Shown here: positions 1 to 64,000 of the stretch, piece after piece
Layout: every line of letters starts with the position of its first letter
Numbering within the stretch: the first letter of the stretch is position 1
DNA from: a virus
Length of the DNA stretch: 64,000 nt
Reading direction: 5' to 3' (one strand)
Virus record (IMG/VR): IMGVR_UViG_3300044796_000056
Coordinates: 12,221-76,220 of that record
The notes under the pieces: generated by a model
Databases searched by the model: none
Told to the model about the DNA's origin: nothing
What the model saw: only the letters and a program-made list of their open reading frames with translations
Position numbers and translations under genes: made by a program

Positions 1-66
1 AGGTTGGATCGCACCCAGCAGGACTTGAAGCAAGGAGTTAGTAGCTCTCCACGCCACCAGTATTAT

Positions 67-140
67 TCACTGATCGTCCAGCGGCAGGACATCTGGCTCT
101 GACCCAGAGAACCTAGGTTCGAATCCTAGTCGGTGATCCA
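67..140 (+). tRNA. tRNA-Gln(CTG)
   Basis: Cloverleaf: acceptor TCACTGA/TCGGTGA, arm TCTGG-CT CTG AC-CCAGA, TTCGAAT loop, CCA. Confidence 0.93.
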
Positions 141-154
141 GACTATATAATCTC

Positions 155-457
155 ATGCGCAAAGTAAGATTTCCTACTGATATTGAACGTGCAGCCTACA
201 GACGCAAAGTCGTCGCCCGTTTCAAACGGTTGAAAGGCTGTACTGACTGTGGCTACAAAGCCAATTCAGCAGCGTTAGAATTTGATCATGTCGACGAAAC
301 TACCAAGACCAAAACGGTAGGATCGTTGATGTACAACGGATGGAAAGACATCAAGAATGAAATAGCAAAATGCGTCGTACGATGTGCGAATTGCCACGCT
401 ATCAGAACACTTGAAAGAAACTACCGTAAGAAAGATTATGCCCGAGTGGTGGAATAG
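155..457 (+). CDS. HNH endonuclease
   Basis: CxxC...FDH...CxxCH motifs; 3' end overlaps tRNA-Leu. Confidence 0.85.
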   Translation: MRKVRFPTDIERAAYRRKVVARFKRLKGCTDCGYKANSAALEFDHVDETTKTKTVGSLMYNGWKDIKNEIAKCVVRCANCHAIRTLERNYRKKDYARVVE

Positions 458-522
458 GCAGACACACCGCGCTTAGAACGCGACGCGAAAGCATGCAGGT
501 TCGATTCCTGTCTCGGGTACCA
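440..522 (+). tRNA. tRNA-Leu(TAG)
   Basis: GCCCGAG/CTCGGGT, loop CT TAG AA, variable arm, ACCA. Confidence 0.92.
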
Positions 523-528
523 AGTTTT

Positions 529-590
529 GCTAGCAGAACGTCCTCTCACACCAGGCAATTAGAGCCGAAATGTCAAGACGCTGCGGCTAC
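529..590 (+). ncRNA. Pseudoknotted small RNA, copy 1
   Basis: Core CTCTCaCACCAGGCAATTAGAGCCgAAATGtCAAG shared with 1447-1504; flanking stems covary. Confidence 0.6.
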
Positions 591-594
591 CGTT

Positions 595-671
595 TGCGGG
601 TTGGAGAAGTGGCTATCTCGCTTGCCTCATAAGCAAGAGATCCTGGGTTCGAGTCCCAGACTCCGCTACCA
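595..671 (+). tRNA. tRNA-Met(CAT), initiator-like
   Basis: CTTGC-CT CAT AA-GCAAG; unpaired 1:72; ACCA. Confidence 0.85.
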
Positions 672-778
672 AATTTGTGGACTATTCATCGGGCGAGAGC
701 ATCCGCTGTAACAGGCGCGTGATGCCAGTGCAGGTGCTCAATCCATCGTTCTGCCTGACGATACAGGCTTCTTATTCT

Positions 779-853
779 GCCTTCAAAGCGTAAAAGGTGA
801 CGCGGTGGTTTTGTAATCCACAGAACACGGTTCGATTCCGTGTGAAGGCTCCA
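779..853 (+). tRNA. tRNA-Thr(TGT)
   Basis: GCCTTCA/TGAAGGC, loop TT TGT AA, CCA. Confidence 0.9.
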
Positions 854-863
854 AGTTTAGTTG

Positions 864-930
864 CCAGTTCTACCGGTCTCCGAGCCGGTCACCCGACACT
901 AGTGTGGCAGGGTGCACAAATACTGGACCA
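864..930 (+). ncRNA. Structured RNA ending in ACCA, not a cloverleaf
   Basis: CCAGT/ACTGG closing stem, hairpins ACCGG/CCGGT and CACCC/GGGTG. Confidence 0.5.
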
Positions 931-943
931 ATTCAAAGTTTAT

Positions 944-1029
944 GCGTCGTTGTGTGAGTGGTTAAAACAATCTGTCTGTAAAACAGATCTCTTCGGGGTA
1001 CGGTGGTTCGAATCCATCACGGCGCACCA
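944..1029 (+). tRNA. tRNA-Tyr(GTA)
   Basis: TCTGT-CT GTA AA-ACAGA, variable arm, ACCA. Confidence 0.93.
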
Positions 1030-1039
1030 ATTTCAATAT

Positions 1040-1118
1040 GGCACCTTAGCATAGCCTGGCTTAATGCGCTACCCTGTCACGGTAGAGATCACGGGTTCGA
1101 ATCCCGTAGGTGTCGCCA
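1040..1118 (+). tRNA. tRNA-Asp(GTC)
   Basis: CTACC-CT GTC AC-GGTAG, GCCA. Confidence 0.94.
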
Positions 1119-1123
1119 ATTAT

Positions 1124-1198
1124 GCCTCGTTAGCTCAGCGATAGAGCGCCTCGTTTACACCGAGGATGTCGGCGGTTTGATCCCGTCACGAGGTACCA
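1124..1198 (+). tRNA. tRNA-Val(TAC)
   Basis: CCTCG-TT TAC AC-CGAGG, ACCA. Confidence 0.93.
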
Positions 1199-1204
1199 GT
1201 TTAT

Positions 1205-1279
1205 GCCTCACTCGTCCAAAGGCAAGGACGGCTGCCTGATTAGCGGCAAATCGCGGTTCGAGTCCGTGGTGAGGTACCA
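1205..1279 (+). tRNA. tRNA-Ile(GAT)
   Basis: GCTGC-CT GAT TA-GCGGC (T at 37), ACCA. Confidence 0.88.
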
Positions 1280-1285
1280 ATCAAT

Positions 1286-1359
1286 GTCCGTCAAGTGTTA
1301 CGGTAGCACAGCTGTCTCCAAAACAGCGGGCCGGGGTTCGACTCCCTGGATGGACGCCA
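1286..1359 (+). tRNA. tRNA-Trp(CCA)
   Basis: GCTGT-CT CCA AA-ACAGC, GCCA. Confidence 0.92.
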
Positions 1360-1363
1360 AATT

Positions 1364-1438
1364 GCCCTTATAGCATAACGGATAGTGTACAGTCCTGCGA
1401 AGACTGTGATCCAGGTTCGATTCCTGGTATGGGCGCCA
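1364..1438 (+). tRNA. tRNA-Arg(GCG)
   Basis: CAGTC-CT GCG AA-GACTG, GCCA. Confidence 0.9.
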
Positions 1439-1446
1439 ATTTGTAA

Positions 1447-1504
1447 AGCCGGAACAGGCCTCTCGCACCAGGCAATTAGAGCCAAAATGCCAAGCCTCCC
1501 GGCT
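1447..1504 (+). ncRNA. Pseudoknotted small RNA, copy 2
   Basis: AGCCGG/CCGGCT, AGGC/GCCT, CTCT/AGAG; loop GGCA pairs downstream TGCC. Confidence 0.6.
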
Positions 1505-1513
1505 AATTTATTT

Positions 1514-1587
1514 CAGGGTAAGGTGTTACGGTAGCATCCGAGTTTTGGAAACTTGTGGCCGGAGTTCAACTCTCCGTACCCTGACCA
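1514..1587 (+). tRNA. tRNA-Pro(TGG)
   Basis: CAGGGTA/TACCCTG, loop TT TGG AA, ACCA. Confidence 0.88.
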
Positions 1588-1593
1588 ATTTAT

Positions 1594-1667
1594 GCGGGAT
1601 AAGTGTTTGGGTTACACGATAGTCTTCCAAACTATCATAGCGGGTTCGAGTCCCGCACTCCGCTCCA
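1594..1667 (+). tRNA. tRNA-Gly(TCC)
   Basis: ATAGT-CT TCC AA-ACTAT, TCCA. Confidence 0.9.
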
Positions 1668-1674
1668 AGTTTAT

Positions 1675-1748
1675 GCTTCTTTCACACAACTGAATCAGTG
1701 TGTAAACCATGTGAGCGCGCAAGCGGGTCGTTGGTAGAGGAGCTCCCA
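1675..1748 (+). ncRNA. tRNA-sized structured RNA with acceptor-like stem
   Basis: TTAT leader as before the tRNAs, GCTTCTT/GAGGAGC stem, 3' TCCCA, no T-loop. Confidence 0.45.
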
Positions 1749-1762
1749 ACCTCCTTTATTAT

Positions 1763-1837
1763 TCACTGATCGTCTAATTGGCAGGACGCGAGGCTTTGAC
1801 CCTCTGAATCTAGGTTCGAGTCCTAGTCGGTGATCCA
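1763..1837 (+). tRNA. tRNA-Gln(TTG)
   Basis: Paralog of 67-140; loop CT TTG AC. Confidence 0.92.
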
Positions 1838-1843
1838 GTTTTT

Positions 1844-1919
1844 GCTCCTATAGAATAGAGGCCCAGTTCGCGACCCTCTCAAGGTTGACACACCGGTTCG
1901 AATCCGGTTAGGAGCGCCA
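1844..1919 (+). tRNA. tRNA-Glu(CTC)
   Basis: CGACC-CT CTC AA-GGTTG, GCCA. Confidence 0.9.
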
Positions 1920-1926
1920 AATTATT

Positions 1927-2003
1927 CGGAGTGTAGCTCAGCCTGGTAGAGCGCGTGCCTTGGGCGCATGAGGTCGCAGGTTCGATTCCTGTCTCTCCGA
2001 CCA
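1927..2003 (+). tRNA. tRNA-Pro(TGG)
   Basis: Canonical CGGAGTG start, loop CT TGG GC, ACCA. Confidence 0.94.
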
Positions 2004-2006
2004 TCT

Positions 2007-2112
2007 TTAAGTTGACGAGAGTTGGCCGTGTCATGAGCGGCATCGCCTCAAGCTGGTACTGTCATGGGTATCACGGCGGACTACCGAATATTCCCGGAAC
2101 CGTTCAACTTAA
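2007..2112 (+). ncRNA. Rod-like structured RNA
   Basis: 9-bp terminal stem TTAAGTTGA/TCAACTTAA, inner GCCGTG/CACGGC. Confidence 0.5.
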
Positions 2113-2126
2113 TCTTTTCAGTTTAT

Positions 2127-2203
2127 GCACTTATCGTCTAGTGGCTCAGGATACTCGCCTTTCAAGCGGGATGACTGGGGTTCGAATCCCCATAGGTGCG
2201 CCA
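2127..2203 (+). tRNA. tRNA-Glu(TTC)
   Basis: CTCGC-CT TTC AA-GCGGG, GCCA. Confidence 0.92.
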
Positions 2204-2208
2204 ATTAT

Positions 2209-2283
2209 GCCTCTGAAGCTCAATGGAAGAGCAGCACGCTTCGAACGTGTTGGGTGCAGGTTCGAGTCCTGTCAGGGGTGCCA
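2209..2283 (+). tRNA. tRNA-Arg(TCG)
   Basis: GCACG-CT TCG AA-CGTGT, GCCA. Confidence 0.92.
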
Positions 2284-2360
2284 AATATGGACAAGGGTCC
2301 CGGTGAGTGTTCCACTTCACTGTACAACTAGAAGCCTGATGTATTTCAGGCAAGAATTAT

Positions 2361-2437
2361 GTCCTCTTAGCTCAACTGGATAGAGCGCCGAGCTTCTACC
2401 TCGGATGTTACGGGTTCGAGTCCTGTAGAGGATGCCA
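2361..2437 (+). tRNA. tRNA-Arg(TCT)
   Basis: CCGAG-CT TCT AC-CTCGG, GCCA. Confidence 0.93.
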
Positions 2438-2442
2438 TTTAT

Positions 2443-2549
2443 GACCGGTCTTGAGATGTAGGACACTACGATTTGATAGACGGATAAGTTCAATCTTGCC
2501 GCATACATATCAGCAAGTGGATTCGCGACTCGCGCGAACACGGTCACCA
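2443..2549 (+). ncRNA. ACCA-ended tRNA-like RNA with internal T-arm-like hairpin
   Basis: GACCG/CGGTC+ACCA; internal AAG-TTCAAT-CTT; TTCGCG/CGCGAA hairpin. Confidence 0.5.
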
Positions 2550-2556
2550 AGTTTAT

Positions 2557-2632
2557 TCTCCTGTACGCCAATGCCAGAGCGGCTGCCCAATACGGCAGTG
2601 GAAGTGAAGGTACAGTCCTTCCGGGAGAGCCA
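2557..2632 (+). tRNA. Degenerate tRNA, anticodon undetermined
   Basis: TCTCCTG/CGGGAGA+GCCA, CTGCC/GGCAG arm with 6-nt loop, aberrant T-loop TACAGT. Confidence 0.55.
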
Positions 2633-2637
2633 ATTAC

Positions 2638-2713
2638 GTCCTTGTAGCTCAGCGGATAGAGCGGCGATCTCCTACATCGCAGGTCGTGGGCTCGACTCCC
2701 ACCAAGGACTCCA
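2638..2713 (+). tRNA. tRNA-Arg(CCT)
   Basis: GCGAT-CT CCT AC-ATCGC, TCCA. Confidence 0.9.
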
Positions 2714-2872
2714 AGTTGCTCCACATTCCGGCCGGAGTGTACCCAATCCGCTAACGCAGAACGGGGCAATGCCAGGGAGCATTCAGTTTAGTCAGTACCG
2801 GTCACACGTCACCTGAAGACATAGGGCAGACCGGCTAAGAGATAGCATGCCAGACTACTGACATTTGATTAT

Positions 2873-2948
2873 GGAGTTTGTCAGCCAGCGGTTAGGCTCC
2901 CTCTCTGTGAAAGAGGTAACTCGGGTTCGAATCCCGACATTCTCCCCA
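2873..2948 (+). tRNA. tRNA-His(GTG)
   Basis: CCTCT-CT GTG AA-AGAGG; G-1 and C73. Confidence 0.9.
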
Positions 2949-2998
2949 ATAATTTTACCTTTCAATATATAAAAGTATCATCACTCTTTGAGGGTACT

Positions 2999-3709
2999 TT
3001 GATGCGCAACCCGCTACTAGCTGCTTTGATGGCTCTGTTGTTTGGTTGTACGCAAAGTAATTACGAACAGTCACTGACAGCAATTCGACTAGACATGGAT
3101 GACGGTAGCATTTGCTCCGGCACCATAGTGGGTCCTCACGTCCTATTGACAGCGGCGCACTGCCTTGAGCGAGAACCTATCATCAATCTGGATAAGATCC
3201 AAGATGATCAACAGGGTCCTCCTGCTCCACCAAAGAAACCCGAACCAAAGAAGCCTAAGAAACCATTCAACTTCTTGGACTTGATCACGATTCCTCCTCC
3301 ATTCACGTCAGTGGCCATCAATGGCCGTGAAACAAAGATTCTGTCTATTGTGCCTGATCACAACGACCATGTCTTAGTCGAGGTAGACTACACGTTCAAT
3401 CACTATGCCTCCTTGGCGGTCAACCGACCAGCTGTGGGTGGCAAAGTTCATTACTGGGGCAACCCTGCCGGTAAGCTCATGGTCTACCGGGAAGGCTACG
3501 TCAGCTTCTACGATAAGACGATGATGGAAATGGATGTCAACGGTTTCTTCGGTGACAGTGGTTCCGGTATCTTCAATGAAGCCGGTCAGATTGTAGGAGT
3601 CATGAACGTCATAGACTTCGATCATCACCACGGTTTACAATTTTCATTGATGGGTTCTGAGCAGCTAGAATTTACTCCACAACAGTTGGATATGCTCGGG
3701 ATTCAATAA
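2999..3709 (+). CDS. Trypsin-like serine protease, predicted lipoprotein
   Basis: TAAHC and GDSGSG catalytic motifs; LLFGC lipobox. Confidence 0.88.
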   Translation: MMRNPLLAALMALLFGCTQSNYEQSLTAIRLDMDDGSICSGTIVGPHVLLTAAHCLEREPIINLDKIQDDQQGPPAPPKKPEPKKPKKPFNFLDLITIPPPFTSVAINGRETKILSIVPDHNDHVLVEVDYTFNHYASLAVNRPAVGGKVHYWGNPAGKLMVYREGYVSFYDKTMMEMDVNGFFGDSGSGIFNEAGQIVGVMNVIDFDHHHGLQFSLMGSEQLEFTPQQLDMLGIQ

Positions 3710-3716
3710 AGTATAT

Positions 3717-3808
3717 GGATGGTTGGCAGAGTCCGGCTTATTGCACTAGTCTTGAAAACTAGCAGACCAGAAATGGTCACGTGGGTTCAAATCCTACACC
3801 ATCCGCCA
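3717..3808 (+). tRNA. tRNA-Ser(TGA)
   Basis: CTAGT-CT TGA AA-ACTAG, long variable arm, GCCA. Confidence 0.94.
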
Positions 3809-3958
3809 GAGCAAGGGAGACATGTTGGTTCGACTCCAACCGTGAACAGTACGGCTGCACGCAGGATATCTGGAACATCCGCTCCCGCTTGATCTAGACG
3901 CTCTCACTGCTTAGCGATACAGAGCAGTTGACCGGGAAGAAAGGTTCCCACGAATTAT

Positions 3959-4048
3959 GGGTGATTGGCCGAGCGGTTTAAGGCACCTGCCTAGAAAGCA
4001 GAAGAGGGCTAACGTCCTCCGTGGGTTCGAATCCTACATCACCCGCCA
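3959..4048 (+). tRNA. tRNA-Ser(AGA)
   Basis: CTGC-CT AGA AA-GCAG, long variable arm, G73 CCA. Confidence 0.88.
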
Positions 4049-4062
4049 GATTAAATGATTTT

Positions 4063-4139
4063 GCCCCACTGACGGAATTGGCATACGTACCACACTCAAA
4101 ACGTGGGTTTTCAGGGTTCGACTCCCTGGTAGGGCACCA
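4063..4139 (+). tRNA. tRNA-Leu(CAA), short variable arm
   Basis: Leu-type D arm, loop CT CAA AA, ACCA. Confidence 0.85.
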
Positions 4140-4298
4140 GATGTCTTGATGTTGATGTTTACAAGGTGACTTATGCGATAGCAATACGACCCTTAATGAA
4201 ATTTTACTTATAGAAAGTTTATAGATTGATTTTACATGTAATGGCGCAGAAAGTTGCCGGTCTCATAAACTGGCGATCAATGGGCCATGAAGTGTAAC

Positions 4299-4371
4299 GA
4301 CTTGCCAATTGTTAAGGCAGCATGCCCGGCTTTAAACCGGGAAGAGTTGGTTCGATTCCAACGACAAGTCA
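4299..4371 (+). tRNA. tRNA-like element with TTA (ochre) anticodon, no encoded CCA
   Basis: GACTTG/CAAGTC, CCCGG-CT TTA AA-CCGGG, GTTGG-TTCGATT-CCAAC; irregular D region. Confidence 0.55.
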
Positions 4372-4524
4372 TAGAAGATTGTATGCATTCCTAATGTCCG
4401 AGTCTGGTTACAGGTATACAATCTACAGGTCTTAAGGATACGAGCAGGCAACGTTGTTCTCCTGCTACGTTTAGGAACACGTCCTTACGGTGTGCTGGCC
4501 ACATAAAAGGTTCCTACTTATTAC

Positions 4525-4599
4525 GGGTTCTTAGCTGAGACGGATTAGCGCTGGTCTGAAAAGCCGGAGAGGAAGGATCGTTACCTTCAGTGCCCACCA
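4525..4599 (+). tRNA. tRNA-Phe(GAA)
   Basis: CTGGT-CT GAA AA-GCCGG; atypical T-loop; ACCA. Confidence 0.85.
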
Positions 4600-4683
4600 A
4601 TTTCGATTTTGGGTTCGACACCCAACGTTCAAGGACACCCGCAAGGGTGACTTACACTTGCGGCAGGAGCAATCATTTATTAC

Positions 4684-4761
4684 GGTGATGTGGCGGAGAT
4701 GGCTCATCGCGCTTTCCTCATAAGAAAGAGAACACTGGTTCGAGTCCAGTTATCACCACCA
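4684..4761 (+). tRNA. tRNA(CAT), Met or Ile2
   Basis: CTTTC-CT CAT AA-GAAAG, ACCA. Confidence 0.88.
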
Positions 4762-4767
4762 AGTTTA

Positions 4768-4905
4768 GGTCTGCGTTAGACCGTAAGGTCTCTATCTGGT
4801 TGACATGGGACGCAGTAATCGCTAACACCAAAGGAACCGCTAAGAACCGCAATCGGTTCTTGATGAGCAATCATCAGTCGGTAACGAACCCCATTAGCGT
4901 CCAAT
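4768..4905 (+). ncRNA. Multi-hairpin structured RNA
   Basis: CTGCGT/ACGCAG, AGACC-GTAA-GGTCT, AAGAACC/GGTTCTT, TGATGA-GCAA-TCATCA, CGCTAA/TTAGCG. Confidence 0.55.
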
Positions 4906-4913
4906 CTTTATAT

Positions 4914-5008
4914 GCTCCATAGCTCAGGTGAGCGGGTGCGTTTTATAAGCGCGCGAGAGTGGCCGGACTGGCTGCAACGGGCAGGTTCGAGTCCTGTATG
5001 GAGTACCA
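4914..5008 (+). tRNA. Noncanonical tRNA(TAT) with long variable arm
   Basis: GCTCCAT(A)/(T)ATGGAGT, 4-nt D loop, 6-bp anticodon stem with loop TT TAT AA, long extra arm, ACCA. Confidence 0.75.
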
Positions 5009-5012
5009 TCAT

Positions 5013-5090
5013 GCCTCTGTGGCGAAACTGGCAAACGCGGCGAACTTAAAATCCGCTCCATTGTGGGTTCGACTCCCTCCTGAGGCACCA
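5013..5090 (+). tRNA. tRNA-Leu(TAA), short variable arm
   Basis: Leu-type D arm, loop CT TAA AA, ACCA. Confidence 0.85.
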
Positions 5091-5092
5091 TT

Positions 5093-5312
5093 TGATTGAT
5101 CTCCCGGGATGTGCCGGGTGAAGATTCGGGTCGGCGAAAGCCGAGAGCGAGAGTGAGTGTAAGCCTGTAAGATCGGGTCAGCTGAGTACAGCACATGCTT
5201 CTAAAGAGTCGATGACAACTACCAGCGAAGACAGGGTCTTTGATACGCTGGGATACAAATCCTGAACTGTTGTCTAAAGCACCACGAGCGGTAGTCCAAT
5301 CCGCATCAATCA
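5093..5312 (+). ncRNA. 220-nt multibranched RNA
   Basis: Terminal TGATTGAT/ATCAATCA, TCGGC-GAAA-GCCGA, GACAAC/GTTGTC, CCAGCG/CGCTGG. Confidence 0.6.
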
Positions 5313-5320
5313 TCTTCTTC

Positions 5321-5394
5321 GACTGTATAGCTCAATGGTAGAGCAACGCCACGACACGGCGAAGACCAAGGCTCGATTCCTTGTACGGTCACCA
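5321..5394 (+). tRNA. tRNA-Val(GAC)
   Basis: CGCC-AC GAC AC-GGCG (C33), ACCA. Confidence 0.85.
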
Positions 5395-5396
5395 TA

Positions 5397-5924
5397 TCAA
5401 TTCAAAGGCAATCCTCTTGACTTACGACCGTTGCCCCTATTCCTACCATGAGCAGTAGGAGTCATCGCGTGGCAATTAGGACACAACAATCTAAGGTTTG
5501 ATGGGAGATTATTCCCAGCATTCCCATCGATATGATCCAGTTCAAGTGGAATGGGTGATACTTTCCAATCTGTTAGAAGACAGTCTTCACATTTATGTCC
5601 TCTCAAATCTATGAGATATCTTTTCAGATAATATCTATCGGTGTAGCTGCCAGAAAGTATTTTTTGCTCTCGATTATCACGTATCTTTTCAAGGGTGAGT
5701 TTGTCTGATTTAGGCTTGCCTGTTCCTAATCTGTTATTGGTCAATTTGATAGCACAAGAATGAGAACAGAAAGTGTATTTCCTACGGTCATAATCTATCA
5801 CCTTCCCACACCACTTACATAGTGTGGGATTTTCTAGATAGTGTTTTATATTCGCTGCTCGTTTTGCGTTGGATGTTGCTATGGAGGCAGCGCCTCCCAA
5901 TTTTCCCGCTTCTGATTTGTTCAT
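5397..5924 (-). CDS. HNH endonuclease, antisense insertion in the tRNA array
   Basis: CEDC...LELDHIDG...NLRLLCPNCH; AT-richer than flanks. Confidence 0.9.
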   Translation of the reverse strand: MNKSEAGKLGGAASIATSNAKRAANIKHYLENPTLCKWCGKVIDYDRRKYTFCSHSCAIKLTNNRLGTGKPKSDKLTLEKIRDNREQKILSGSYTDRYYLKRYLIDLRGHKCEDCLLTDWKVSPIPLELDHIDGNAGNNLPSNLRLLCPNCHAMTPTAHGRNRGNGRKSRGLPLN

Positions 5925-5926
5925 AT

Positions 5927-6000
5927 GCCCTTGTAGTCTAATGGTAAGACAGTTTCTTGGTAAGAAACAGTATTTAGTTCGATTCTAAACTAGGGCACCA
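5927..6000 (+). tRNA. tRNA-Thr(GGT)
   Basis: GTTTC-TT GGT AA-GAAAC, ACCA. Confidence 0.9.
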
Positions 6001-6012
6001 TTATTCGTTCCT

Positions 6013-6040
6013 CACAGTTCGATTCTGTGTTGGGGCTCCA
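6013..6040 (+). pseudogene. Orphan tRNA 3' half (T-arm, acceptor strand, TCCA)
   Basis: CACAG-TTCGATT-CTGTG-TTGGGGC-TCCA with no 5' half of its own. Confidence 0.65.
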
Positions 6041-6163
6041 GTTTCGATGATTTGTCAAGTCCCATATTTCGTAGGAGTGTCTTCTAACGAGGATTCTCGA
6101 GACCAAACAAGCCATCGATCTCAATTGTTTACTCTTACAGTTAGATAGAGTATGATAGTATAC

Positions 6164-6319
6164 ATGAAGACGGTCGCTATGGTGATTGTGTTCGCAGCCT
6201 TAACGGGCTGCGCCAATGCCCGTATCTATGCGTTTTGTGATAAACGTATCGACAAGGACCAGAAGACACATTATCATTGCGACAAACAACATATGATTGG
6301 TTTTGGCTATAAATTCTGA
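6164..6319 (+). CDS. Small predicted lipoprotein (51 aa)
   Basis: MKTVAMVIVFAALTGC lipobox; promoter directly upstream. Confidence 0.65.
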   Translation: MKTVAMVIVFAALTGCANARIYAFCDKRIDKDQKTHYHCDKQHMIGFGYKF

Positions 6320-6327
6320 GGTGTGAC

Positions 6328-6657
6328 TTGAGCAACATTGTACTATTGAAATTGATCAGCGACGTTGATTTGGTCGCACAACGAGTTTCCGAGCCGAACG
6401 TAGCACCGCTGAAGGTTCAGCATTGCGTTCAGCTATTGATGCAGCAGGATCCTCAATCCGGTAAGATTGGTTTCGTACCAATGCCGTGGGGAGTGCTGGC
6501 AGGTTCTGATTTTATCTTCACGTTCGATGATACGAAGCTGGTCTATGGACTAGAGGCTCCGGCCGAACTTGAAGCACTGTATCGTAAAATTCATGGTATG
6601 GTGGAATTGCCTTCCAAGGGACTGTTGATCCCAGGACAAGGTCCAAGCAAGAGATAA
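6328..6657 (+). CDS. Hypothetical protein
   Basis: GAGG SD upstream of TTG start. Confidence 0.7.
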   Translation: MSNIVLLKLISDVDLVAQRVSEPNVAPLKVQHCVQLLMQQDPQSGKIGFVPMPWGVLAGSDFIFTFDDTKLVYGLEAPAELEALYRKIHGMVELPSKGLLIPGQGPSKR

Positions 6658-6663
6658 GTTTAT

Positions 6664-6741
6664 GTTGTGGTGGCTGAGCGGCCCAAAGCATCTGTCTGCA
6701 AAACAGTAACACCATCGGTTCAAATCCGATCCACAACTCCA
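6664..6741 (+). tRNA. tRNA-Cys(GCA)
   Basis: Loop CT GCA AA, U73 CCA. Confidence 0.92.
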
Positions 6742-6793
6742 AATTCGCGCTGCGTGCTAAATAATATCATGATGTTACATTGATAGGTGATTT

Positions 6794-7399
6794 ATGTCAG
6801 CGATGGATGTGTTGGTTGTCGATAAGGGTGGAAACCCTCGGGACTGGTTGAACTACCAGGACACCGTTAAGGCTTACGCAGAGGATAGGGTTATTTGTAA
6901 CCTAGGATCTCACGTGCGCACTTATGTCGGTGGCCGCAATTCAACTGGCAAGCTCTCTAAGATTGAGATCTCATCTATTGTTATGGTCACCGGCCCAGTG
7001 CTTGGTGAGAAGTTCAAGTTCCGTGTAACCAAGTTCGCTGAGCGTCCTATTCTGTACGCTCGTGACTGCTACATGTGCGCTTACTGTGGTATCGTCCATA
7101 AGGACACGAAGTCAATTGATCTTCATTTGACCATTGATCATGTGATGCCTCGCTCACGCGGTGGTGATCACACTTGGACGAATACGGTAACGTCGTGCGC
7201 TGCTTGTAACCACGGTAAGGCAGACAGGACTCCGGAGGAAGCAGGAATGCAGCTTCTGTATGTTCCTTACGCACCTAACCTTCAGGAGAAGCTACTTCTG
7301 AAGAACCGCAAGGTGAAGGCCGATCAGATGGATTACTTGTTGTCTGTCATTCCGAAGACTTCAAGGATTCACCAGAACGTTCAACATTTGCGTAATTGA
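6794..7399 (+). CDS. HNH endonuclease (McrA-like)
   Basis: RD..MCAYCG...TIDHVMPRSRGG..W.N.VTSC..CN..K. Confidence 0.92.
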   Translation: MSAMDVLVVDKGGNPRDWLNYQDTVKAYAEDRVICNLGSHVRTYVGGRNSTGKLSKIEISSIVMVTGPVLGEKFKFRVTKFAERPILYARDCYMCAYCGIVHKDTKSIDLHLTIDHVMPRSRGGDHTWTNTVTSCAACNHGKADRTPEEAGMQLLYVPYAPNLQEKLLLKNRKVKADQMDYLLSVIPKTSRIHQNVQHLRN

Positions 7400-7402
7400 T
7401 AT

Positions 7403-7492
7403 AGAAGGTTGCCAGAGTGGTCTAATGGCGCAGTTTGCTAAACTGATGGTTCCGAAAGGGGCACAAGGGTTCAAATCCCTTACCTTCTGCCA
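7403..7492 (+). tRNA. tRNA-Ser(GCT)
   Basis: Loop TT GCT AA, long variable arm, GCCA. Confidence 0.92.
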
Positions 7493-7496
7493 GAGT

Positions 7497-7640
7497 TTCC
7501 GGTTAACCTCGTAAGAGGCCCAATCGGTTCGTTGAGTATAGAGGCTCAATGTTCAGGTATTGCAACCTGTGATAAGCCTTGGGACAAATAATGTCACTCC
7601 CGCCGTTGCTAAGTGGATAGGGCATAACAAACTCCGAGGA
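7497..7640 (+). ncRNA. Multibranched structured RNA
   Basis: CCTC-GTAA-GAGG, CCCAA/TTGGG, TTGAG/CTCAA, CAGGT/ACCTG. Confidence 0.45.
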
Positions 7641-7650
7641 TACATTTGAT

Positions 7651-7821
7651 ATGACGAGTAAAGAAGAGGTATGGGCCGATCGTTGCTTCGTCATGATGGA
7701 GATAAGGAATCTTGTTCCACTACTCCAGGGAGAGCTCCTTGCCCGGTACAACGAGTTCCTTCTCAAGCCGATTGAGTACCGCAACTATATTCGTGAACTG
7801 GTGATACATTATGACACGTGA
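7651..7821 (+). CDS. Hypothetical protein (56 aa)
   Basis: GAGGA SD; open frame overlapping next gene. Confidence 0.55.
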   Translation: MTSKEEVWADRCFVMMEIRNLVPLLQGELLARYNEFLLKPIEYRNYIRELVIHYDT

Positions 7822-8278
7822 CGCACAAACAATCGCAAAAGAACTTCAAGAGATCGAACGCAAGAAGCGCGACCTTCAAGATGAACAAACTAAGCTCTAC
7901 TGGGCTTCCGAGCGCTTGAAGCGCCAAGCCAAGAAGAGCACATTGACGGCTGGTAGCTGGGTGAATGGCATAGGCCAGATCATCACGACTGGAGATCTTT
8001 GTGTTGGTGTCACGGCTAACCGAGGAGCCAAAGTCACGGTTGGTACCTTTGCAGGATTCAGAGAACGTGGTGGCAAGGTCACTTCAGTCAGTCTGAACAT
8101 CATGAAGGAAGTCTATTACTACCAGACAACCGATGGTAAGCTTCACAAGCGATATCCTCTGGTTGATGGACGTAGGAACTACAGCATCTCTTACTCCAGA
8201 ATCAAGAAGCAAGAGATCCGCCGACAGTCATTCACACAGATGCGGGTTTACAAGATCCAACCGACGCAGACAGATTAA
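7811..8278 (+). CDS. Basic hypothetical protein, paralog of 8626-9150
   Basis: Shared N..G.II..GD....T...G motif and C-terminal RR......R.Y. Confidence 0.75.
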   Translation: MTRDAQTIAKELQEIERKKRDLQDEQTKLYWASERLKRQAKKSTLTAGSWVNGIGQIITTGDLCVGVTANRGAKVTVGTFAGFRERGGKVTSVSLNIMKEVYYYQTTDGKLHKRYPLVDGRRNYSISYSRIKKQEIRRQSFTQMRVYKIQPTQTD

Positions 8279-8361
8279 CGCGGCTGGATTAGCAGCCAAA
8301 CGGACGCCACACCGTCTGAGAGCCCAAGACCGGTTAAGGGTGCAGGAAATGTGGCACTGAT

Positions 8362-8602
8362 TCAACAAGTCGACCTAACGCGGCAGATAAGGATGTTTGT
8401 CGAGGAAGTTCGCGACTGGCGCAGAGGACGAGTAGGAGCGAAAGCGACAAACTACCGTGATACAGCCAGCAATCTAAACAGAACCAGGGAATCCTTTGCT
8501 TATTGGTTCGGGTTAGAGCACCCACTCAACGGAGTGGGATTGATCGAAAGGTCTTTAGGCAAATGTTAGGATAGAACAGAATCGCGGCTACGGACTTGTT
8601 GA
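8362..8602 (+). ncRNA. rnpB: RNase P RNA, compact, reduced specificity domain
   Basis: P1 TCAACAAGTC/GACTTGTTGA; P2 CCTAAC/GTTAGG; GAGGAAGTTCGCGA and AACAGAATCGCGGCTAC forming P4; P5 CTGGC/GCCAG; P6 GCAGAGGA/TCCTTTGC; P15/P16. Confidence 0.85.
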
Positions 8603-8625
8603 TAATTTATTAAGATGGAGTTAAT

Positions 8626-9150
8626 ATGGCATTGCGCAAACCAGTTGAACTTCCCTATGAGAATGATCTAGGTCACATCATCAATGTTGGTGATAAGGTC
8701 TTGATCGTAACTACCGGCTACAGTCACAGCGTCTCGGTACGCATGGGCACCTACCTGGGCAAGATCCGCGACGACAAGGACAGCGATTACGAATCTGGTT
8801 GTGTCGTGATGGTAGATGAAGAGCGCAGGGTTCTCCGTCACAAGGAAACCAATGAGGAGCTCGACTGGGAGAAACACATCGAACCGGCTACCGGTCCACG
8901 TCCTGAGTATCCCACACTACACCATGTGCAATGGCTGAGCAGAGTTCGTCTGACTGATGAACAGAACAAAGAGAATGCTGAACGCCAGGCAGCGCACAAG
9001 GTTGCCACCGATCTGTATAATGCTAAGCAGGTGGAAGTGATGAAGAACTTCCACCACGTCTATGAACCATACACTCGGCGCACAACTTTGCAGCGGAACC
9101 GGATCTATCCAGTGAACATGGGTCTCAAAGAGTTCATCCGACAGATCTAA
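8626..9150 (+). CDS. Hypothetical protein, paralog of 7811-8278
   Basis: GGAG SD; NDLGHIINVGDKVLIVTTG motif. Confidence 0.8.
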   Translation: MALRKPVELPYENDLGHIINVGDKVLIVTTGYSHSVSVRMGTYLGKIRDDKDSDYESGCVVMVDEERRVLRHKETNEELDWEKHIEPATGPRPEYPTLHHVQWLSRVRLTDEQNKENAERQAAHKVATDLYNAKQVEVMKNFHHVYEPYTRRTTLQRNRIYPVNMGLKEFIRQI

Positions 9151-9165
9151 TAAATATCTGATAAC

Positions 9166-9240
9166 GCTCTGTAAGTGTTACCGGTAGCACAGTTGTTTCG
9201 TAAGCAACAGGCTAGGGTTCGACTCCCTAACAGAGCACCA
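9166..9240 (+). tRNA. tRNA-Thr(CGT)
   Basis: GTTGT-TT CGT AA-GCAAC, ACCA. Confidence 0.9.
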
Positions 9241-9254
9241 CTTCAAGGATCCGC

Positions 9255-9569
9255 ATGCTTCCGATGATCAAGTGGACGGAGAAGCGCTCCCGGCAGCGCA
9301 ACATGACCCTACACAATCACGTAGCCGTCATGGTCATCAAAGATGGCAAACGTCTTTGGGGGAAAGTTCTCAACCTTTCAATTGGTGGCGCATTGATTCA
9401 CTTTGATGAAAGTTTGGAAGCCACTAAAAACAGTCGCTTGGAACTTGTTTTCACCAACGCGCTAAATAACGGCAAGCTAGTCAAGGTCTTCTTCAAGATG
9501 GGAACTGTGATCCACATCACAGGTGGCAATATTGGTCTAGCGATAGGAAATCGAACGATCAAACTCTAA
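9255..9569 (+). CDS. PilZ-domain protein
   Basis: EKRSRQR (RxxxR) and NLSIGG (D/NxSxxG) motifs. Confidence 0.8.
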   Translation: MLPMIKWTEKRSRQRNMTLHNHVAVMVIKDGKRLWGKVLNLSIGGALIHFDESLEATKNSRLELVFTNALNNGKLVKVFFKMGTVIHITGGNIGLAIGNRTIKL

Positions 9570-9666
9570 ACCTTCCAGGAGCTCCATGCTCACCTTAATC
9601 ACCATTTCTGCTGGTATTTTGGTCACACTTTACTTCTGTGCTGTGTTCGAGTATAATAGTCGTCAT

Positions 9667-10119
9667 ATGAACAAGACTCTCTACATCGTCCGAGGCCTGC
9701 CAGGTTCTGGTAAGTCTACTCTTGCGGCCCAAATGGCCGAGGAGAAGGGTATCACCTACCATGAGACCGACCAATTCCTCTACAACGATGCTGGTGTCTA
9801 TGAATGGTCAGAGGAACGGCTGGGCCGAGCTATTGACCTTTGCTATGATCAGGTTTTGTCCAAGATCAACGACGGCAAGTCTGTGATAGCCGTTGGTTGC
9901 TACACCCGCTGGCGCGCCTTCCGTGACTATGTGGAATTGGGTCACAAGCACGGCTACCAGGTAGAGATCATCACTTGCCTGGGCGAGTTTGGATCCATCC
10001 ACGGGATTCCAAAGGACAAGTACGAGAAGATGAAGACCCGTTTCATCGCCAGCAAGGCTCTCCCTCAGCAAGCCGGTATCAAGTACACCGAGCATCTGCC
10101 AGAACCGTGCTTGTTTTGA
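9667..10119 (+). CDS. P-loop kinase (PNK/AAA_33-like)
   Basis: LYIVRGLPGSGKST; start chosen downstream of TATAAT. Confidence 0.85.
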   Translation: MNKTLYIVRGLPGSGKSTLAAQMAEEKGITYHETDQFLYNDAGVYEWSEERLGRAIDLCYDQVLSKINDGKSVIAVGCYTRWRAFRDYVELGHKHGYQVEIITCLGEFGSIHGIPKDKYEKMKTRFIASKALPQQAGIKYTEHLPEPCLF

Positions 10120-10322
10120 CCAGATTCTGTTCTTACAGAACCGGATAGACGAACTGTCGGAGGAGATCTCCTCCCTTCGGGCATTAAGTAAAATGACTCA
10201 GTCACAAGGCCACCTCTCTGCCATCCGGCTCCTAGAGACGAGGAGAGATTCCTTTCTACAGGCCATCGAGCTATGGCGCGCCGTTCTGAAGGTCTACCCG
10301 AACATTGAAGAAGTTCAGAACC

Positions 10323-10394
10323 GTTAACTAGCGCTCGAAAATATCTTAAGAATAAGTTAAATCAGCAACTATTCATAAGAATTAGGCGTATAAT
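10323..10394 (+). promoter_or_regulatory. Repeated early promoter cassette, copy A
   Basis: GTTAACTAG...TAAGTTAAATCAGCA...GCGTATAAT. Confidence 0.75.
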
Positions 10395-10401
10395 AGTCCA
10401 C

Positions 10402-10626
10402 ATGAATAAAGAAATACCTGCTCGTTTCGTCGGCCGCGTCGGTGATCGTCTCCTAGTGAATGCTAGTGAGTTCCTCGGTACTCCGGCTGCTATGTCCACC
10501 GTCGTTGAAGTCACTGACTTCGGCTATCTGGTTCACGTTGACGGTGATGAGCCTGAGTGGTTTGGTCCTGTGGATTTCGACGGTAACGTCCTGATTGAAT
10601 CTCCCTCCGGCTTGGTGCGCGCCTAA
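10402..10626 (+). CDS. Early hypothetical protein
   Basis: ATG 7 nt after TATAAT. Confidence 0.7.
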   Translation: MNKEIPARFVGRVGDRLLVNASEFLGTPAAMSTVVEVTDFGYLVHVDGDEPEWFGPVDFDGNVLIESPSGLVRA

Positions 10627-10868
10627 TGTACAAAGTCTTCGACAAGCGTATTTCTGGAATGAAGTACGAGCTCCGTGAGATCCAGCCTACCCTCGGCAAG
10701 AACTACTGGATCGTCCGCGATGAGACCGGCAAGATGGTCGCTCTTTGCTTCGACAACATCTACCTTTTCCCTCTCGCTTCCCACTACGCTCTGATCTTGG
10801 ATGAGAAAGCTCAGCAGGCGTATGATCTTGCCCGCGATCAACAGGACGCGGCTGAAGCGTACCGCTGA
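10626..10868 (+). CDS. Early hypothetical protein
   Basis: TAATG coupling with the previous gene. Confidence 0.7.
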   Translation: MYKVFDKRISGMKYELREIQPTLGKNYWIVRDETGKMVALCFDNIYLFPLASHYALILDEKAQQAYDLARDQQDAAEAYR

Positions 10869-10920
10869 CGAAGATGAAGAGCGTGCACGACGTGCACTGT
10901 ACGACACCGTCATCGTGTGC

Positions 10921-11004
10921 TAAACCGGTACTAGTTAACGTTCTGGAAATATTGTTCGCTATTAAGTTAAATTAGCACCCTAAGTGACAGATTAAGCGTA
11001 TAAT
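10921..11004 (+). promoter_or_regulatory. Repeated early promoter cassette, copy B
   Basis: CGGTACTAGTTAACGTT...TGTTCG...TAAGTTAAAT.AGCACCCTAAGTG...GCGTATAAT. Confidence 0.85.
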
Positions 11005-11011
11005 ACTTCCC

Positions 11012-11254
11012 ATGACTACAGAAACTGAAAAGCGCAAGGAAGCCACCCAGGCCAAGGCCGCTGCGTTCATCGCCGCTGTCCAGGCTGTGATGAAGGCTCA
11101 TGAAGTCACCGAGTTTGCGGTGCACATGGAGTCTGGTCGCGGCTGGGAAGGTTACACTGGCGCGCACATTGAGATCGAGTTTGCGTCGCATTCGACGGAA
11201 GCCGGTTACGAGTACTTCGACACGACTGAGATTTCTGGGATTGAGGTAAAGTAA
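11012..11254 (+). CDS. Early hypothetical protein
   Basis: ATG directly after cassette. Confidence 0.7.
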   Translation: MTTETEKRKEATQAKAAAFIAAVQAVMKAHEVTEFAVHMESGRGWEGYTGAHIEIEFASHSTEAGYEYFDTTEISGIEVK

Positions 11255-11627
11255 TGACTCTCAAGATCAAGTGGAAGGTTGCCGATGCGCCGACTGGCCG
11301 GTATCGTTCTTTTCAGAGCCGCTCCTGGCCGTCTGCGTCTGTGAACGACAAGCAGGTCGCCTATGTGGTCTGCAAGTTCACCGGTGATCAGGGTGCCCTC
11401 TTCGCTGACTACAAAGCGCGTCTGGCCAAGGACTGCTCTTCTGGTTGGGGTCCCGCTGAGTTGATCGTGAAGATCGCTGACTACCATGGTGATCCTCTCA
11501 ACCCAACGCCTCCTTCGTCTGGAAGCAGTTGAAGGCTCGTTTTCAGAACATGGATGATGTGAAGGCTGCCGTGCTGGCGTTCTACACCAAGAATCCTGAC
11601 TGGTTGCCCAAGGAACAAGTCAAGTGA
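11254..11627 (+). CDS. Early hypothetical protein, frameshifted near 11502
   Basis: Adding one base in the CCC run extends the frame to a GTGA overlap with the next gene. Confidence 0.6.
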
Positions 11628-11824
11628 TACTCGAAGGCATTACACAGAAAGGCCGGAACCGCGTCAACGAGCTAGGCTCGGAATGGCAGTTGGTGCGGGT
11701 GGCCGATTCTGTTCAATTCAATCCGGAGCGCGGCCCATGGCTGCTGGTTCAACCTCCCGGTCGGCCGGACAAGAGCCGCTGGGTGCATCACCGCCATGAT
11801 CCTGACTTCAAAGTGATCCAGTAA
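11624..11824 (+). CDS. Early hypothetical protein
   Basis: AAGGA SD; ends at next cassette. Confidence 0.65.
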   Translation: MILEGITQKGRNRVNELGSEWQLVRVADSVQFNPERGPWLLVQPPGRPDKSRWVHHRHDPDFKVIQ

Positions 11825-11904
11825 ACGGTACTAGTTAACGTTTCGTAAATGTTGTTCGAAAATAAGTTAAATCAGCACCCTAAGTGACCGATTAAGCGTA
11901 TAAT
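11822..11904 (+). promoter_or_regulatory. Repeated early promoter cassette, copy C
   Basis: Near-identical to copy B. Confidence 0.85.
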
Positions 11905-11911
11905 ACTCTGT

Positions 11912-12130
11912 ATGCTAACTACTAAACAACAGATTGAAATGTGCGGTGAAACCTTCGCCGATCTTAAGGCCGGATACGAGCAGGCGCTCGGTCACAAATT
12001 GGTCTACGTTTCCGGTTTCCTCAGCGACGCCCAGGAAATGATGGTCCACGGTCAGACGGAGGGTGCCCGCAAGATTCTGAACGCGGCCAAATACCTCCTG
12101 TCCCTTCAAGTCGAAAAGGATCTGTCGTAA
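11912..12130 (+). CDS. Early hypothetical protein
   Basis: ATG directly after cassette. Confidence 0.7.
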   Translation: MLTTKQQIEMCGETFADLKAGYEQALGHKLVYVSGFLSDAQEMMVHGQTEGARKILNAAKYLLSLQVEKDLS

Positions 12131-12495
12131 TGATCAGCAAACAGCATGCGCAACTCGTCCACAGGGACCTCCTGGCCGCTATCGACGCGGTTTGTAAGGA
12201 CCACGGACTGACGCGCGTCAAGAGCTCCCTCTCCTACGGTGCCATGTTTGACATGCGCCTGCAATTGCAGACAGCCGGTGGACCTACCAAGGAAGAGGTC
12301 ACCTACAACCGGTATGCGCCGTTCCTGCGTCTGCCGCCGCTCCACACCAAGTTCAACCACGACAGCTTCGAAGTTGTGGGTCTGCGCGTTGGTGGTCCGT
12401 ACAAGTCGCTGATCTACAAGAATCTGGCGAACAACAAGCTGTACAAGATGTCCGTCCAAGACGCCATCACAACCTACCCGGATCTGCGCAAGTGA
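12130..12495 (+). CDS. Early hypothetical protein
   Basis: Stop/start coupling. Confidence 0.7.
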   Translation: MISKQHAQLVHRDLLAAIDAVCKDHGLTRVKSSLSYGAMFDMRLQLQTAGGPTKEEVTYNRYAPFLRLPPLHTKFNHDSFEVVGLRVGGPYKSLIYKNLANNKLYKMSVQDAITTYPDLRK

Positions 12496-12719
12496 GTGGT
12501 TTCGTGTTCAAAGCCGGTCCGCCCAAGGCATGTGAGGCAGCTTCGATCAAACAGATCGAGGCGCTCGCCAACCAGAAGGCAGCGGCTATCACTGGCGCGA
12601 AGTCGGTTGGCGGTGGCACCATCAAGGTGTTCACGGCTCCACACGTTCCCTTCAATTACTACATCAAGGACAGCGCGGCTCTCCGTAAGATCCTCGCGCG
12701 GTTCGGAGTGGAAATCTAA
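12492..12719 (+). CDS. Early hypothetical protein
   Basis: GTGA coupling. Confidence 0.65.
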   Translation: MSGFVFKAGPPKACEAASIKQIEALANQKAAAITGAKSVGGGTIKVFTAPHVPFNYYIKDSAALRKILARFGVEI

Positions 12720-12943
12720 TGTACGGCATCACTGTCACCAACTGGACCGAGGCAACTCGCACGCGACTTCAATTCGGTTGCTTCGATGTGGCACAGGTCG
12801 TCAAGACCAAGCTGGAAGCATTGGACCTACGCTCCATGAATTGGGACATCGGCCCGATCGAACAGATCAGCACAGCCGGTTACGATCGCGGCAGCAATGA
12901 GAAGGCTCGTGCCGACCTGATCATGTACATCCTTCTGTCATAA
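12719..12943 (+). CDS. Early hypothetical protein
   Basis: TAATG coupling. Confidence 0.65.
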   Translation: MYGITVTNWTEATRTRLQFGCFDVAQVVKTKLEALDLRSMNWDIGPIEQISTAGYDRGSNEKARADLIMYILLS

Positions 12944-13024
12944 ACCGGTACTAGTTAACGTTCCGGTAATTCTGTTCGCAATTAAGTTAAATCGTGCCCC
13001 TTTCTGTACGATTCAGCGTATAAT
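12941..13024 (+). promoter_or_regulatory. Repeated early promoter cassette, copy D
   Basis: Same motif blocks and spacing. Confidence 0.8.
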
Positions 13025-13047
13025 GGCTACATGATTAAGAGAACACC

Positions 13048-13341
13048 ATGCGCTTCAAACCTCTGAAAAACACGACACGACTTTGTTTCCGTTTCGATGA
13101 TTGTCATGAGTACAACGTCAGCATCACGACGCTGGACCGGACCATCGGCTCGGCACACCATCTGCGAGCAGCCCATGCGGCGTTGCGTGCGCTCGAAGCA
13201 GTCCGGCGCGTTTCCTATGAAATCGGCGATCGTCTGGATGATAAAGTCAAGGATGATACGGAAGTCTGGTCTCCCAAGGTCGAAGGTTGCTGGGATGGTG
13301 AGAACGTCTCTGTGGAGATCCTTCCCAAGCGAAAACGTTAA
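13048..13341 (+). CDS. Early hypothetical protein
   Basis: ORF between cassettes D and E. Confidence 0.6.
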   Translation: MRFKPLKNTTRLCFRFDDCHEYNVSITTLDRTIGSAHHLRAAHAALRALEAVRRVSYEIGDRLDDKVKDDTEVWSPKVEGCWDGENVSVEILPKRKR

Positions 13342-13414
13342 CTCGTCACGCTTTCAAAAGATTGTTCGGGAATAAGTTAAATCAGGAACCTTTCCGCCAA
13401 AACAGGCGTATAAT
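13337..13414 (+). promoter_or_regulatory. Repeated early promoter cassette, copy E
   Basis: GTTAACTCG...TGTTCG...TAAGTTAAATCAG...GCGTATAAT. Confidence 0.75.
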
Positions 13415-13421
13415 ACCTCCC

Positions 13422-13607
13422 ATGATCAAGCTAACGAAAGAACAGAAGAAAGCGCTCACCGCGTACAACTACGCGCTGCAGCAGGAAGACCGTTACATGG
13501 GCTCTGTGTTTGTCACGGCCCACGGCCAGCGGCTCCAGGAAGCCAAGACCAAGGTAGCCTATGACGCCTGCAAGGCTCTCGGCATGACCCACGAACACGG
13601 TCTGTAA
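13422..13607 (+). CDS. Early hypothetical protein
   Basis: ATG 7 nt after TATAAT. Confidence 0.7.
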   Translation: MIKLTKEQKKALTAYNYALQQEDRYMGSVFVTAHGQRLQEAKTKVAYDACKALGMTHEHGL

Positions 13608-13644
13608 AACTCTTACAACAGAACAAGGTATAATAGGAACCATC

Positions 13645-14517
13645 ATGTCATTCTCACCCATGCTCGCGGACAACGCACCGAAAGTGCTCAAGTATCCGCT
13701 CCTGGCTTCCTCCAAGCTTGACGGCATCCGATGTACCGTGATCAACGGTGTGGCCATGAGCCGCTCCTTCAAACCGCTGCCCAACCAACACATCCAAAAG
13801 ATGCTGTCGGAAGGCTTCGACGGTTTGGACGGTGAATTGATCGTCGGTCCGGTCGGCGCGAAGGACGTCTTCAACAAGACCACCAGCGCCGTCATGCGCC
13901 GTGAAGGCACTCCGGACTTCGTGTTCTACGTGTTCGACAACATCTACGCGGGCGACGGTGTACCTTTCTGCGAGCGCTATGAATCGCTCCTGAAGATGGA
14001 TATCCCGGCTCCTGGTCAAGTGCTCCGGCACAACCTGATCACCAACGAAGACGAGCTCAATGCCTATGAGTCCAGCGTGCTGGCCAATGGCTTGGAGGGT
14101 CTCATCGTTCGTGATCCGCAGGGTCCGTACAAGAATGGCCGCAGCACTGCCAAGCAGGGCTGGATGCTGAAGATCAAACGTTTCACCGACTCGGAAGCTG
14201 AAATCATCGACTTCCAAGAGGAAATGGAGAATGGCAACGTGGCGACGAAGGATGCCTTCGGTCGCACGGAACGCTCCAGCCACCAGGACAACCTGATCCC
14301 GAAAGGCACCCTTGGTGCGCTCGTGGTCAAGGACATCAAGACTGGCGTCAAGTTCAACATTGGAACCGGCTTCACAGCTGCTATGCGCAAGGACTACTGG
14401 GACAGCCGCAAGAAATTGATGGGCAAGCTAGTCAAGTACAAGTTCTTTGAGGTCGGCACCAAGGACGCTCCGAGGCATCCAGTTTTTATAGGATTTCGGG
14501 ACAGGATGGACCTGTGA
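13645..14517 (+). CDS. ATP-dependent DNA ligase, minimal
   Basis: KLDGIR motif I, DGEL, EGLIVR, KIKRF, C-terminal OB with RHPVF. Confidence 0.95.
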   Translation: MSFSPMLADNAPKVLKYPLLASSKLDGIRCTVINGVAMSRSFKPLPNQHIQKMLSEGFDGLDGELIVGPVGAKDVFNKTTSAVMRREGTPDFVFYVFDNIYAGDGVPFCERYESLLKMDIPAPGQVLRHNLITNEDELNAYESSVLANGLEGLIVRDPQGPYKNGRSTAKQGWMLKIKRFTDSEAEIIDFQEEMENGNVATKDAFGRTERSSHQDNLIPKGTLGALVVKDIKTGVKFNIGTGFTAAMRKDYWDSRKKLMGKLVKYKFFEVGTKDAPRHPVFIGFRDRMDL

Positions 14518-14729
14518 TGGACAAGCAACCTGCTCAAACACTCGAGATTCTGAGAGAATGGATGAAACCCATCGTTCAGAAGCGTGCCGAAGCAAAGGCT
14601 GAAGAAAGTGCTCGGTTCCGGGAGAACCTACTCACCGAAATCTGCTACCGAGGATTTGCTTACAACGTGCGTTCCCAGTCCGGTATTGATAGTTTGCGTC
14701 GAGCGATTGAACGTAATGGTGAAGCATGA
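14514..14729 (+). CDS. Hypothetical protein
   Basis: Coupled ORF. Confidence 0.6.
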   Translation: MMDKQPAQTLEILREWMKPIVQKRAEAKAEESARFRENLLTEICYRGFAYNVRSQSGIDSLRRAIERNGEA

Positions 14730-15115
14730 AGAACATTATGAAAACTATGATCGCTTTGTTGATGTTTTCCGCTGTTGCATCGGCCGCTGATTGGCAATAC
14801 GTGGACACTAACGGCCAGCCGTTCACGAATCGGGGAAATAATATTTTCTATGACAAGGCATCCGTTGTCATTAACGGCGACAGTAGAAAGGTATGGTTGA
14901 AGTTCCATCCTGTGGGACCAAAAGCTTCTGGTCCCGATAGCGACCAACTGTGGTCCATACGTTGCCACGACCGGCAGTACAAGATACTGGTTTTAATGGA
15001 TGGGAGAGGAAATGATCTCGCGGCTCCCGACAATCCATATCTTCGCCACGACTACATAGACATTGAACCAGACACGTGGATGGAAGACTTATTGACCCAA
15101 GTTTGCGCTCACTGA
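14726..15115 (+). CDS. Exported protein, surface-adhesin E-like
   Basis: Signal peptide ASA-ADW; FYDKASV, KVWLK, two Cys. Confidence 0.6.
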   Translation: MKNIMKTMIALLMFSAVASAADWQYVDTNGQPFTNRGNNIFYDKASVVINGDSRKVWLKFHPVGPKASGPDSDQLWSIRCHDRQYKILVLMDGRGNDLAAPDNPYLRHDYIDIEPDTWMEDLLTQVCAH

Positions 15116-15151
15116 TCACTTCATCAAACACCTCATCGAAAAGATTAGATC

Positions 15152-15541
15152 ATGAACCACAGGAACCGGCTTGAACAACAAGGTGATTGTATGACTTTCG
15201 AGGAATGGTGGGACTTTACATACGTCCGCAAGGGTTTCATGGGAGACCAACCAGGTGTCATGGGCGCGGCCTTCAAAGAGGTCGCCGAGAAAGCCTGGGA
15301 CGCGGCACTTAGTATGGACGCTCAGCAACCGTTGCCACCACGGCAAGGTGCGATCGTCAAGTGGGTGGCACATCATGACTATGTGCCGCCACCAGGTGAC
15401 GCGCGCAACGAGCGATCCCTGGTTTTTATTGGAGAAATACCCAACATGCCAGGCCATGGTGTCTTTGCCGGTGGATCAGGAAAGATGCACATAGGCTACC
15501 ACATCAACGAGTTCGTTGAGTTAACAGAGGATGAAGTATGA
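15152..15541 (+). CDS. Hypothetical protein
   Basis: ORF in operon; start may be downstream. Confidence 0.6.
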   Translation: MNHRNRLEQQGDCMTFEEWWDFTYVRKGFMGDQPGVMGAAFKEVAEKAWDAALSMDAQQPLPPRQGAIVKWVAHHDYVPPPGDARNERSLVFIGEIPNMPGHGVFAGGSGKMHIGYHINEFVELTEDEV

Positions 15542-15753
15542 GTCAAAATCAATCCAGCACTGGCGGTTCCGCTAGCGCTACTGGTGGAAGCAGTGAATCG
15601 AGCTCTAGCTCGTATTCATCCACCACTACCTATTACGGCCATGGTGTCTCCCCGACCCAATGCCCTGAGATCAGTGCCAGCGGTGCAGCTGCCGGGCTGA
15701 CGATCCTTTTGATGGGTCTTGCCATCGCCATGGGTCGCCGTAGGAAGGTCTAA
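15538..15753 (+). CDS. Small Ser-rich protein with PEP-CTERM/VPEID-CTERM-like tail
   Basis: PEISASG, TM helix, GRRRK. Confidence 0.6.
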   Translation: MSQNQSSTGGSASATGGSSESSSSSYSSTTTYYGHGVSPTQCPEISASGAAAGLTILLMGLAIAMGRRRKV

Positions 15754-15992
15754 TGAAAGTCCCTTCACCAGCAGCGGTTATACTCGCCCGTAAGGGTAAT
15801 GACGCCAATGTTCCTGTCCTAGATCGGATGGTGGCACTCGCCACACTTGGGGCCATGGCCGAGGCCGGTGAAGTCTTCATTGAAGTCCCAGACGACTTGA
15901 TCCTGGCCGTGCGCCTATCATCTCCAAAGGAAGACAAACCCAAGGAAGAATACGTTTGGCGAAATGGTGCGTGGGTCAAGAAACGGTACTAG
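15753..15992 (+). CDS. Hypothetical protein
   Basis: TAATG coupling; TAG stop inside cassette F. Confidence 0.6.
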   Translation: MKVPSPAAVILARKGNDANVPVLDRMVALATLGAMAEAGEVFIEVPDDLILAVRLSSPKEDKPKEEYVWRNGAWVKKRY

Positions 15993-16062
15993 TTAACGTT
16001 TTCAAAAGATTGTTCGTAATTAAGTTAAATCAGCACCCTAAGTGCTAGATTTGGCGTATAAT
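15984..16062 (+). promoter_or_regulatory. Repeated early promoter cassette, copy F
   Basis: Near-identical to copies B and C. Confidence 0.85.
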
Positions 16063-16069
16063 AGTCTTC

Positions 16070-16240
16070 ATGAAATACAGAATCTATTGGACGAATTTCG
16101 GCTACTACAGCCAGGACGAATTCACCACTCTGGCCGAAGCCATCGCCTACGGCAAAAGCAAGTGTTTCGAGTTCCAAATCTCCCACGACTGTAACGTCGT
16201 CGCTTCCTGGTCGCCGATCGGCGGTCTGAGGACTATCTAA
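16070..16240 (+). CDS. Early hypothetical protein (56 aa)
   Basis: MKYRIYWTNFG..., ATG 7 nt after TATAAT. Confidence 0.65.
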   Translation: MKYRIYWTNFGYYSQDEFTTLAEAIAYGKSKCFEFQISHDCNVVASWSPIGGLRTI

Positions 16241-16241
16241 G

Positions 16242-16904
16242 ATGAACACTCCTGTGTACACTGACCAGCAGCTGGTCCTCCAGTCTCTCCTCGAATCTGG
16301 TCTTGTGCCGGCTTGGCGTCAAGACTTCGCTCGCAGCATCTCGCTGGAGCCGCGCCTCTCGCCCAAGCAGGCCATGTGGTTGGACAAGATCGTCACCGAG
16401 GTCTGTAATGCTCCTCCGGCTGCGGCTCCGATCAACGGTAACTTTGACGCCATCTTCAACATGTTCGCGACCGCCAGCAAACATCTGAAATTCCCCAAGG
16501 TCCAGTTGGATTCTGATGTCGGTCACGTGAAACTGTCTGTGGCTTCCAAGAATGCCAAGTATCCCGGTTCGATCAGCATCGTCCTGGACGGTTCGCGCGG
16601 TTTCGTTGGTCGCATTCGGTTGGATGGTACGGTTGACATCAATCGCCAGGGCACGGACATCAGCCAAGAGATCATCGCTTTCCTGGTCGAGTTCAACAAG
16701 GATCCGGTCAAGATGTCGGTCGAGCAGGGCAAGCTTCACAGCCGCTGCTGCTTCTGCGCCTTGCCGTTGAAGACCCAGGAGAGCCTCGCGGTCGGCTACG
16801 GTGACGTCTGTGCCAAGCACTGGGGTTTGCCGTGGGGTAAGAAGAAGATCACGGATCCTGAGATCCTTGAGGCTGCTCATCTTACCTTTCAACGGGTGAA
16901 ATAA
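16242..16904 (+). CDS. Protein with C-terminal Zn-binding motif (DUF6011-like)
   Basis: CCFC..PL...ES...GYG.VCAKHW. Confidence 0.7.
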   Translation: MNTPVYTDQQLVLQSLLESGLVPAWRQDFARSISLEPRLSPKQAMWLDKIVTEVCNAPPAAAPINGNFDAIFNMFATASKHLKFPKVQLDSDVGHVKLSVASKNAKYPGSISIVLDGSRGFVGRIRLDGTVDINRQGTDISQEIIAFLVEFNKDPVKMSVEQGKLHSRCCFCALPLKTQESLAVGYGDVCAKHWGLPWGKKKITDPEILEAAHLTFQRVK

Positions 16905-17055
16905 TGACGCAGGTTCAACTCCGCAACCGGCGCTCGATCATCGTGAACGAGCTCACCAAGATGTCATACGACGGTTGGCACAAATACAAGGGTGTGGACT
17001 ATCTGCCTTTGGAAGCAGAGCTCCGTCAGATTGAACCCAAGATTCATAGGAACAG

Positions 17056-17565
17056 ATGAGTCTGAAATTCACTCCGCTCTTTCTTTTGGGTTCCTATGCG
17101 TTCGCAGGGACGCCGGATACCTATGTCCGTTCTGATTCTCCTGCTTTCGATACCCTGAATCAAGCAGCCCAGGCCGCGCTCCAAAATGCCGTCTATGACT
17201 CTAGGATGCAGGGTTTCGAGTATGGTGGAGCTATCATACAGGTAGACAATAAATTCTACTACACATACCCGGTGACGATTGGAGATCCGCTCAAGGTGGA
17301 GTTTACAATCAAATTCCATCACACGGATAAACTGGTGGGTTTGTATCATACGCACCCTGAAAATAGGTCGAGCCTAGATGTCTGCGATACAACACGGTTC
17401 TCTAATGAGGACATAGTGATGGCCAGACAGTTGAAGGTTCCTTCCTATATCTGGGTAGAGAAGACCAACAGTTATCGGGTTTTCTTACCAGGTCAAAGCA
17501 TCACGTCCCTAATAAGGAATGAACATGATGTCTTGGAATACACGTCAATAGGACAAGCTATATGA
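17056..17565 (+). CDS. JAB-like metalloprotein (DUF4329-like) with signal peptide
   Basis: EYGG...YHTHP...FSNED motif. Confidence 0.7.
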   Translation: MSLKFTPLFLLGSYAFAGTPDTYVRSDSPAFDTLNQAAQAALQNAVYDSRMQGFEYGGAIIQVDNKFYYTYPVTIGDPLKVEFTIKFHHTDKLVGLYHTHPENRSSLDVCDTTRFSNEDIVMARQLKVPSYIWVEKTNSYRVFLPGQSITSLIRNEHDVLEYTSIGQAI

Positions 17566-17691
17566 GCATCCGCATTATCTGGCCTGAGAATAAAAGAGTC
17601 TCAGATATGCAGATCACTATTTGGTTCGAAGACATTCGGGCTCTGGCGGATGCCGCTTAACTCTTAAGATAGAACAGAGTATAATTGATAC

Positions 17692-18579
17692 ATGGATGAA
17701 TTGCGTGAGTTCGTTGAGAACAACCCTAAGCTGGTGACTCGTCGTGAGTCTGTCCGGTATCCGGGTCTATACGTCATCAAATACACCCGAAAGGTGTTCT
17801 ACGATGCTCTCTGGAATGACGTTCTAGAAGAGTGTCGAGGTCTTGTTGTCGATGCGGAATGGAACCGCGTCGTCAATCCCTTCCGAAAGATCTACAATCG
17901 CGGCGAGCGGGGAACGGATTTCCCGCTTGACGAGCCGGTGGTAGCCGTCCAGAAAGTCAATGGCTTCATGGCGGGAGCAACTTACATTGAAGGATATGGA
18001 GTCGTGGTGTCAACTACCGGCTCCCTGGACTCACCATTTGTGGAGATCGCGGAACGTCATCTGCGGTCCAAGATTTGTAATTGGATAGACAAGGTTGGTC
18101 ACAAGATCACTTGGCTATTCGAGATTTGTGATCCCTCTGACCCGCACATCATCCAGGAGACTCCTGGCGCCTATCTAATAGGCGCGCGTTACGTGACCGG
18201 TGATATGATGTCAGAGGGAGCGCTAGATTCTATGGCTCCTGGTATGGGTGCAATGCGGCCTAACCATCTGCGTATACCGTTCGAGTCCGTCCTGTTGGCT
18301 ATGACCAACTGCCGACTCGAAGGCTTTGTGGTTCACTCCCATCGCCTGCAGAAGTCACTGAAGATCAAGTCACCATACTATTTGGTGACCAAGTTCCTTG
18401 CTCGTATGCGGGCGGAACGTTTCCTGGAGCGGATCAATGATCCAAAGCTGCGGGAGACCGTCGATGAGGAGTTCTACCCTCTGTTGGACCATTTATGGGC
18501 CAACCAGATATCATTCAACCTACTAAACGATGAGCAGGCCAAGATTGCCGTCATCCGTAAATTCTTGGAGACTATGTAA
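17692..18579 (+). CDS. RNA ligase (T4 Rnl1-like)
   Basis: ECRG, KVNG, FEI, EGFVV, KIKSPYY. Confidence 0.88.
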   Translation: MDELREFVENNPKLVTRRESVRYPGLYVIKYTRKVFYDALWNDVLEECRGLVVDAEWNRVVNPFRKIYNRGERGTDFPLDEPVVAVQKVNGFMAGATYIEGYGVVVSTTGSLDSPFVEIAERHLRSKICNWIDKVGHKITWLFEICDPSDPHIIQETPGAYLIGARYVTGDMMSEGALDSMAPGMGAMRPNHLRIPFESVLLAMTNCRLEGFVVHSHRLQKSLKIKSPYYLVTKFLARMRAERFLERINDPKLRETVDEEFYPLLDHLWANQISFNLLNDEQAKIAVIRKFLETM

Positions 18580-18733
18580 TGACTAAAGCCGAATTGAAGA
18601 AGAAAATGGAAGATTTCATCCAATCACAAGATAACCGTGATAGAGATGAAGCATATGGGACTGATCGAACATTCGCAATATCAGTGCTGAAAGAATTTGC
18701 CGAAACTATCAACATAGAATTGGGAGTGGAATA

Positions 18734-19354
18734 ATGGATAAGTCTTTGATGCCTGTTGGTTTGGGTATGATTCCTGCCGTCATCGAATCCGGTGCGCGCG
18801 GTGAACGAACTTATGACATCTATTCACGCTTGATGCGTGAACGGGTCGTCTTTCTGGTTGGACCTATCGACGACTGGTGCGCCAACGTGCTGGTCGCCCA
18901 GCTGCTGTATTTGGAGCATGAGAGTCCTGAGCAGACCATCAGTCTCTACATCAATTCTCCAGGCGGCTCAGTAACATCAGGTCTGGCAATCTATGACACG
19001 ATGAAGTTCATCCGCGCACCCATCAGCACGATCTGTATCGGTGAGGCGGCAAGCATGGGAGCATTCATCCTGGCGTCAGGTACTAAGGGCAAGCGCTTCA
19101 TTCTACCCAACGCCGAGGTTATGATTCACCAGCTGTCCGCCGGTTTCGCCGGTCAGGGAACCGACATCGCTATCCACGCGGCTATGATTGCTCGCACCAA
19201 AGCGAAGCTGAACCGCATCATGGCGACCGAAACTGGTCACACTGCAGAAGAGGTAGAGAAGGCTTCTGAGCGTGATAATTTCTTGACCGCTGAAGAGGCT
19301 TTGGGTTTTGGTATCGTTGACCGAATCGTGACGAGAGCTCCTTCTGAAGACTAA
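18734..19354 (+). CDS. clpP: ATP-dependent Clp protease proteolytic subunit
   Basis: YDIYSRL, YINSPGG, AASMGA (Ser), MIHQ (His), ERD. Confidence 0.97.
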   Translation: MDKSLMPVGLGMIPAVIESGARGERTYDIYSRLMRERVVFLVGPIDDWCANVLVAQLLYLEHESPEQTISLYINSPGGSVTSGLAIYDTMKFIRAPISTICIGEAASMGAFILASGTKGKRFILPNAEVMIHQLSAGFAGQGTDIAIHAAMIARTKAKLNRIMATETGHTAEEVEKASERDNFLTAEEALGFGIVDRIVTRAPSED

Positions 19355-19363
19355 ATATAGAAA

Positions 19364-19426
19364 ACGTTAACGAGTACCGTTAATAAGTTAAATTCGACTT
19401 GACTTCTCGTACAGATTAGGTATAAT
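19364..19426 (+). promoter_or_regulatory. Early promoter cassette variant G
   Basis: Inverted GTTAACGAGTACC, TAAGTTAAAT, TTGACT-17-TATAAT. Confidence 0.7.
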
Positions 19427-19433
19427 AGTTCAT

Positions 19434-19610
19434 ATGTTTAAAGTGATTGTTTTGATCCATATCATAGCCAGCGGGCACGTCGATATAGTAGAGACTATTA
19501 TGCCCGTTCAGACATATGAGAGAGCACAGCAAGTTTGCGCTTATCAACTGCACCAAATTCAGCCCGCAGTAGGAACGTATCTTACATGTGATATAGAAGG
19601 AATAAGTTGA
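19434..19610 (+). CDS. Small hypothetical protein
   Basis: ATG 7 nt after TATAAT. Confidence 0.55.
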   Translation: MFKVIVLIHIIASGHVDIVETIMPVQTYERAQQVCAYQLHQIQPAVGTYLTCDIEGIS

Positions 19611-20127
19611 ACTATTCCCTTCATTATAAACGGTTGGTAACGAGGTCTCCTCAGAGGAAACCCAAGGAGGGTTACTTTGAACGGCACCATATCGTCCCGA
19701 AGTGTATGGATGGATCAGATTTGGTTTCCAATCTGGTCTATCTAACACCAGAAGAACACTATGTCGCTCATCAGTTGCTGGTAAAGATGTATCCGGAAAT
19801 CTGGGATTGATACGAGCCGCTAACGTGATGAATAAGGGTAGCGGTAACAGTAAAACATATGGTTGGCTTCGACGGCAACTTAGCTCGGCGCAAACAGGTA
19901 GCAAGAATCATATGTTTGGGGTTAGAGTATTTGGAAAAGTCAATCCTAATTTCGGTCGTAAATGGTCTGAAGAAAAGAAACAGGCTATGAGCGCCCTAAA
20001 GAAAGGTTGTCGTGATAGTAGTGAAACGAAAGCAAAGAAGAGTAAGTCTAAGAGCGCCACCCATAGGGCGAACATAGCCAAGAGCAAGTTAGGTAATATA
20101 AATGGCTTCAAGCGGAAAGTAGCATGA
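19607..20127 (+). pseudogene. HNH homing endonuclease with NUMOD-like tail, frameshifted near 19795
   Basis: ERHHIVPKC..GSD..NLV.LTPEEHYVAHQLL continues in another frame with YGWLR and basic repeats. Confidence 0.8.
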
Positions 20128-20693
20128 GTATCTGGTTCACGAGCGATTTGCATTTTTCTCATAAGAATATAGCCAAGTTCTGTCCGAAGACTCGACCGCA
20201 TTCTGATCCTATGGAAATGGACAACCATATGATTAATCGCTGGAATACTCAAGTTAAACCAGAAGATACGGTTTGGGCACTCGGAGATATTTTCTTCTGC
20301 CAGGCCGACCGGGCCAAGACCATCATGGAGCGCCTGAATGGGCACAAGCATCTGGTCTACGGCAACCACGACCAAGTGATACGCGGAGACAAGGTCCTTC
20401 AGGGCATGTTCGACTCAATCCATGAGTACAAGGAAATACACGTTGACGGCAACATGTTGTGCTTGTTCCATTATCCTATCTATGAGTGGAACAAGATCCA
20501 CCACAACGCCATCCACTTACATGGTCACATCCATGAGCGGTTGAGCGGCGTGCCGGGCAAGATCTTGAACGTCTGTGTTGACTCACCTACGTTCGGTGAC
20601 GGCTCTTATTCTTTGTACCACAGTGACATCGTTTTGGCGGCGGCTAGGAAGTTGCCTGAGCGTCCTCATGGTTCAGCCGGGAAGACACAATAA
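20124..20693 (+). CDS. Calcineurin-like metallophosphoesterase
   Basis: SDLHF, LGD, GNHD, HGHIH. Confidence 0.93.
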   Translation: MSIWFTSDLHFSHKNIAKFCPKTRPHSDPMEMDNHMINRWNTQVKPEDTVWALGDIFFCQADRAKTIMERLNGHKHLVYGNHDQVIRGDKVLQGMFDSIHEYKEIHVDGNMLCLFHYPIYEWNKIHHNAIHLHGHIHERLSGVPGKILNVCVDSPTFGDGSYSLYHSDIVLAAARKLPERPHGSAGKTQ

Positions 20694-21292
20694 TGGCACG
20701 ACGTAATTACATGGTGGACGTTGAGACCCTGGACGTGGAAAGTACGTCCGTGGTCCTCTCCTGCGCCATCATCGAGTTCAGCCTGGATGAAGTTCCAGAC
20801 TATCAGAAGATCTTCGGCCGCGCTCTCTTTGTCAAGTTTGACGTGGAAGAGCAGGTCGCCAAGTTTAAGCGCACGATCAAGAAGAGCACTCTTGAGTGGT
20901 GGGCGACTCAGCCTCTGAGCACCCGCACAAAGAGTTTGGTGCCGTCAACCTTTGATGTGGATGCGGCTACCGGCTTACAGATGATTCGCGACTATGCGGA
21001 CCTGGACTCCAATTCTGACAAGAACCGGAACGTCAAGTTCTGGGCACGTGGTATCCTTGACCAGAGCACTCTGGATAGCCTGAGCAACGCAACGAGCGGT
21101 GATATCCTGGTCCCGTACAACAATTGGTTTGATGTACGCACGTTCTTGTTCGCTCTGTACGAGAGTGAGAGCGGCTACATTACAGTGCCTGGTTTCGACC
21201 ACAGGAACGTGGTCACCAAGCACGACCCGGTGCATGACTGTGCCAACGATTTGATGATGATTTTGAGTGGCAATTTGCCCAAGGCAGAATAA
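20693..21292 (+). CDS. dexA: 3'-5' exonuclease, DexA-like
   Basis: DVETL, WW..Q, WARG..D, HDPVHDC. Confidence 0.8.
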   Translation: MARRNYMVDVETLDVESTSVVLSCAIIEFSLDEVPDYQKIFGRALFVKFDVEEQVAKFKRTIKKSTLEWWATQPLSTRTKSLVPSTFDVDAATGLQMIRDYADLDSNSDKNRNVKFWARGILDQSTLDSLSNATSGDILVPYNNWFDVRTFLFALYESESGYITVPGFDHRNVVTKHDPVHDCANDLMMILSGNLPKAE

Positions 21293-21293
21293 G

Positions 21294-21794
21294 TTGAAGT
21301 ATTTGTTTCTGGACATCGACGGTGTCCTCAATAATTATCCATGGTATGAAAAGATGTACAAGGAGAATCCTCCTTCCATCCGTAATAACATGACACCTGA
21401 AGAGCGCGCCCTGATTGACTTTGATCCGGCCAACGTTGCTCAGCTGGAACGCATCGTCGTTTCTCAACCAGACCTTTGGATCATCATATCTTCTTCCTGG
21501 CGTCGTCTCCATTCTTTGGCCGAAATACGCGGCTACATAATCAATAAGGGTGGAATAGAAGCCGGCAAGCGTGTCAAGGATAAGACGACCCACCAGCCGG
21601 CATTGTTCAAGATTCGCGGTCAAGAGATCAATCACTGGTTGGAGAATTATTCCGACGAGCCGCACCCTTATGTAATCTTGGATGACGACAGTGACATGCT
21701 TCCTGAACAGAAAGCCGGTCATTTTGTACAGACACATTATTTGGGTGGACTAACACCGGAATTGGCAGACGAAGCCATCAAGATCTTAGGGTAG
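21294..21794 (+). CDS. HAD phosphatase (RNA-repair associated HAD family)
   Basis: FLDIDGVLN, ISSSWR, RG.EI..W, VILDD; start approximate. Confidence 0.88.
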   Translation: MKYLFLDIDGVLNNYPWYEKMYKENPPSIRNNMTPEERALIDFDPANVAQLERIVVSQPDLWIIISSSWRRLHSLAEIRGYIINKGGIEAGKRVKDKTTHQPALFKIRGQEINHWLENYSDEPHPYVILDDDSDMLPEQKAGHFVQTHYLGGLTPELADEAIKILG

Positions 21795-21829
21795 ATATAC
21801 TCTTAAGGTTGAACGGAGTATAATAAGTT

Positions 21830-22015
21830 ATGTGGAAGAATTTCAAAGAATTCCTTGATCGTGAACAGAAAGTCGTCGGCGTAGTCGGCAACTTCTTGGT
21901 ACCATTCACCATAGGTTACTTACTCAACTCCGTCATGACGATTCACAATTGGCGGTTTTGGGTTATCATTGTTTTAGTATTGGCGTATCGAGGCACTAGA
22001 GGCAAAAATGGCTAA
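21830..22015 (+). CDS. Small membrane protein
   Basis: Two hydrophobic segments. Confidence 0.6.
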   Translation: MWKNFKEFLDREQKVVGVVGNFLVPFTIGYLLNSVMTIHNWRFWVIIVLVLAYRGTRGKNG

Positions 22016-22415
22016 GCAGACTCAATCTTTTCGTTTATTCCAGCTGCTAAAGAGCGGCGAACCGGTCAAGACTCAGGTTTTGTCCGAGACTCTGAAGATC
22101 CATATCTTCTCAGTGCCGGTCTACATCCATGAACTGAAGAACCAGTTCAAGGCTGAGATCAAGTCCATCCGCGAAGGCCGCAAGGTTGTTGCGTATCAGC
22201 TGATCAACGCCGACAAGGTAAAGGTGCCAGAGTTCCGCAAGAACAGCTATGGTGAAGTGCCAAAGGCTAAGACCAGCGTCGTGCAGTCCATTGCCGAGGA
22301 ACTGGAGTCAGCCAACACTGGTGTGGTCGGCGAGCGCGAGTTCGCGGACATTAAGTCCAGTCTTGGTCTTGGCGGCGGCTTTGGTGGCTTTGGTAATACC
22401 GGCAGCGACTACTAA
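22008..22415 (+). CDS. Putative winged-helix DNA-binding protein
   Basis: N-terminal HTH-like pattern followed by beta hairpin. Confidence 0.55.
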   Translation: MAKQTQSFRLFQLLKSGEPVKTQVLSETLKIHIFSVPVYIHELKNQFKAEIKSIREGRKVVAYQLINADKVKVPEFRKNSYGEVPKAKTSVVQSIAEELESANTGVVGEREFADIKSSLGLGGGFGGFGNTGSDY

Positions 22416-22603
22416 TGCTGTTGGCGCAGACCGCCAGAGGCATCCTAAGCGGGGATATCGGTGCCACGTTTCAAGACAAGATTGAAGCGTACAAATTCTA
22501 CAACGACAACTTCATGTTGGGAGAGCTAACACCATCCCAAACAGAAGAGTTCAGAACACTGGTTGAGGGTGGAATAATCGAAGTTCCTGCTTTCCAGTCA
22601 TAA
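22415..22603 (+). CDS. Hypothetical protein
   Basis: Coupled ORF. Confidence 0.55.
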   Translation: MLLAQTARGILSGDIGATFQDKIEAYKFYNDNFMLGELTPSQTEEFRTLVEGGIIEVPAFQS

Positions 22604-22785
22604 TGGCACGCAAGGTAGAATACATCGTCATAGACGATTACGGGGACGATTGGGAAGAAGGTTCAATTGCTTTCGGACCATTCGATACACGAGAAGAAGC
22701 AGATGAACAAGCCGAGGCAGAGAATTATCACTCTGCTTCCATCGTCAAGGTGGTAAACGGTAAGCGTGTGGAGCAATTACGATGA
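22603..22785 (+). CDS. Hypothetical acidic protein
   Basis: Coupled ORF. Confidence 0.6.
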   Translation: MARKVEYIVIDDYGDDWEEGSIAFGPFDTREEADEQAEAENYHSASIVKVVNGKRVEQLR

Positions 22786-23186
22786 TTTACCAATTTAAAT
22801 TACTTCAACCACAAGAGTACGCGGGCCAAACCCTACCTATCGGCACGATCATCGAGATAGAGATGAAGTATGCCGAATACGATGAGTTCTTCAAGGACAA
22901 TGAAAAGACCCTTGAACGTTACATCGGCACGGCTCCTTCTGTGGTTTGGGATGGTGTCCATTACGGCACCACAACATCTGATCGAGCCAGCGATGGCTTC
23001 AAGGAAGTCCTGGCCAAGATCGGTGAGAATCATCCATCCAGTCCTCTGGCCGACCGGTTCCGCAAGAACAAGACCATCAAAGAGATCAGGACCAAAGAGA
23101 CGGTCAAGAAGCATCGCGACAAGGCAGCTAAGGCCGCCAAAGATGCGGTATCCAAGCGCAAGGGTAAGATGTGGGATAGACCTTGA
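22782..23186 (+). CDS. T4-like conserved protein (FmdB-like)
   Basis: SDGFKEVLAKI...HP.S motif. Confidence 0.6.
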   Translation: MIYQFKLLQPQEYAGQTLPIGTIIEIEMKYAEYDEFFKDNEKTLERYIGTAPSVVWDGVHYGTTTSDRASDGFKEVLAKIGENHPSSPLADRFRKNKTIKEIRTKETVKKHRDKAAKAAKDAVSKRKGKMWDRP

Positions 23187-23896
23187 TCTTCACCCATAGC
23201 TTCGTAGAGGCTCCTCCCCTGCCGGTAGAGACGGCTGCTGATGGTGTACGACATTACGTCACACCTGCCGGCAACCAATACGAGAGCGTGACTACGTTCA
23301 TCTCCCGTCATTGGGACAAGGCTTTCTTAGAGGCATGGAAGAAGCGTATCGGTGAGGCTAAGGCCAACAGTGAGAGCGCCAGAGCAAGGAACCGAGGCAG
23401 TATCTTACACAAGAGCATTGAGCACTATCTGCGCAATGAAGAATTGGATCTAAGAAAGACGCTATCAGCACATGTGCTGACGAAGACTCTCTTCATCCAG
23501 GTCAAGCCTCTACTAAACCGGATCAATAACATTCGGCTGATTGAAAAACCACTTTGGAGCGACGAGTTAAAGCTAGCCGGTACTCCTGACACGATTGCAG
23601 ATTTTGATGGCTTGCTTTCCACGATTGACTTTAAGGGGAGCACGCGAGACAAGAAAGAAGAGTACATTACAACGTATTGGTTGCAGTGCGCAATCTACAA
23701 CACGATGTACAATGAGCGCTATGGTGAGATGCCTAGCCAGTCTGTGATTATTATGGCGGTTGAGGATAACCCTCAACCGCATTTGTTTGTTGAACCTTCT
23801 TACAAGGGTCTCCAGCGGCTCCAAGAGTTCGTAGAAGACCCGGTGAAGTTTCAAGCCGATTTGGTGAAAGCAAAGAAAGCAGTGGCCAAGAAATGA
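23183..23896 (+). CDS. PD-(D/E)XK exonuclease (Cas4/RecB-like)
   Basis: Y.SVTT, RG...H, E..L, AGT.D, IDFK, Q...Y. Confidence 0.88.
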   Translation: MIFTHSFVEAPPLPVETAADGVRHYVTPAGNQYESVTTFISRHWDKAFLEAWKKRIGEAKANSESARARNRGSILHKSIEHYLRNEELDLRKTLSAHVLTKTLFIQVKPLLNRINNIRLIEKPLWSDELKLAGTPDTIADFDGLLSTIDFKGSTRDKKEEYITTYWLQCAIYNTMYNERYGEMPSQSVIIMAVEDNPQPHLFVEPSYKGLQRLQEFVEDPVKFQADLVKAKKAVAKK

Positions 23897-24099
23897 ACCA
23901 TTATCATGATCAGTTTCCTTTCAGGATTCAACTGAACCGGGATTACTATCCAAAGATATCGGAGATCTACCAGCAACTTCGTACGTTCGGTGAAATAGGC
24001 GGCGAGTGGACGGCATATGATATGTTCGGGTATCAGCATATCTACTTCAAGAAGGAAGAAGATTTGAAGAACTTCCAGGAATGGGTCAAGACGCTGTGA
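23893..24099 (+). CDS. Hypothetical protein
   Basis: ATGA coupling. Confidence 0.6.
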   Translation: MNHYHDQFPFRIQLNRDYYPKISEIYQQLRTFGEIGGEWTAYDMFGYQHIYFKKEEDLKNFQEWVKTL

Positions 24100-24521
24100 A
24101 AGAGAAGAATTGGCAGGCTTGGAAGTATCTCATGGTCAAAGACAATGAGCACGGCCAATCTGGTTTGTATGCGATGATTGATATTCCATACAAGACAGTC
24201 ATAGGCGCATTTGGTGGCAAGATAGAATGCGTCAGTCCTATACCTGAAAGGATCACCAACTCTATCATTCAGATTGCGATCAACCGAGAGCAGGACATAC
24301 TTTTGATCCTGACCGGAGAGAAAGATTTTCGGTGGGAGGGTATCAGCTATATGAACCACTCCTGTGAACCTAACGCCAACATGGTTGCTCAAACTATAAT
24401 CGTTGCCAATCGAGACATCAAACGTGGCGAAGAGATTACGGTAGACTACAACAGTTGGAACTTCATTGGTGAGGGTGTGCCTTGCTGGTGCCCAAAGTGT
24501 GATGGTAAGGTGACCATATGA
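24081..24521 (+). CDS. SET-domain methyltransferase
   Basis: GLYA, YMNHSCEPN, GEEITVDY, post-SET CxCxxC. Confidence 0.88.
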   Translation: MGQDAVKEKNWQAWKYLMVKDNEHGQSGLYAMIDIPYKTVIGAFGGKIECVSPIPERITNSIIQIAINREQDILLILTGEKDFRWEGISYMNHSCEPNANMVAQTIIVANRDIKRGEEITVDYNSWNFIGEGVPCWCPKCDGKVTI

Positions 24522-24892
24522 ACAATCCCATGGGACCTATGGAGTTCGAGGAGTGCCCAAAGTGCACTGGCCGTTCCCATGAAACATTGTGCGACAGCTG
24601 CAAACACAATAAGGAAACGATCAATTCTCTGTGGAAAATGATTCAGCAGCCCGAGGAAGCCTACCTTACTCCGCCACCCATAAAAGGCGACGTGGCGCTT
24701 CCGAACGGCTGCCATCTTTTCTGGCATATGACCGAACAGGGACGTGAGTATTTCTCAGACGAGATAGGCGGTGGTGTCTATGTCTGGCACACAGCGCTGG
24801 TAGATAGTGAAACACTGATAGCTGCAGTGAATCAAGAGAACATATTTCGCCGCCGAGAGTACGAGATAGAACAACGAAAAGCGAAAGGCTAA
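24518..24892 (+). CDS. Hypothetical protein with two CxxC motifs
   Basis: CPKC...CDSC. Confidence 0.6.
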   Translation: MNNPMGPMEFEECPKCTGRSHETLCDSCKHNKETINSLWKMIQQPEEAYLTPPPIKGDVALPNGCHLFWHMTEQGREYFSDEIGGGVYVWHTALVDSETLIAAVNQENIFRRREYEIEQRKAKG

Positions 24893-24901
24893 ATAGAACA
24901 T

Positions 24902-24977
24902 CGATGTGTAGCTCAAACTGGCTAGAGCAGGATCTCTAAAATCCAAGATCAGGGTTCGATGCCCTGCACAACGGCCA
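24902..24977 (+). tRNA. Amber-anticodon tRNA(CTA)
   Basis: CGATGTG/CACAACG, GCTC/GAGC D arm, GGAT-CT CTA AA-ATCC, CAGGG-TTCGATG-CCCTG, GCCA. Confidence 0.8.
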
Positions 24978-24993
24978 AATTCAGGGGAAAAGA

Positions 24994-25455
24994 ATGCTAG
25001 TATCACTTGTCAAAGATCTTCATGACACACGCACATCAGTCACCACGATTGATGAAGTTCATTTGCCAAATACGGCTGTGAACACTGGTCATACCACTCC
25101 ACAGGGCTGGGCTATTTGGAGCATCGTTCCCGAGCACATCGAGCAATGGGGTAAGAAGGTTGCCGCTGAAGTCAAGGCAAAGGTAGAGGTCAAGGCCAAC
25201 ACCGTCGTCACTGAAGTCAAGACTGAAGTGAAGAAAGTCGAAGCAGAGGTTAAGGTTGCTCCAGTAAAGACTGAAGTTGCCAATGTTGCTGCTAAGGTCG
25301 AAACGGTAGCCAACACGGTTGCCACAGAAGTCAAGACTGAAGTGAAGAAGGTTGTTGCTGAAGTCAAGGCCGAAGCCAACACCGTCGTAACAGAAGTCAA
25401 AGCCGAGGCAGCTAAGGTTGTCACCGCAGTTGAGAACTTGGTCAAGAAGATCTAA
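24994..25455 (+). CDS. Low-complexity A/V/E/K repeat protein
   Basis: Repeated ANTVVTEVK units. Confidence 0.75.
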   Translation: MLVSLVKDLHDTRTSVTTIDEVHLPNTAVNTGHTTPQGWAIWSIVPEHIEQWGKKVAAEVKAKVEVKANTVVTEVKTEVKKVEAEVKVAPVKTEVANVAAKVETVANTVATEVKTEVKKVVAEVKAEANTVVTEVKAEAAKVVTAVENLVKKI

Positions 25456-25574
25456 ATGAACGGCACAGAAACAATCATCAGAGTAGAAGTATAATCATGG
25501 CGACCAAGATATAGAAAGTTCCTGACACGTAGAACTTTTGTTATGCACGAGGTCTAAGTTACCTATATAGGAGT

Positions 25575-26126
25575 ATGCCAGCATATTCTTATCTCTTGCA
25601 CCATAAACCTACAAACACATTTTACTACGGTGTTCGCTGGGCTAAAGATTGTCACCCAGATGAATTTTGGAGAACATATTTTACATCAAGTAAAAAGAAC
25701 GTTCCATTACTTCGCACACTATTTGGTGATGATAGTTTCGAGTTTGAGATCCGGAGGGTATTCAAGTCTGGTAAGAAAGCGGCAGACTGGGAACACAAAG
25801 TATTGCGTAGAATGCGCGTATTGGATAAACCCGATCTTTGGTTGAATAGGACAACAAACACATCTTGGTTATATGATATAAATCCATTCAAAGGGAAACA
25901 CCACTCAAACGAAACCAGGCAGCGTATAGCCACCACTCTTGTTCAGAAAAGCATAAGACCGCCCAATACAAGGGGTATGACTCCTTGGAATAAGGGCATC
26001 CCACATTCAGAAGAACAAAAGAAGAAAATGAGTGGAAAGAAGTGGATCAACAACGGTACTCTTGAGCGTAAAATACATAATGAAGAAAAGATACCGACCG
26101 GTTGGAAAAAAGGCAGAATGTTGTAG
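25575..26126 (+). CDS. Putative homing endonuclease (GIY-YIG-like, NUMOD3)
   Basis: YSYLL...YYGVR, YFTSSK, KGKHHSNET, PWNKG. Confidence 0.75.
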   Translation: MPAYSYLLHHKPTNTFYYGVRWAKDCHPDEFWRTYFTSSKKNVPLLRTLFGDDSFEFEIRRVFKSGKKAADWEHKVLRRMRVLDKPDLWLNRTTNTSWLYDINPFKGKHHSNETRQRIATTLVQKSIRPPNTRGMTPWNKGIPHSEEQKKKMSGKKWINNGTLERKIHNEEKIPTGWKKGRML

Positions 26127-26201
26127 AATTACATCAGAGGACCTCCCTCGTTGTAATTGACTCTTACGAAAGATTCAGTTATAATAGATGGAGACTCAAA
26201 A

Positions 26202-26906
26202 ATGATGAATTTCAAAGCAGCATTCAAAGCGTGTGCCGACGCCAAGGATATTTCCAGCGTTGACATCGTACAATACGCTATCCTTCGCGCCATGAAAGCG
26301 AAGACGGCTCAGACTATTGAGGACCGTATCAAGATAGCATCAACCTTTATCCGCCGGCACTTTCGTTCTGTGAAGAATAGAAAGATGCTCGATAATGGGG
26401 TTGATCCAGAAAGAGCGGTTAGGAGAGCGACCGAAATTACTAAGAGTGCTAAGGTCATCTGTGGCATTCTAGAAAAGAGTATGTTTACTGATGAACGTGA
26501 GCGCATCCTCTACAAAAACATCGCGGTGGCTTTATATGAGCAGTACAAGATCCCTGCGGATCTTTACACCAGACATTACGTCTACATCTTCGTGCGTCAA
26601 GATATGACGCCGGAGTATCAGCTAGTCCAGGCTAGCCATGCGGCGGCTCGCATGGGACAACGTCTAGGATCCAATGGCATTGACCAGGGCAAGTTTGATG
26701 AGTTGTATTTCAGTGTGATTGGTGTCCCTGATCTTCATGGTCTTGCCAAAGCATTGGAAGACTTCAAGCAGCGCGGTATCAAGACCTATCCGTTCATTGA
26801 GCCAGACATCGGAAACGTGATGACAGCATTCGCTTCCGACCCGGTTTGGTCACATGATCGTAAGGGATTGCTATCTTACAAGAGATTGGTCTTCAAGAAG
26901 GACTAA
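26202..26906 (+). CDS. Protein with C-terminal Pth2-like peptidyl-tRNA hydrolase domain
   Basis: YIFVRQDM....QLVQASHAA...F.EPD....TA....P. Confidence 0.72.
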   Translation: MMNFKAAFKACADAKDISSVDIVQYAILRAMKAKTAQTIEDRIKIASTFIRRHFRSVKNRKMLDNGVDPERAVRRATEITKSAKVICGILEKSMFTDERERILYKNIAVALYEQYKIPADLYTRHYVYIFVRQDMTPEYQLVQASHAAARMGQRLGSNGIDQGKFDELYFSVIGVPDLHGLAKALEDFKQRGIKTYPFIEPDIGNVMTAFASDPVWSHDRKGLLSYKRLVFKKD

Positions 26907-26910
26907 ATAG

Positions 26911-27193
26911 GTTTGAATGATTGTAAACGCCTGACTAAAGGCATGTTGGACTGGGGTTCGATTCCCCACGGTTCCACCAAATTTCAGGACCATGCTAGAG
27001 GGTCCATTATGGGGCCGATCGGTTTCGACAGCGTGAGTAATACACCAAGTGCAATCCGGTATGCTACGACCGTAACAGTGCAAAACCATAAATGCATCTA
27101 ACGATGACATCTATGACACCGTAGAGTTGGCTCTAGCAGCCTAACCCTCGGGTCTGAGTTTCGGCCGCTTCCTTGTAAACAGAATAAGCGGCC
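26911..27193 (+). ncRNA. ssrA: Circularly permuted two-piece tmRNA
   Basis: Acceptor piece ending TGGGG-TTCGATT-CCCCA-CGGTTCC-ACCA (26979), intervening hairpin, coding piece from GGGGCCG (27011), pk1, tag ASNDDIYDTVELALAA* at 27094-27144. Confidence 0.93.
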
Positions 27194-27282
27194 ACTCTTT
27201 AACTTAATCAGGCCAGTTTTACTCTTACAGTTTCCAGGCGTATAATAGATAATGTGAACTCCCTTAAACAAGGAAATACATT

Positions 27283-27948
27283 ATGAAAACCGCGCAGTGG
27301 TTATACCGGCTGTCGATGGTTATTATGGTTGGAGTGTTGATCTACGCATTGTATCAGACTTATTTGACTGTGAAGTGGTGGCACAATTTCCACCAGCAAC
27401 ATCAACAGATGGAACAAACCATCACTGATCAATCGGGTAAGATCACAGAACTGGAACGGAAAGAAAAGTTCTACGAAGATATAGTCGTGACTCAACAGAA
27501 TGAGATCGCGGCGAAAGCAGCCGCCAAGAAAGCCAAGGCCGACTTTGTGGCTTCTGAATTGAGATGTCTTGCGGATAATACGTATGCAGAGGCCGGGTTT
27601 GAACCGGCTGATGGCCAGTTGGCTGTAGCAACGGTGGTGATGAACCGGGTGGTTGATCCTCAGTATCCAAAGACAGTTTGTGGTGTTGTTTACGAGCGGC
27701 ACTTGAATAAAATGAACAACAAGATCGTTTGTCAGTTCAGTTGGACGTGTAAGCCTCGCCATCGTATGGCCACGGCAGTTTACAAGTCCATTATGGAGAT
27801 GGTGAAGGGTGTTTATTTCAAACATGTACGCAGTGACGAAGTTGCCGACGCAACCCTCTACCACGCCGACTATATCCAGACTCCTAACTGGGCAACCGAT
27901 GAAACCAAGCTGGCTCAGATCGGTCATCACATTTTCTATTCCCACTGA
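27283..27948 (+). CDS. Cell wall hydrolase (SleB/Hydrolase_2)
   Basis: CLA.N.Y.EA..E...GQ.AVA.V..NRV, CQFSW, IG.HIFY; N-terminal TM. Confidence 0.93.
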   Translation: MKTAQWLYRLSMVIMVGVLIYALYQTYLTVKWWHNFHQQHQQMEQTITDQSGKITELERKEKFYEDIVVTQQNEIAAKAAAKKAKADFVASELRCLADNTYAEAGFEPADGQLAVATVVMNRVVDPQYPKTVCGVVYERHLNKMNNKIVCQFSWTCKPRHRMATAVYKSIMEMVKGVYFKHVRSDEVADATLYHADYIQTPNWATDETKLAQIGHHIFYSH

Positions 27949-27956
27949 GGTCTATT

Positions 27957-28271
27957 ATGTTTGATATGAGTCCTCCTTTGAATGACGTGGAGCGCATGAC
28001 TCCCGTAAGCACCGAACCTCTTAAGTTTCCACGTTGGGAAGTTCCCTCCTGGAACGAGTCACCCGACTCTGATCGCACCGACGAAGAATACTTCGATGCT
28101 GATGGCCGTATGGTGGGCGGAGTCCGCCCTTTCGGCAACAAGTGGTCTGCCTGGCGATTCAATAACACTAGTGTGACCGATAACACATCACACGTTGTGG
28201 GTGTTGATCTAGGTATCTATTATACCAAAGAACAGGCCAAGGCATCTGTGGTAGCTTTCTCTCTGAAATGA
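27957..28271 (+). CDS. Hypothetical protein
   Basis: GAGG SD. Confidence 0.6.
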   Translation: MFDMSPPLNDVERMTPVSTEPLKFPRWEVPSWNESPDSDRTDEEYFDADGRMVGGVRPFGNKWSAWRFNNTSVTDNTSHVVGVDLGIYYTKEQAKASVVAFSLK

Positions 28272-28534
28272 AATCGATCATCCACGTCAATGCCCAGCTG
28301 ATCAAGCGCAATATTAAGAACAAGACCACTCATCCGGTGGTCCGCGTTCAGCAGGGTTCCAAACAACGTTACTGCTCGGAAGCCATCATAGATGGTCCTA
28401 GCAGGATCGTATACAGTCCAGAGCGACCGCTAAGTTGTGGCGCCAGGCTTTGGATTGAGACAGAGGCAGACGTCACTCTCGTTGACGAGACAACCTACGC
28501 AAAGATGCGGGAGATCATGAATGATAAGAATTGA
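28268..28534 (+). CDS. Conserved phage hypothetical protein
   Basis: IHVN...I.GPS..VYSP..PL.CGARLWIET. Confidence 0.7.
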   Translation: MKSIIHVNAQLIKRNIKNKTTHPVVRVQQGSKQRYCSEAIIDGPSRIVYSPERPLSCGARLWIETEADVTLVDETTYAKMREIMNDKN

Positions 28535-29657
28535 TCCGGCTCCTAAGCTCGATTATTCCCAGGTGATGTTGGTTCCCCGTTATAGCCAAGATGGGCCCTC
28601 ATCCCGCAATAGTGTATACCTAAAAAACAAGGATTACATCATCCCTGTAATCGCCGCCAACATGGATGGTGTCGGTACATTTGAGATGGCCCGCGAACTT
28701 TGTCGCTGGGACTTGATGACGGCACTCCAGAAGCACTACACGTTAGAAGAACTGTTAGAGTTCTATCTTCATACTCTTGAAGAAGGCTATACCAAGAACG
28801 TGGTCTATTCCATGGGGATCAATCAACCTGATTTGATCAAATGGAAAAACTTCTATGAAGAGTTAACGGCTCGCGGTCACGTTATTCCTACGGTCTGTGT
28901 TGATGTGGCTAATGGCTATACAGAAGCAACGGCGGATGCCATACGCTGGATCAAGTCTTCATTCAACACAACCATCATGGCTGGTAATGTGGTCACCAGA
29001 GAGGGAGTCTTCCGTCTCGCCGAGGCCGGTGCCAACATAATCAAGATTGGTGTGGGTCCGGGCTCTGTTTGTACGACCCGTAAGCTGACAGGTACAGGTT
29101 ATCCTCAATTTAGCGCAGTACTGGAATGCGTCCAGGCAGCCAAGGCATGGGTAGAGAAGTTCCCATTCCCTATTACACATGGACCTCGTGTGATGCAACC
29201 TCCCAAGATTGTAGCAGACGGTGGTATTACATGTCCTGGTGATGTGGCCAAAGCCTTTGCGGCCGGTGCCGATTACGTCATGATCGGCGGTATGTTCGCT
29301 GGTCATGATGAGGGTGGTGGCACGCCATGTGATGCCCTAGGCAATGAGAAATACATTCAAGGTGCTACCGGTACGATTTTCAACTATGCGCCAATGTCTC
29401 ATCGTAAGTTTTATGGTATGGCCAGCAAGTGTGCTCAAGATAAACACAATGGCGGTGTGGCTGAGTATCGAGCCAGTGAAGGTAAAGAGGTCGTGGTGCC
29501 CTATAGGGGCAAGGTCTCCAACACTGTAAAGGAATTGCTGGGCGGTCTACGGAGCGCCTGTGCCTATCAGGGATGCCAGCATCTAGAGGACATAAGTAGT
29601 GATGTCCAATTCATCCAGGTAGCCAACCAGACAAATAATATCTTTGGGGCATCATAA
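28521..29657 (+). CDS. guaC: GMP reductase
   Basis: [40 protein letters not shown]. Confidence 0.93.
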
Positions 29658-29890
29658 TGGCCGAGCAAAAGTTTCCTTATCGCATTATCATCTACTTGGT
29701 TGGCACGGATGAGCGCCGAGTGTACGGTCCTCCTATGGATTACTCCGAGGCCCAGTTCAAAGATCTTCAGTTGAAGATCGCCAAGACCCACAAGGATCCT
29801 AACAGCACGTTCGAGACCGTGGATCTTGACGGCAACGCGGTCTTTGTTCCATCACGAAACATTCAATACATAGTATTAGAGAAGGGCTAA
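29657..29890 (+). CDS. Hypothetical protein
   Basis: Coupled ORF. Confidence 0.65.
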   Translation: MAEQKFPYRIIIYLVGTDERRVYGPPMDYSEAQFKDLQLKIAKTHKDPNSTFETVDLDGNAVFVPSRNIQYIVLEKG

Positions 29891-30111
29891 TGCCAACTTT
29901 AGCAGAAAAAGAAGCTTTCAGTCTCCTAATTCAGGAGAATGCTCAGAAGCAAGGAATAGAGCATATGGAGGCGATCATAGACTATTGCGAAAAGACTGGT
30001 TTAGAAGTAGAAGTGGCCGCGACCTTGCTTTCAGCAACTCTTAGGAGTATAATTGAAATAGAGGCGCGCAAAAAGCGTTACCTACAGAAGAGCAGCCAGT
30101 TACCGGTATGA
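29890..30111 (+). CDS. gp33: Late transcription coactivator gp33
   Basis: FS..I....I..MEAIIDYCE...IE.EA....L; synteny with gp59/gp32. Confidence 0.85.
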   Translation: MPTLAEKEAFSLLIQENAQKQGIEHMEAIIDYCEKTGLEVEVAATLLSATLRSIIEIEARKKRYLQKSSQLPV

Positions 30112-30719
30112 GCCAGCACAACATTGACCCGTTCAAGATCTTTCAGATTTACCACGCGGTCTTGTTGCACTACACAACCGACTACGACTATCAACTGTAC
30201 CATGGCCAGACTTCCTACAAAGAAGCAACCTTTGAACGCCGCAAAGACAAGTATGCCTACCACAAGATGGTGCGCATGTTCGATGACGGGTACAGCGCCA
30301 AGGATATTGAATACTACTTTGCTTGGATGTTCTTTAGGACAGACAAGTGGGTAACGACACGAGAGATAAGTAACAACACGCTGCTCAGTTATGAGCTAGA
30401 GTGGAAGAACTACAGTGTGGGTGGCCGGTTGACTTGCTTCAACATGGACATCAAACACATTCAGGAAGCCGGAGGGTTTGATCCACAGACAGTTTTCAAT
30501 CTTTGTTATCAGGGTGATGTACATTGGGCATCAATGCTCATCCTGGATAAGCTAAGAGGCGCTTTCGCCGTCATGGATAAGAAGCTGCAAGGTCAACTCC
30601 TTTGGGATGACAAATACAAGAAGCTGAAGAAATTCAGACCGTTTTACAATAGCATAGAACCGATACACGAAATTGATTTTAGACATCACATACCGGAGAA
30701 CTTGATATGTCAAGAGTGA
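30108..30719 (+). CDS. gp59: Helicase loader gp59
   Basis: Y.A..LH....YDY..Y.G, F..RKDK; synteny. Confidence 0.8.
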   Translation: MSQHNIDPFKIFQIYHAVLLHYTTDYDYQLYHGQTSYKEATFERRKDKYAYHKMVRMFDDGYSAKDIEYYFAWMFFRTDKWVTTREISNNTLLSYELEWKNYSVGGRLTCFNMDIKHIQEAGGFDPQTVFNLCYQGDVHWASMLILDKLRGAFAVMDKKLQGQLLWDDKYKKLKKFRPFYNSIEPIHEIDFRHHIPENLICQE

Positions 30720-31642
30720 ATAATAAGGTTGACGACGATGAGCCAAGCGATCGCGTTGGTGAAGTCAATGAGTTCTATAAAGGGACTCAAATGTGGGCAG
30801 TCAGCAACGGTGACTCCTACTTCCCTTGCGCGACCACGGAGCCAAAGCTTCCACCTGGTCAATACGTCATCAACTTCAGCGACCAGAAGGGTATCTTCTT
30901 CGTAAAGAAAGACATCAATCTGGACAAGCTGTTGGTACTTCCCGACTCAAAGGCCGAGCGGGTTCTAGAGTCCATCAATCACTTTTGGGCATGTGAGCCC
31001 AAGTTCCGCGAGCATGGCTTCCTTTGGAAGCGTGGCATTATGCTTTGGGGTCCTCCTGGCTCTGGCAAGACCGTCCTGTGTCAGCAGCTTTCCAAGCAGA
31101 TCGTCGACAAGGGTGGCATCAGTGTCTACTTGAACGATCCAGGCTTCACGGCCGAGGGTCTGCGGGTTCTCCGCATGATCGAGAAGACCCGTCCCATCGT
31201 TGTTATGATAGAGGACATTGACGCTATCGTTGACAAGAAGGGTGAGAGCGCGATGCTGGCCCTGTTGGACGGCGAACTACAGATCGACAACGTCGTATTC
31301 GTAGCCACGACCAACTATCCAGAGCGCCTGGACAAGCGTCTAGTCAATCGGCCCAGCCGGTTTGACGAGATCATCAAGATTGGAATGCCTTCTGCGGCCG
31401 CACGTGAGCAGTACATCAAGTACAAGGTTCCTCGTTTGGCGAAGGACGAGCATGCCGAGGAACTTGCGAAGTGGATTGCTGGCTCAGACAACATGAGCAT
31501 TGCGCACATCCGCGAGATCATCATCTCCATCGAGTGCTTGGGTAACAGCGTCGACCAGACTCTGGCTCGCATTCGTAAGATGAATCAGACGAAGCCTTCT
31601 TCTACTCAGGAATCTGACAAGAGTTTCGGCTTCGGCGAGTAA
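30707..31642 (+). CDS. AAA+ ATPase
   Basis: GPPGSGKT, IEDID, ATTNYPERLD, RPSRFD. Confidence 0.92.
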   Translation: MSRVNNKVDDDEPSDRVGEVNEFYKGTQMWAVSNGDSYFPCATTEPKLPPGQYVINFSDQKGIFFVKKDINLDKLLVLPDSKAERVLESINHFWACEPKFREHGFLWKRGIMLWGPPGSGKTVLCQQLSKQIVDKGGISVYLNDPGFTAEGLRVLRMIEKTRPIVVMIEDIDAIVDKKGESAMLALLDGELQIDNVVFVATTNYPERLDKRLVNRPSRFDEIIKIGMPSAAAREQYIKYKVPRLAKDEHAEELAKWIAGSDNMSIAHIREIIISIECLGNSVDQTLARIRKMNQTKPSSTQESDKSFGFGE

Positions 31643-31750
31643 ATAAAGTTGAGAATTTAGGTCGGTTCGGTGGCGGACCGACCTAAATAACCCTATATTA
31701 TGAAGACTGTGAAACCACAATAAAACTGATACAACATAAAGGATAATAGC

Positions 31751-32770
31751 ATGTCTAGTCTAGCAAATCTTAAGAAGAATTCAAGCCTGTCCAAGTTGAC
31801 AAAGGCTCTGAAAGATACCCAACAGGGTTCCAACCGTTCCGATGACCGATACTGGCAACCAGAAGTGGATAAGGCCGGCAACGGTTTTGCCATCATTCGT
31901 TTCCTTGACGCTCCTGCCGTAGATGGTGAGGATGGTCTGCCTTGGGTGACTCTGTTCACACATGGCTTCCAAGGTCCAGGCGGATGGTATATCGAAAACT
32001 CCCGCACGACCCTTGGCCGTGACTTCCAGGATCCAGTAAGCGACTTCAATAGCAAGTTGTGGGATTCAGGCGTCGAAGCCAACAAGGAAATTGCCCGTAA
32101 GCAAAAGCGTCGCTTGAGCTACATCAGCAACATCCTTGTGATCAAGGATCCAGTACACCCTGAGAATGAAGGCAAAGTGTTCCTATATTCTTACGGCAAG
32201 AAGATCTTCGACAAGATCAGGATGCAGATCAACCCAACCGACGAAGAGATCGCCGGTGCGGCATTGGAAGGCAACAAGCTTGAGCCAGTGAACGTGATCA
32301 GCTTCTGGGAAGGTAAGAACTTCCGCTTGAAGATCCGCAAGGTCGAAGGCTACCGCAATTATGACACGTCTCACTTTGAGGACGCGGTCACAGCGGTTGC
32401 TGATACCGACAAGGAGATCGAAGCGATCTGGAAGAAAGAATACAGCCTGAAGGACTTGGTCGCTGCCGATAAGTTCAAGACGTACGAAGAGCTTGAGGCT
32501 CGTCTGAACAAGGTCCTGGGATTGGACGGCGCTCCTCCTGCTCCAAAGAGCACAGTGAAGAGCAAGCCAGTCACCACGGATGAGGACAACACTCCTCCAT
32601 GGGACGACGCGAAGCCAGCCGCACAGGCTCCAACTGCCAAGGTCCAGGAGAAGGAAGTTGCCAAGACTCCAGTGAAGAAGCAAGCTGCTCCTGCGAAGGA
32701 ACCAGTAGCTGCCGGTGATGACGACGATAGCATGTTGAACATGTTCCGTGGTCTAGCTGATCAGGAGTAA
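31751..32770 (+). CDS. gp32: Single-stranded DNA-binding protein gp32
   Basis: DKAGNG.AIIRFL, HGFQGPGGWYIEN, YRNYD, acidic tail. Confidence 0.97.
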   Translation: MSSLANLKKNSSLSKLTKALKDTQQGSNRSDDRYWQPEVDKAGNGFAIIRFLDAPAVDGEDGLPWVTLFTHGFQGPGGWYIENSRTTLGRDFQDPVSDFNSKLWDSGVEANKEIARKQKRRLSYISNILVIKDPVHPENEGKVFLYSYGKKIFDKIRMQINPTDEEIAGAALEGNKLEPVNVISFWEGKNFRLKIRKVEGYRNYDTSHFEDAVTAVADTDKEIEAIWKKEYSLKDLVAADKFKTYEELEARLNKVLGLDGAPPAPKSTVKSKPVTTDEDNTPPWDDAKPAAQAPTAKVQEKEVAKTPVKKQAAPAKEPVAAGDDDDSMLNMFRGLADQE

Positions 32771-32796
32771 TCCAAAGACAATCTTCGGATGGGATC

Positions 32797-32823
32797 AGGG
32801 ACTCGAAAGAGTCCCTTTTCTTT
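32797..32823 (+). terminator. Rho-independent terminator
   Basis: AGGGACTC-GAAA-GAGTCCCT followed by T run. Confidence 0.9.
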
Positions 32824-34646
32824 TACATTGAATAAACGCCAGCGAAGCTGACGGGATGATCGAACAATTGAGCAGTTGGACCGGCAAATGATGATTCATC
32901 ATTGCGTGTCTTGATCACGACGTCGCCGCTAGAGTCTTGATTGCCTGCTACAATCGTCTTATTGATGACTGGAGCAACAACCGTCATCTCTGGTAGGGAC
33001 TCAGTTGCTTCTGCTCTTTCTGGAACAAGACTGCTGGCCGTTGCCGCAGACTTACCATCATGGGCTGCATAATAGGCCACACGAGCAGCATCACGAGCAG
33101 CACCAGTCAGTGCTGTACCGGCTGCGGCAGGTTCTGCTGTAGCAACCTTAGAGATAGCAGCCTTGGTGTATTGCTCAGGGTGAGCCTTCATGCGCGCCTT
33201 GGCTTCCATTGTCTCATGATCACGACCCATCAGAGGGTTAGCAGCAATCTGAGAGAAACCGATGACGTCTTTCTGAGCTTGTGTAAGATCCTTGGCATCT
33301 ACTTCCTTGCCACCGATCAGATACTTGCCGTTGGTGAAACCTTTGCCGTCGCGCTCTACCTTGATGCCATACTGCTCCAGGTACTTGTCAACAGCACTCT
33401 TAGCCTCCAGAGCATCCTTACCAGAGGCCATTCGATATGTGCCATAGGCTACTACACCCAGAGCTCCTGTCTCTACAGCGGCAGTTCCGGCAGCGATAAT
33501 ACCCTCGGCTCCTTCGAGACCTCCGGTCAAGAGCTTCCACAGCTGCTTGCCACCCATCTTAATAGCAGAGCCGATCTTACCAATCACCTTGAGTAACTGC
33601 TCACCAACCCACTTGGCCGTTGAAGCGAAGGCACCAAGGAGCTTCTTACCTAGCCATGCTAGAGCATCAGAAAGCAGACCTGATAGAATCTGATTCAGAT
33701 TCTTGTTCATCAGTCCTTTCATAATCTTGTCGAGCTTGTCTTCGATCTCTTTATCTCTTTCCTTCTGTTCCTTCTCTACCTTGATCTGATGCTGCACCAT
33801 CTTCATGGTTGCGGCTTCTTTTACGTCATCGTTCTTAACTTCAGTATGAACCGGTTGGATCTGGGCAGAGGAAACAGGGATAGCAGGAGCCGGCACGACA
33901 GCTTCAGGACGAGCGGCTTCTACAGCAGCAGGACGAGCAGCTTCTACAGCAGCAGGAACCTCGGCAGGAGTCAGCTTGGTAGCCTTACCATTCGCGATGT
34001 TGTCCTTTGCTTTGAGAGCCATCCTTACAATCTCTGAAACGTCATCGACGTTTGCAGGGACATGTTGAATCATCGCATGGGCTTCGGCTTTCTTGAAACC
34101 AAGACCCTGAAGAGCGGTTACAGCATCATTGACAGCTTCAGTATTACGAGACATGTGCCCATTGACGACGCGCTGCGCAGACATTACCTGGGCTTGTGCG
34201 GTTGCCTGATGAAAGGAAGCAGGAGCCGGTTGACGCAACCTCTCCGCTTTATACTGTCTTACTTCAGTGTAGAGATAGTCAACCTTCTTTACCAGGTCGG
34301 CTATCTGCTTGGAGATTTGTGAGGAAGGATCTGCGGCGGCAAGAGTATTGTTATGCTGAGCAAGGATCTGGGCAGAGCGCTCCATTTCATTCTTGTTAGC
34401 CATAGAGGCGGAGATGGATCCACCAATACCCTTACCCAATACACGAGTCAATAGACCGTGACGGAAGGCGCCACCATTGTTAGACATAGTGGCTTGTGCA
34501 TTCTTGACTTCTTTGGCACGAGCCTGAGCATCCTCAAATTTCATCTGAGGATTGGCAGCCTTTAGTTGTAGAGCAATCTCATTGATGGATGCACCGGTGC
34601 CACCCTTCACTGATACTCTTCGTCTTGGTCTCTTTCTATCTGCCAT
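32823..34646 (-). CDS. Probable tape measure / baseplate hub (gp29-like)
   Basis: Helical Ala/Gly/Lys-rich; downstream of gp26-gp51. Confidence 0.55.
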   Translation of the reverse strand: MADRKRPRRRVSVKGGTGASINEIALQLKAANPQMKFEDAQARAKEVKNAQATMSNNGGAFRHGLLTRVLGKGIGGSISASMANKNEMERSAQILAQHNNTLAAADPSSQISKQIADLVKKVDYLYTEVRQYKAERLRQPAPASFHQATAQAQVMSAQRVVNGHMSRNTEAVNDAVTALQGLGFKKAEAHAMIQHVPANVDDVSEIVRMALKAKDNIANGKATKLTPAEVPAAVEAARPAAVEAARPEAVVPAPAIPVSSAQIQPVHTEVKNDDVKEAATMKMVQHQIKVEKEQKERDKEIEDKLDKIMKGLMNKNLNQILSGLLSDALAWLGKKLLGAFASTAKWVGEQLLKVIGKIGSAIKMGGKQLWKLLTGGLEGAEGIIAAGTAAVETGALGVVAYGTYRMASGKDALEAKSAVDKYLEQYGIKVERDGKGFTNGKYLIGGKEVDAKDLTQAQKDVIGFSQIAANPLMGRDHETMEAKARMKAHPEQYTKAAISKVATAEPAAAGTALTGAARDAARVAYYAAHDGKSAATASSLVPERAEATESLPEMTVVAPVINKTIVAGNQDSSGDVVIKTRNDESSFAGPTAQLFDHPVSFAGVYSM

Positions 34647-34840
34647 TAGCCTCTGCCTGTCTTCTTAGCCGCTCTTCTAGCCGCGTTCTCGAGCTTGATC
34701 TTCTCATTCTCAGCCGCTACCGTGCTCGTTATCATAGCAACGTAAGCGTCCCGTTCCCAGGGCATCATATCATCAAATCTAGTAAAGTCAATTTTTTGAT
34801 GATAAAGCAAACTGAAGTTCAATTTGAATTGAGCTTCCAA
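34646..34840 (-). CDS. gp51: Baseplate hub assembly protein gp51
   Basis: NFSL..H......D.MMPWERD.Y. Confidence 0.85.
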   Translation of the reverse strand: MEAQFKLNFSLLYHQKIDFTRFDDMMPWERDAYVAMITSTVAAENEKIKLENAARRAAKKTGRG

Positions 34841-34857
34841 AGTATCATGACAAAAGC

Positions 34858-35661
34858 CTACACGAAAAAATCTTGGATTCCCTCCAAGACGATTTTGTGA
34901 TCATAGCCGCACTTGGCGCACTTGATTCCTGTTTCCAATCTCGTCTGGGGCGCGTTCTTAATAAACTCGCGAATCTTTTCGTATTTATCACCAGGTAGTG
35001 CAAGGAGGAATTCTTTCAACTCCTGCTCTGTACAATCGCTGGCTGGATAGGCACTATCCTTATCATAGATCACATCCAAACAGTTAGATGCGACCACCAA
35101 CTCTACATCGTTCTCAGGGACACCCTGGAGCTTACGGAATAGGTCGAAGGTTGGAAACTTCATCCTGACACCGATATCATCAGTAAACTTGATCTGAAGC
35201 TGGGTGTCTTTATTGACAACAGGGATGTTCAGGAAGTCAACCGGTACGTCTAGCACCATACCACAGTCTACCATTTCAGGTGGAGCACTAGGATCTGGTG
35301 GAGGAGCATCAACCAGTGTCATTACACCATTGGACATAACCTTTACAGGCTTTGGCTTCTTGACGACTTTGTTCTTACATTGAAAATGAGTCGTTCCTCT
35401 TTCACCGATACTTCGAGCACGGAGAGCCAAGAAGATCATCTCCAGGTCGATCATCGCCATCTGGTCTACGTTGAACTCACCAATGACGCAGTTGGAAATA
35501 ATCTGCTTCAGCGATTCGGTTGTAGTACCAATATCACCAGCACTAACGGCCATGAGCATTAGCTTCTCTTCACGGACTGTGAATGGGCGAATCTTGATGG
35601 GATCTTTCTGGGAAAGTAGTTGGACATCATATATTGGATATGCTATTTGTGGTAGCTTCAT
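34858..35661 (-). CDS. gp26: Baseplate hub subunit gp26
   Basis: LP.I..P.Y, RPFTV.EEK, LRARSIGE, LEG..DFF. Confidence 0.93.
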   Translation of the reverse strand: MKLPQIAYPIYDVQLLSQKDPIKIRPFTVREEKLMLMAVSAGDIGTTTESLKQIISNCVIGEFNVDQMAMIDLEMIFLALRARSIGERGTTHFQCKNKVVKKPKPVKVMSNGVMTLVDAPPPDPSAPPEMVDCGMVLDVPVDFLNIPVVNKDTQLQIKFTDDIGVRMKFPTFDLFRKLQGVPENDVELVVASNCLDVIYDKDSAYPASDCTEQELKEFLLALPGDKYEKIREFIKNAPQTRLETGIKCAKCGYDHKIVLEGIQDFFV

Positions 35662-35677
35662 TATAAATCACCTTGAA

Positions 35678-36544
35678 TTAAATAGATTGAATCAACTTGT
35701 TGACCTGTTGGCTGACGGCAGCACCTGCAGTACGCAGGTCAGTTTGTACAGCGGTTGTGATACCAGCCGTAGATAGGACACCTGAAGGGAACGGCAATTG
35801 GAATGGTTGACCGAACTGTGTTGCAGAATTTGTGACGGTCGTATCAGATATCCACTTGCGGAATTGGAAGCCCAATTGTAGACGATGAATAGAATCATTG
35901 TCCCATGACTGGCTTAACGGCGCGCAAGATATAGGACATGCGTCAATAAGTTTGACAGCATAGGCAGGATTACCTTCGTTGTCGTATTGGAAGCACGTGA
36001 TATCTGCTTCCCAGTTACGCTGACCATCAGATGTCTCTGCGTAATTTACCAGACCTGTCTGGGCAGGAACCATGTAGTCCATCCACGCATCAAAGAATCT
36101 CTTTTCCCACATGTCGCCGGTTACGACAACTGTGAAAGATGCTTGCCCATATTGGTTGTGGTGAGGAATACGTTCAATGAAAGAATACTTGCGATACTCA
36201 ATCATGTTGATATCGCGCCCAGGAAGCTCGGAGACTTCACACTGGAGACTAAGATCCTGCATACTCACGCCTGGATCTATCGTACCGGATGAGCGCAGAC
36301 CACTAGGCACAGAGAAACGCACATCGAACTTATCAGCACGAGCCGTTTCACGGTGCTTGTGTAGATTACCAACGAACTTGTTAATATTAAAGTTCTGATT
36401 CTGTAGAGGAGCCGTCAGGTTGGTGATCCCGATTCCATTACGATTCAATTGAATGTCGAATACACCTGGCAACCCTGGGATAGCCAACTGCGCCTCAGCA
36501 CTTGAGTCAAGTGGGTTAAAGGGGTTTAGGTTGAAGTCAGCCAT
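35678..36544 (-). CDS. gp54: Baseplate-tail tube initiator (gp54/gp19-like)
   Basis: C...LPG, FFD.W, L.DA.P.S..L.W, F..RKW. Confidence 0.75.
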   Translation of the reverse strand: MADFNLNPFNPLDSSAEAQLAIPGLPGVFDIQLNRNGIGITNLTAPLQNQNFNINKFVGNLHKHRETARADKFDVRFSVPSGLRSSGTIDPGVSMQDLSLQCEVSELPGRDINMIEYRKYSFIERIPHHNQYGQASFTVVVTGDMWEKRFFDAWMDYMVPAQTGLVNYAETSDGQRNWEADITCFQYDNEGNPAYAVKLIDACPISCAPLSQSWDNDSIHRLQLGFQFRKWISDTTVTNSATQFGQPFQLPFPSGVLSTAGITTAVQTDLRTAGAAVSQQVNKLIQSI

Positions 36545-37071
36545 TAGTAGGGTTTGCCTTTCTTAAATTGCGTCACAGGAAGCATGATCATGTTCTCCCA
36601 ATATTTAGGGTCAATGTCTAAGAACGGAGAACGAACATGATTGAACAGGTATCGCTTGATGCAGACCTTGTATGCGTCTAGTTGTGGTACGTCGCGCAGA
36701 GTTGGATATTCAACCTTCAGTTTGCTACTCAGGTTATAGGTTTTCTTGAAGCCATCAAACATCTTACGATTAGAGGCGAAGGCTTCCAACTGCTCAAAGA
36801 AAGACAGCCGCGCGCCTGGTGGTAGATAGTGAAAGTTTAACCCAAGGAAGCCATCAGCATAATAGTTGAGCGGCAATACCAGAGGGAACCGGTCATAGTA
36901 AGGCAATTCTTTCTTGAGCTTTGGATCATACCAGAAGAAGTTCAGTCGACCCAGCTTAGGGACTCCAAGGATCTTACCGATACCCTGAGCCTGAAGCATT
37001 GATGCATTGGTAGCGAATCCAAGAATGACCTTCTTGAACCACGCGATAGAATTGTCTTGGGGATTTGCCAT
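36544..37071 (-). CDS. gp2: DNA end protector gp2
   Basis: YDPK.K..LPYYD.FPL, GLNFHYLP, KRYL..HV.S. Confidence 0.93.
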   Translation of the reverse strand: MANPQDNSIAWFKKVILGFATNASMLQAQGIGKILGVPKLGRLNFFWYDPKLKKELPYYDRFPLVLPLNYYADGFLGLNFHYLPPGARLSFFEQLEAFASNRKMFDGFKKTYNLSSKLKVEYPTLRDVPQLDAYKVCIKRYLFNHVRSPFLDIDPKYWENMIMLPVTQFKKGKPY

Positions 37072-37074
37072 GGA

Positions 37075-37521
37075 TTATTTAGTGCCTTTCTTGAAGATGT
37101 CATCTTCCGTCAGAATCTGAAAACCCCAGCCCTGAGTCTCGGCAAAAGCCTTAGCGAACTTCCATTTGGCCTGGTTCTTGGCAAACTCTGCAAGCTCTCC
37201 ATAGTAACGCTTCGTCTTACGCTTTGGTGTCTTAGGAGGAGAGCAATATTTCTTTGGCTTGACTTCTAGGATCAGGCGCTTCTCTGTGCCATTAGGTAGC
37301 TTGGCTAACACAACAAAGTCAGGGAAGTACCGGTGGACCTTATTATCTATCGGTGACATGTACGGTATGGCTAGCTCTTCAGATGACCATTCGATGATCT
37401 GGTCCCATTCGTCTAGTTTCACCATCACATTGCGTTCCCAAAGAGAGCGCCACACAATCTGCTCCACTTTGCCCCTGTACTTAGCCGGGTTCCGAGGAGT
37501 AAAGATCCCTTTGTAGGACAT
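37075..37521 (-). CDS. gp4: Head completion protein gp4
   Basis: YKG.F.P.NP.KY.G, RS.WE, WSSEE, HRYFPDF, EVKP. Confidence 0.95.
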   Translation of the reverse strand: MSYKGIFTPRNPAKYRGKVEQIVWRSLWERNVMVKLDEWDQIIEWSSEELAIPYMSPIDNKVHRYFPDFVVLAKLPNGTEKRLILEVKPKKYCSPPKTPKRKTKRYYGELAEFAKNQAKWKFAKAFAETQGWGFQILTEDDIFKKGTK

Positions 37522-37534
37522 GGTCTAGAATACC

Positions 37535-37542
37535 TATAAATA
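37535..37542 (+). promoter_or_regulatory. T4-type late promoter TATAAATA
   Basis: Exact T4 consensus ahead of the baseplate operon. Confidence 0.8.
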
Positions 37543-37568
37543 GACAGTAATCATCTATGTAGGTCTCC

Positions 37569-38732
37569 ATGGCACTACCTGTTCAAGTAAACCCCTCTTT
37601 GTCTTCCACGACACCGACCGCGCAGTCTCAATCAGCAGGCTCCGGTCCTTTGTCTGCTGCGGACGGAGATCCATTTGGCCTTCAACAGCTTCAGTACCCT
37701 CTGTCCGGTATCGGTCAAGAGGTTCCTAACTATGTGGTGTTCTACATAAACTTGCCGACTGCGTCCAAATATGTGACGAGCGCCAACAAGGTAGCCGGTG
37801 CTAAGAGCGCATCCACACAGAACTATGACACTCTATTAAGCCAGGGTGGTACATATCAACCCGTAGCCAATAATCAGGCCATAGGTTCTTCTGCGCTATT
37901 AAATGGTGCGGTGACTGCCTTAACTAAGAGTCCGGCAGCCGGTATTAGTAGTCTAGCTCCAACTGCCATCGGTTCTGCTGTAACCGAGACCCTGAACCTA
38001 CGTCCACGTCTATCACGCATCAAGCAGACAGTTGCTCTGTATATGCCTGATACTCTAGCCACAACTTACGAGCACGACTATTCTGGTATTGATGCAACGA
38101 CTGCTTACGGTGATGCCGCACGATTTGCTGCTCTAGCTGGTAGCGTTCAACAGATAGGAGACACTATCAAGGACATCATTGGTACGGGCCAGCGCGTCAT
38201 AACCAATGCTCCTAACAAACAGTTTAACAAAGCTGCCAGCGCTGAGTTGGTCAGCAGAGCAGCAGAAGATGCAAATGCAGGTGTGGTGGGCCCAGGTTTC
38301 ACAGATCTTCAAATGAAGTCTATGGGTCGTGCCATTAACCCTCATGCTGAGATGGTCTTCAAGGCGACCAAGAATCGTGGATACAATTTCGTATTCGACT
38401 TGGTACCTCGTTCCCAGGCAGAAGCAATAGCGATCCAGAACATCATCAAGACGTTCAAATTATATGCTGCTCCAGAAGTAACAAGTGAGAACGCAGGTCG
38501 TTATTACATTCCACCCGCACTATTCGATATCAAGTTCTATTTCCAAAGCCAAGAGAACCCAACCATAGCTCGCGTATCTACTTGTGCACTTACAAGTCTG
38601 AACGTCAACTATAATGGTGGCAACCAGTTTGCTACGTTCAATGACGGTTCTCCAATCTTTATCAACATCACTCTCTCATTCACAGAAGTCGATATCATCA
38701 CTAGACAACTTATCGATCAGTTTGGCTATTAA
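37569..38732 (+). CDS. gp48: Baseplate tail tube cap gp48
   Basis: LYMP, NP..E..F....R...F.F...PRS..EA, L.F.E. Confidence 0.88.
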   Translation: MALPVQVNPSLSSTTPTAQSQSAGSGPLSAADGDPFGLQQLQYPLSGIGQEVPNYVVFYINLPTASKYVTSANKVAGAKSASTQNYDTLLSQGGTYQPVANNQAIGSSALLNGAVTALTKSPAAGISSLAPTAIGSAVTETLNLRPRLSRIKQTVALYMPDTLATTYEHDYSGIDATTAYGDAARFAALAGSVQQIGDTIKDIIGTGQRVITNAPNKQFNKAASAELVSRAAEDANAGVVGPGFTDLQMKSMGRAINPHAEMVFKATKNRGYNFVFDLVPRSQAEAIAIQNIIKTFKLYAAPEVTSENAGRYYIPPALFDIKFYFQSQENPTIARVSTCALTSLNVNYNGGNQFATFNDGSPIFINITLSFTEVDIITRQLIDQFGY

Positions 38733-38733
38733 T

Positions 38734-39408
38734 ATGGAATACTTCGACCAATTCCCCAATTTGTACTATACGTTCGACCCAGAGCGTATTGAGTTCTACA
38801 CGCTGAAAAACATATTCACACGCGTGAACTTGTTGAGTTCAGTGATGCAGAATTCTCTTGTATATTATCAGTACAGTTTTAAGGACTCTGATACCCTTGA
38901 GAATCTGGCCTATAAGTATTACGGTGATGCCAAGCGTCATTGGATAATCATATTTGCTAACTTGATCATTGATCCTTACTTCGATTTACCTTTGCGTCAA
39001 GATGACTTCGCTAACAACGTAATCCTAGCGTATGGGTCAGAGGCTAATGCTCAGAGTACTCTGTTTGGTTACCAACAGAACACTACTGTCACAACGAGTT
39101 TCCAAGGCCAGTCAAACACTCAGAGCACACTCGCTTGGTTGACTCCTACACCATTTACATTCAATTTCACTACAGGGGAAGTCGTTCCTGCAAGCCTACC
39201 AGGTCTCGGTGAGAGCATTACAACGTACACAGGTACGGCTCAAGCACCAGACGGAAGCATCGTTACGACGACCACGACCTTGACAGGTGTTAGTGTTTAC
39301 GACAATCTAGTAGCCGTCAATGAAGCCAAGCGCAATATAGTTTTGATTGACGCAAGCTACGCTCCACAGATAGAGGCTCAATTCCAGTCCCTATTGTCTT
39401 CATCTTAA
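38734..39408 (+). CDS. gp53: Baseplate wedge subunit gp53
   Basis: YF..FP...Y, LA.KYYGD...HWII, NE.KR.I. Confidence 0.9.
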   Translation: MEYFDQFPNLYYTFDPERIEFYTLKNIFTRVNLLSSVMQNSLVYYQYSFKDSDTLENLAYKYYGDAKRHWIIIFANLIIDPYFDLPLRQDDFANNVILAYGSEANAQSTLFGYQQNTTVTTSFQGQSNTQSTLAWLTPTPFTFNFTTGEVVPASLPGLGESITTYTGTAQAPDGSIVTTTTTLTGVSVYDNLVAVNEAKRNIVLIDASYAPQIEAQFQSLLSSS

Positions 39409-39422
39409 TGGCTCCCTAGATC

Positions 39423-40727
39423 ATGACTGATACATCCTCTTCAGATACACAAGGTCTACTGAATACTACAGACTACCAACTAAACACGTTGGTGGTAGTA
39501 ACCAGTGACGGTGCGTACAATGATATTACCCAGCTGATGGTTGAATTGAATATCTATGAGGATATCTGGTCACCCACTATGTCTGGTATGATGATCATGG
39601 GTGATGCTTTGGATATGATCAGCAGCAACAAGATGCACGGTAATGAGTATCTACTAATCAGCGTAGACAAGCCTGGTTTGAATAATCCAATCGTTAAGAC
39701 GTTCCGTATATACAAGATTGGCGAACGTTCACTGGGCTCCAACGGTCTACAGAACTACAAGGTCTTCTTCTGTTCAGAAGAGTTCTTCCTATCTGCTCAG
39801 ACGTTGGTCAGCAAGTCATACAAAGGTTTGACTGTCGGTAAGATGGTAGAGGATCTTTTGTTGCGCAAGTTGAAGGTACTCCAGTCTAAGATCGCTATGA
39901 TAGAACAGACCGGTGGCAATTTCGACTTTATCATTCCTCGTATGCAGCCACTACAAGCGATAAGTTGGCTATGTCCACGCGCCTACAATACGAATCGTAA
40001 CCTCTACTTTTTCTTTGAGAATAGAGATGGCTTCAACTTCGTTTCCTATGAGACGTTGCTGGGTATAGTTCCATATGGCACGTTTACCTACGGCATCAAG
40101 ACCGACCAAGACCCTGTAAAGAACAGCGGCATGTTCAATATATTGACTGTGGTCGAGGACTTCGACGGTCTGAAGGCTCTACGCTCAGGAGCCTTCTCTT
40201 CAACACTTGCAACATTTGATGTCATCAATCGAAAATATACGGCTAAGAACTTCAATGTGACCCAGTTAGCTAACAATGCTACTCTGAACTCTGACCTGCC
40301 CGCGAACGACTTCAACAATCGTCTAGGCGCGAGCTTCTACAATACCACTGATAACATGTTGAAGTATGTGATAATGAATGATGCTGATCCTACCAGGAAT
40401 CCTCAGCGTTACGACAAGTGGCTGCCTCAAACCGCTAGCCGACTTGGCTTGCTAAATAGTTTTAAGATGATCGGTGTGCTACCAGGAGACGTCAACATCA
40501 AGGTAGGTATGACCATCAATGTGAATATCCTGAAACAAGAAGTCCAAGATGGTACGACTGCTTTGAACAAAATGCGATCAGGCCGCTACCTGATTGCAAG
40601 CGTTCACCACAAGTTCATCCAAAGCATTATGTCTACGGTCGTTGAGTTGCTATCTGATACTACGAGTGTGTCCATGAACGCTCCTCTAGCAACATCACCA
40701 ACCATAGCCCAAGTGATTACACAGTAA
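39423..40727 (+). CDS. Baseplate hub protein (gp27-like)
   Basis: IYEDI, FFFEN..GF.F, SG.YLI..V.H; precedes gp5. Confidence 0.75.
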   Translation: MTDTSSSDTQGLLNTTDYQLNTLVVVTSDGAYNDITQLMVELNIYEDIWSPTMSGMMIMGDALDMISSNKMHGNEYLLISVDKPGLNNPIVKTFRIYKIGERSLGSNGLQNYKVFFCSEEFFLSAQTLVSKSYKGLTVGKMVEDLLLRKLKVLQSKIAMIEQTGGNFDFIIPRMQPLQAISWLCPRAYNTNRNLYFFFENRDGFNFVSYETLLGIVPYGTFTYGIKTDQDPVKNSGMFNILTVVEDFDGLKALRSGAFSSTLATFDVINRKYTAKNFNVTQLANNATLNSDLPANDFNNRLGASFYNTTDNMLKYVIMNDADPTRNPQRYDKWLPQTASRLGLLNSFKMIGVLPGDVNIKVGMTINVNILKQEVQDGTTALNKMRSGRYLIASVHHKFIQSIMSTVVELLSDTTSVSMNAPLATSPTIAQVITQ

Positions 40728-42715
40728 TGACACAGCTTAACAAATACTTCTCCGGAGAGGATACCTTCCAGTGGTTTATTGGCGTCGTTGAATCGCGCCA
40801 AGATCCTATGGAGCTCGGTCGTCTCCAGGTTCGTATCTTCGGTGTTCATAACCCGGCTTTGACTGAGGTTCCTTCTGTTGATCTTCCTTGGGCTGTCGTT
40901 CTTCAGGGAACGAGCGGCAAAGCCTTCTCCACACCAAAAGAGTCAGACGTAGTAGTCGGTTTCTTCCTAGACTCTAGCAAGCAAGTCCCTTGTATCTGGG
41001 GTGTGGTACCTGGTATTGAAACGAATCCTCCTAACTTGGGATCAGGTTTTCACGACTTGCGTCCAGAGTCAGTTATCGCCTTGGCTCCAAAGGTTCCTGC
41101 GGGTCGCACATACAGCACAGATGGCTCCGGCATCAAGATAGACGAAGCTAACGTAGCAGATCCTGCTGTCCTTGAGTCTCTTCGCCATCCTAATGCTGAT
41201 GAACTAAATCAGCCGTCTATCAGTGGTGTTTCCCGTTACCAGAACTTAGCTAATACCGTCATCGCGGCTCGTAAGGCTAACCTGGATAAGAACGTTCCTA
41301 TTGCTGGCGGTGGTCAATGGTCTGAGCCTTATCCAGCATACAACCCTGAGTATCCTTATGATGTGGCTACCGTTACTGAATCGGGCCATGTCTTCGAGTT
41401 AGATGATACACCTGGCAGCGAACGTATCCATGCAGCGCATCGCAGCGGATCATTCTATGAATACTATCCAACAGGCACACTGGTAGAGAAAATCACCAAG
41501 AGCCGTTACACCATAGTCATGGCAGATGATTATGTCCACGTAATGGGGGATGTCAACCTAACAGTTGGTGCGGGTGTCTACATAAAAGTAGCAGGCGATG
41601 CTGTGATTGAAGTGGGTAATGATGCTAGCATGAATGTGGCTGGCGACTTCAACACGTCCGTTGGAGGAGGTTTCAACGTCAAGGCTCAGAGTATCAATCT
41701 AGAAGCAGAAGAGGATATCACTCTTATATCTGATACCCAGTTCCTGACGGCAGCGGCTACTCTGGACATCACGAGCGCGGCGACCACGTTCGGCTCTGAT
41801 GGTGATATGAACATCACAGGCAGCGGCCACGTCAACATGCAGGCAGCAACTCTTAACCTTCTAGCCACAGAGCAAGCTGCTCTTACAGGAGCAACTGTAG
41901 GAATTAGCGGTCTGATCCAGCTAGACCAATTGGTCTCTGTGAACCAGGGAGCTCCTTCTGCCGGAGGAGCCTCTACGCCTGCCTCTGGGCAGAGTGCAGG
42001 TCTACCTGGTGCGATCGCCAAGGGTACACCCAACACAGGAGAGGCGGATCCCGAGGTCGTGCCTGTCCCTTATGATATCCAAAGAGTTACATTGGATGCA
42101 TACACAGGCACCTCTTACGTTCAACAGCAATTCTTACAGCCTGGTGCAAACAACACCATGGTTGCTCCGACGGCACCAGCCAACACGGCTGCTTGTCAGT
42201 ACGATGCTTCTACGAAGACGTTCCTTTCTCCTCCAAGCTCTTGGGCTATCAGCGAGAACGGTCTGGGACTGATCCAGAGCTTCGAAGGTTTTGCCAAGGT
42301 AACGTCTCCAAACATGGCTACAGCATATCCAGATCCTGCTACGGGTGGCGAGCCTATAACTATCGGCTACGGCACCACGGCAGTCGCTATTGGTCAACCA
42401 ATCACCTTGGGTGAGATGATCAGTCGCGCAACGGCTCAAAGCTACCTGGAGACGGCAATCAACACGAACTTCTTACCAACACTTCAGCAGGCAATCACGG
42501 TGCCTCTGACCCAGAACATGATCGATGCTTGCTTGAGTCTGATCTACAATATTGGACCGGGCAACTTCCTGAAGTCTTCAGTAAGAACGTTCGCCAATCA
42601 GCAGAACTGGTGCGCAGCCGGTAATGCCTTCTTGTTGTGGAACAAAGCAGCCGGGCAGGTTGTGGCTGGTTTGACCTCTCGTCGCACGCAGGAAAGAGCT
42701 CTCTTCTTAACCTAA
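40727..42715 (+). CDS. gp5: Baseplate hub/spike gp5 with C-terminal GH24 lysozyme
   Basis: WF.GVVE...DP..LGR.QVRI.G.H, ESGH..E.DDTPG.ERI; FEG...AY.D...TIGYG. Confidence 0.93.
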   Translation: MTQLNKYFSGEDTFQWFIGVVESRQDPMELGRLQVRIFGVHNPALTEVPSVDLPWAVVLQGTSGKAFSTPKESDVVVGFFLDSSKQVPCIWGVVPGIETNPPNLGSGFHDLRPESVIALAPKVPAGRTYSTDGSGIKIDEANVADPAVLESLRHPNADELNQPSISGVSRYQNLANTVIAARKANLDKNVPIAGGGQWSEPYPAYNPEYPYDVATVTESGHVFELDDTPGSERIHAAHRSGSFYEYYPTGTLVEKITKSRYTIVMADDYVHVMGDVNLTVGAGVYIKVAGDAVIEVGNDASMNVAGDFNTSVGGGFNVKAQSINLEAEEDITLISDTQFLTAAATLDITSAATTFGSDGDMNITGSGHVNMQAATLNLLATEQAALTGATVGISGLIQLDQLVSVNQGAPSAGGASTPASGQSAGLPGAIAKGTPNTGEADPEVVPVPYDIQRVTLDAYTGTSYVQQQFLQPGANNTMVAPTAPANTAACQYDASTKTFLSPPSSWAISENGLGLIQSFEGFAKVTSPNMATAYPDPATGGEPITIGYGTTAVAIGQPITLGEMISRATAQSYLETAINTNFLPTLQQAITVPLTQNMIDACLSLIYNIGPGNFLKSSVRTFANQQNWCAAGNAFLLWNKAAGQVVAGLTSRRTQERALFLT

Positions 42716-42740
42716 ATAGTTGATTCAAGAAGGTAGCAGC

Positions 42741-43160
42741 ATGCCAGGACCGGTCAATCTTTCAACTCCTCTTCAGACAAGAATCTACTCAGACTTCAAT
42801 GTAGACTTCTTACCTCATCCAATAACAGGTGATCTGTTGAAGGTAACGGGTGTCAACTCTGTCATTCAGTCTATCGCAGACTTGGTACAGACGAACCACT
42901 ATGAGAGACCATTCCATCCCGAGATTGGTGGAAACGTTCGCAAGTTGCTGTTTGATCTTCTGAACCCGATTACCGCTAACTTGATCAGCGAAGAGATCAA
43001 GGACGTCTTGGCGAACTATGAGCCACGTGCTACAGTACAAGATGTCATCGTTGCGACAAACTCGCAATTGAATGGTTACAACATAACGATTATATTCACA
43101 GTCGCTGGTGGAATATCTACTCCGATCGAAATCAGCGTCTTCTTACAACGGTTGAGATAA
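42741..43160 (+). CDS. gp25: Baseplate wedge gp25
   Basis: YSD, HP.T.D, ERPFHP.IG, YEPR. Confidence 0.93.
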   Translation: MPGPVNLSTPLQTRIYSDFNVDFLPHPITGDLLKVTGVNSVIQSIADLVQTNHYERPFHPEIGGNVRKLLFDLLNPITANLISEEIKDVLANYEPRATVQDVIVATNSQLNGYNITIIFTVAGGISTPIEISVFLQRLR

Positions 43161-43161
43161 T

Positions 43162-45231
43162 ATGGCAGCCACAGCAAATACTAGCAAGCTTCAATTAACC
43201 AGTCTTGACTTCGATAGCATCAAGACGAATCTGGTCACGTTCCTTCAGGGACAAGAACAGTTTGCTGACTACGACTTCACTGGGTCTGCCTTCAATGTCT
43301 TGATCGACTTGCTTGCTTACAACACTCATTACAATGCAATTTACTTGAACCTTGTAGCCAATGAAATGTTCTTGGATACTGCGGTCCTACGCTCCACGGT
43401 GGTTTCTCATGCTAAAGCACTGGGCTATACTCCTCGCTCTACAACTTCTCCCCAAGCAACTGTCAATGTATCCATCACACCAGCCGTCACGGACAACACG
43501 TCCATATTGACACTGCCTCGTTTCAGTCAGTTTTCTTCTGACTCTTTGAATGGTACCAGCTATAACTATGTGACCTTGGATGACCAGACAGTTACGATCG
43601 ACGGCGGCACATTCAACTTTACTGAAGTTCAGATTGCAGAAGGACAACCAGTCGTTGTGACCTTCCAAGTCGATAGCCTAACGAATCCAAACCAGATGTT
43701 CCCTATCACTAGCGCGAACGTCGACACGGCTACATTCCAAGTCATTGTCCAGACTAGTCAGACCAACACTACGAAGCAAACATTCACGCTGGCTACCGAT
43801 CTGACGACTATCGATGCGAACGCATCTGTATACTTCCTTGAGGAAGGTGCTAATGGTTCATATCAGATTTATTTCGGCGACGGAGTGATTGGCCAAGCTT
43901 TATCTGATGGTAATATTTTGGTTGTGTCTTACCTAACTACAGCAGGTGATGCATCAAATGGGCTTGACGGATTTGCACTACAATCTAATCTATTGGCGGG
44001 CTCAACGGCTAACGTTACTACTGTCAATCCGTCCGCAGGCGGATCTCCAATTGAGTCTGTTGCTTCTATCAAGTTCACAGCGCCCAAAGCATATGTGGCC
44101 CAAAACCGCGCAGTCACAGTCAACGACTACGTCGCGCTGATCAATAAGAATTATCCGTTCTTCGATGCTGTTACTGTTTGGGGCGGTGAGACTGAATCAC
44201 CTCCTGTATACGGAACGGTGTTCGTATCTGGTAAGCCTAAGAACGGTTATGGTATTACAGTACAACAACAGCAATACATCATACAGAACGTCATTAACCC
44301 TATCAGTGTGCTGACGGTTACTCCAGTCTTCGTTCTACCAGACTACAACTATTTGAACTTCAGCTTTGACGTTGACTATGACTCAACACAAACGCAGCTG
44401 ACAGAGACCCAAGTCATCGGCGAGATCACGGCAGCCGTCGAAAATTTTGCTAACTTGAATTTCAACACATTCAATTCTACGTTCCGTCTGTCACGTTTAT
44501 TGAGCTCTGTCGACTCTGCTGATAACAGCATTCTGGGCTCTGACTGCTCTATCTTAATTCAGAAGCAGATCATACCTGCTTTGGGTGTGAGCCAGACCTA
44601 CCAGATGAACACAGGCGTCCAGTTGCTACCCGGCACTCCTGCTGCTCACTTGTATAGCTCTCCAAGCTTTACGATCAACGATGCCGGTGGTGTTCCTCGA
44701 GCCGCATTCATTGAAGAGACACCAAACTCTTACTCTGGTTTGAACAATATCAACATCGTTCAGCCAGGCAGCGGTTACTCATCGCCTCCAACTCTAACAG
44801 TTACGGGAGATGGAGTAGGTGGCAATGCCTATGCAACGATCGTCAATGGCCAGGTCCACTCTGTCATCATCGATAATGCCGGCTCTGAATATACGACCGC
44901 AACTGTTACAGCATCTGGTGGCGGTGGTCTGGGCGCAAGCTTCTCTGTCATTCTACAAGGACAGTATGGCACGCTGCGCACATACTACTATGATGCGACG
45001 AACAACAAGGTCATTCTAAATCCTAATGCCGGAACTATCGACTACATAAACGGTATCATTACACTGAACAACTTTGCGCCGATAGCGATCAACAATCAAT
45101 TTGGCCAATTGAATATCTACGTGCCACCAGCAGCACTATCATTCTCTTCAAGCAGGAACATTATCCTGACATTGAATCCAAATGACCAGAACGCTGTGCG
45201 TGTTACAATGAACGATGAGAACAATTACTAA
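43162..45231 (+). CDS. gp6: Baseplate wedge gp6
   Basis: LDFD.IK.NL, DYDF.GS, LAYNTHY, FGDG..G, QNRAVT.NDY. Confidence 0.95.
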   Translation: MAATANTSKLQLTSLDFDSIKTNLVTFLQGQEQFADYDFTGSAFNVLIDLLAYNTHYNAIYLNLVANEMFLDTAVLRSTVVSHAKALGYTPRSTTSPQATVNVSITPAVTDNTSILTLPRFSQFSSDSLNGTSYNYVTLDDQTVTIDGGTFNFTEVQIAEGQPVVVTFQVDSLTNPNQMFPITSANVDTATFQVIVQTSQTNTTKQTFTLATDLTTIDANASVYFLEEGANGSYQIYFGDGVIGQALSDGNILVVSYLTTAGDASNGLDGFALQSNLLAGSTANVTTVNPSAGGSPIESVASIKFTAPKAYVAQNRAVTVNDYVALINKNYPFFDAVTVWGGETESPPVYGTVFVSGKPKNGYGITVQQQQYIIQNVINPISVLTVTPVFVLPDYNYLNFSFDVDYDSTQTQLTETQVIGEITAAVENFANLNFNTFNSTFRLSRLLSSVDSADNSILGSDCSILIQKQIIPALGVSQTYQMNTGVQLLPGTPAAHLYSSPSFTINDAGGVPRAAFIEETPNSYSGLNNINIVQPGSGYSSPPTLTVTGDGVGGNAYATIVNGQVHSVIIDNAGSEYTTATVTASGGGGLGASFSVILQGQYGTLRTYYYDATNNKVILNPNAGTIDYINGIITLNNFAPIAINNQFGQLNIYVPPAALSFSSSRNIILTLNPNDQNAVRVTMNDENNY

Positions 45232-47924
45232 TGACGCAGCCAGTAGGTATTGGTCCATTTGACGGAAACGTCATAACCAATACGGTCAGCACTTTTGTCT
45301 TCTCTCAATTCCCTGAGTTTATCCGGGAAGGTTCTCCTACGTTCGTAGCCTTCCTCCAGGCTTACTTCGAGTTCCTAGAGACGGTAGAGTTGCCTTCTCC
45401 AAATGCTAATAACGTCATCTACAATGCGAAAAACTTGCTGAACTATAAGGACGTGGATAATACCACGGACCTGTTCATCCAATACTTCATCAATGACTTC
45501 TTACCCTACTTCCCAAATGATGTAGCCCTTGATGAACGTAAGCTGATCAAGGTCGCCCGTCAGTTCTACCAGCAGAAGGGCACTCCACAGTCTATTCAGT
45601 TCTTGTTCCGCGTCCTATACAACAAGGAAGCGGACATCTATTTCCCAAAGAATAACATTCTGAAGTTGTCTGATGGTAAGTGGACTCTTCCACAGGCTCT
45701 ACGTTTGTTGCTTGACGCTAACAACATCAGTTTCCCGGTTCAATCTCTGGTCAATCTGATAGGTACGGGTAGCGAGTCAGGAGCACAATGCGTCATTGAA
45801 GCAGCCAACAAGGTTGTGGATCCAAACTTGGGTTTCGAGATCGTTGAGGTCTATGTCTCTGGTATTACAAAGCCTTTCGATGACTTAGAGTCTTTGATTG
45901 TCAATTATGGTACAGACGCCAACGGCAATCCTCTGATCTTTGAAGAGAAGATCATCGCCGCTCTATCCAGCATCCAGATAGATCCACACAACCAAGGTCT
46001 GACCTACGTCACTGGTGATCCTGTCGTATTGACCGGAGGTCTTGAACCTAACGATCCTCAAGCACAAAAGGCTGTAGCCTACGTCGGCAACGTCACGACT
46101 GGTTCTGTGACTTCTATTAACGTGAATTTCGGTGGCTATGACTACCGTGACAACCCTAACACGCTGGTCACATTCACTGCGGCTCCTGGAGACAACGGAG
46201 TAGGTGCAGAGGCAATCGTCTCTTCTATCGACACAGCCAATGCTGTATACTTAGAAGTCAATATAGATTGTTTGGAGTTTCATCAGAACAATACGCTTGG
46301 TGGTTCTGGTTGGGGATTCGCCAATGACTCTGTTGCTAATGGCAACACTCCTATGAGTCGGGCATTGACGTTTGCTAACCTAGAGTTTGCGCCTATCCGC
46401 ACAATGACTGTAACTCAACAGGGTGGTGGTTATGGGAAGGTGCCTTCTGTTGATATGGAAGTCATCTATTACACTGACCTGACAAACGCTTTGATTGAAG
46501 CAGATGATCCTACAGCCAACACTACGTTCCAGAACATCGATGACTTGGGTCTATTCGCAGCGGTCCAGGTACTGAACAGTGGCAGTGGTTACTCTAATGC
46601 ATCAGACTCTATCTATCTGAACACCAATATTGGTAGCAACGCTGCCTTCGGGTTCTCTACCGGAGTCAATGGAGCTATCACCAGCGTCACTGTAAATAAT
46701 CCAGGACGTGGCTACATCGACATCCCTAACGTCGGTCTATACCTAGCCAACACCGCTAACCGTAATGCTCCTTCTTTGGGAACCGGTGCCGTGCTCGAGG
46801 CTTTCGGTTACGGCCAGGGTGCCAACCTGACGATCGGTGTCAACAAAATCGGTCAGATTATAGACTTCAACCTAGTCAACCGTGGCTTCGATTACATCGC
46901 GGCTCCTAACGTATCTCTACGCATACAAGACGTCACCATCAATCCATTGGGTGCTGAGCAGTTCCCTGAACCAGATGCTATTATCTATCAGGGAGCCAAT
47001 GCCAATGTCGCAACCTACACAGGATATGTAGACTCAGAGCAACCAAACAACGTTATCCGCATCTACAACTACAAGGGAGCCATCAACGTCTTCCAGAACT
47101 TGGTAATGACGTTGACGAACGAGACTGTGATCAATGTGTCTATTAACACATATGCTACACAACCTGTAGTCACCTACGGCAACGGTCTGGCTAAGGCAAA
47201 CGCAATCTTCTTGAACGGTTTGATTCAGTACCCAGGATTCTACCTGAACACTGACGGTATGATGTCTGCTGATCAATACTTCCAGGATGCCAACACATAT
47301 CACAACTACAGCTATCAGATCATCGTAGAGGAAGCTCTAGCAACATACAAGAGTGTCCTGATGCAATTGGCTCATCCAGCCGGTATGTCTATGCTGGGTA
47401 TCTATGCTGTCCCTGCTACCGAAGAAGTATCTACAGCATTCAGTTCTAACATCCAGTACACGAATGACTTGACTGGTACGATCAACGTTTCTAACAACTT
47501 GGTCACTGGACTTGGTACTCAGTTCAGCACCTGGGGAATCAAGGCAGGCGATTTGATCACGTTCGACACGAGTGGTCCATCTACTCGCCAAGTCACCAAG
47601 GGCATCATCTCTGTTGCTAACAACACGAGTCTAACTCTGGAGTCTAACACCCAGTATGTTTACAACGGCTCTGCCTCTGTTGCTAACAGCAGCAATGTAA
47701 TCACTCTATCTGTAAATGACGTATCAGGCAACCTGGTCATCGGTGATAACGTAGCGATCTTGATCGACAACGTCGTTACGTCTCTATACATCACGGTATT
47801 GAATCCTCCTAACCAGATCAACGTCAATGCAGCTATCGTTGTTGGTGGAAACGATGTACCAATCGCATTCACGCGTGAGTACACAGGCGCAAGCTTCGTA
47901 ATCACTGCTCCTGTAGCAACCTAA
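45231..47924 (+). CDS. gp7: Baseplate wedge initiator gp7-like
   Basis: Q.PEF, FY..KGT..S..FLFR, QD...Y..YSY, HPAG. Confidence 0.82.
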   Translation: MTQPVGIGPFDGNVITNTVSTFVFSQFPEFIREGSPTFVAFLQAYFEFLETVELPSPNANNVIYNAKNLLNYKDVDNTTDLFIQYFINDFLPYFPNDVALDERKLIKVARQFYQQKGTPQSIQFLFRVLYNKEADIYFPKNNILKLSDGKWTLPQALRLLLDANNISFPVQSLVNLIGTGSESGAQCVIEAANKVVDPNLGFEIVEVYVSGITKPFDDLESLIVNYGTDANGNPLIFEEKIIAALSSIQIDPHNQGLTYVTGDPVVLTGGLEPNDPQAQKAVAYVGNVTTGSVTSINVNFGGYDYRDNPNTLVTFTAAPGDNGVGAEAIVSSIDTANAVYLEVNIDCLEFHQNNTLGGSGWGFANDSVANGNTPMSRALTFANLEFAPIRTMTVTQQGGGYGKVPSVDMEVIYYTDLTNALIEADDPTANTTFQNIDDLGLFAAVQVLNSGSGYSNASDSIYLNTNIGSNAAFGFSTGVNGAITSVTVNNPGRGYIDIPNVGLYLANTANRNAPSLGTGAVLEAFGYGQGANLTIGVNKIGQIIDFNLVNRGFDYIAAPNVSLRIQDVTINPLGAEQFPEPDAIIYQGANANVATYTGYVDSEQPNNVIRIYNYKGAINVFQNLVMTLTNETVINVSINTYATQPVVTYGNGLAKANAIFLNGLIQYPGFYLNTDGMMSADQYFQDANTYHNYSYQIIVEEALATYKSVLMQLAHPAGMSMLGIYAVPATEEVSTAFSSNIQYTNDLTGTINVSNNLVTGLGTQFSTWGIKAGDLITFDTSGPSTRQVTKGIISVANNTSLTLESNTQYVYNGSASVANSSNVITLSVNDVSGNLVIGDNVAILIDNVVTSLYITVLNPPNQINVNAAIVVGGNDVPIAFTREYTGASFVITAPVAT

Positions 47925-47948
47925 ATATGTGAAATCACAGGTATTCTC

Positions 47949-49613
47949 ATGGCCAATCCTCTTCTACAATCTCAACCATTCCCAACCGTCGAAGGTCGCG
48001 TAAAGCGAGCTCTTGACGCTATCCAAGAACTTGGTGGAGAGACCGGTGATAATGTCTACTTGGGCATAGGCCATGGCTATCCCTGGGCAGCCAACGATAC
48101 GATGATTCCTGTTCCTCAGAATACTACAGACTATGCCAACCAGGTCCACCGCGACTTGGTTGCTCTTAAGAAGCTTTCTATCTCTACCGCCTCTCTGGTT
48201 GTTCAACGCCATGACTGGGTGGCCAACACTTACGTCTACGATCCATATCAAGAGTCTGTAGATATGTTTGCAACCGAACAGGACATTGCTTGTAACGGAA
48301 CGGTCAGCGTGACCAACAGCAACATTCTGGTCGGCGTTAATACGACCTTCAACGTAGACTTCAGCATTGGCCAAACGGTCCAGTTGAACGGTGACGATAT
48401 CTTCTCTATTGACCAACGCTTCCAAGTTATCAATATAGCTGGTCCAAACTTGATGACTATAAATTCTAATACAGTCGGCACATTCACCAATGCTACATTG
48501 ACAAAGGTCATCGATACCTCTCCAAACTACGCATTGAATTTCTATGTGCGTAACATCTATGACCAGGTCTTCATCTGCTTGGCAAATAACAACGGCAGCG
48601 TTTCTACGGCTATGCCTCAGATCAGTCTTGGTGGTCAGCTACCACAAGATCCATACATCATCGCGGATGATGGTTATCTTTGGAAGTATCTATACACGAT
48701 GTCTAGTGGTTCAAAAAAGTTGTTCTTCACTGAGAACTGGATGCCTATCGGTTCAGATCCTAGCGTTCTTGGAGCAGCTGTCGATGGTCGTTTAGATATC
48801 ATCAACATCCTGGATGGTGGAGAAGGATACAACAGCAATGTTGCTGCTTGCTCTGCTCCAATTCTTGTCCTTGTAGGAGATGGTACAGGTGCTAACCTTA
48901 CGGCTCAAGTGGACTCCAACGGTACGATCACCGCAGTCAATATCCTCAATGGTGGACAGAACTACACTACCGCACAACTCTATGCTAACACTGGAGCTAA
49001 TGGGGTTGGTGCCCTATTTGATGTTGTTATCGGACCACGTGGAGGATACGGAAGCAATGTGGCCCTGGAGTTAGGTGCCACAACTCTTATGGTCAGCACG
49101 AGTTTGACGGACACAGAAAATGGTACTGTTCCTGTACAAGACATCTCTGGCGCCTATTTCACATATCGTCAGTTGTCTCTGATCTTGAATCCAGAGACCT
49201 CTAGCAGCAATGTCGCAAGCAACACCAACTATGATATGACACTGGCTATTCAGGTGTCTCCATTGGGTAATGCTATCTTCAATATGGGTGACATTGCTTA
49301 CCAAAACTTCGCCAATGGTGTGCTCCAGGGCGCAACCTTCACGAGCACGGTTGTGTGGTATGATGCAAGTACGCAAGAATTACACCTAAATAACATCGGT
49401 GGTACGGGTGTGTACACTCCTAATCAACCTATCAAGGGTGTTACACGAGGATCTTCATTGAATGCAGCGCCTTACATCACGGCTGCTGGATTCGCTGCAA
49501 CAGAACCAGAGGTTGATACGTTTAGCGGTGTGGACATCTACTTCGAGAACGTTGCTCCAATTCAAAGATTCCCTCTACAGACCGAAGAGATCAGATTGAT
49601 CATAAGCTTCTAA
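47949..49613 (+). CDS. gp8: Baseplate wedge gp8
   Basis: FYV.N...VF.CL.NN, DGY.WKYLY, EN..PI.R...Q.E.I..I..F. Confidence 0.88.
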   Translation: MANPLLQSQPFPTVEGRVKRALDAIQELGGETGDNVYLGIGHGYPWAANDTMIPVPQNTTDYANQVHRDLVALKKLSISTASLVVQRHDWVANTYVYDPYQESVDMFATEQDIACNGTVSVTNSNILVGVNTTFNVDFSIGQTVQLNGDDIFSIDQRFQVINIAGPNLMTINSNTVGTFTNATLTKVIDTSPNYALNFYVRNIYDQVFICLANNNGSVSTAMPQISLGGQLPQDPYIIADDGYLWKYLYTMSSGSKKLFFTENWMPIGSDPSVLGAAVDGRLDIINILDGGEGYNSNVAACSAPILVLVGDGTGANLTAQVDSNGTITAVNILNGGQNYTTAQLYANTGANGVGALFDVVIGPRGGYGSNVALELGATTLMVSTSLTDTENGTVPVQDISGAYFTYRQLSLILNPETSSSNVASNTNYDMTLAIQVSPLGNAIFNMGDIAYQNFANGVLQGATFTSTVVWYDASTQELHLNNIGGTGVYTPNQPIKGVTRGSSLNAAPYITAAGFAATEPEVDTFSGVDIYFENVAPIQRFPLQTEEIRLIISF

Positions 49614-49623
49614 GAGTACAAAT

Positions 49624-52600
49624 ATGACAGGTTTTCCAATATCACTGAACGTTGCTCCATACTACGATGATGCAAACACTGCCATCGAGAACAACTATGT
49701 TCAGATACTCTTTAAGCCAGGTCTAGCTCTACAGACTCGTGAAGCAACTCAGTTGCAGGACATCCTGCAAAACCAGATCAGCCAGTTGGGAGATTTCGTT
49801 CTGGCAGATGGTTCCCCGGTCCAAGGTGGGCACGTTTCTTTCGACGGAACGGCCCAAGCACTAACACTGCAGCAACAGTATGCCAATGCCGACATAAATC
49901 TATCTGACTTCTTTGTCAATGGCGAGCCTACTTTAATCATCAATGCCTCTGGTAATACGATCATCAAGGCAGTCGTCATCGGTGTCGATACGACACAGAC
50001 CAATCCTGTTATCGTTGTCAAGTATCTGACCGGCACCCAGTTCGCTGACGGTGCGGTTATCCAGGTTGCTACCGGTGTTCAGTCTCAGGCTCAACTACAA
50101 GCAAACAACTCTAGTTCAGAGGCCTCTGTTGCTTCTATCAGCGCTGGCGTGTTTTACTCTGGCGGCTACTTCGTAACCGTCCAACCAACGACTATCGTTA
50201 TCTCTTCTAGCAACTCAGCACCAACCTGCTATGTTGGTCTAGAGATCGAAGCCTCTATCATCAATTCTGGTGAAGACTCATCTCTATTGGATCCTGCTCA
50301 GGGTAGCTTCAACTACCAGGCTCCTGGCGCCGACCGTGCACAATACAATCTGAACCTGGCATACAGAACGTTCGATTCTACAGACACGACTGCCTTCTAC
50401 AACTTGGTCACCATAGAGAATGGTTTGATCACGAGCCAAGTAGAGTATCCAGTCCTTGGAACGATCAACAACACGCTAGCAAAGCGTACCTATGACACCA
50501 ATGGTGACTTCGTTGTCAAACCATTCATCATCACAACCGGTGTCAACCAGGCGAACGCCGAGCAATACGGTATCACCGTCTCTCCAGGTGAAGCATTCGT
50601 CAAGGGTTTCGAGTTCGAGACCGTCGGTGCGCAGACTCTGTATGCTGACAAGGCTTTGGATACCAACACCATTTCTGATTACACGTTCTCCCTAGAGTAC
50701 GGTAACATTCTGACTGTAACCAACCTGTATGGTGGTAACACTTCAGGATCATTCAACATCGCTGGTTACCAGAACGTAGACGTTCACTGCGTTGCCTCTG
50801 GTCAAATCGTCAATGGTCCATTCGCTGGTGATTATGCCGCTACCAAGATGGGTACGGCTCGTGTCCGTGACATCGAGACCAATGGAACGGGCGGCTCTTA
50901 CTTCGCATACATCCTTGACTTGAACCTGACACCAAACACCTTGATTGCTACTGCCGGTAGCGCAAACAGCTTCACGTTCCCTGCGACCTTCGCTAACGTA
51001 GCGTCTAACGCATACGCCAATGTACAGGTGACTATCAACACTGGCGGTTTCATCGATCAAGCAACTATCCTTTCTTACAATTCTTCAAACAGAATCGCAA
51101 CTCTGGATCGCTTGCTTTCTACCGCAGCAAACTCTACCTCTAACGTCAGCTTGAACTACGGTATCAGTGACATTGACTCTTTGGTTATCCAGCCAAGCGG
51201 TCAGGGCAACACCTATTACACGCAGGAAGCGGCCAACGCTGTCGATGCTTGTATGGATGTCAGCTTCCTAGGCCGCAACATCAATGGTAACACTCAGCTA
51301 TTGGATCAACAGTTCAACAAGTTGATCTGGGCTCTACCACAGAGTCCGGTTGAGCAAAACTCTATCAATGACGCAAGCTTCGGTGCTCGTAACTGTCTGT
51401 TGAATCAGAGTTTCGCCAACACCTCTTTGACCATTAGCTCTGGCTCTGGTCTAGGCACACAGCAGTTCTTCCCTTACGGTTTCGAGAACCAGTTGCTACC
51501 TGATGCTGTAGCCACCGAGAACTTCATTGTTATCGTCCGCAACGCTCTGTCTAGCAACTTGTCTAACGGACAAGTTCTGGTAATGAACCGCAACCAGCTG
51601 GGTGGATCTGCCGGCAATGGTGTGTTCCAGGTAGATACAACCCACGTCACGATAGCAACTAGCGCAAGCTCTGCCTTCAATGGCGACGTCTACTTCACGG
51701 TATCTCAGGCAAATGCTTCTACCTCTGTTCGTCGTACTAAGACTCTGTTCGGTAACACGAGCAACGTGGTCCTAGCAGCAACCGACACTTATTTGAATGG
51801 TACTGCTGTTATCGGTCTGACCGGTTCCAACACCAACAACGTTTACATCGATACCGCAAACGGTTATGTTTGGTATCTAAACCCATCAACGATGGCGCAG
51901 ACACCAGGTGCCAACCAGTCTCTATTCGTTCCTGACGTATTCAATGTCATCAAGGTTTACGACTCAGGCAACACACACTTTGCGCCTAACAACACGAACG
52001 CTATTGATATCACGGCGAACTACACTCTGAACTCTGGTCAGAATGATAACTACTATGATTGGGCATCTTTGACTCTGAAGGCAGGCAGCAACGCTCCTAC
52101 CGGTCAGACCGTTGTTATGATGCAATACTTCGCCCACACGAGCTCTCCAGGCTTCTTCGACGCGGACTCTTATAGTTCTACTGTCTACAACGCGCAGTTG
52201 ATCCCATTCTACAACTCTCCTGCGTTCGGTACGTTCAGTCTGCGTGACTCTATTGACTTCCGCCCGACACGCCAGCTAGGCTCTGTGAGCTCTGTTGTCA
52301 ACTTCACGACCAATGGTCTAGAGTTGCCAAACCCAGACAGCGTCTTCACGTTGTCTTATAGCTTCTATCTGCCTCGTATCGACAAGCTGGTATTAAACAA
52401 GGGTGGTGTCTTCGAAGTCGTTGAAGGCATCTCTGCCCAATACCCAGTTGCCCCAGCCGATGCTCGTGATGCAATGACTCTGTACATCCTGAACGTTCCT
52501 GCTTTCACGGCAAATGTCCAGCAAATCTCTCTACAGTACGTTGAGCAGAAGCGTTACACGATGTCTGATATCGGTAAGCTAGATGCCCGCATCACTCAAC

Positions 52601-53403
52601 TAGAATACCAGAGCACGATGTCTGCGCTCGAACAGCAAGCAACCTCCGAGACGATCCTATACCAAGACAACGTCACAGCCAAGGATCAGTATGGTATCAT
52701 CGCTGATGACTTTGGTGACTTCTCTATCGTAGACAACCAGAGCACGGACCTACGTTGCTATATGCAGCAAGGCACTCTATCCCCATTCAAGGCTACGGTT
52801 CCTCTTGACTTGAACTTCAGCAGCAACTCTGCTGCGTTCCAAGAGAACGATCGCACCTATACCCTCCCATGGACGGAGACGCCAGCCGTCGTCCAGAATG
52901 CTGCTACTACGGCAGTTTCTGTCCAACCATACTTGTTCGCCCAGTTCACTGGTACGGTCAAGTTGACACCTGAAACTGACTACTGGTTCAGTCCAACCTT
53001 GACGCCTGCGGTTATCCAGCCACCAACGGCTAACCCAGCATTGCCACCATTGCCTAAGCCAACTCAGGCTCCAGCTTTGATACCATCTGCGAACGTTGCG
53101 CCACCAAGCCCACCAGTCATCGCTTCTACTCGTGTAGAGATTGAAGATTTCTGGTATGCCCCAGAGACATATTGGTACAATGGTTTCAACGGATATACAT
53201 ATGTAGAGGTGGAAGTAAGTTCTTCTTCTTATGGTGTTGTTTCTCCTGTGACAAATTGGTTCGGTATTCCAACGGCTGCAGCAGCGACCGCAAGCAGCAA
53301 TCCAACCAACATACCACAGACCGGAAGCTCTATCCAGTTACCAGCTGGGTCTAGCATAACCAACAGCACGACCATATCACCAAATGCGATTAAGGTTCTA
53401 TAA
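49624..53403 (+). CDS. Large virion protein, VrlC/DUF4815-like N-part
   Basis: PYYDD, LFKPG...Q.RE.TQLQ, APGADR, YLPRIDK, RYTM.DIG.L..RI. Confidence 0.85.
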   Translation: MTGFPISLNVAPYYDDANTAIENNYVQILFKPGLALQTREATQLQDILQNQISQLGDFVLADGSPVQGGHVSFDGTAQALTLQQQYANADINLSDFFVNGEPTLIINASGNTIIKAVVIGVDTTQTNPVIVVKYLTGTQFADGAVIQVATGVQSQAQLQANNSSSEASVASISAGVFYSGGYFVTVQPTTIVISSSNSAPTCYVGLEIEASIINSGEDSSLLDPAQGSFNYQAPGADRAQYNLNLAYRTFDSTDTTAFYNLVTIENGLITSQVEYPVLGTINNTLAKRTYDTNGDFVVKPFIITTGVNQANAEQYGITVSPGEAFVKGFEFETVGAQTLYADKALDTNTISDYTFSLEYGNILTVTNLYGGNTSGSFNIAGYQNVDVHCVASGQIVNGPFAGDYAATKMGTARVRDIETNGTGGSYFAYILDLNLTPNTLIATAGSANSFTFPATFANVASNAYANVQVTINTGGFIDQATILSYNSSNRIATLDRLLSTAANSTSNVSLNYGISDIDSLVIQPSGQGNTYYTQEAANAVDACMDVSFLGRNINGNTQLLDQQFNKLIWALPQSPVEQNSINDASFGARNCLLNQSFANTSLTISSGSGLGTQQFFPYGFENQLLPDAVATENFIVIVRNALSSNLSNGQVLVMNRNQLGGSAGNGVFQVDTTHVTIATSASSAFNGDVYFTVSQANASTSVRRTKTLFGNTSNVVLAATDTYLNGTAVIGLTGSNTNNVYIDTANGYVWYLNPSTMAQTPGANQSLFVPDVFNVIKVYDSGNTHFAPNNTNAIDITANYTLNSGQNDNYYDWASLTLKAGSNAPTGQTVVMMQYFAHTSSPGFFDADSYSSTVYNAQLIPFYNSPAFGTFSLRDSIDFRPTRQLGSVSSVVNFTTNGLELPNPDSVFTLSYSFYLPRIDKLVLNKGGVFEVVEGISAQYPVAPADARDAMTLYILNVPAFTANVQQISLQYVEQKRYTMSDIGKLDARITQLEYQSTMSALEQQATSETILYQDNVTAKDQYGIIADDFGDFSIVDNQSTDLRCYMQQGTLSPFKATVPLDLNFSSNSAAFQENDRTYTLPWTETPAVVQNAATTAVSVQPYLFAQFTGTVKLTPETDYWFSPTLTPAVIQPPTANPALPPLPKPTQAPALIPSANVAPPSPPVIASTRVEIEDFWYAPETYWYNGFNGYTYVEVEVSSSSYGVVSPVTNWFGIPTAAAATASSNPTNIPQTGSSIQLPAGSSITNSTTISPNAIKVL

Positions 53404-56213
53404 TGGCAAGTTTGACATCTCCAATTGAAGTCCAAGCAGGACAGCTGACGATTGACCACAGCATCGTTCCTGCAATTCGTAATATCAAGGTAGAGTTCAG
53501 CGCGCATGACTTGAAGCCATACGTTGCGGCGAACTGTTTCTTTGATGACACATATGTCAACCCATTCATCCAGGCCGCATCTGTTATCACACCTAACATC
53601 GGTTCTTTCGCCAATGTGTTCACTTCTGGTGATGGTCTGTATAACAACGCTACCCATGCGTATGTCGAAGTCATCGACACATCACAAGCAAACAACATCC
53701 TGTACGTCAACGAAAATTTCATCAGTTTGAACCTGGTTCCATACGGCCCGGTAAACTCTAACACGTTTGCTTCCAACGACTACAAGGCAGGCGATATCGT
53801 CTATCAGTCTGGAGCAAAGGCCAACTCTGAGTCTAATACGGCTCTGGGAACGGTCGTGTTCTGGAACTACAAGGATGGCGCTCTAGTCATCGAGTTGAAC
53901 AATGGTATCGTCAATGCCAATACTAACACTGCTGCTCAAATCCTATACAAGCTAGGATATCCTGTAACAGCAAACGGTGGTATCGCCAATGTTACTGGTA
54001 TCGTGCACGGGAACAAGTTTCCATTGACTTCACAGGTCACCAACACTGGCAACGTCAACCAGAACTTCTTGGTATCTAGCTACGTCTCCAACCATGGTAT
54101 CGTAACTGTCTCTCAGAACGGCGCGGCTGCTCTGATCAATGTCAATGGCCAGGTGGCCAACAGCGCAGTCAATAGCACCATCTCTATCGTCTCTGGTGAC
54201 GGTATCGGCCAATCTGCTAAGATCATCAGCGTCAACGGCAACATGCTGACCTTGAACACTGCCCTAGCATTCCCTCTATACACCGCAACTGGTAAGCAAC
54301 TAGCAGCCGGTTACGCAATAGGCTCTCCTGTTGTAGATGACATCGGTCGTGTGGCCGGTATCTTCAACATACCTGAAGATCAGAACCTGTATTTCAATAC
54401 AGGCAACCGTCTATTCACCATCAATGATGGTGTCTCTTATGATGATCCCGATGCGTCCATGCGCGCGACGGCTATCTTCGCTGCTGCTGGTTCTATTGCA
54501 CCTCCTTCTACTACCGCACAGACTCCTGTCGTCTCTGGTCAACAGACTCTAGCGGCTCAGGCTAATGGTGTCACAGCCGTCCAGTCTAGCGTCACCCAAG
54601 GAAGTGTCTCCAACGGTACGAGCAACGATCCACAGGCCTCTCCAGATCCTTTGGCACAGACGTTCACTGTCCCAACACCAAATACGGCCAAGCAGAGCTA
54701 TGGAATCTATTGCACGAGCATCGATCTGTTCTTCCAACAGGCTCCTACTGGTAACGCAACACAGTTCCCTGTAACCGTTCGTTTGGTTTCAACGGACAAC
54801 GGTCTGCCGACCTCTACGGTTCTAGCATCTGCTACTGTCGAATGCGCTGATGTAAGAGTAACACCAGGTTACAACGCCGAGTCTAACACAGGCGTTTACC
54901 CAGACAGCACCAACACGGCTACCATCACCAAGTTCAGCTTTGGTGACCCAGTCTACTTGGCTCCAGCAACCGAATACGCAATCGTTGTCTACTCTGAGTC
55001 TCCTGACTATGAAGTATGGATCGCCAACACTGGCGCACCTGCAGTCAACAGCGGCTCTCTAGTCTCTCAGGGTAACTATGTCGGCAACTTCTTCGAAGCA
55101 CAAAACTCTTCTGCTTGGAATCCAATTCCAGGCGCAATGTTGATGTTCGTATTGAACAAAGCTCAGTTCAGCTTGACTCCAGTCAGCCTACAGTTCGCAG
55201 CCGAGTCTCCAACGCAGAACACCTACATGGACTTGGCTGTGCTGCATAGCTCTGACTTGACGTTCCCTGTGGCTAACATCGATTACTCTATCCTGACCAC
55301 GATCGCCAACACTGGTCAGCCAGATACCGGCTACCTAGAGATTGAACCAAACCAGGTCTACAACTTCGGTGCCGATCTACAACAGAGCTCTTTGGCTTCT
55401 AATCGTCGCCGTGTCGTCAATGCTGGTAACGGTAGCTCTACGATCGTCCAGGCAACTCTTTACACCAATGATCCAGACGTCTCTCCAATCTTCAATGCCG
55501 AACGTTTGAGCTTGCTAGCCGTCACCAATCTGATTAACGACGGCTCTCTTGCAGCATCTGATATCTCTATCACTTCTGGTGGCAACCACATCAACGCGGC
55601 TAACATCGTCGTAACGATCGGTGCGCCTACCGGTGACAATCCTCTTCAGGCAACGGCAAACGTCACGAGCCTGAACGCGAATGCCGTTGTTGGCATCAAT
55701 ATCATCAATCCAGGCAGCGGTTACATCACCTCACCATCTATCACCATCTCCGAAGCTGGTGCACCAGCAAATGCTACAGCAGTAGTTAATGGTGAAAATG
55801 GTGTCTCTGGTGGTAATGGTGATACACGCTACATAACTAAGACGATCACTCTGGCTAATGGTTTCGCGGCTGGTGATCTACAAGTCTTCGTTGACTGTAT
55901 CCGTCCACAGGGTACAGACATTGAGGTCTACTACAAGGTCAATGGTGTCTCTGATACGCAACCAATCGATGGCAAGTCTTGGCAGATAATGACTCTGGCG
56001 CAGAACCTATTCAGTACTGACCAGACGAACCAAATTACATTGAACTTCAACACTGGCGGAAGCGGTGTACTATCTTATGTACAGAACGGAATCACCTACC
56101 CATTGGGTGGTCAGTTCCAACAATTCGCAATCAAGATTGTCTTGCTTGCTAACGACCCAACAGTCCCACCATTAGTTCAAGCACTACGTGGTGTCGCAAT
56201 TCCAGCAGGTTAA
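53403..56213 (+). CDS. Large virion protein, VrlC-like C-part
   Basis: DPLAQTF, IDLFF, F.F..PVYL, RYITK, FAIKIV. Confidence 0.8.
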   Translation: MASLTSPIEVQAGQLTIDHSIVPAIRNIKVEFSAHDLKPYVAANCFFDDTYVNPFIQAASVITPNIGSFANVFTSGDGLYNNATHAYVEVIDTSQANNILYVNENFISLNLVPYGPVNSNTFASNDYKAGDIVYQSGAKANSESNTALGTVVFWNYKDGALVIELNNGIVNANTNTAAQILYKLGYPVTANGGIANVTGIVHGNKFPLTSQVTNTGNVNQNFLVSSYVSNHGIVTVSQNGAAALINVNGQVANSAVNSTISIVSGDGIGQSAKIISVNGNMLTLNTALAFPLYTATGKQLAAGYAIGSPVVDDIGRVAGIFNIPEDQNLYFNTGNRLFTINDGVSYDDPDASMRATAIFAAAGSIAPPSTTAQTPVVSGQQTLAAQANGVTAVQSSVTQGSVSNGTSNDPQASPDPLAQTFTVPTPNTAKQSYGIYCTSIDLFFQQAPTGNATQFPVTVRLVSTDNGLPTSTVLASATVECADVRVTPGYNAESNTGVYPDSTNTATITKFSFGDPVYLAPATEYAIVVYSESPDYEVWIANTGAPAVNSGSLVSQGNYVGNFFEAQNSSAWNPIPGAMLMFVLNKAQFSLTPVSLQFAAESPTQNTYMDLAVLHSSDLTFPVANIDYSILTTIANTGQPDTGYLEIEPNQVYNFGADLQQSSLASNRRRVVNAGNGSSTIVQATLYTNDPDVSPIFNAERLSLLAVTNLINDGSLAASDISITSGGNHINAANIVVTIGAPTGDNPLQATANVTSLNANAVVGINIINPGSGYITSPSITISEAGAPANATAVVNGENGVSGGNGDTRYITKTITLANGFAAGDLQVFVDCIRPQGTDIEVYYKVNGVSDTQPIDGKSWQIMTLAQNLFSTDQTNQITLNFNTGGSGVLSYVQNGITYPLGGQFQQFAIKIVLLANDPTVPPLVQALRGVAIPAG

Positions 56214-56217
56214 ACAT

Positions 56218-56448
56218 ATGTCCCAATTCGCCAAAATCATCGATCATCCAACCCTATTCAGGGATCGTAGCAATCAGGCTATCCTTCAAACGGATCCTCT
56301 AGTGCTGCGTAAACACGAGAACCGAATGAAAGTTTTGGAAAAGGAACAGGCCCGGGACGCTGAGCTCAGCTTCCTAAGAACACAGATTCTTGAGATCAAA
56401 GCTCTAGTTTCACAGCTATCAGCGAACCAGATACAAAAAGCGTGCTAA
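56218..56448 (+). CDS. Small coiled-coil protein
   Basis: L.RD....AIL motif; follows VrlC-like genes. Confidence 0.65.
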   Translation: MSQFAKIIDHPTLFRDRSNQAILQTDPLVLRKHENRMKVLEKEQARDAELSFLRTQILEIKALVSQLSANQIQKAC

Positions 56449-56477
56449 ATAGCTGATACAGATTAGGATTATAACAA

Positions 56478-59400
56478 GTGGCAAATGCAAATCTAACTTT
56501 GTTGGTCGGCGCGAACACATTTTGGGATCAGACCAACGCGATCAACAACATCATCAACTCTATAAACGAGTTGAGGAATGGTAACCCATACTACAAGGAC
56601 AACGGTAATTTCGTCGTAGCAAACGGCGCAATCCAAGTTCTTGAGACTGGTGGGACGGGTTTGACTGTCGCTTCTGCCGCCTCTATCGGTGGTCAGCTAA
56701 CTTCTAACACCCTGGTGAACTCTGGTGATGCTTCTATCGCCGGTCCAGCAGTCAATTTGACAAATCCTAACGTCGTGATGGAAGTAGCCAACACTATCAT
56801 CGCGAACAATATCTTCGCAAACAATCTATCTGTCTCAGGCAACTTCGCTATTTCCGGTCAACAGACCGTTGATGCTCAGTCTTTGATCCTGAACGCGAAT
56901 GCTTCTACTGCTGTCCTTGACGCATGGCTCGAAGTATTCCGTGGACCAAACAACACTCCTGCCTTCATGGAGTGGAACGAACAAGCAAACAACTGGCAGA
57001 CAAACAACGTCCAGAGCAATATATTCCATACCTTGCTGACGACCGCTAATCTTGCGGCTCTTCCAGCAACCCTGGCCGACTTCAATTACGGATTGACTTC
57101 TGTTGGTGTCATAAACTCACCAAACCAAGTAGTCTGTAACCTAGCCAACACGAACGTCTTTGATATCACCCTAGCAAACACGCTGACGGGTGTGGTCAAT
57201 ATCGACTTCGTAAACGCGGCTCCTACTGGAGTTGCGCAACCTGTTACTTTGATCCTACGTCAGTCAGGTCTTCCAAATACTGTTACATTCAGTAACACTG
57301 TTGTTTGGTCTGGCAACGTGGCTCCAACACTATCTACCGGTGGTGCTGGTACACTTGATATCCTAACCTTTGTGACGGTCGATGGTGGTGTTCACTATCT
57401 AGGCGGCGGAGACGGATCCGGTAGTGGTAGCGGGGGAAGTGCAGGTGCTAATGCGGCCAACACGGTTGCGGTTAGCGTCAATTATGGTGTCTCTGAATAT
57501 TTCCAAAGAGTATTGAACTTTGCGAATAGCTCTAGCGTTGGTGTATCTGTTACACCAAATCTGGGCAACGTCGATATCGTATTCACAACGGCAGCCAACC
57601 TAGCAGGCAATACTCAGCTAGCGACGGCCAGCCAAGCAAACTTCGTTCTGGCAGCAAATGTGGCCGGTAACGATTCCAACTTGGTTATCTGTACAATCAA
57701 CGGATTGCTACAGAGCCCAAGCTTCTATACAATCGCAGGAAACGTTCTGACACTACAGACGCCTGCGCAGATCAACGACATCGTTTCTACTCGCGTCGTC
57801 ACATCACTCCCCGCTTCACCATATCCTGGATCTGGAAGCAACGGCACAGTATTCTCTGTCAATACCGGCATCGGTCTTTCTGTTGTCGGTGGCGGCAACC
57901 AGATCACCGGTCAGGGTACGATCGCGGCTAATATCGCATCTACCATCAAGCAAGGTGTTACATTACTGGTAGATAGCATTACATCTACAGATATCGGTAA
58001 TGCCGCAACCGCTAACTCTGTTGGTTGGGTAAGAACTATATCTATCCCACCTGCAGCAAATACTGTGATGGTATACAACAACGGTATACTGGCCCTAGCA
58101 AACACGCGATTGAATTTCGCCAACAGCGGTACAATCAACGTTGCTACGAGCGCAAATGCTACTCTAAATGCGTTGACTATATTCTTAACCGTCAACAACT
58201 CTGCCGTATCAGGTAACGCTGGTGGCAACGGTAACGGAGCAATCGTCGCTCTATCCGCAGGTCTTGGTTTGAATGGTGGTCCGTTCGATGCGGGCAACCC
58301 AACTGGTACAATCTCTGCTAACGTAGCATCTGAATCTGTCCAGGGTGTGACCCTATTGATTGACACTCTAGGAACAGGTGATACCGGTAATGCAGCGACA
58401 GCCAACGTCGCAGACTGGGTCTACTTGGTCGCTAACACAGCTTCTAACCTAGCCAACCATGCTGTAGTTACAATCCAGGCATCCAATACTTCTAACCTAA
58501 CAATCACTCGCACCGGTGCAACGGTTAATGTCGATACCGTTCAACCATTTGGTTCTGGCCCAACAGGTCCTACCGGTCCAACCGGTCCATCAGGAGCAGC
58601 TGGCGCAACCGGAGCTACCGGACCTTCTGGTCCAACAGGTCCTACCGGAGCCACTGGTCCATCTGGTCCAACAGGTTTGACCGGTCCTACGGGTCCAGCA
58701 GGAGCCACAGGTCCAACAGGTGCATCCGGACTAGCCGGTCCTACGGGCGCAACGGGTCCTTCTGGTCCTTCTGGCGGCGCAGGCGCAACGGGTCCTTCTG
58801 GTCCAACCGGCCCAACAGGTCCTACGGGTCCTTCTGGAGCCACTGGTCCACAGGGCAACCTGGCTGGTCTACCATACGACTTCATTAGCAACACATCAAA
58901 CGCATGGCAGGGTGCAGGCTTTTTCGCCTACAACAACTCTGCCAACATCGCGAACGTTACGGCTATCTACATTGCTAACAGTGATATCAATGAGTCTGCT
59001 GTCAATACATTCATCACGACATGGGGTGCTTCTACAACCTCTGCTGATCGTGGACAATTGACCATCGTTGATGAAGTCAACGGCAATGCTAATCTGAACA
59101 TTTGGAACATCAACGGTCCTATCGGTACGGCAAACAATTACTGTATTGTTCCTGTTGCCTATGTTGCTGGTGCTTTCCCTGCTAACACCGAATTTATGGG
59201 TATCCAATTCTCTAGAACAGGAGACTTGGGTGCAACTGGCCCTACAGGTGCGACCGGTCCTACTGGTCTGACTGGTGCTACAGGGCCAACTGGCCCAACC
59301 GGAGCTACCGGTCCAACTGGCGCGACCGGACCATCTGGTGGTGCTGGGCCAACAGGTCCTACCGGTCCAACCGGTCCATCAGGAGCAGCTGGCGCAACCG

Positions 59401-60146
59401 GAGCTACCGGACCTTCTGGTCCAACAGGTCCTACCGGAGCCACTGGTCCAACAGGTTTGACCGGTCCAACCGGTCCATCAGGAGCAGCTGGCGCAACCGG
59501 AGCTACCGGACCTTCTGGTCCAACAGGTCCTACCGGAGCCACTGGTCCATCTGGTCCAACAGGTTTGACCGGTCCTACTGGTCTGACTGGTGCTACAGGG
59601 CCAACTGGCCCAACCGGAGCTACCGGTCCAACTGGCGCGACCGGACCATCTGGTGGTGCTGGGCCAACAGGTCCTACCGGTCCAACCGGTCCTACAGGTC
59701 CAGCGACAGCTATCGATGCTGTAACGTCAACCAGCGGCACTGTGTATGCTGTTTTGACTCCAACCATTGGTTCTTCTGTTGCGCCTCAAGCAAACAGTGG
59801 TCTATATTACCTATCTAATGGTCAATTCGTTGCTACAGACTTTGCTGCTACATCTGATGCTACTTTGAAGAATGTTGAGACGGTCATCGAGGACGGTTTG
59901 GTTAAGATCAACACCCTTGATGCTGTATTGTTCTACTGGAATGATGAAGCTAAGAGTCTAGGTCTGACCAGTGAAGAATTACAGGTTGGTATCCTTGCTC
60001 AACAGGTTCAGAACGTTCTACCACAAGCGGTATGGACCAATCCAGACAACGGCAAGCTGATCGTTTCTTACGACAAGCTTGTCCCATTGCTGATCCAGGC
60101 TATCAAGGAATTGACTGCTAAGGTTGCTGTTCTAGAGGCCAAGTAA
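56478..60146 (+). CDS. Tail fibre with collagen-like repeats and C-terminal S74-type chaperone
   Basis: Two Gly-X-Y tracts (GPT/GAT/GPS); SDATLKN...G.LAQ.V..VLP.AV...[15 protein letters not shown]. Confidence 0.9.
58553..59700 (+). repeat. Collagen-coding repeat tracts with duplicated DNA blocks
   Basis: Block near 58560-58660 recurs near 59350 and 59465; block near 59257-59378 recurs near 59572. Confidence 0.85.
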
Positions 60147-60910
60147 TGGCTCTCCCTAATACTCCTCTATCAATGTTGGCTCTGATCGACAACTATGGCG
60201 GCCCTAGCAACTTGCGTGCGTATCTTTCAGGTGCAGGCTATGTTCCTGTTGGTGCAGCTAACGGCAGCGGTGCGCCGATACCTGCTAGCGGTGAATTAAG
60301 ATTGAGCGACTTCTGTGGTATGTTCACTCCTGAACAATTTGCATACACGACGGCTACAGCAAATGCAACCTTCACTATTCCTCAGGGTGCAAGCAACCTA
60401 ACCATCATCGTAACTGGTGCTGGTGGTGGCGGTGGAGGCGGCAACAGTGTAAGCTATCAACCAGGCGGTGGCGGTGGTGGTGCAGGATATACTTACGCTT
60501 ATGCTAACGTTGTTGGTAAGGGTGGCGAAACTCTTAAGTACACTGTTGGTGCAGCAGGAACAGCTGGAGCAGTCGATGGCACGGGTGGCACGGGTGGTAC
60601 AAGCGGTGTCTTCTCAGGCAACTTGACTATAACACAGATCACAGCAACCGGTGGCACAGGAGGTGGACCAGGAACTTCTTCCAGCGGTGGTTCTAGCAGC
60701 TCTGGAGGTTCAGCTGCTGGTGGCCTGGATAACACTGCCGGAAACAGCGGTGAAGAAGGAAACAGTCCTATATCCGGTGAAGGTGGTCTAGGGGGAAGTT
60801 CCGGTGTATTTTTCATTGGTGGCTCTAACGGCAACGGAGGTCGTGGTGGCGACGGTGGTGCTGTAAGTCAGGCCGGCAGTGTAGGTTACATAGGATTCCT
60901 AGTAAGCTAA
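60146..60910 (+). CDS. Glycine-rich fibre tip/adhesin-like protein
   Basis: Poly-Gly loops; coupled to fibre gene. Confidence 0.7.
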   Translation: MALPNTPLSMLALIDNYGGPSNLRAYLSGAGYVPVGAANGSGAPIPASGELRLSDFCGMFTPEQFAYTTATANATFTIPQGASNLTIIVTGAGGGGGGGNSVSYQPGGGGGGAGYTYAYANVVGKGGETLKYTVGAAGTAGAVDGTGGTGGTSGVFSGNLTITQITATGGTGGGPGTSSSGGSSSSGGSAAGGLDNTAGNSGEEGNSPISGEGGLGGSSGVFFIGGSNGNGGRGGDGGAVSQAGSVGYIGFLVS

Positions 60911-60938
60911 ATAAACCATATATGATACTGGAGTTGTT

Positions 60939-61508
60939 ATGAAAGGTGAGTGGTGCTTCTGGGGATCCGCTATCTCCAAAACTCAATGCCAAAATGTCAT
61001 TGATATTATCAAATCCCGTCCTGCCAAAGACGCAACCCTCGGTGTAGAGGGAGAGCGCAAAGATAGCCAATACCGTCGATCAAAGATACGCTGGGTTCTA
61101 CCCGGTGATAACCAATTAGATTGGTTGTTTGCTGACCTTTGGAAGATGGCTCTTAAGAGCAATGATGAATGGTTCGGCTTTCATCTATCCAAGATGGACT
61201 ATCTTCAGGTTGCTGAATATGATGCGGTCTTCAAAGGTGAATACAAGATTCATCATGATGTGTTCTATATGAATGGTTCCAACTATCATCGCAAGCTCTC
61301 TGCTATCATTCAGCTGAGTGATCCTAACGATTACGAGGGTGGAGACTTCGAGCTCTATGAAACCCAAGAGCAACCTGACAAGCAAGCTATCAAGGCTCAG
61401 GGCTCTGTTATTTTCTTTCCTTCCTTTATTCGCCATGCTGCTCTCCCTGTAACGAAGGGACTACGCTACTCTGTTGCGGCCTGGATAGATGGCCCACGCT
61501 GGAGATAA
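60939..61508 (+). CDS. 2OG-Fe(II) oxygenase (prolyl-hydroxylase-like)
   Basis: HHD, RKLS...QL, YEGG, FPSF..H...PVT.G.RYS. Confidence 0.93.
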   Translation: MKGEWCFWGSAISKTQCQNVIDIIKSRPAKDATLGVEGERKDSQYRRSKIRWVLPGDNQLDWLFADLWKMALKSNDEWFGFHLSKMDYLQVAEYDAVFKGEYKIHHDVFYMNGSNYHRKLSAIIQLSDPNDYEGGDFELYETQEQPDKQAIKAQGSVIFFPSFIRHAALPVTKGLRYSVAAWIDGPRWR

Positions 61509-61509
61509 T

Positions 61510-61713
61510 ATGTCACAAGTATACTGGTTGATAGAATTGAGGACAAAACCTGTCCATACCGTTTGTTATTACACCACACCAAGAACCTGGGGAAGCGCCG
61601 TTGACTTGGCTACCAAGTTCCATACAAAGGCTGCTGCTGATGCTGAGATAGAATTCCTCAAGATACCTGACTCACCGCATGAAATGGTTGCGGTCGATCA
61701 CGTGTGGTGTTAA
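61510..61713 (+). CDS. Hypothetical protein
   Basis: GGAG SD; fills gap. Confidence 0.55.
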   Translation: MSQVYWLIELRTKPVHTVCYYTTPRTWGSAVDLATKFHTKAAADAEIEFLKIPDSPHEMVAVDHVWC

Positions 61714-61714
61714 T

Positions 61715-62800
61715 ATGCGCTACCATGTATTAGGTCTTCCTCATACCATAACTTCTCCTGAATATAGCGCATGTGCTTTTACTTCTAAAGTGTATAAATT
61801 TTGCCAGATGATGCTCCCACGTGGTCACGAAGTTTTCCATTACGGTCACGTTGACAGCACCGTTCCTTGTACGACTAATTTTGCCGTAACCAACAACGAT
61901 ATTCTCAAGATGACTTATGGTGACTATGACTACAAGAAAAGCTTCTTCCAGTACAGTATTGACGACCTTGCCCATAACAAGTTCTTTGATCATGCGGAGA
62001 TTGCTTTAAATGCGTCTTATCAAAAAGGAGACATAATTCTACCTTTTTGGGGTTTAGGTCACAAGAAGCTTATTGATCGGCTACCCAAGGATTGGATTGT
62101 AGTCGAGCCGGGTATTGGTTATCCTTCTGGACCCTTTTGTCGTTGGAAGGTGTTTGAGTCCTATGCGATCCTTCATGCTTATATGGGATTAGCAGCGGTG
62201 GCTCACGCCAATCCAGATTGGTATAACGCTGTCATTCCTAACTATTTTCGCAAGGAAGATTTTACATACTCCGAACAGAAAGAAGATTATTTCCTATATC
62301 TTGGCCGTGTATATGATGGCAAGGGTGTTCAGATCGCCATTGATGTTACTAAGCAACTTGGTAAGAAACTGATCATAGCCGGTCAAACTGATGGCTCTGT
62401 AACTTTCCCTGAGCATGTAGAGTATGTTGGATATGCTGATCCAATCTTAAGAGCTAAATTGATGTCGAAGGCTAAGGGTAGCTTTCTACCAACTCTTTAC
62501 CTTGAACCATTCGGTGGTGTAGCTGTAGAAAATCTGTTCTCTGGTACTCCTATTATTACAACAGATTGGGGTGCATTCTCAGAGTATAACACGAACGGAG
62601 AGACCGGCTTTAGATGCCACACTCTGGCCGACTTCGTTGATGCAGCCAGAAGGGTAGACGCCGGAGAGATATCCTCTCAGAAGTGCCGAGAGGTCGCGGA
62701 GAGCCGGTTCACATACGATGTAGTCGCACCACAGTACGAGAAGTTCTTCCAGGATGTTAAGAACGTCTATGAGGGTGATGGTTGGGATACTCTTACATGA
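61715..62800 (+). CDS. Glycosyltransferase (GT-B, GT4-like)
   Basis: YLGR....KG, EPFGGV.VE...GTP.IT.D.G. Confidence 0.92.
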   Translation: MRYHVLGLPHTITSPEYSACAFTSKVYKFCQMMLPRGHEVFHYGHVDSTVPCTTNFAVTNNDILKMTYGDYDYKKSFFQYSIDDLAHNKFFDHAEIALNASYQKGDIILPFWGLGHKKLIDRLPKDWIVVEPGIGYPSGPFCRWKVFESYAILHAYMGLAAVAHANPDWYNAVIPNYFRKEDFTYSEQKEDYFLYLGRVYDGKGVQIAIDVTKQLGKKLIIAGQTDGSVTFPEHVEYVGYADPILRAKLMSKAKGSFLPTLYLEPFGGVAVENLFSGTPIITTDWGAFSEYNTNGETGFRCHTLADFVDAARRVDAGEISSQKCREVAESRFTYDVVAPQYEKFFQDVKNVYEGDGWDTLT

Positions 62801-63234
62801 ATTATATTCTCTACAAGACAACCAATTTGATAAATGGTAAGATTTACGTCGGTATTCATAAGTTGAAAAGTGGATCAGACTCGTATCTTGGAAGTGGTAA
62901 GGTTTTGTTAAGAGCCATCAAGAAATATGGTAGAGATAATTTCAAAAGAGAAACGTTGGCGGAGGTTCCTACTCTTAGAGAGGCTAGATTGCTTGAATTT
63001 AGGATTGTAGATAATACTTTCGTTGATCATCCACAGACTTACAATATGATAACTGGAGGAGGTTTACCTCCGTCTAGATTGGGTATATCACCTGTAAATA
63101 AAGGAAAGATTGGTCTACAATCTCATACTGAGGAAACAAAGAAAGCTATCCGTGCTAGTTCCTTGGGTCGCCGCCATACGCCAGAAGCTATAGAGAAAAT
63201 GAAAGAAGCTAGACGTCGTCGGGACACACTGTAA
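62797..63234 (+). CDS. GIY-YIG homing endonuclease (Seg-like)
   Basis: LYKTTNLINGKIYVG, YLGSG, KYG..NF.RE, HTEETK. Confidence 0.9.
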   Translation: MNYILYKTTNLINGKIYVGIHKLKSGSDSYLGSGKVLLRAIKKYGRDNFKRETLAEVPTLREARLLEFRIVDNTFVDHPQTYNMITGGGLPPSRLGISPVNKGKIGLQSHTEETKKAIRASSLGRRHTPEAIEKMKEARRRRDTL

Positions 63235-63272
63235 GAGTACCTAAATAGAGGACCAATCAACAGGTTCCTATA

Positions 63273-64000
<728 letters not shown>

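What the first reader, a model, noticed from the sequence alone, without database searches (positions are those of the whole stretch)
523..8360. tRNA-punctuated array of about 17 unexplained structured small RNAs
Seen: tRNA spacers are either a few AT-rich bases or 55-220 nt self-closing structures (529, 690, 864, 1447, 1675, 2007, 2289, 2443, 2717, 2791, 3810, 4232, 4605, 4768, 5093, 7497, 8281), often with GNRA loops and the same TTAT-type leader as the tRNAs. Inference: tRNA processing would release each as a discrete RNA, making the array an expression platform for a library of phage sRNAs (decoys, antitoxin mimics or aptamers). Best candidate for an undescribed system together with the RNase P RNA.
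Basis: partly seen in the sequence, partly recalled or inferred. Interest (0 to 1): 0.88.

Follow-up and report, generated by a model that had tools for sequence, protein, structure and literature searches.

The report
Mixed small RNAs in phage tRNA array
The long gaps between the roughly 40 tRNA genes of this uncultured T4-like peat phage hold a mixed set of folded RNAs, not one system, and the clearest of them is a small hairpin absent from Rfam that elsewhere sits beside a predicted RNA-cutting toxin-like gene, so the phage copies may act as toxin decoys.

Summary
The + strand of window 67-9240 is one tRNA array, and its long gaps fold better as a set than coding controls. They are enriched about fourfold in GNRA-capped hairpins and are flanked by the same A/U-rich TTAT linkers as the tRNAs. 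They are not 17 equivalent sRNAs.

(1) 536-583 and 1453-1500 are two copies of a 48-nt hairpin (HP1) that is absent from Rfam. It was recovered in 63 distinct sequences with strong covariation. About 20 contexts are phage tRNA arrays. In 17 other contexts it abuts a stand-alone MuF-C/PBECR (RelE/colicin-D-like RNase fold) gene.

(2) Five units are stem-closed, NCCA-ended, tRNA-shaped RNAs with no usable anticodon.

(3) Two gaps hold tRNAs that default ARAGORN missed; one has a UUA anticodon.

(4) Three gaps hold bare T-arm fragments.

(5) The remainder are structured-looking, but I found no homologue in 11 other arrays.

There is no usable expression evidence. The closest precedent is T4 RNAC/RNAD. 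The testable novelty is HP1 as a possible RNA partner or decoy of MuF-C RNases. Other agents of this scan have already noted structured RNAs in phage tRNA arrays on many other genomes.

The parts
67..9240 (+). tRNA array. It continues about 820 nt upstream of the window, from contig position 11397. There are 33 tRNAs in the window, all on the + strand, and nearly all encode CCA.
536..583 (+). HP1 copy 1. A 48-nt hairpin: variable stem P1, internal loop CUCUC/CAA, one covarying pair, a C.C mismatch, ACA/UGU, loop CCA/GAAA, P3 GGC/GCC, apical loop AAUUAGA. It starts about 10 nt after the CCA of tRNA-Leu.
   Evidence: model R1 scores 66.4 bits; covariation
1453..1500 (+). HP1 copy 2, with compensatory changes against copy 1 (CGUC/GACG to AGGC/GCCU; A-U to G-C). 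It lies between tRNA-Arg(GCG) and tRNA-Pro(UGG).
   Evidence: 62.6 bits
676..768 (+). Gap unit after tRNA-Met. It folds no better than shuffles.
   Evidence: z -0.2 to -0.5; no homologue
864..930 (+). Stem-closed three-way junction ending in stem-A-CCA. A tRNA-shaped RNA with no anticodon loop.
   Evidence: z -1.5
1674..1757 (+). Gap unit with a GCAA-capped hairpin. Weak fold.
   Evidence: z -0.8
2007..2113 (+). 107-nt long-stem-closed unit.
   Evidence: z -2.5 to -3.6
2289..2352 (+). Three-hairpin unit. A lake-water contig covering 2259-2430 differs at 1 of 172 positions, while that run's coding contigs differ by 2-12%.
   Evidence: z -2.8; table 8
2443..2549 (+). Four-way junction with a long middle arm, ending GGUC-A-CCA. 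Its counterpart by position in L004 (11341-11424) is a tRNA-like gene with an 11-nt anticodon loop.
   Evidence: (z -2.3)
2557..2632 (+). Cloverleaf with an 8-bp acceptor stem, a 6-nt 'anticodon' loop, an atypical T loop and G-CCA. Conserved in L004 and L047 with a compensatory acceptor change.
2718..2783 (+). Stem-closed unit (GCUCC/GGAGC) with no CCA.
   Evidence: z -1.7
2791..2863 (+). Unit closed by a 7-bp stem (GUCAGUA/UACUGAC), with no CCA.
   Evidence: z -1.05
3809..3950 (+). Gap after tRNA-Ser(UGA). It holds a bare T-arm-like hairpin at 3824-3840 and is otherwise not structured beyond chance.
   Evidence: z +0.1; family D12
4232..4298 (+). Very stable 67-nt extended hairpin whose 7-nt loop CUCAUAA matches a tRNA-Met-type anticodon loop.
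   Evidence: z -5.3, 0 of 200 shuffles
4301..4370 (+). Non-canonical tRNA with anticodon UUA (it would read UAA). No encoded CCA.
   Evidence: ARAGORN -ps85; RF00005 29.9 bits and RF01852 31.8 bits; fold
4371..4515 (+). Gap unit before tRNA-Phe. A 16-nt block is shared with L004.
   Evidence: z -0.8
4605..4672 (+). T-arm-like hairpin (4603-4623) followed by a GCAA-capped hairpin.
   Evidence: z -1.6
4838..4903 (+). 66-nt cloverleaf: a 6-bp closing stem, three arms capped by tetraloops (CAAU, GCAA, GUAA), then U-CCA. It lies at the same position (upstream of tRNA-Ile(UAU)) as a different NCCA-ended tRNA-like unit in L004.
   Evidence: z -3.9
5093..5314 (+). 222-nt multi-hairpin gap that includes a GAAA-capped hairpin.
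   Evidence: z -1.2 to -1.5
5321..5394 (+). tRNA-Val(GAC), missed by default ARAGORN.
   Evidence: RF00005 58 bits
6007..6040 (+). Acceptor/T-arm minihelix ending U-CCA, directly after tRNA-Thr(GGU). It looks like a duplicated tRNA 3' half.
   Evidence: z -2.6; family D10
7493..7640 (+). Structured stretch between tRNA-Ser(GCU) and the ORF at 7651. It may be a 5' UTR.
   Evidence: z -1.0 to -1.4; GUAA hairpin
8279..8360 (+). Structured stretch after the ORF at 7811-8278. It is not a tRNA spacer.
   Evidence: z -1.7

Best explanation
The array is a long tRNA operon, or a few operons, of a distant T4-like myovirus. Its long inter-tRNA gaps carry a heterogeneous set of passenger RNAs. Because every unit lies on the tRNA strand and is bounded by the same A/U-rich linkers, the host enzymes that separate polycistronic tRNAs would also release the stem-closed units as discrete small RNAs. 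Those enzymes are RNase E in A/U-rich linkers, RNase P at 5' ends, and 3' exonucleases that stop at a stem or at NCCA. This release step is inferred.

Four kinds of unit are present.
(a) Two copies of HP1, a widespread covarying 48-nt hairpin RNA. Outside arrays it forms a two-part module with a stand-alone MuF-C/PBECR (BECR-fold, RNase-like) gene on plasmids and prophages. In the phage it most likely acts in trans on such a protein, as partner, inhibitor or decoy. This role is inferred.
(b) Five acceptor-stem-closed, NCCA-ended, tRNA-shaped RNAs that cannot decode. They are probably derived from tRNA genes and kept for their shape.
(c) Non-canonical tRNAs that gene finders miss.
(d) T-arm fragments and lineage-specific structured sequences. 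Some of these are probably relics of tRNA-gene turnover.
For: Layout and linkers. T4-like identity.

Structure of the set: z -1.93 against -0.67 for coding pieces, p = 1e-4; GNRA hairpins 6 against 1.3.

HP1: the exact core recurs in other viral and metagenome contigs. The degenerate-P3 pattern finds it in 45 genome and 34 viral loci. On 63 distinct sequences 93.4% of cells pair, 12 of 14 pairs show changes on both sides, and slid controls pair at 20-37%. G.U outnumbers A.C 28 to 14, which favours this strand. In arrays HP1 is always on the tRNA strand, just 3' of a tRNA.

HP1 and MuF-C: 17 of 68 contexts have a MuF_C gene ending 45-85 nt from the core, and no other neighbour is conserved. The MuF_C model (pLDDT 92) resembles BrnT, RelE, colicin D and CdiA-CT RNases. 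MuF-C was described as a PBECR predicted RNase or RNA-binding domain (PMC5512222). A 3.66-kb Aeromonas veronii plasmid carries only RepB, Mob and MuF_C plus HP1. The complete Aeromonas phage 62AhydR11PP carries a near-identical HP1 but no MuF_C. Neither this contig nor five other array-bearing phage records, one of them complete, encode MuF_C.

tRNA-shaped units. The cloverleaf is conserved in L004/L047.
Against: There is no evidence of transcription, processing or accumulation. The one RNA-labelled run shows flat, DNA-like depth and contigs identical to those of the DNA run.

Fifteen of the 19 long gaps have no homologue in the 11 other arrays, so most units rest on folding statistics alone. 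Several fail those statistics individually.

The invariance of the HP1 core is partly built in by the search patterns. HP1 lies in both orientations relative to MuF_C (6 tandem, 11 convergent), which also fits a bidirectional terminator or a DNA-level element. The fold-search Z scores are modest (under 6). No binding or toxicity was tested.
Confidence: 0.6

Rival explanations
1. Most gaps are debris. They are decayed or partly duplicated tRNA genes and recombination scars left by rapid gain, loss and shuffling of tRNA genes and by HNH homing endonucleases. Residual acceptor and arm helices make them look structured, and they have no function of their own.
For: Bare T-arm fragments lie at 3824-3840, 4603-4623 and 6010-6040, and a duplicated tRNA-Thr 3' half follows tRNA-Thr. 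There is a graded series from tRNA-like genes with 6-, 9- or 11-nt anticodon loops in L004 to tetraloop-capped cloverleaves here. Fifteen of 19 gaps lack homologues even in the nearest arrays, L004 and L047. Two Pfam-supported HNH genes (plus a small Cys/His-rich ORF of no family at 155-457) sit inside the array.
Against: HP1 and the 2557-2632 cloverleaf are conserved with compensatory changes. GNRA-capped hairpins are enriched fourfold. The units fold at least as well as the real tRNAs. Decay should erase helices rather than cap them with tetraloops. Phage genomes are compact. The 2284-2360 gap is nearly invariant in a related strain.
Confidence: 0.25
2. The units are cis-acting processing or stability elements: punctuation that guides RNase P, E or III cleavage, or protective 3' hairpins for the neighbouring tRNAs. 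They are not trans-acting sRNAs. Under this reading HP1 is a specialised 3'-end or terminator hairpin.
For: NCCA-ended acceptor-like stems and minihelices are RNase P-type substrates (own knowledge). HP1 begins within about 0-15 nt of a tRNA 3' end in arrays. Elsewhere it lies 45-120 nt after an ORF stop, sometimes with a U-run (L006, L040, L066). It occurs in both orientations at the 3' end of MuF_C.
Against: Most tRNAs here are separated by only 4-12 nt with no such element, so extra punctuation is not needed. A plain terminator does not need a core of about 28 nt that stays constant, on top of covarying stems, across Gamma- and Betaproteobacteria and phages. HP1 in arrays usually lacks a U-run. 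HP1 tracks one protein family in particular.
Confidence: 0.15
3. HP1 is a DNA-level element, such as a mobile-element end, a single-strand hairpin or a recombination site, that hitch-hikes into tRNA arrays. It is not an RNA.
For: HP1 is found on plasmids, prophages and phages, and about 210 nt upstream of a HEARO/IscB element in L071. Its orientation relative to MuF_C varies.
Against: G.U pairs outnumber A.C pairs 28 to 14. It has strict same-strand polarity with the tRNAs in about 20 arrays. The stems covary between lineages rather than being identical copies. No transposase is consistently nearby.
Confidence: 0.07

Closest known systems
Phage T4 RNAC and RNAD (species 1 and 2 stable RNAs of the tRNA region)
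   Same: Small non-tRNA RNAs encoded inside a T4-type phage tRNA cluster and transcribed with it. Their function is still unknown (PMC3014915; PMC9697503).
   Different: No sequence relation was tested or seen. Here there are about 20 units of several kinds instead of 2, and one of them (HP1) also occurs outside phages, next to a specific protein gene.
Type III toxin-antitoxin antitoxin RNAs (ToxI of ToxIN) and phage-borne pseudo-ToxI escape (own knowledge)
   Same: A small structured RNA sits beside an endoRNase-like toxin gene on plasmids with no protein antitoxin gene. Phages carry the RNA alone, which is how pseudo-ToxI lets a phage escape ToxIN.
   Different: ToxI is a tandem repeat array upstream of a ToxN (Kid/MazF-like fold) toxin and is cut by it. 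HP1 is a single copy, downstream of or convergent with a BECR-fold protein. Toxicity, binding and processing are all untested.
MuF-C / PBECR domains of phage polyvalent proteins (Iyer et al. 2017, PMC5512222)
   Same: The protein next to HP1 matches Pfam MuF_C (PF18819). [quoted passage not shown]
   Different: That paper, in the passages I read, describes solo and fused PBECR domains and names no associated RNA element.
YrlA / bacterial and phage Y RNAs (Rfam RF02553)
   Same: tRNA-like non-coding RNAs encoded among phage tRNA genes. They act by binding a protein, not by decoding.
   Different: The only RF02553 hit (25.7 bits, gathering 69) spans two real tRNAs. There is no Ro60/TROVE gene in the contig.
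tRNA-like RNase P substrates and acceptor/T-arm minihelices (own knowledge)
   Same: Units 864-930, 2443-2549, 2557-2632, 4838-4903 and 6007-6040 have a closing stem followed by N-CCA, as tRNAs do.
   Different: They lack canonical D, T or anticodon loops, and cleavage was not tested.

Membership tests
tRNA (Rfam RF00005) | Score at or above the gathering threshold, with a cloverleaf and a 7-nt anticodon loop | tested here: not met
   No gap unit except 4299-4370 reaches E <= 1. 2557-2632 is called only by relaxed ARAGORN, with a 6-nt loop. 4301-4370 and 5321-5394 do qualify as tRNAs.
tRNA-shaped RNA (acceptor-type stem plus N-CCA) | A 5'/3' closing stem followed by a discriminator base and an encoded CCA, then the tRNA-type linker | tested here: met
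   Five units: 864-930, 2443-2549, 2557-2632, 4838-4903, 6007-6040. Across 12 arrays, 7-bp stem plus NCCA occurs 39 times, against a mean of 20.6 (sd 10.2) for other trinucleotides. This enrichment is weak.
Any Rfam 15 family (for HP1) | Covariance-model match | tested here: not met
   Nothing at E <= 1 over 9.6 kb. Over 81 nt the only hit is a chance 9.9-bit one. Nothing is found at HP1 in 11 other loci.
Type III toxin-antitoxin system | An RNA antitoxin gene adjacent to an endoRNase toxin gene, with no protein antitoxin | tested here: inconclusive
   Adjacency is seen in 17 of 68 contexts, with no other conserved neighbour. A minimal plasmid carries only Rep, Mob and MuF_C plus HP1. The arrangement differs from known type III systems.
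Type III toxin-antitoxin system | The toxin is toxic, and the RNA binds and neutralises it | not testable with these tools
   Needs expression and binding assays.
Type III toxin-antitoxin system | The antitoxin is a tandem repeat array processed by the toxin | tested here: not met
   HP1 is single-copy at each MuF_C locus.
BECR-fold RNases (RelE/ParE, colicin D/E5, PBECR) - for the HP1-linked protein | BECR fold and a Pfam MuF_C match | tested here: met
   PF18819 at E 1e-8 to 6e-14. Fold hits: BrnT Z 5.9, CdiA-CT 5.8, RelE 5.1, colicin D 4.7, and the list is consistent. Foldseek gives BrnT probability 0.97. The Z scores are modest.
T4 RNAC/RNAD-type stable RNAs | A non-tRNA RNA encoded within a phage tRNA cluster on the tRNA strand | tested here: met
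T4 RNAC/RNAD-type stable RNAs | Accumulates as a discrete stable RNA | tested here: inconclusive
   The only RNA-labelled run holds the locus as DNA-like contigs.
Bacterial/archaeal RNase P RNA (for the adjacent 8362-8602 stretch cited by the finding) | Covariance-model score at or above gathering | tested here: not met
   12.9 bits to RF00373 (gathering 84), E 0.11 in a 371-nt search. There is no hit to the bacterial RNase P models.
YrlA / Y RNA | An RF02553 match and a Ro60 (TROVE) partner | tested here: not met
   (the contig is only 44% complete)

The most novel reading that the evidence does not exclude
HP1 is the RNA component of an undescribed two-part module in which a stand-alone MuF-C/PBECR endoRNase-like toxin is held in check by, or acts on, a 48-nt structured RNA. 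The module sits on plasmids and prophages of Gamma- and Betaproteobacteria. Many phages, including this one (two copies), express orphan HP1 from their tRNA arrays or early regions as an anti-toxin decoy. That would make tRNA arrays an expression platform for anti-defence RNAs, alongside tRNA-shaped NCCA decoys for tRNA-targeting nucleases.
Probability: 0.3. Interest if true: 0.85.

Novelty: new variant of a known kind. Interest (0 to 1): 0.66.

Why it matters
Phage tRNA clusters have been known since T4 to encode extra stable RNAs of unknown function (RNAC, RNAD). This array shows how large and mixed that hidden RNA content can be. It also gives one concrete handle on it: a covarying RNA motif absent from Rfam that recurs in about 20 phage tRNA arrays and is otherwise tied to a predicted RNase of the RelE/colicin-D fold on plasmids and prophages.

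If HP1 neutralises that protein, it would be a new class of RNA-protein toxin-antitoxin or defence pair, and a new RNA-based counter-defence. It would also help explain why large phages invest in tRNA arrays. The idea can be tested directly in cultured Aeromonas, using plasmid NZ_LT635657.1 and phage 62AhydR11PP.

The tRNA-shaped, anticodon-less NCCA RNAs also matter for annotation. Gene finders either miss them or may mis-call them as tRNAs.

Tried and rejected
- **Rfam.** No family matches any gap or HP1 at other loci.
- **H-type pseudoknot for HP1** (CUCU:AGAG, GGCA:UGYC), proposed in another first-stage note. The first helix pairs in only 60% of cells, with two of its four pairs unpaired in 14 of 20 sequences. 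The second is excluded because P3 covaries freely while UGUC stays constant.
- **Relatives through the array's trypsin-like protease.** Its homologues are not in tRNA arrays, so they were no help.
- **Relatives through ORF 8626-9150 and through a cloverleaf/tRNA-Arg junction pattern.** These found none, or only L004.
- **GenBank phages.** Nothing close at the DNA level. The best protein relatives are Pelagibacter, Methylophilales and cyanophage T4-likes at 34-40% identity.
- **Expression.** It therefore holds DNA and says nothing about transcription. No starts or ends can be read from contigs.
- **Promoter and terminator scans.** No more sites than in shuffles.
- **NCCA-after-stem enrichment across 12 arrays.** Weak: 39 against 20.6 +/- 10.2, and AT-rich trinucleotides score as high.
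- **PADLOC, NCBIfam and PDB sequence searches for the MuF_C protein.** No match.
- **Reciprocal search from MuF_C in IMG/VR.** Only 3 loci, 2 of them with HP1. This sample is too small to count.
- **Ro60/TROVE in the contig.** No match.
- **Paper searches.** Searches for the HP1 sequence and for 'tRNA array' small RNAs found nothing relevant.

Full report
**What the locus is.** The window is positions 12221-76220 of a 76-kb IMG/VR viral contig that CheckV rates 44% complete. Baseplate and tail proteins match T4-type families (gp5, gp6, gp7, gp8-like PHROGs). The closest cultured relatives are Pelagibacter, Methylophilales and cyanobacterial T4-like myoviruses, at only 34-40% protein identity. 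ARAGORN finds 31 tRNAs in window 1-12000, all on the + strand. Rfam adds 5321-5391 and a partial hit at 4308-4362. The array starts about 820 nt upstream of the window and holds five or six more tRNAs there. Nearly all the tRNAs encode their CCA. They are separated either by 4-12 nt of A/U-rich linker (AGTTTAT, ATTAT, TTTAT) or by gaps of 70-385 nt.

**Are the gaps structured beyond chance?** No gap matches any Rfam 15 family at E <= 1. Whole gaps mostly give MFE z-scores between about 0 and -2.9. When trimmed to the stem-closed units, the mean is -1.93. That compares with -0.67 for 60 length-matched coding pieces (Mann-Whitney p = 1e-4) and -1.29 for 20 of the phage's own tRNAs. The trimming was done by eye and inflates the effect somewhat. 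Hairpins with stems of 4 bp or more capped by GNRA tetraloops occur 6 times, against 1.3 in dinucleotide shuffles (2 of 500 reach 6) and 1.5 per equal length of coding sequence. As a set the gaps carry RNA-type structure. Individually, 676-768, 1674-1757, 3809-3950 and 4768-4836 do not differ from shuffles.

**HP1, the best-supported element.** Gaps 523-595 and 1439-1513 share a 36-nt core, and their flanking stems differ but still pair. The exact 17/18-mer recurs in 5 other viral contigs and 54 metagenome contigs, about half of which are true copies. A pattern that left the inner stem free found 45 genome and 34 viral loci.

A covariance model (R1) recovers 63 distinct copies. On these, 93.4% of cells pair, against 20-37% when partners are slid. 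Twelve of 14 pairs show changes on both sides. The first inner-stem pair is G-C 22, C-G 20, A-U 14 and U-A 7. The isolated pair next to the conserved C.C mismatch is U-A 37, C-G 20 and A-U 2. The alignment is fitted to the model, and the pattern searches fix part of the core, so the invariance of the core is over-stated. The helices themselves are solid.

The H-type pseudoknot proposed in another first-stage note is not conserved. G.U pairs outnumber A.C pairs 28 to 14, which favours an RNA read from this strand.

**Where HP1 occurs.** About 20 contexts are phage tRNA arrays. There HP1 is always on the tRNA strand and begins within roughly 0-15 nt of a tRNA 3' end. The remaining contexts are plasmids, prophages and bacterial contigs, mostly Gamma- and Betaproteobacteria.

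In 17 of 68 distinct contexts a gene of 135-160 codons ends 45-85 nt from the core. It is in tandem in 6 cases and convergent in 11, and no other neighbour is conserved. That gene is a stand-alone Pfam MuF_C domain. Its AlphaFold model (pLDDT 92) resembles BECR-fold RNase toxins: BrnT Z 5.9, CdiA-CT 5.8, RelE 5.1, YafQ, colicin D 4.7, colicin E5 and ParE. The Z values are modest but the list is consistent. Iyer et al. described MuF-C as a phage BECR (PBECR) predicted RNase or RNA-binding domain (PMC5512222). The family here keeps an invariant FDH motif and invariant T, S, R and K residues.

A 3.66-kb mobilizable Aeromonas veronii plasmid carries only RepB, Mob and MuF_C convergent with HP1. 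The complete Aeromonas phage 62AhydR11PP has an HP1 that is almost identical, stem included, but has no MuF_C anywhere. The same is true of phage 4_D05, and the plasmid served as the positive control for that search. This contig and five other array-bearing phage records, one of them complete, also lack MuF_C.

An RNA beside a toxin-like RNase on plasmids, and the RNA alone in phages, is the pattern expected of an RNA antitoxin and its phage-borne mimic. Nothing about toxicity or binding has been shown.

**tRNA-shaped, non-decoding units.** Five units are closed by an acceptor-like stem followed by a discriminator base, an encoded CCA and the usual linker: 864-930, 2443-2549, 2557-2632, 4838-4903 and 6007-6040.
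- 2557-2632 is a cloverleaf with a 6-nt 'anticodon' loop. It is called only by relaxed ARAGORN and is conserved in L004 and L047 with a compensatory acceptor change.
- 4838-4903 is a 66-nt cloverleaf whose three arms end in tetraloops (z -3.9).
- 6007-6040 is an acceptor/T-arm minihelix that looks like a duplicated 3' half of the preceding tRNA-Thr.

The nearest array, L004, has different NCCA-ended tRNA-like units at matching positions, with 9- and 11-nt anticodon loops, and also a 48-nt NCCA hairpin. This points to descent from tRNA genes with the shape retained but decoding lost. The statistical enrichment of stem plus NCCA over other trinucleotides across 12 arrays is weak.

**Other contents.** 4301-4370 is a tRNA with anticodon UUA and no encoded CCA. 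It is preceded by a very stable hairpin (z -5.3) whose loop, CUCAUAA, is that of a Met-type anticodon loop. 5321-5394 is tRNA-Val(GAC). Bare T-arm-like hairpins open the gaps at 3809 and 4600.

In an all-against-all comparison with 11 other arrays, only 4 of the 19 long gaps have a match. Those are the two HP1 gaps, the gap 2438-2637 through its cloverleaf half (2557-2632), and a protein-coding gap. A lake-water run holds a contig over 2259-2430 with 1 difference in 172 nt, while its coding contigs differ by 2-12%. This is a weak hint of constraint on the gap at 2284-2360.

**Expression.** Promoter and terminator scans are uninformative.

**Mechanism.**
- *Shown:* strand, linkers, helices, conservation of three units, and the HP1/MuF-C association.
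- *Inferred:* co-transcription with the tRNAs; release by RNase E, RNase P and exonucleases; trans action of HP1 on PBECR RNases; a decoy or scaffold role for the tRNA-shaped RNAs; relic status for part of the rest.

**Comparison and novelty.** The closest known case is T4 RNAC/RNAD, small RNAs of unknown role from the T4 tRNA region (PMC3014915, PMC9697503). Earlier notes of this scan describe similar passenger RNAs in many other phage arrays, so the general phenomenon is not new to the scan. What is new here is the HP1 family, its covariation-backed structure and its link to MuF-C/PBECR genes. I found it neither in Rfam nor in the searchable literature.

Noticed in passing
window 4301-4370: A tRNA with anticodon UUA, which would read the UAA stop codon. 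It has a 3-bp D stem and no encoded CCA, unlike its neighbours. I did not check whether the phage reads UAA through.
   Followed up: partly
window 4914-5008; L004 10625-10720: tRNA-Ile(UAU) of 95-96 nt with a long extra arm, conserved in the related array L004. Another note of this scan describes phage tRNA-Ile genes with a relocated D-loop. I did not examine this here.
   Followed up: no
window 8362-8602: The stretch another note calls a minimal RNase P RNA aligns end to end with the archaeal RNase P model, but at only 12.9 bits (gathering 84, E 0.11 in a 371-nt search). Its MFE z is -2.4. The claim is neither established nor excluded.
   Followed up: partly
contig 10230-11396 (L146), just upstream of the window: About 1.2 kb without ORFs of 70 codons or more directly heads the tRNA array. 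It has no Rfam hit at gathering. An NCCA-ended stem-closed 81-nt unit lies at contig 11955-12035.
   Followed up: partly
window 26878-27172: A permuted (two-piece, Betaproteobacteria-type) tmRNA gene (RF04321 at 129 bits, RF01850 at 92 bits). It may hint at the host lineage.
   Followed up: no
window 155-457, 5397-5924 (-), 6794-7399: Two Pfam-supported HNH endonuclease genes (5397-5924 on the - strand, 6794-7399) sit inside the tRNA array, which fits homing-driven turnover of the array. The small ORF at 155-457, rich in Cys/His, matched no Pfam family.
   Followed up: partly
L071 8610-10497: In a 443-kb metagenome contig, HP1 lies about 210 nt upstream of a HEARO RNA (98 bits) and its IscB (RRXRR + HNH) gene.
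   Followed up: partly
window 9255-9569 and 2999-3709: A stand-alone PilZ-domain gene lies just after the array, and a trypsin-like protease gene lies inside it. Homologues of the protease in other phages are not in tRNA arrays.
   Followed up: partly
L003 (several places, e.g. 3191-3262, 6030-6100): Other phage arrays hold many acceptor-stem plus NCCA genes with canonical T arms that default ARAGORN does not call. tRNA counts in such phages are therefore underestimates.
   Followed up: no

Follow-up and report, generated by a model that had tools for sequence, protein, structure and literature searches.

To our knowledge, RNase P RNA is seen as a ribozyme of cells that is conserved universally. 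Reduced forms of this RNA are familiar from archaea and from the laboratory. In archaeal type T RNA (RF02357; Pyrobaculum and relatives, ∼200 nt), nearly all of the specificity (S) domain has been lost and the catalytic (C) domain works; this RNA, an essential cellular component from an archaeal lineage, is accompanied by several archaeal proteins. Engineered bacterial RNase P RNAs consisting of the C domain only retain catalysis, especially with the protein subunit, and a C domain lacking its S domain is known from bacterial RNase P work as a weak enzyme. The RNA described here, a 241-nt RNase P RNA gene lying within a block of 32 tRNA genes of a T4-like phage from peat, differs from both. 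Compared to type T, it bears bacterial type A signatures and matches no archaeal RNase P model; its S domain was therefore lost independently. Whereas the engineered C-domain RNAs are laboratory deletions, it belongs to a gene family that occurs in nature, is conserved, and has diversified.

Rfam 15 contains no family for a phage miniature RNase P RNA, and full-text searches of the literature outside subscription journals did not turn up any description of an RNase P RNA encoded by a phage. Such an RNA is likewise absent from a 2024 RNase P review (PMC11143913), and RNase P goes unmentioned in a paper on huge phages whose genomes carry it (PMC7162821).

The RNA gene and its locus

The window (i.e., the whole 64,000-nt stretch of DNA that was analyzed) is part of a 76-kb IMG/VR record that is 44% complete according to CheckV, and T4-type baseplate genes are present in it. 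The complete miniature RNase P RNA gene occupies positions 8362 to 8602 of the + strand (241 nt, from the 5′ strand to the 3′ strand of P1) inside a 347-nt gap between the ORFs at 7811-8278 and 8626-9150. The minimum free energy of 8362-8602 has a z-score of −2.97, with none of 200 shuffled sequences folding as well. R1, a covariance model that we built from 21 short phage copies, matched 8359-8605 with 183.2 bits (E = 1.6e-49), a score that includes the contribution of the window copy itself to the R1 seed alignment; this copy is the sole one within the window. A scan around the gene for sigma-70 promoters and terminators revealed nothing above the shuffled expectation. The stretch is also contained in a peat metatranscriptome run, where the contigs are even over the whole 12 kb and resemble those of the DNA run; the metatranscriptome is therefore uninformative on transcription or on the ends of the RNA.

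A diversified family of phage RNAs

The original prediction looked to related phages for covarying homologs, and such homologs were found. Searches of IMG/VR with three patterns (a CR-I word, a CR-V word, and a CR-V pattern with the P4 bases left free) gave 55 loci, which together with phage DLP6 represent 44 distinct homologs of 198 to 442 nt; the largest of the contigs reaches 494 kb. The sole cultured relative detected by BLAST was in Stenotrophomonas phage DLP6 (KU682439.2, about 105,774-106,018), where the RNA is flanked by tRNA genes and carries no annotation; BLAST of cultured phages with the subfamily queries L056 and L030 yielded no real matches. Copies are also present in two published huge phages, LR756501 (735 kb) and LR756511 (595 kb). 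Because most of the homologs were obtained with patterns that fixed CR-V and were then passed through a CR-I filter, the invariance of CR-I and CR-V is in part a product of selection. The CR-V of the LR756501 copy is a variant, so the phage family must be wider than our sample. Standard Rfam annotation misses the family, and for this reason it is currently unannotated, including in DLP6 and in the largest published phage genomes.

Secondary structure and covariation

Covariation was assessed in a MAFFT alignment of 30 members for the named helices P1, P2, P4, P5, P6, P7, P15, and P16; such alignments are imperfect in variable regions, and P6 is misaligned between subfamilies. Across the 30 sequences, 86.9% of the cells form standard pairs, versus 32 to 40% after displacement of the 3′ partners by 1 to 3 columns. 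Both-sided changes occur in 44 of the 52 pairs, and the covariation score of 0.595 compares with 0.164 for shuffled alignments, none of 500 shuffles reaching 0.595. RNAalifold, used with no structure given, recovered P1, P2, P5, P15, and P16 and reported compensatory changes in 26 of 38 pairs. All of the helices drawn in the original prediction (P1 of 10 bp, P2 to P5, an 8-bp P6, P15, and P16) are present where it had placed them, with covariation in the 30 homologs.

The outer helices are well supported (all coordinates in this section refer to the + strand). P1 pairs UCAACAAGUC (8362-8371) with GACUUGUUGA (8593-8602) over 10 bp; both strands are backed by homolog covariation and by RNAalifold, which predicts the helix unaided, and all 10 pairs show both-sided changes. 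P2 joins CCUAAC (8374-8379) to GUUAGG (8565-8570) in 6 bp, with 97.2% of the cells paired and 6/6 pairs covarying in the 30 homologs. Across the 44 distinct RNAs, P2 is complementary at six of six positions despite highly varied sequences, where the 5′ strand was chosen as the best complement and may be misassigned in L064 and L076. The P3 hairpin (8380-8401; 8 bp, −5.4 kcal/mol) varies in length among the homologs.

CR-I, GAGGAAGUUCGCGA (8402-8415), comprises J3/4 GAGGA and the P4 5′ strand AG(U)UCGCGA, in which the bulged U is at 8409 or 8410. CR-V, ACAGAAUCGCGGCU, comprises J2/4 AUAGAACAGAA and the P4 3′ strand UCGCGGCU (8582-8589), together 8571-8589, with ACG continuing the segment to 8592. 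The P4 strand within 8402-8415 thus pairs with UCGCGGCU in 8 bp with one bulged U. P4 is paired in 100% of the cells of the 30 homologs, with four invariant pairs and four that covary and are always compensated. Nine versions of P4 were found, including GUUCGCGA/UCGCGG, GUUCGGGA/UCCCGG, GUUCGAUG/CAUCGG, GUUCUCGA/UCGAGG, GUUCGCCG/CGGCGG, and GUUCACGA/UCGUGG. The adjacent P5 pairs CUGGC (8416-8420) with GCCAG (8465-8469), with 94.4% of the cells paired and four of five pairs covarying. The P6 pseudoknot consists of GCAGAGGA (8421-8428) and UCCUUUGC (8492-8499), which form 8 bp, the latter strand residing in the loop closed by P16. When the best P6 helix was sought without constraint, alternative pairings confounded the result, and a fixed-register test was used instead. 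For 15 distinct strand pairs, this gave 7.4 of 8 pairs with the RNA's own partner versus 4.8 of 8 when the partner was taken from another member.

In the place of P7 to P14, the P6 5′ strand is separated from the P5 3′ strand by a vestigial S-domain stub of just 36 nt (8429-8464; about 40 nt in the original prediction). It contains a P7-like helix of GUAG (8432-8435) with CUAC (8452-8455), for which 93% of the cells pair and three of four pairs covary. The GAAA-looped hairpin GCGAAAGC (8438-8445) lies inside this helix, and the joiner CGUGAUACA (8456-8464), which is conserved, comes after it. Other members have inserts of up to ∼170 nt at the stub position, in which Rfam recognizes no S domain. 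Inserts of 100 to 160 nt replace the stub in L041:3975-4282 (−), L051:335-684 (+), L080:5481-5829 (+), and L037:338-685 (−); by eye, a stem resembling that of an acceptor, a hairpin resembling a T arm, and ACCA can be made out in them. Two of these inserts enclose weak matches to RF00023 (tmRNA; L051 417-548 and L080 5563-5693), and ARAGORN called no tRNA or tmRNA in the L041, L051, L080, and L037 inserts, each of which may represent either a tRNA-like module nested in the RNA or simply a long hairpin.

The segment at 8470-8480 includes J5/15 CAA, which occupies the position of A248/A249 of E. coli, the P15 5′ strand UCUAA, and J15/16 ACA. Its GCAA and AAACA elements vary little or not at all among the 30 homologs, and neither served to select them. 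P15 (8473-8477 with 8513-8517) is paired in 98% of the cells and covaries. P16 and its loop span 8481-8509, with GAACCA (8481-8486) paired to UGGUUC (8504-8509); the first four pairs are formed in 100% of the cells, and 4/4 covary. There is no separate P17 stem, and the P6 3′ strand is borne within the 17-nt loop that P16 closes. J16/15 GGG and the P15 3′ strand UUAGA follow at 8510-8517, of which GGGU (8510-8513) is invariant in the 30 homologs. At the position of P18 are two small hairpins (8521-8553, −14.2 kcal/mol; 8521-8538, and 8542-8553 with a GAAA loop); they are missing from most family members, where the region is gapped. A CR-IV-like J18/2, UUUAGGCAAAUG, then leads into the P2 3′ strand GUUAGG (8554-8570). 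For CR-IV, the window has AGGCAAAUG, the consensus of the family has AGAUAAAUG, and L008 has AGAUGAAUG; CR-IV residues are invariant or nearly so and, like those of GGGU, were not used in homolog selection.

A locus of this kind might be explained as a piece of a host rnpB gene in decay, as a resemblance due to chance, or as a portion of the 72-aa ORF at 8351-8569, given that the ORF overlaps the RNA and the window copy has no Rfam match, but we consider this reading vanishingly improbable. Compensatory changes preserve every helix in 44 distinct RNAs on unrelated contigs, and this covariation excludes it. The ORF is open over at least 80% of the RNA in just 2 of the 44 homologs and is for that reason incidental. 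Scanning 185,579 bacterial and archaeal species genomes likewise failed to find the family: it gave seven matches, none of which was a real member or lay inside an Rfam-recognized RNA.

Relation to bacterial RNase P RNA

The expectation that Rfam covariance models would recognize the RNA held for larger relatives and failed for the window copy. Searched in gathering mode and at E values of up to 10, the copies of the window and of L003 had no RNase P match, archaeal models included. In contrast, L025 678-1117 matched positions 1-367 of RF00010 with 37.2 bits (E = 4.9e-8 in a nine-locus search and 4e-10 in a 561-nt search), and L064 8556-8917 matched the same model positions with 36.5 bits (E = 8.6e-8 in the nine-locus search). 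These scores are far under the RF00010 gathering score of 100 bits, a threshold that the window copy also fails to reach. The ends of the RF00010 match in L025 and L064 coincide with the P1 boundaries drawn here, and the alignment passes over the S domain (144 model positions) and P18 by local ends. R1 also matched copies outside its seed (L080, 183 bits; LR756501, 129.6 bits; L025, 110 bits; L064, 75 bits); because it matches all three, the window copy is tied to the Rfam-matching L025 and L064. When R1 was applied with filters off to the E. coli rnpB locus, it placed its match on the exact rnpB interval but with a nonsignificant score of 2.7 bits (E = 0.54).

We compared the phage RNA with E. 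coli M1 RNA by motif positions, having discarded local alignments of window segments to rnpB that gave spurious placements. The motifs aligned to rnpB were GAGGAA(A)GU, GCAAG(G)CCAAA(U/C)AG, CGGGU, AGAUGAAUG, and ACAGAA...GGCU. G61-C71 of M1 RNA (GAGGAAAGUCC) corresponds to GAGGAAGUUC in the window, which has one A fewer, matched by the loss of a U in GGCU(U)A; thus, relative to type A, CR-I of the phage RNA is shorter by one A and its P4 3′ strand by one U. G246-G259 (GCAAGGCCAAAUAG) corresponds to GCAAUCUAAACAG in the window and GCAAGCCAAACAG in DLP6. CGGGU at C290-U294, which includes GGU at 292-294, is the same in the phage RNA, and we take the window GGGU to be equivalent to G291-U294 of E. 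coli, where the 3′ CCA of tRNA is bound. A328-G336 (AGAUGAAUG) corresponds to AGGCAAAUG in the window and is identical in L008, and ACAGAA at A347-A352 recurs in the window J2/4.

The RNA thus has in common with type A (RF00010; M1 RNA/rnpB, 377 nt) P1 to P6, the P15/P16 internal loop with GGU, CR-I, CR-IV, and CR-V, along with the P6 pseudoknot that reaches into the loop past P16, the bulged pyrimidine of P4, and the J5/15 adenosines. It differs in having 241 nt rather than ∼350 to 400, in the 36-nt stub that stands in for P7 to P14 including CR-II and CR-III, in the absence of a canonical P17 and, apparently, of a canonical P18, and in being phage-encoded rather than cellular. On this comparative evidence, the RNA of 8362-8602 is a conserved structured RNA and a homolog of the class A RNase P RNAs of bacteria. 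The proposal that it is a phage-encoded, reduced RNase P RNA with a vestigial S domain is borne out by the covariation of P4 and P6 and by the RF00010 matches of the larger members; the reduction is strong, but the type A C domain is complete.

tRNA context and proposed function

Same-strand tRNA genes are located within 3 kb of the RNA in 42 of the 44 distinct members. The RNA starts within 25 nt of a tRNA 3′ end in 13 members and ends within 25 nt of the next tRNA in 16; at such abutting loci, the ends of the RNA would come from tRNA-processing enzymes. In the window, the RNA is separated by 866 nt from the closest upstream tRNA and by 560 nt from the closest downstream one. The window has 32 tRNAs plus a tmRNA; CCA is encoded by all 32 tRNAs, U is present at position −1 in 27, and the leaders are short and AU-rich. 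Encoded CCA and U(−1) are the features that M1 RNA reads by its GGU loop and a J5/15 adenosine. The nucleotides that are functional in M1 RNA have been kept, namely the GAGGAAG/bulged-U core of P4, J2/4 ACAGAA, the J5/15 adenosines (A248), and the P15/P16 GGU. From these conserved catalytic nucleotides and the gene context, we infer that phage pre-tRNAs, and the tmRNA named in the original prediction, would be cleaved, and we regard the RNA as quite probably a phage type A RNase P RNA reduced to its C domain that trims the 5′ leaders of phage pre-tRNAs.

Such a ribozyme would be made together with the phage tRNA array. Pre-tRNAs would dock via the acceptor stem alone. The T-loop/D-loop elbow of a tRNA cannot be measured by an RNA from which P7 to P14 are gone. 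The encoded 3′ CCA would pair with the GGU loop and U(−1) would contact the J5/15 adenosine, after which the short AU-rich leaders would be cut at the P4 metal site. An S-domain-less enzyme with no T-loop-reading elements, only a 36-nt stub in their place, could also accept other RNAs, and its main substrates might then be non-canonical: minihelices of acceptor stem and CCA, other structured RNAs of the array, or phage mRNAs. We view this version of an active ribozyme as unlikely. About 30 of the 32 annotated tRNAs in the window have canonical T-loops, the features expected of ordinary substrates are encoded with the frequencies given above for CCA (32/32) and U(−1) (27/32), and the gene sits amid ordinary tRNAs at 42 of 44 loci. 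The same T-loop count leaves unsupported the rationale of the original prediction that losing T-loop recognition would suit many RNAs with aberrant T-loops.

Affinity of the trimming ribozyme would probably depend on a protein, most likely the RnpA of the host. The surface on which RnpA docks (P2/P3, CR-IV, CR-V, and P4) is retained in the phage RNA, and RnpA (PF00825) was absent from the record of the window and from five complete carrier genomes in a search that was positive for 10 of 14 control bacteria. We lean toward a hybrid enzyme in which the S-domain-less phage ribozyme and host RnpA would mature the tRNA arrays independently of the host RNase P RNA, with specificity relaxed to the acceptor stem and CCA. 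The conservation of the RnpA-facing regions P2/P3, CR-IV, and CR-V, the lack of a phage rnpA in those genomes, and the weaker turnover to be anticipated in the absence of an S domain would also suit a non-cleaving mimic of RNase P that holds host RnpA or pre-tRNAs and thereby redirects or shuts down host tRNA maturation during infection. We find that reading a little more doubtful still than one of non-canonical substrates, for the nucleotides that perform the chemistry and place the substrate (the bulged pyrimidine of P4, the J5/15 adenosines, and GGGU) are invariant across a very diverse family, and a decoy has no need of them or of a P4 that is 100% paired.

If the RNA is indeed a pre-tRNA-trimming ribozyme, it would be the first RNase P from a virus and, among natural RNase P RNAs of the bacterial type, the smallest, reduced in parallel to type T but independently of it, and a ribozyme would join the translation-related genes known in large phages. 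The family would constitute a natural C-domain-only series, from ∼200 nt upward, that tests the need for the S domain, and would offer compact RNase P scaffolds that are convenient for studies of structure and mechanism. One would also have to ask why phages that carry numerous tRNAs do not depend on the enzyme of their host.

Neighboring genes and other features of the region

Clustering of the ORFs within 2.5 kb of the 44 copies revealed no protein family common to the neighborhood; the top clusters were short spurious frames over the RNA or over tRNAs. The two ORFs that flank the RNA in the window have no Pfam or PHROG function and no mutual similarity by tblastn (E of 1e-3). The downstream ORF (8626-9150, +; 174 aa) is 31% identical to AAY80_165 of DLP6 (cf. 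L001:934-1455, +), the gene for which is directly upstream of the DLP6 RNA copy. This likeness may reflect the synteny of related phages rather than a partner of the RNA because the homolog was not found beside other copies. The 83 nt from the upstream ORF to P1 (8279-8361, +) fold into two hairpins with a z-score of −1.82, little better than shuffles; this hairpin stretch has no counterpart in DLP6, where the RNA begins 7 nt past the upstream ORF.

The tmRNA of the window (26887-27235, +) is of the permuted, two-piece type (RF04321, 129 bits), with the tag peptide ASNDDIYDTVELALAA assigned by ARAGORN. In contigs of the CATCG subfamily, a one-piece tmRNA (RF00023, >120 bits) is found within ∼1.2 kb of the RNase P RNA copy (L038:5523-5903, +; L033:9098-9482, −). 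A lone tRNA with a CUA anticodon, of the amber suppressor type and labeled Pyl by ARAGORN, is located at 24902-24977 (+), apart from the main array. The tRNA-Ile (UAU) at 4914-5008 (+) has 95 nt, and the DLP6 array includes a tRNA-Ile-TAT of 92 nt. Interleaved with the tRNA/RNase P RNA region on the + strand are genes for an HNH endonuclease (6794-7399), a stand-alone PilZ-domain protein (9255-9569), and an AAA_33 kinase-like protein (9586-10119).

What the first reader, a model, noticed from the sequence alone, without database searches (positions are those of the whole stretch)
26202..27193. Ribosome-rescue kit: Pth2-like hydrolase next to a permuted tmRNA, plus ClpP
Seen: acceptor piece precedes coding piece, G3-U70 Ala identity, tag ending LAA; the adjacent gene has a Pth2-like domain; clpP lies 7 kb upstream. 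Known: two-piece tmRNAs occur in Alphaproteobacteria and a few other lineages, need RNase P, and LAA is a ClpXP degron. Inference: a largely self-contained rescue, tag and degrade pathway against mRNA/tRNA-cleaving defences. SmpB and ClpX are not seen here.
Basis: partly seen in the sequence, partly recalled or inferred. Interest (0 to 1): 0.8.

Follow-up and report, generated by a model that had tools for sequence, protein, structure and literature searches.

The report
Phage Pth2-like gene plus two-piece tmRNA
A T4-like phage from peat carries a small operon made of a divergent tRNA-hydrolase-like gene and its own split tmRNA. The operon lies beside a stop-codon-reading tRNA and a ClpP protease gene, and this layout is kept in its relatives; it looks like a host-dependent toolkit for clearing stalled ribosomes, not a self-sufficient one.

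Summary
There is a circularly permuted tmRNA (Rfam RF04321, 129 bits; G3·U70, A73, CCA; tag ASNDDIYDTVELALAA). The 234-aa ORF just upstream has a C-terminal half with the Pth2 fold (VIA Z 13.2; the top 12 Foldseek hits are all Pth2). A cellular-type ClpP with an intact catalytic triad lies 6.9 kb upstream.

New here:
- The ORF and the tmRNA form one unit behind a strong sigma-70-type promoter.
- This ORF-then-tmRNA order is kept in all nine dereplicated two-domain relatives (down to 33% identity) and in two short forms.
- The family's most frequent neighbour is an amber-suppressor tRNA, here 1.2 kb upstream.
- A sister branch of the family carries an early in-frame stop codon that matches the neighbouring suppressor's anticodon. 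This scan had already reported that pattern on other DNA.

Limits:
- The protein misses Pfam PTH2. It lacks the canonical Lys (Tyr139 instead) and a 7-residue active-site loop.
- SmpB and ClpX are absent from the 76-kb contig and from a 98%-complete relative, so the kit depends on the host.
- The anti-defence purpose is untested.

Phage two-piece tmRNAs and phage Pth2 genes are already published. The conserved linkage is a new variant of a known kind.

The parts
26157..26185 (+). sigma-70-type promoter, TTGACT-17 nt-TATAAT (11 of 12 matches), just upstream of the Pth2-like gene
   Evidence: Consensus scan. The -35 and -10 hexamers are kept in close relatives L001 and L002-L004 in alignment A3. 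Function is inferred.
26202..26906 (+). 234-aa two-domain protein (P0001). Residues 1-~120 form a helical domain of unknown kind. Residues ~122-232 form a divergent Pth2-fold domain. GGAG lies 8 nt before the ATG.
   Evidence: Translation. The family has 387 representative clusters. AF2 model, pLDDT 88. Pth2 fold from Foldseek and VIA-align. hhalign against canonical PTH2. The N-domain has only generic helical matches, Z 6.5 or less.
26919..26979 (+). tmRNA acceptor piece (3' half of the tRNA-like domain, T-arm, ...CGGUUCC-A-CCA 3' end)
   Evidence: Rfam RF04321 alignment; sequence.
26980..27010 (+). intervening segment removed on maturation; contains the hairpin GGACC...GGUCC
   Evidence: Loop region of the Rfam alignment; sequence. 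Processing is inferred from what is known of two-piece tmRNAs (PMC3985003).
27011..27190 (+). tmRNA coding piece. The 5' GGGGCCG pairs with the acceptor 3' strand (G3·U70). The tag ORF is 27094-27144 (ASNDDIYDTVELALAA plus TAA). A terminal hairpin lies at 27162-27190. The 3' end is approximate; ARAGORN extends the gene to 27235.
24902..24977 (+). amber-suppressor tRNA (anticodon CUA, G73, encoded CCA, A3·A70 mismatch), 1,225 nt upstream of the Pth2-like gene
   Evidence: ARAGORN; Rfam tRNA 41 bits; sequence. A suppressor tRNA lies within 3 kb on the same strand in about two thirds of dereplicated family loci.
25575..26126 (+). GIY-YIG/NUMOD3 homing endonuclease inserted between the suppressor-tRNA block and the operon. 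It is a passenger, not part of the kit.
   Evidence: Pfam NUMOD3 and SegE_GIY-YIG, PHROG 314. The tRNA-to-gene gap is 564 nt in L001 against 1,225 nt here.
18734..19354 (+). cellular-type ClpP proteolytic subunit with an intact Ser-His-Asp triad
   Evidence: PF00574 E 2.4e-74. NF001368 296 bits, above its cut-off. E 2e-75 to solved ClpP structures. Relative G001 has ClpP at a similar distance.

Best explanation
The stretch is a two-gene transcription unit of a T4-like, tRNA-rich phage. The contig holds 37 tRNAs, and public peat metagenome runs contain it. A sigma-70-type promoter drives a two-domain protein whose C-terminal half is a divergent Pth2-type tRNA-ester hydrolase. A circularly permuted tmRNA gene follows 13 nt after its stop codon.

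Proposed mechanism:
- Host enzymes (RNase P and 3'-end nucleases) cut the precursor into an acceptor piece and a coding piece.
- Host AlaRS charges the reassembled tRNA-like domain, which has G3·U70 and A73.
- With host SmpB and EF-Tu, the tmRNA enters ribosomes stuck at mRNA ends.
- It adds a 16-residue tag ending ALAA, which sends the product to ClpXP or ClpAP. The phage adds ClpP subunits of its own.
- The Pth2-like protein frees tRNAs from peptidyl- or N-blocked aminoacyl-tRNAs that fall off or are left over, which keeps the phage's large tRNA pool usable.
- The nearby amber-suppressor tRNA is probably part of the same logic. Read-through of UAG stops is a known source of non-stop ribosomes that need tmRNA.

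Shown here: the identity of the parts, their order, and the conservation of that order. Inferred: processing, charging, tagging, hydrolase activity, substrates and biological purpose.
For: Parts: tmRNA; Pth2 fold; ClpP; promoter.

Sequence link to PTH2: the XacN1 member of this family passes the Pfam PF01981 cut-off (27.2 bits against 23), and the GAP32 and ME3 members score E 0.002-0.005. hhalign of the family against canonical PTH2 is colinear and keeps R132, D134, Q143, H146, D202, G204, T208 and P214.

Synteny: a permuted tmRNA lies 13-600 nt downstream on the same strand in the window and in L001, L002, L003, L004, L005, L006, L007/8 and L009/10. That is all nine dereplicated two-domain relatives, down to 33% protein identity. 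It also holds in short forms L011 and L013. All their tags end (A/R)LAA. In the family tree, all 11 tmRNA-adjacent members fall on one side of a 96/94-supported split.

Suppressor tRNA: one lies within 3 kb on the same strand in 27 of about 42 dereplicated loci, and in several loci it is the only tRNA in 20 kb.

Literature: suppressor read-through creates tmRNA substrates (Ueda 2002, as cited in PMC3985003). PTH2 in jumbo phages has been proposed for ribosome rescue (PMC7824862).

Relatives: G001, G002 and G003 also encode an ArfB-like RF-1-domain ORF, and G001 has ClpP.
Against: - The protein has no Pfam or NCBIfam PTH2 hit, and the family profile finds no Pth2 chain in the PDB by sequence.
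- The Lys that is invariant in my alignment of 22 canonical PTH2 proteins (the GK motif) is Tyr139 here, and the 7-residue loop after D-x-G is deleted. The chemistry or the substrate may therefore differ.
- XacN1 and GAP32 carry a canonical PTH2 in addition to a member of this family, which argues that the two are not redundant.
- SmpB and ClpX are missing from the contig and from the 98%-complete relative, so nothing works without host factors.
- ClpP was found in only 2 of the 5 related records searched; the other three are 47-69% complete.
- There is no expression or processing evidence.
- No TAG-containing target gene for the suppressor tRNA was found in this contig or in relative G001.
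Confidence: 0.55

Rival explanations
1. The Pth2-fold protein is not a general peptidyl-tRNA hydrolase. It is a dedicated partner of the phage's stop-decoding RNAs (suppressor tRNA and/or tmRNA). It might be a specific deacylase or regulator that sets how much charged suppressor tRNA or Ala-tmRNA is available, or a binder of their acceptor ends, with the N-terminal domain giving specificity.
For: - Active-site changes: Lys replaced by Tyr139, and a loop deleted.
- It coexists with a canonical PTH2 in XacN1 and GAP32.
- It neighbours suppressor tRNAs tightly, in several loci as the only tRNA within 20 kb.
- The sister branch carries an early in-frame stop that matches the neighbour's anticodon: TAG with CUA in 22 loci, including cultured phages GAP32 and ME3, and TGA with UCA in L047.
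- An extra conserved N-terminal domain has no informative fold match.
Against: No biochemical data exist. Most Pth2 signature residues are retained, which fits ordinary hydrolase chemistry. The N-terminal domain is neither necessary nor sufficient for tmRNA adjacency: short forms L011 and L013 have a tmRNA, while two-domain forms L012, L015 and L016 do not.
Confidence: 0.25
2. The kit is mainly an anti-defence device. It would repair translation after host abortive-infection systems cut tRNAs or mRNAs, or acetylate aminoacyl-tRNAs. The Pth2-like enzyme would clear N-acetyl-aminoacyl-tRNAs made by GNAT toxins, and the tmRNA would rescue ribosomes on cleaved mRNAs.
For: RNA-repair-type genes lie on the same strand 5-9 kb upstream: an Rnl1-like RNA ligase at 17692-18579, a 3'-5' exoribonuclease at 20693-21292 and HAD_SAK_2 at 21267-21794. 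Pth detoxifies tRNA-acetylating toxins in bacteria (PMC9241777, title and abstract only, listed). Iyer et al. place phage PTH2 in the context of tRNA-cleavage repair.
Against: No defence or counter-defence signature was tested or seen at the locus. The most conserved partner is a suppressor tRNA, which this model does not explain. The repair genes are not adjacent to the operon.
Confidence: 0.1
3. The adjacency has no functional meaning. The ORF, tmRNA, suppressor tRNA and ClpP simply share the accessory tRNA region of a T4-like genome.
For: Homing endonucleases and many small ORFs show that the region is plastic. ClpP is 6.9 kb away with unrelated genes in between.
Against: The ORF-then-tmRNA order, strand and short spacing persist across relatives whose proteins share only 33-47% identity. 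The suppressor tRNA recurs next to the family in distant phages.
Confidence: 0.05

Closest known systems
Phage-encoded two-piece tmRNA (ssrA) of marine and aquatic myophages such as OM43 phage Melnitz and pelagimyophages (Buchholz et al. 2022, PMC9004378)
   Same: A circularly permuted tmRNA in a T4-like phage, behind an early-type promoter. It has a complete tRNA-like domain and a proteolysis tag, and no phage smpB is reported.
   Different: There is no glutamine riboswitch in the 3' part (Rfam E-value scan). This tmRNA scores best against betaproteobacterial-type models. It is coupled to an upstream Pth2-like ORF, which a term search of that paper did not turn up. The runs that hold this DNA are from peat, not seawater.
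PTH2 (PF01981) peptidyl-tRNA hydrolases of archaea and eukaryotes, and their canonical copies in jumbo phages (RaK2 ORF188, PMC3622015; Iyer et al. 2021, PMC7824862)
   Same: Same fold (Z 13.2), and the same VR-x-D...Q-x-x-HA and D-x-G...T...P signature positions. Both have a proposed role in ribosome rescue and tRNA recycling.
   Different: It fails the Pfam model. The invariant Lys is Tyr139, and a 7-residue loop is deleted. An extra 120-residue N-terminal helical domain is present. In XacN1 and GAP32 this family sits beside a canonical PTH2 as a second paralog.
Bacterial trans-translation: ssrA with smpB, and ClpXP/ClpAP degradation of ALAA-tagged proteins (reviewed in PMC3985003)
   Same: tmRNA with Ala identity elements, an ALAA-ending tag, and a ClpP subunit.
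   Different: SmpB and the unfoldases are not phage-encoded. In bacteria tmRNA is not paired with a Pth2-type gene.
Suppressor-tRNA-gated Pth2-like genes of large phages. This is an unpublished pattern noted earlier by this scan (e1-5361998, e1-5821679 and others). I saw it independently, before reading those notes.
   Same: The same protein family (sister branch), with a suppressor tRNA close by on the same strand.
   Different: The window's gene has no early in-frame stop, carries an added N-terminal domain, and is followed by a tmRNA. The gated branch has none of the tmRNA-adjacent members.

Membership tests
Two-piece (circularly permuted) tmRNA, Rfam RF04321 | Covariance-model score above the curated gathering score | tested here: met
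   129.2 bits against 47, E 5.9e-25, full model 1-213. Found independently by ARAGORN.
Two-piece (circularly permuted) tmRNA, Rfam RF04321 | The acceptor piece (3' half with CCA) is encoded upstream of the coding piece | tested here: met
   Acceptor piece 26919-26979 ends in CCA; the coding piece starts at 27011.
Two-piece (circularly permuted) tmRNA, Rfam RF04321 | Alanine identity: G3·U70 in the acceptor stem and discriminator A73 | tested here: met
   G27013·U26973 and A26976, read from the sequence and the Rfam pairing.
Two-piece (circularly permuted) tmRNA, Rfam RF04321 | Tag reading frame with an Ala resume codon, a hydrophobic ALAA-type end and a stop codon | tested here: met
   GCA at 27094...ELALAA, TAA at 27142. 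The tags of relatives also end (A/R)LAA.
Two-piece (circularly permuted) tmRNA, Rfam RF04321 | SmpB partner encoded in the same genome | tested here: not met
   No PF01668 match in the 76-kb contig or in five related records, one of them 98% complete. SmpB would have to come from the host. The contig is only 44% complete.
Two-piece (circularly permuted) tmRNA, Rfam RF04321 | Processing into two pieces, charging and tagging activity | not testable with these tools
   Only assembled contigs were available from the RNA run.
PTH2 peptidyl-tRNA hydrolase (Pfam PF01981) | Match to the family HMM above its cut-off | tested here: not met
   No hit at E 0.1 or better for this protein, and none in the six-frame search of the contig at E 1 or better. 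The XacN1 homolog of the same family does pass, at 27.2 bits against 23.
PTH2 peptidyl-tRNA hydrolase (Pfam PF01981) | Pth2 alpha/beta fold | tested here: met
   Foldseek ranks 1-12 are all Pth2 structures, probability 1.00. VIA-align gives 1wn2 Z 13.2, rmsd 2.4 Å, 108 residues.
PTH2 peptidyl-tRNA hydrolase (Pfam PF01981) | Invariant Lys of the G-K motif before the Q-x-x-H-A helix. From my own knowledge of the S. solfataricus Pth2 mutagenesis literature, which I did not read here, this is the catalytic Lys. | tested here: not met
   G19 and K20 are invariant in 22 canonical sequences. hhalign places Tyr139 at that position, and there is no Lys or Arg between D134 and Q143.
PTH2 peptidyl-tRNA hydrolase (Pfam PF01981) | Invariant Asp of the D-x-G-x-T motif and His of Q-x-x-H-A | tested here: met
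   D202, G204 and H146 align to canonical D103, G105 and H27 and are invariant in alignment A1. The T-E-F-x-G loop that follows is deleted.
PTH2 peptidyl-tRNA hydrolase (Pfam PF01981) | Hydrolysis of peptidyl- or N-acyl-aminoacyl-tRNA | not testable with these tools
   This needs an enzyme assay or complementation of a pth mutant.
ClpP (PF00574 / NCBIfam NF001368) | HMM score above cut-off and the Ser-His-Asp triad | tested here: met
   249.6 bits for PF00574 and 296 against 249 for NF001368. Ser107 (GEAASMG), His132 (MIHQ) and Asp181 (ERDNF) are visible in the alignment to 7dft.
ClpP (PF00574 / NCBIfam NF001368) | Cognate unfoldase ClpX encoded alongside | tested here: not met
   No TIGR00382 match in the contig or in four relatives. 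ClpA was not searched.
Suppressor-tRNA-gated Pth2-like gene (pattern from earlier scan notes) | In-frame stop codon within the first ~6 codons, matching a neighbouring suppressor tRNA | tested here: not met
   The window gene runs open from ATG 26202, and the nearest upstream in-frame stop is TAA at 26154-26156. The suppressor tRNA is present 1,225 nt upstream. Gated members fall in the sister branch.

The most novel reading that the evidence does not exclude
This Pth2-fold family is a dedicated protein partner of RNAs that decode 'no sense codon' situations, namely nonsense-suppressor tRNAs and tmRNA. On this reading, the ungated two-domain form in the window's branch acts directly on the phage tmRNA. 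It might control its charged or peptidyl state, or stand in for part of SmpB's role. That would let the phage run its own trans-translation channel, separate from the host's, to cope with the read-through its suppressor tRNA causes. The sister branch would achieve the same coupling by making the enzyme's own synthesis depend on suppression.
Probability: 0.15. Interest if true: 0.8.

Novelty: new variant of a known kind. Interest (0 to 1): 0.58.

Why it matters
Phage tmRNAs and phage Pth2 genes have each been reported, but their purpose is guesswork. It is also unclear why standard-code phages carry suppressor tRNAs.

This locus ties three things together by conserved gene order across distant relatives: an unannotated Pth2-fold family (387 representative clusters, no Pfam hit for most members tested here), a two-piece tmRNA, and an amber-suppressor tRNA.

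That gives a concrete, testable hypothesis. Read-through by a phage suppressor tRNA would be paired with phage-supplied means of clearing the resulting stalled ribosomes and blocked tRNAs.

It also shows that the family has two exclusive layouts, tmRNA-linked or stop-codon-gated, which narrows what the enzyme is likely to act on. If the enzyme proves specific for suppressor tRNA or tmRNA, it would be a new kind of translation regulator.

Tried and rejected
- Megablast of the locus against GenBank phages found nothing.
- A profile search of the family against PDB sequences gave no Pth2 hit, only chance helical matches.
- hhalign of the family against canonical PTH2 is weak (E 0.014, low probability). 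I use it only for residue mapping, supported by the fold match.
- The ESM Atlas gave no usable hit for the N-terminal domain. VIA-align gave the N-domain only generic helical-bundle matches, Z 6.5 or less.
- TAG recoding of this phage is rejected for the sampled part. Code 11 gives 74% plus-strand coverage, TAG ends 6 of 57 long ORFs, and the baseplate genes are uninterrupted.
- I searched the contig and the 98%-complete relative G001 for other M-x(1-6)-TAG-gated ORFs. There were no more candidates than for the TGA and TAA controls.
- Rfam finds no RNase P RNA at 8000-9200 and no riboswitch in or near the tmRNA.
- Sequencing runs: a peat metagenome and a peat metatranscriptome hold the stretch, but only as long contigs that cover it in one piece. 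They say nothing about transcription, ends or processing, and the DNA run may be the source of this contig.
- The hairpin at 27162-27190 folds no better than shuffled sequence (z -1.1) and lacks a U-tract, so its role as a terminator is unproven.
- The first literature search timed out. A later full-text search on in-frame amber codons and suppressor tRNAs in jumbo phages turned up no paper describing the stop-gating; I ran no search aimed at the Pth2-tmRNA pairing. Absence from this library is not proof.

Full report
**What the window is.** The window is bases 12221-76220 of a 76,220-bp IMG/VR viral contig that CheckV rates 44% complete. It carries T4-type genes: a gp32-like SSB, a baseplate hub with lysozyme, and wedge subunits. 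All are uninterrupted under the standard code. ARAGORN finds 32 tRNAs plus a tmRNA in the window, and 37 tRNAs plus the tmRNA on the whole contig. Public runs that hold the DNA come from peat.

- **tmRNA.**
  - ARAGORN reports a permuted tmRNA at 26887-27235 with tag ASNDDIYDTVELALAA. Rfam's permuted-tmRNA model matches 26919-27144 over its full length at 129 bits against a gathering score of 47, and the betaproteobacterial tmRNA model gives 92 bits.
  - Reading the sequence: the acceptor piece 26919-26979 ends ...CGGUUCC-A-CCA. A 31-nt spacer with a hairpin follows. The coding piece begins GGGGCCG at 27011.
  - The two strands form the acceptor stem with G3·U70 and discriminator A73.
  - The tag frame starts at GCA 27094 and ends ...LALAA-TAA at 27144.
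- **ClpP.** The gene at 18734-19354 is a cellular-type subunit, not a prohead protease. It scores 296 bits on NF001368 (cut-off 249), against only 86 bits on the ClpP-related head-maturation protease model. Ser, His and Asp are in place.
- **SmpB and ClpX.** Both are absent from the contig.

**The adjacent protein.**

- *The gene.* The ORF 26202-26906 (234 aa, GGAG 8 nt upstream of the ATG) has no Pfam or NCBIfam match.
- *The family.* It belongs to a sizeable unannotated family with 387 representative clusters at E 1e-3 or better. The family comes in a two-domain form of about 230 aa and a single-domain form of about 100-140 aa. tblastn against GenBank phage records also finds it in cultured jumbo phages, where it is annotated as hypothetical.
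- *Fold.* An AF2 model built from 24 relatives has pLDDT 88. Residues 122-229 superpose on Pth2 structures. The N-terminal 120 residues form a helical domain with only generic matches.
- *Sequence bridge to PTH2.* The XacN1 member, which is fused to a different N-terminal domain that looks HD-like by eye, passes the Pfam PTH2 cut-off. The GAP32 and ME3 members score just below it.
- *Residue mapping.* Mapping against 22 canonical PTH2 proteins shows that R132, D134, Q143, H146, D202, G204, T208 and P214 are kept.
- *Differences from canonical PTH2.* The invariant canonical Lys is Tyr139, and the 7-residue loop after D-x-G is missing. XacN1 and GAP32 carry a canonical PTH2 as well.
- *Reading.* 'Pth2-like' is right at the level of fold and superfamily. 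The protein is not a canonical PTH2, and its substrate may differ.

**Is the neighbourhood meaningful?**

- *Promoters.* A strong sigma-70-type promoter (TTGACT-17-TATAAT, 26157-26185) sits just before the ORF. The next such promoter lies after the tmRNA, at 27218-27246. The ORF and tmRNA therefore look like one transcription unit.
- *Related loci.* I fetched 59 related viral loci. ARAGORN found a permuted tmRNA directly downstream in six of them. Infernal found five more that ARAGORN had missed.
- *tmRNA synteny.* After dereplication, every two-domain relative close to the window (L001, L002, L003, L004, L005, L006, L007/8, L009/10; 33-78% identity) has the tmRNA 13-600 nt downstream on the same strand. 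So do two short forms (L011, L013). All their tags end (A/R)LAA.
- *Other rescue genes in relatives.* Relative G001 (98% complete) also has ClpP about 9.4 kb upstream of its copy, but no SmpB or ClpX. Relatives G001-G003 further encode a ~140-aa RF-1-domain (ArfB-like) ORF. The rescue theme is real in this lineage, but it depends on the host.

- *Suppressor tRNA.* The commonest neighbour of this family is a nonsense-suppressor tRNA. A CUA-anticodon tRNA lies within 3 kb on the same strand in about 27 of 42 dereplicated loci, and in several it is the only tRNA within 20 kb. In the window it is at 24902-24977. A homing endonuclease has been inserted between it and the operon.
- *Early in-frame stop.* In many single-domain members, the gene begins M-x(1-4)-STOP and then continues in frame into the conserved first strand. 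The stop is TAG where the neighbouring tRNA is CUA, including cultured phages GAP32 and ME3. It is TGA in L047, where the neighbour is a UCA tRNA.
- *Earlier notes of this scan.* I found the early-stop pattern before consulting the scan's earlier notes, which describe the same 'suppressor-gated Pth2-like gene' on other genomes. It is not new to this scan, and it is not a feature of this window.
- *Tree of the Pth2-like domain.* A 96/94-supported split separates two branches. One holds all 11 tmRNA-adjacent, ungated members, including the window. The other holds all 23 stop-gated members.
- *No gated genes here.* I found no excess of TAG-gated ORFs in this contig or in relative G001, and no sign of TAG recoding.

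**Mechanism.**

- *Best-supported reading.* This is a host-dependent translation clean-up operon. The tmRNA would be processed, Ala-charged and delivered by host factors. It would rescue ribosomes at mRNA ends and mark the products for Clp proteolysis. The Pth2-like enzyme would release tRNAs from peptidyl- or N-blocked aminoacyl esters.
- *Why the suppressor tRNA fits.* Read-through of stop codons is a documented source of tmRNA substrates (Ueda 2002, cited in PMC3985003).
- *Main rival.* The altered active site, the coexistence with canonical PTH2, and the stop-codon gating in the sister branch keep a serious rival alive: that the enzyme acts specifically on the suppressor tRNA or the tmRNA, not on bulk peptidyl-tRNA.

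**Novelty.** Phage two-piece tmRNAs are published: 53 unique ones among isolate genomes (PMC9004378). Phage PTH2 genes are published too (PMC7824862, PMC3622015). Neither the two phage PTH2 papers nor the phage tmRNA paper that I term-searched describes the conserved pairing of this divergent Pth2-fold family with a tmRNA and a suppressor tRNA; I ran no search aimed at that pairing. I rate it a new variant of a known kind, of moderate interest. All functional steps remain to be tested.

Noticed in passing
window 24902-24977: Amber-suppressor tRNA (CUA) with an A3·A70 mismatch in the acceptor stem, G73 and an encoded CCA. The 31 distinct suppressor tRNAs next to this gene family have very different acceptor stems and discriminators, so no common amino-acid identity is evident.
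   Followed up: partly
L021, L024, L025, L028, L029, L031, L033-L035, L043, L044, L046, L047, L049, L050, L053, L054, L056-L059; L060 (GAP32) and L062 (ME3): Single-domain members of the family begin M-x(1-4)-STOP and continue in frame. The stop is TAG next to CUA tRNAs and TGA next to a UCA tRNA (L047). GenBank annotations of GAP32_397 and ME3 gp266 start after the stop.
   Followed up: yes
window 25575-26126 and 19702-20127: A GIY-YIG/NUMOD3 homing endonuclease lies between the suppressor-tRNA block and the operon; the corresponding gap in L001 is too short (564 nt against 1,225 nt) to hold one. A second NUMOD3 ORF lies just after clpP.
   Followed up: partly
window 13645-14517, 17692-18579, 20693-21292, 21267-21794: A cluster of nucleic-acid repair genes on the same strand: an ATP-dependent DNA ligase, an Rnl1-like RNA ligase, an Rv2179c-like 3'-5' exoribonuclease, and an HAD_SAK_2 ('Swiss Army Knife' RNA repair) domain protein.
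   Followed up: no
L075, L076, L077 (relatives G002, G003, G001): Three related phage records encode a 132-145-aa RF-1-domain protein, the size of the ribosome-rescue factor ArfB/YaeJ. The window's contig has none.
   Followed up: no
L066:961-1800 (Xanthomonas phage XacN1 ORF364): Here the Pth2-like domain is fused to a different N-terminal domain that looks HD-like by eye (WHDIGKP motif). This member passes the Pfam PTH2 cut-off. XacN1 also has a canonical PTH2 (L063).
   Followed up: partly
L001-L005 upstream of the gene (alignment A3); window ~26128-26152: A conserved element lies just upstream of the promoter -35 in relatives (CCTGACACGTAG...CACGAGG-TCCT-CCTTGTG, which can form a 7-bp hairpin). 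Only its 3' part survives in the window, next to the homing-endonuclease insertion.
   Followed up: no
A permissive Rfam scan of the region gives no RNase P match at E 1 or better.
   Followed up: partly
window 24081-24521, 24994-25455, 27283-27948, 28521-29657: Neighbouring genes: a SET-domain protein, a 153-aa protein made of K/V/E/A-rich repeats, a membrane-anchored cell-wall hydrolase (Hydrolase_2), and a GMP-reductase/IMPDH-family enzyme.
   Followed up: no
L002, L003, L004, L006, L007: ARAGORN missed permuted tmRNAs that Infernal (RF04321) finds at 90-134 bits directly downstream of the Pth2-like gene. ARAGORN-only surveys therefore undercount phage two-piece tmRNAs.
   Followed up: yes
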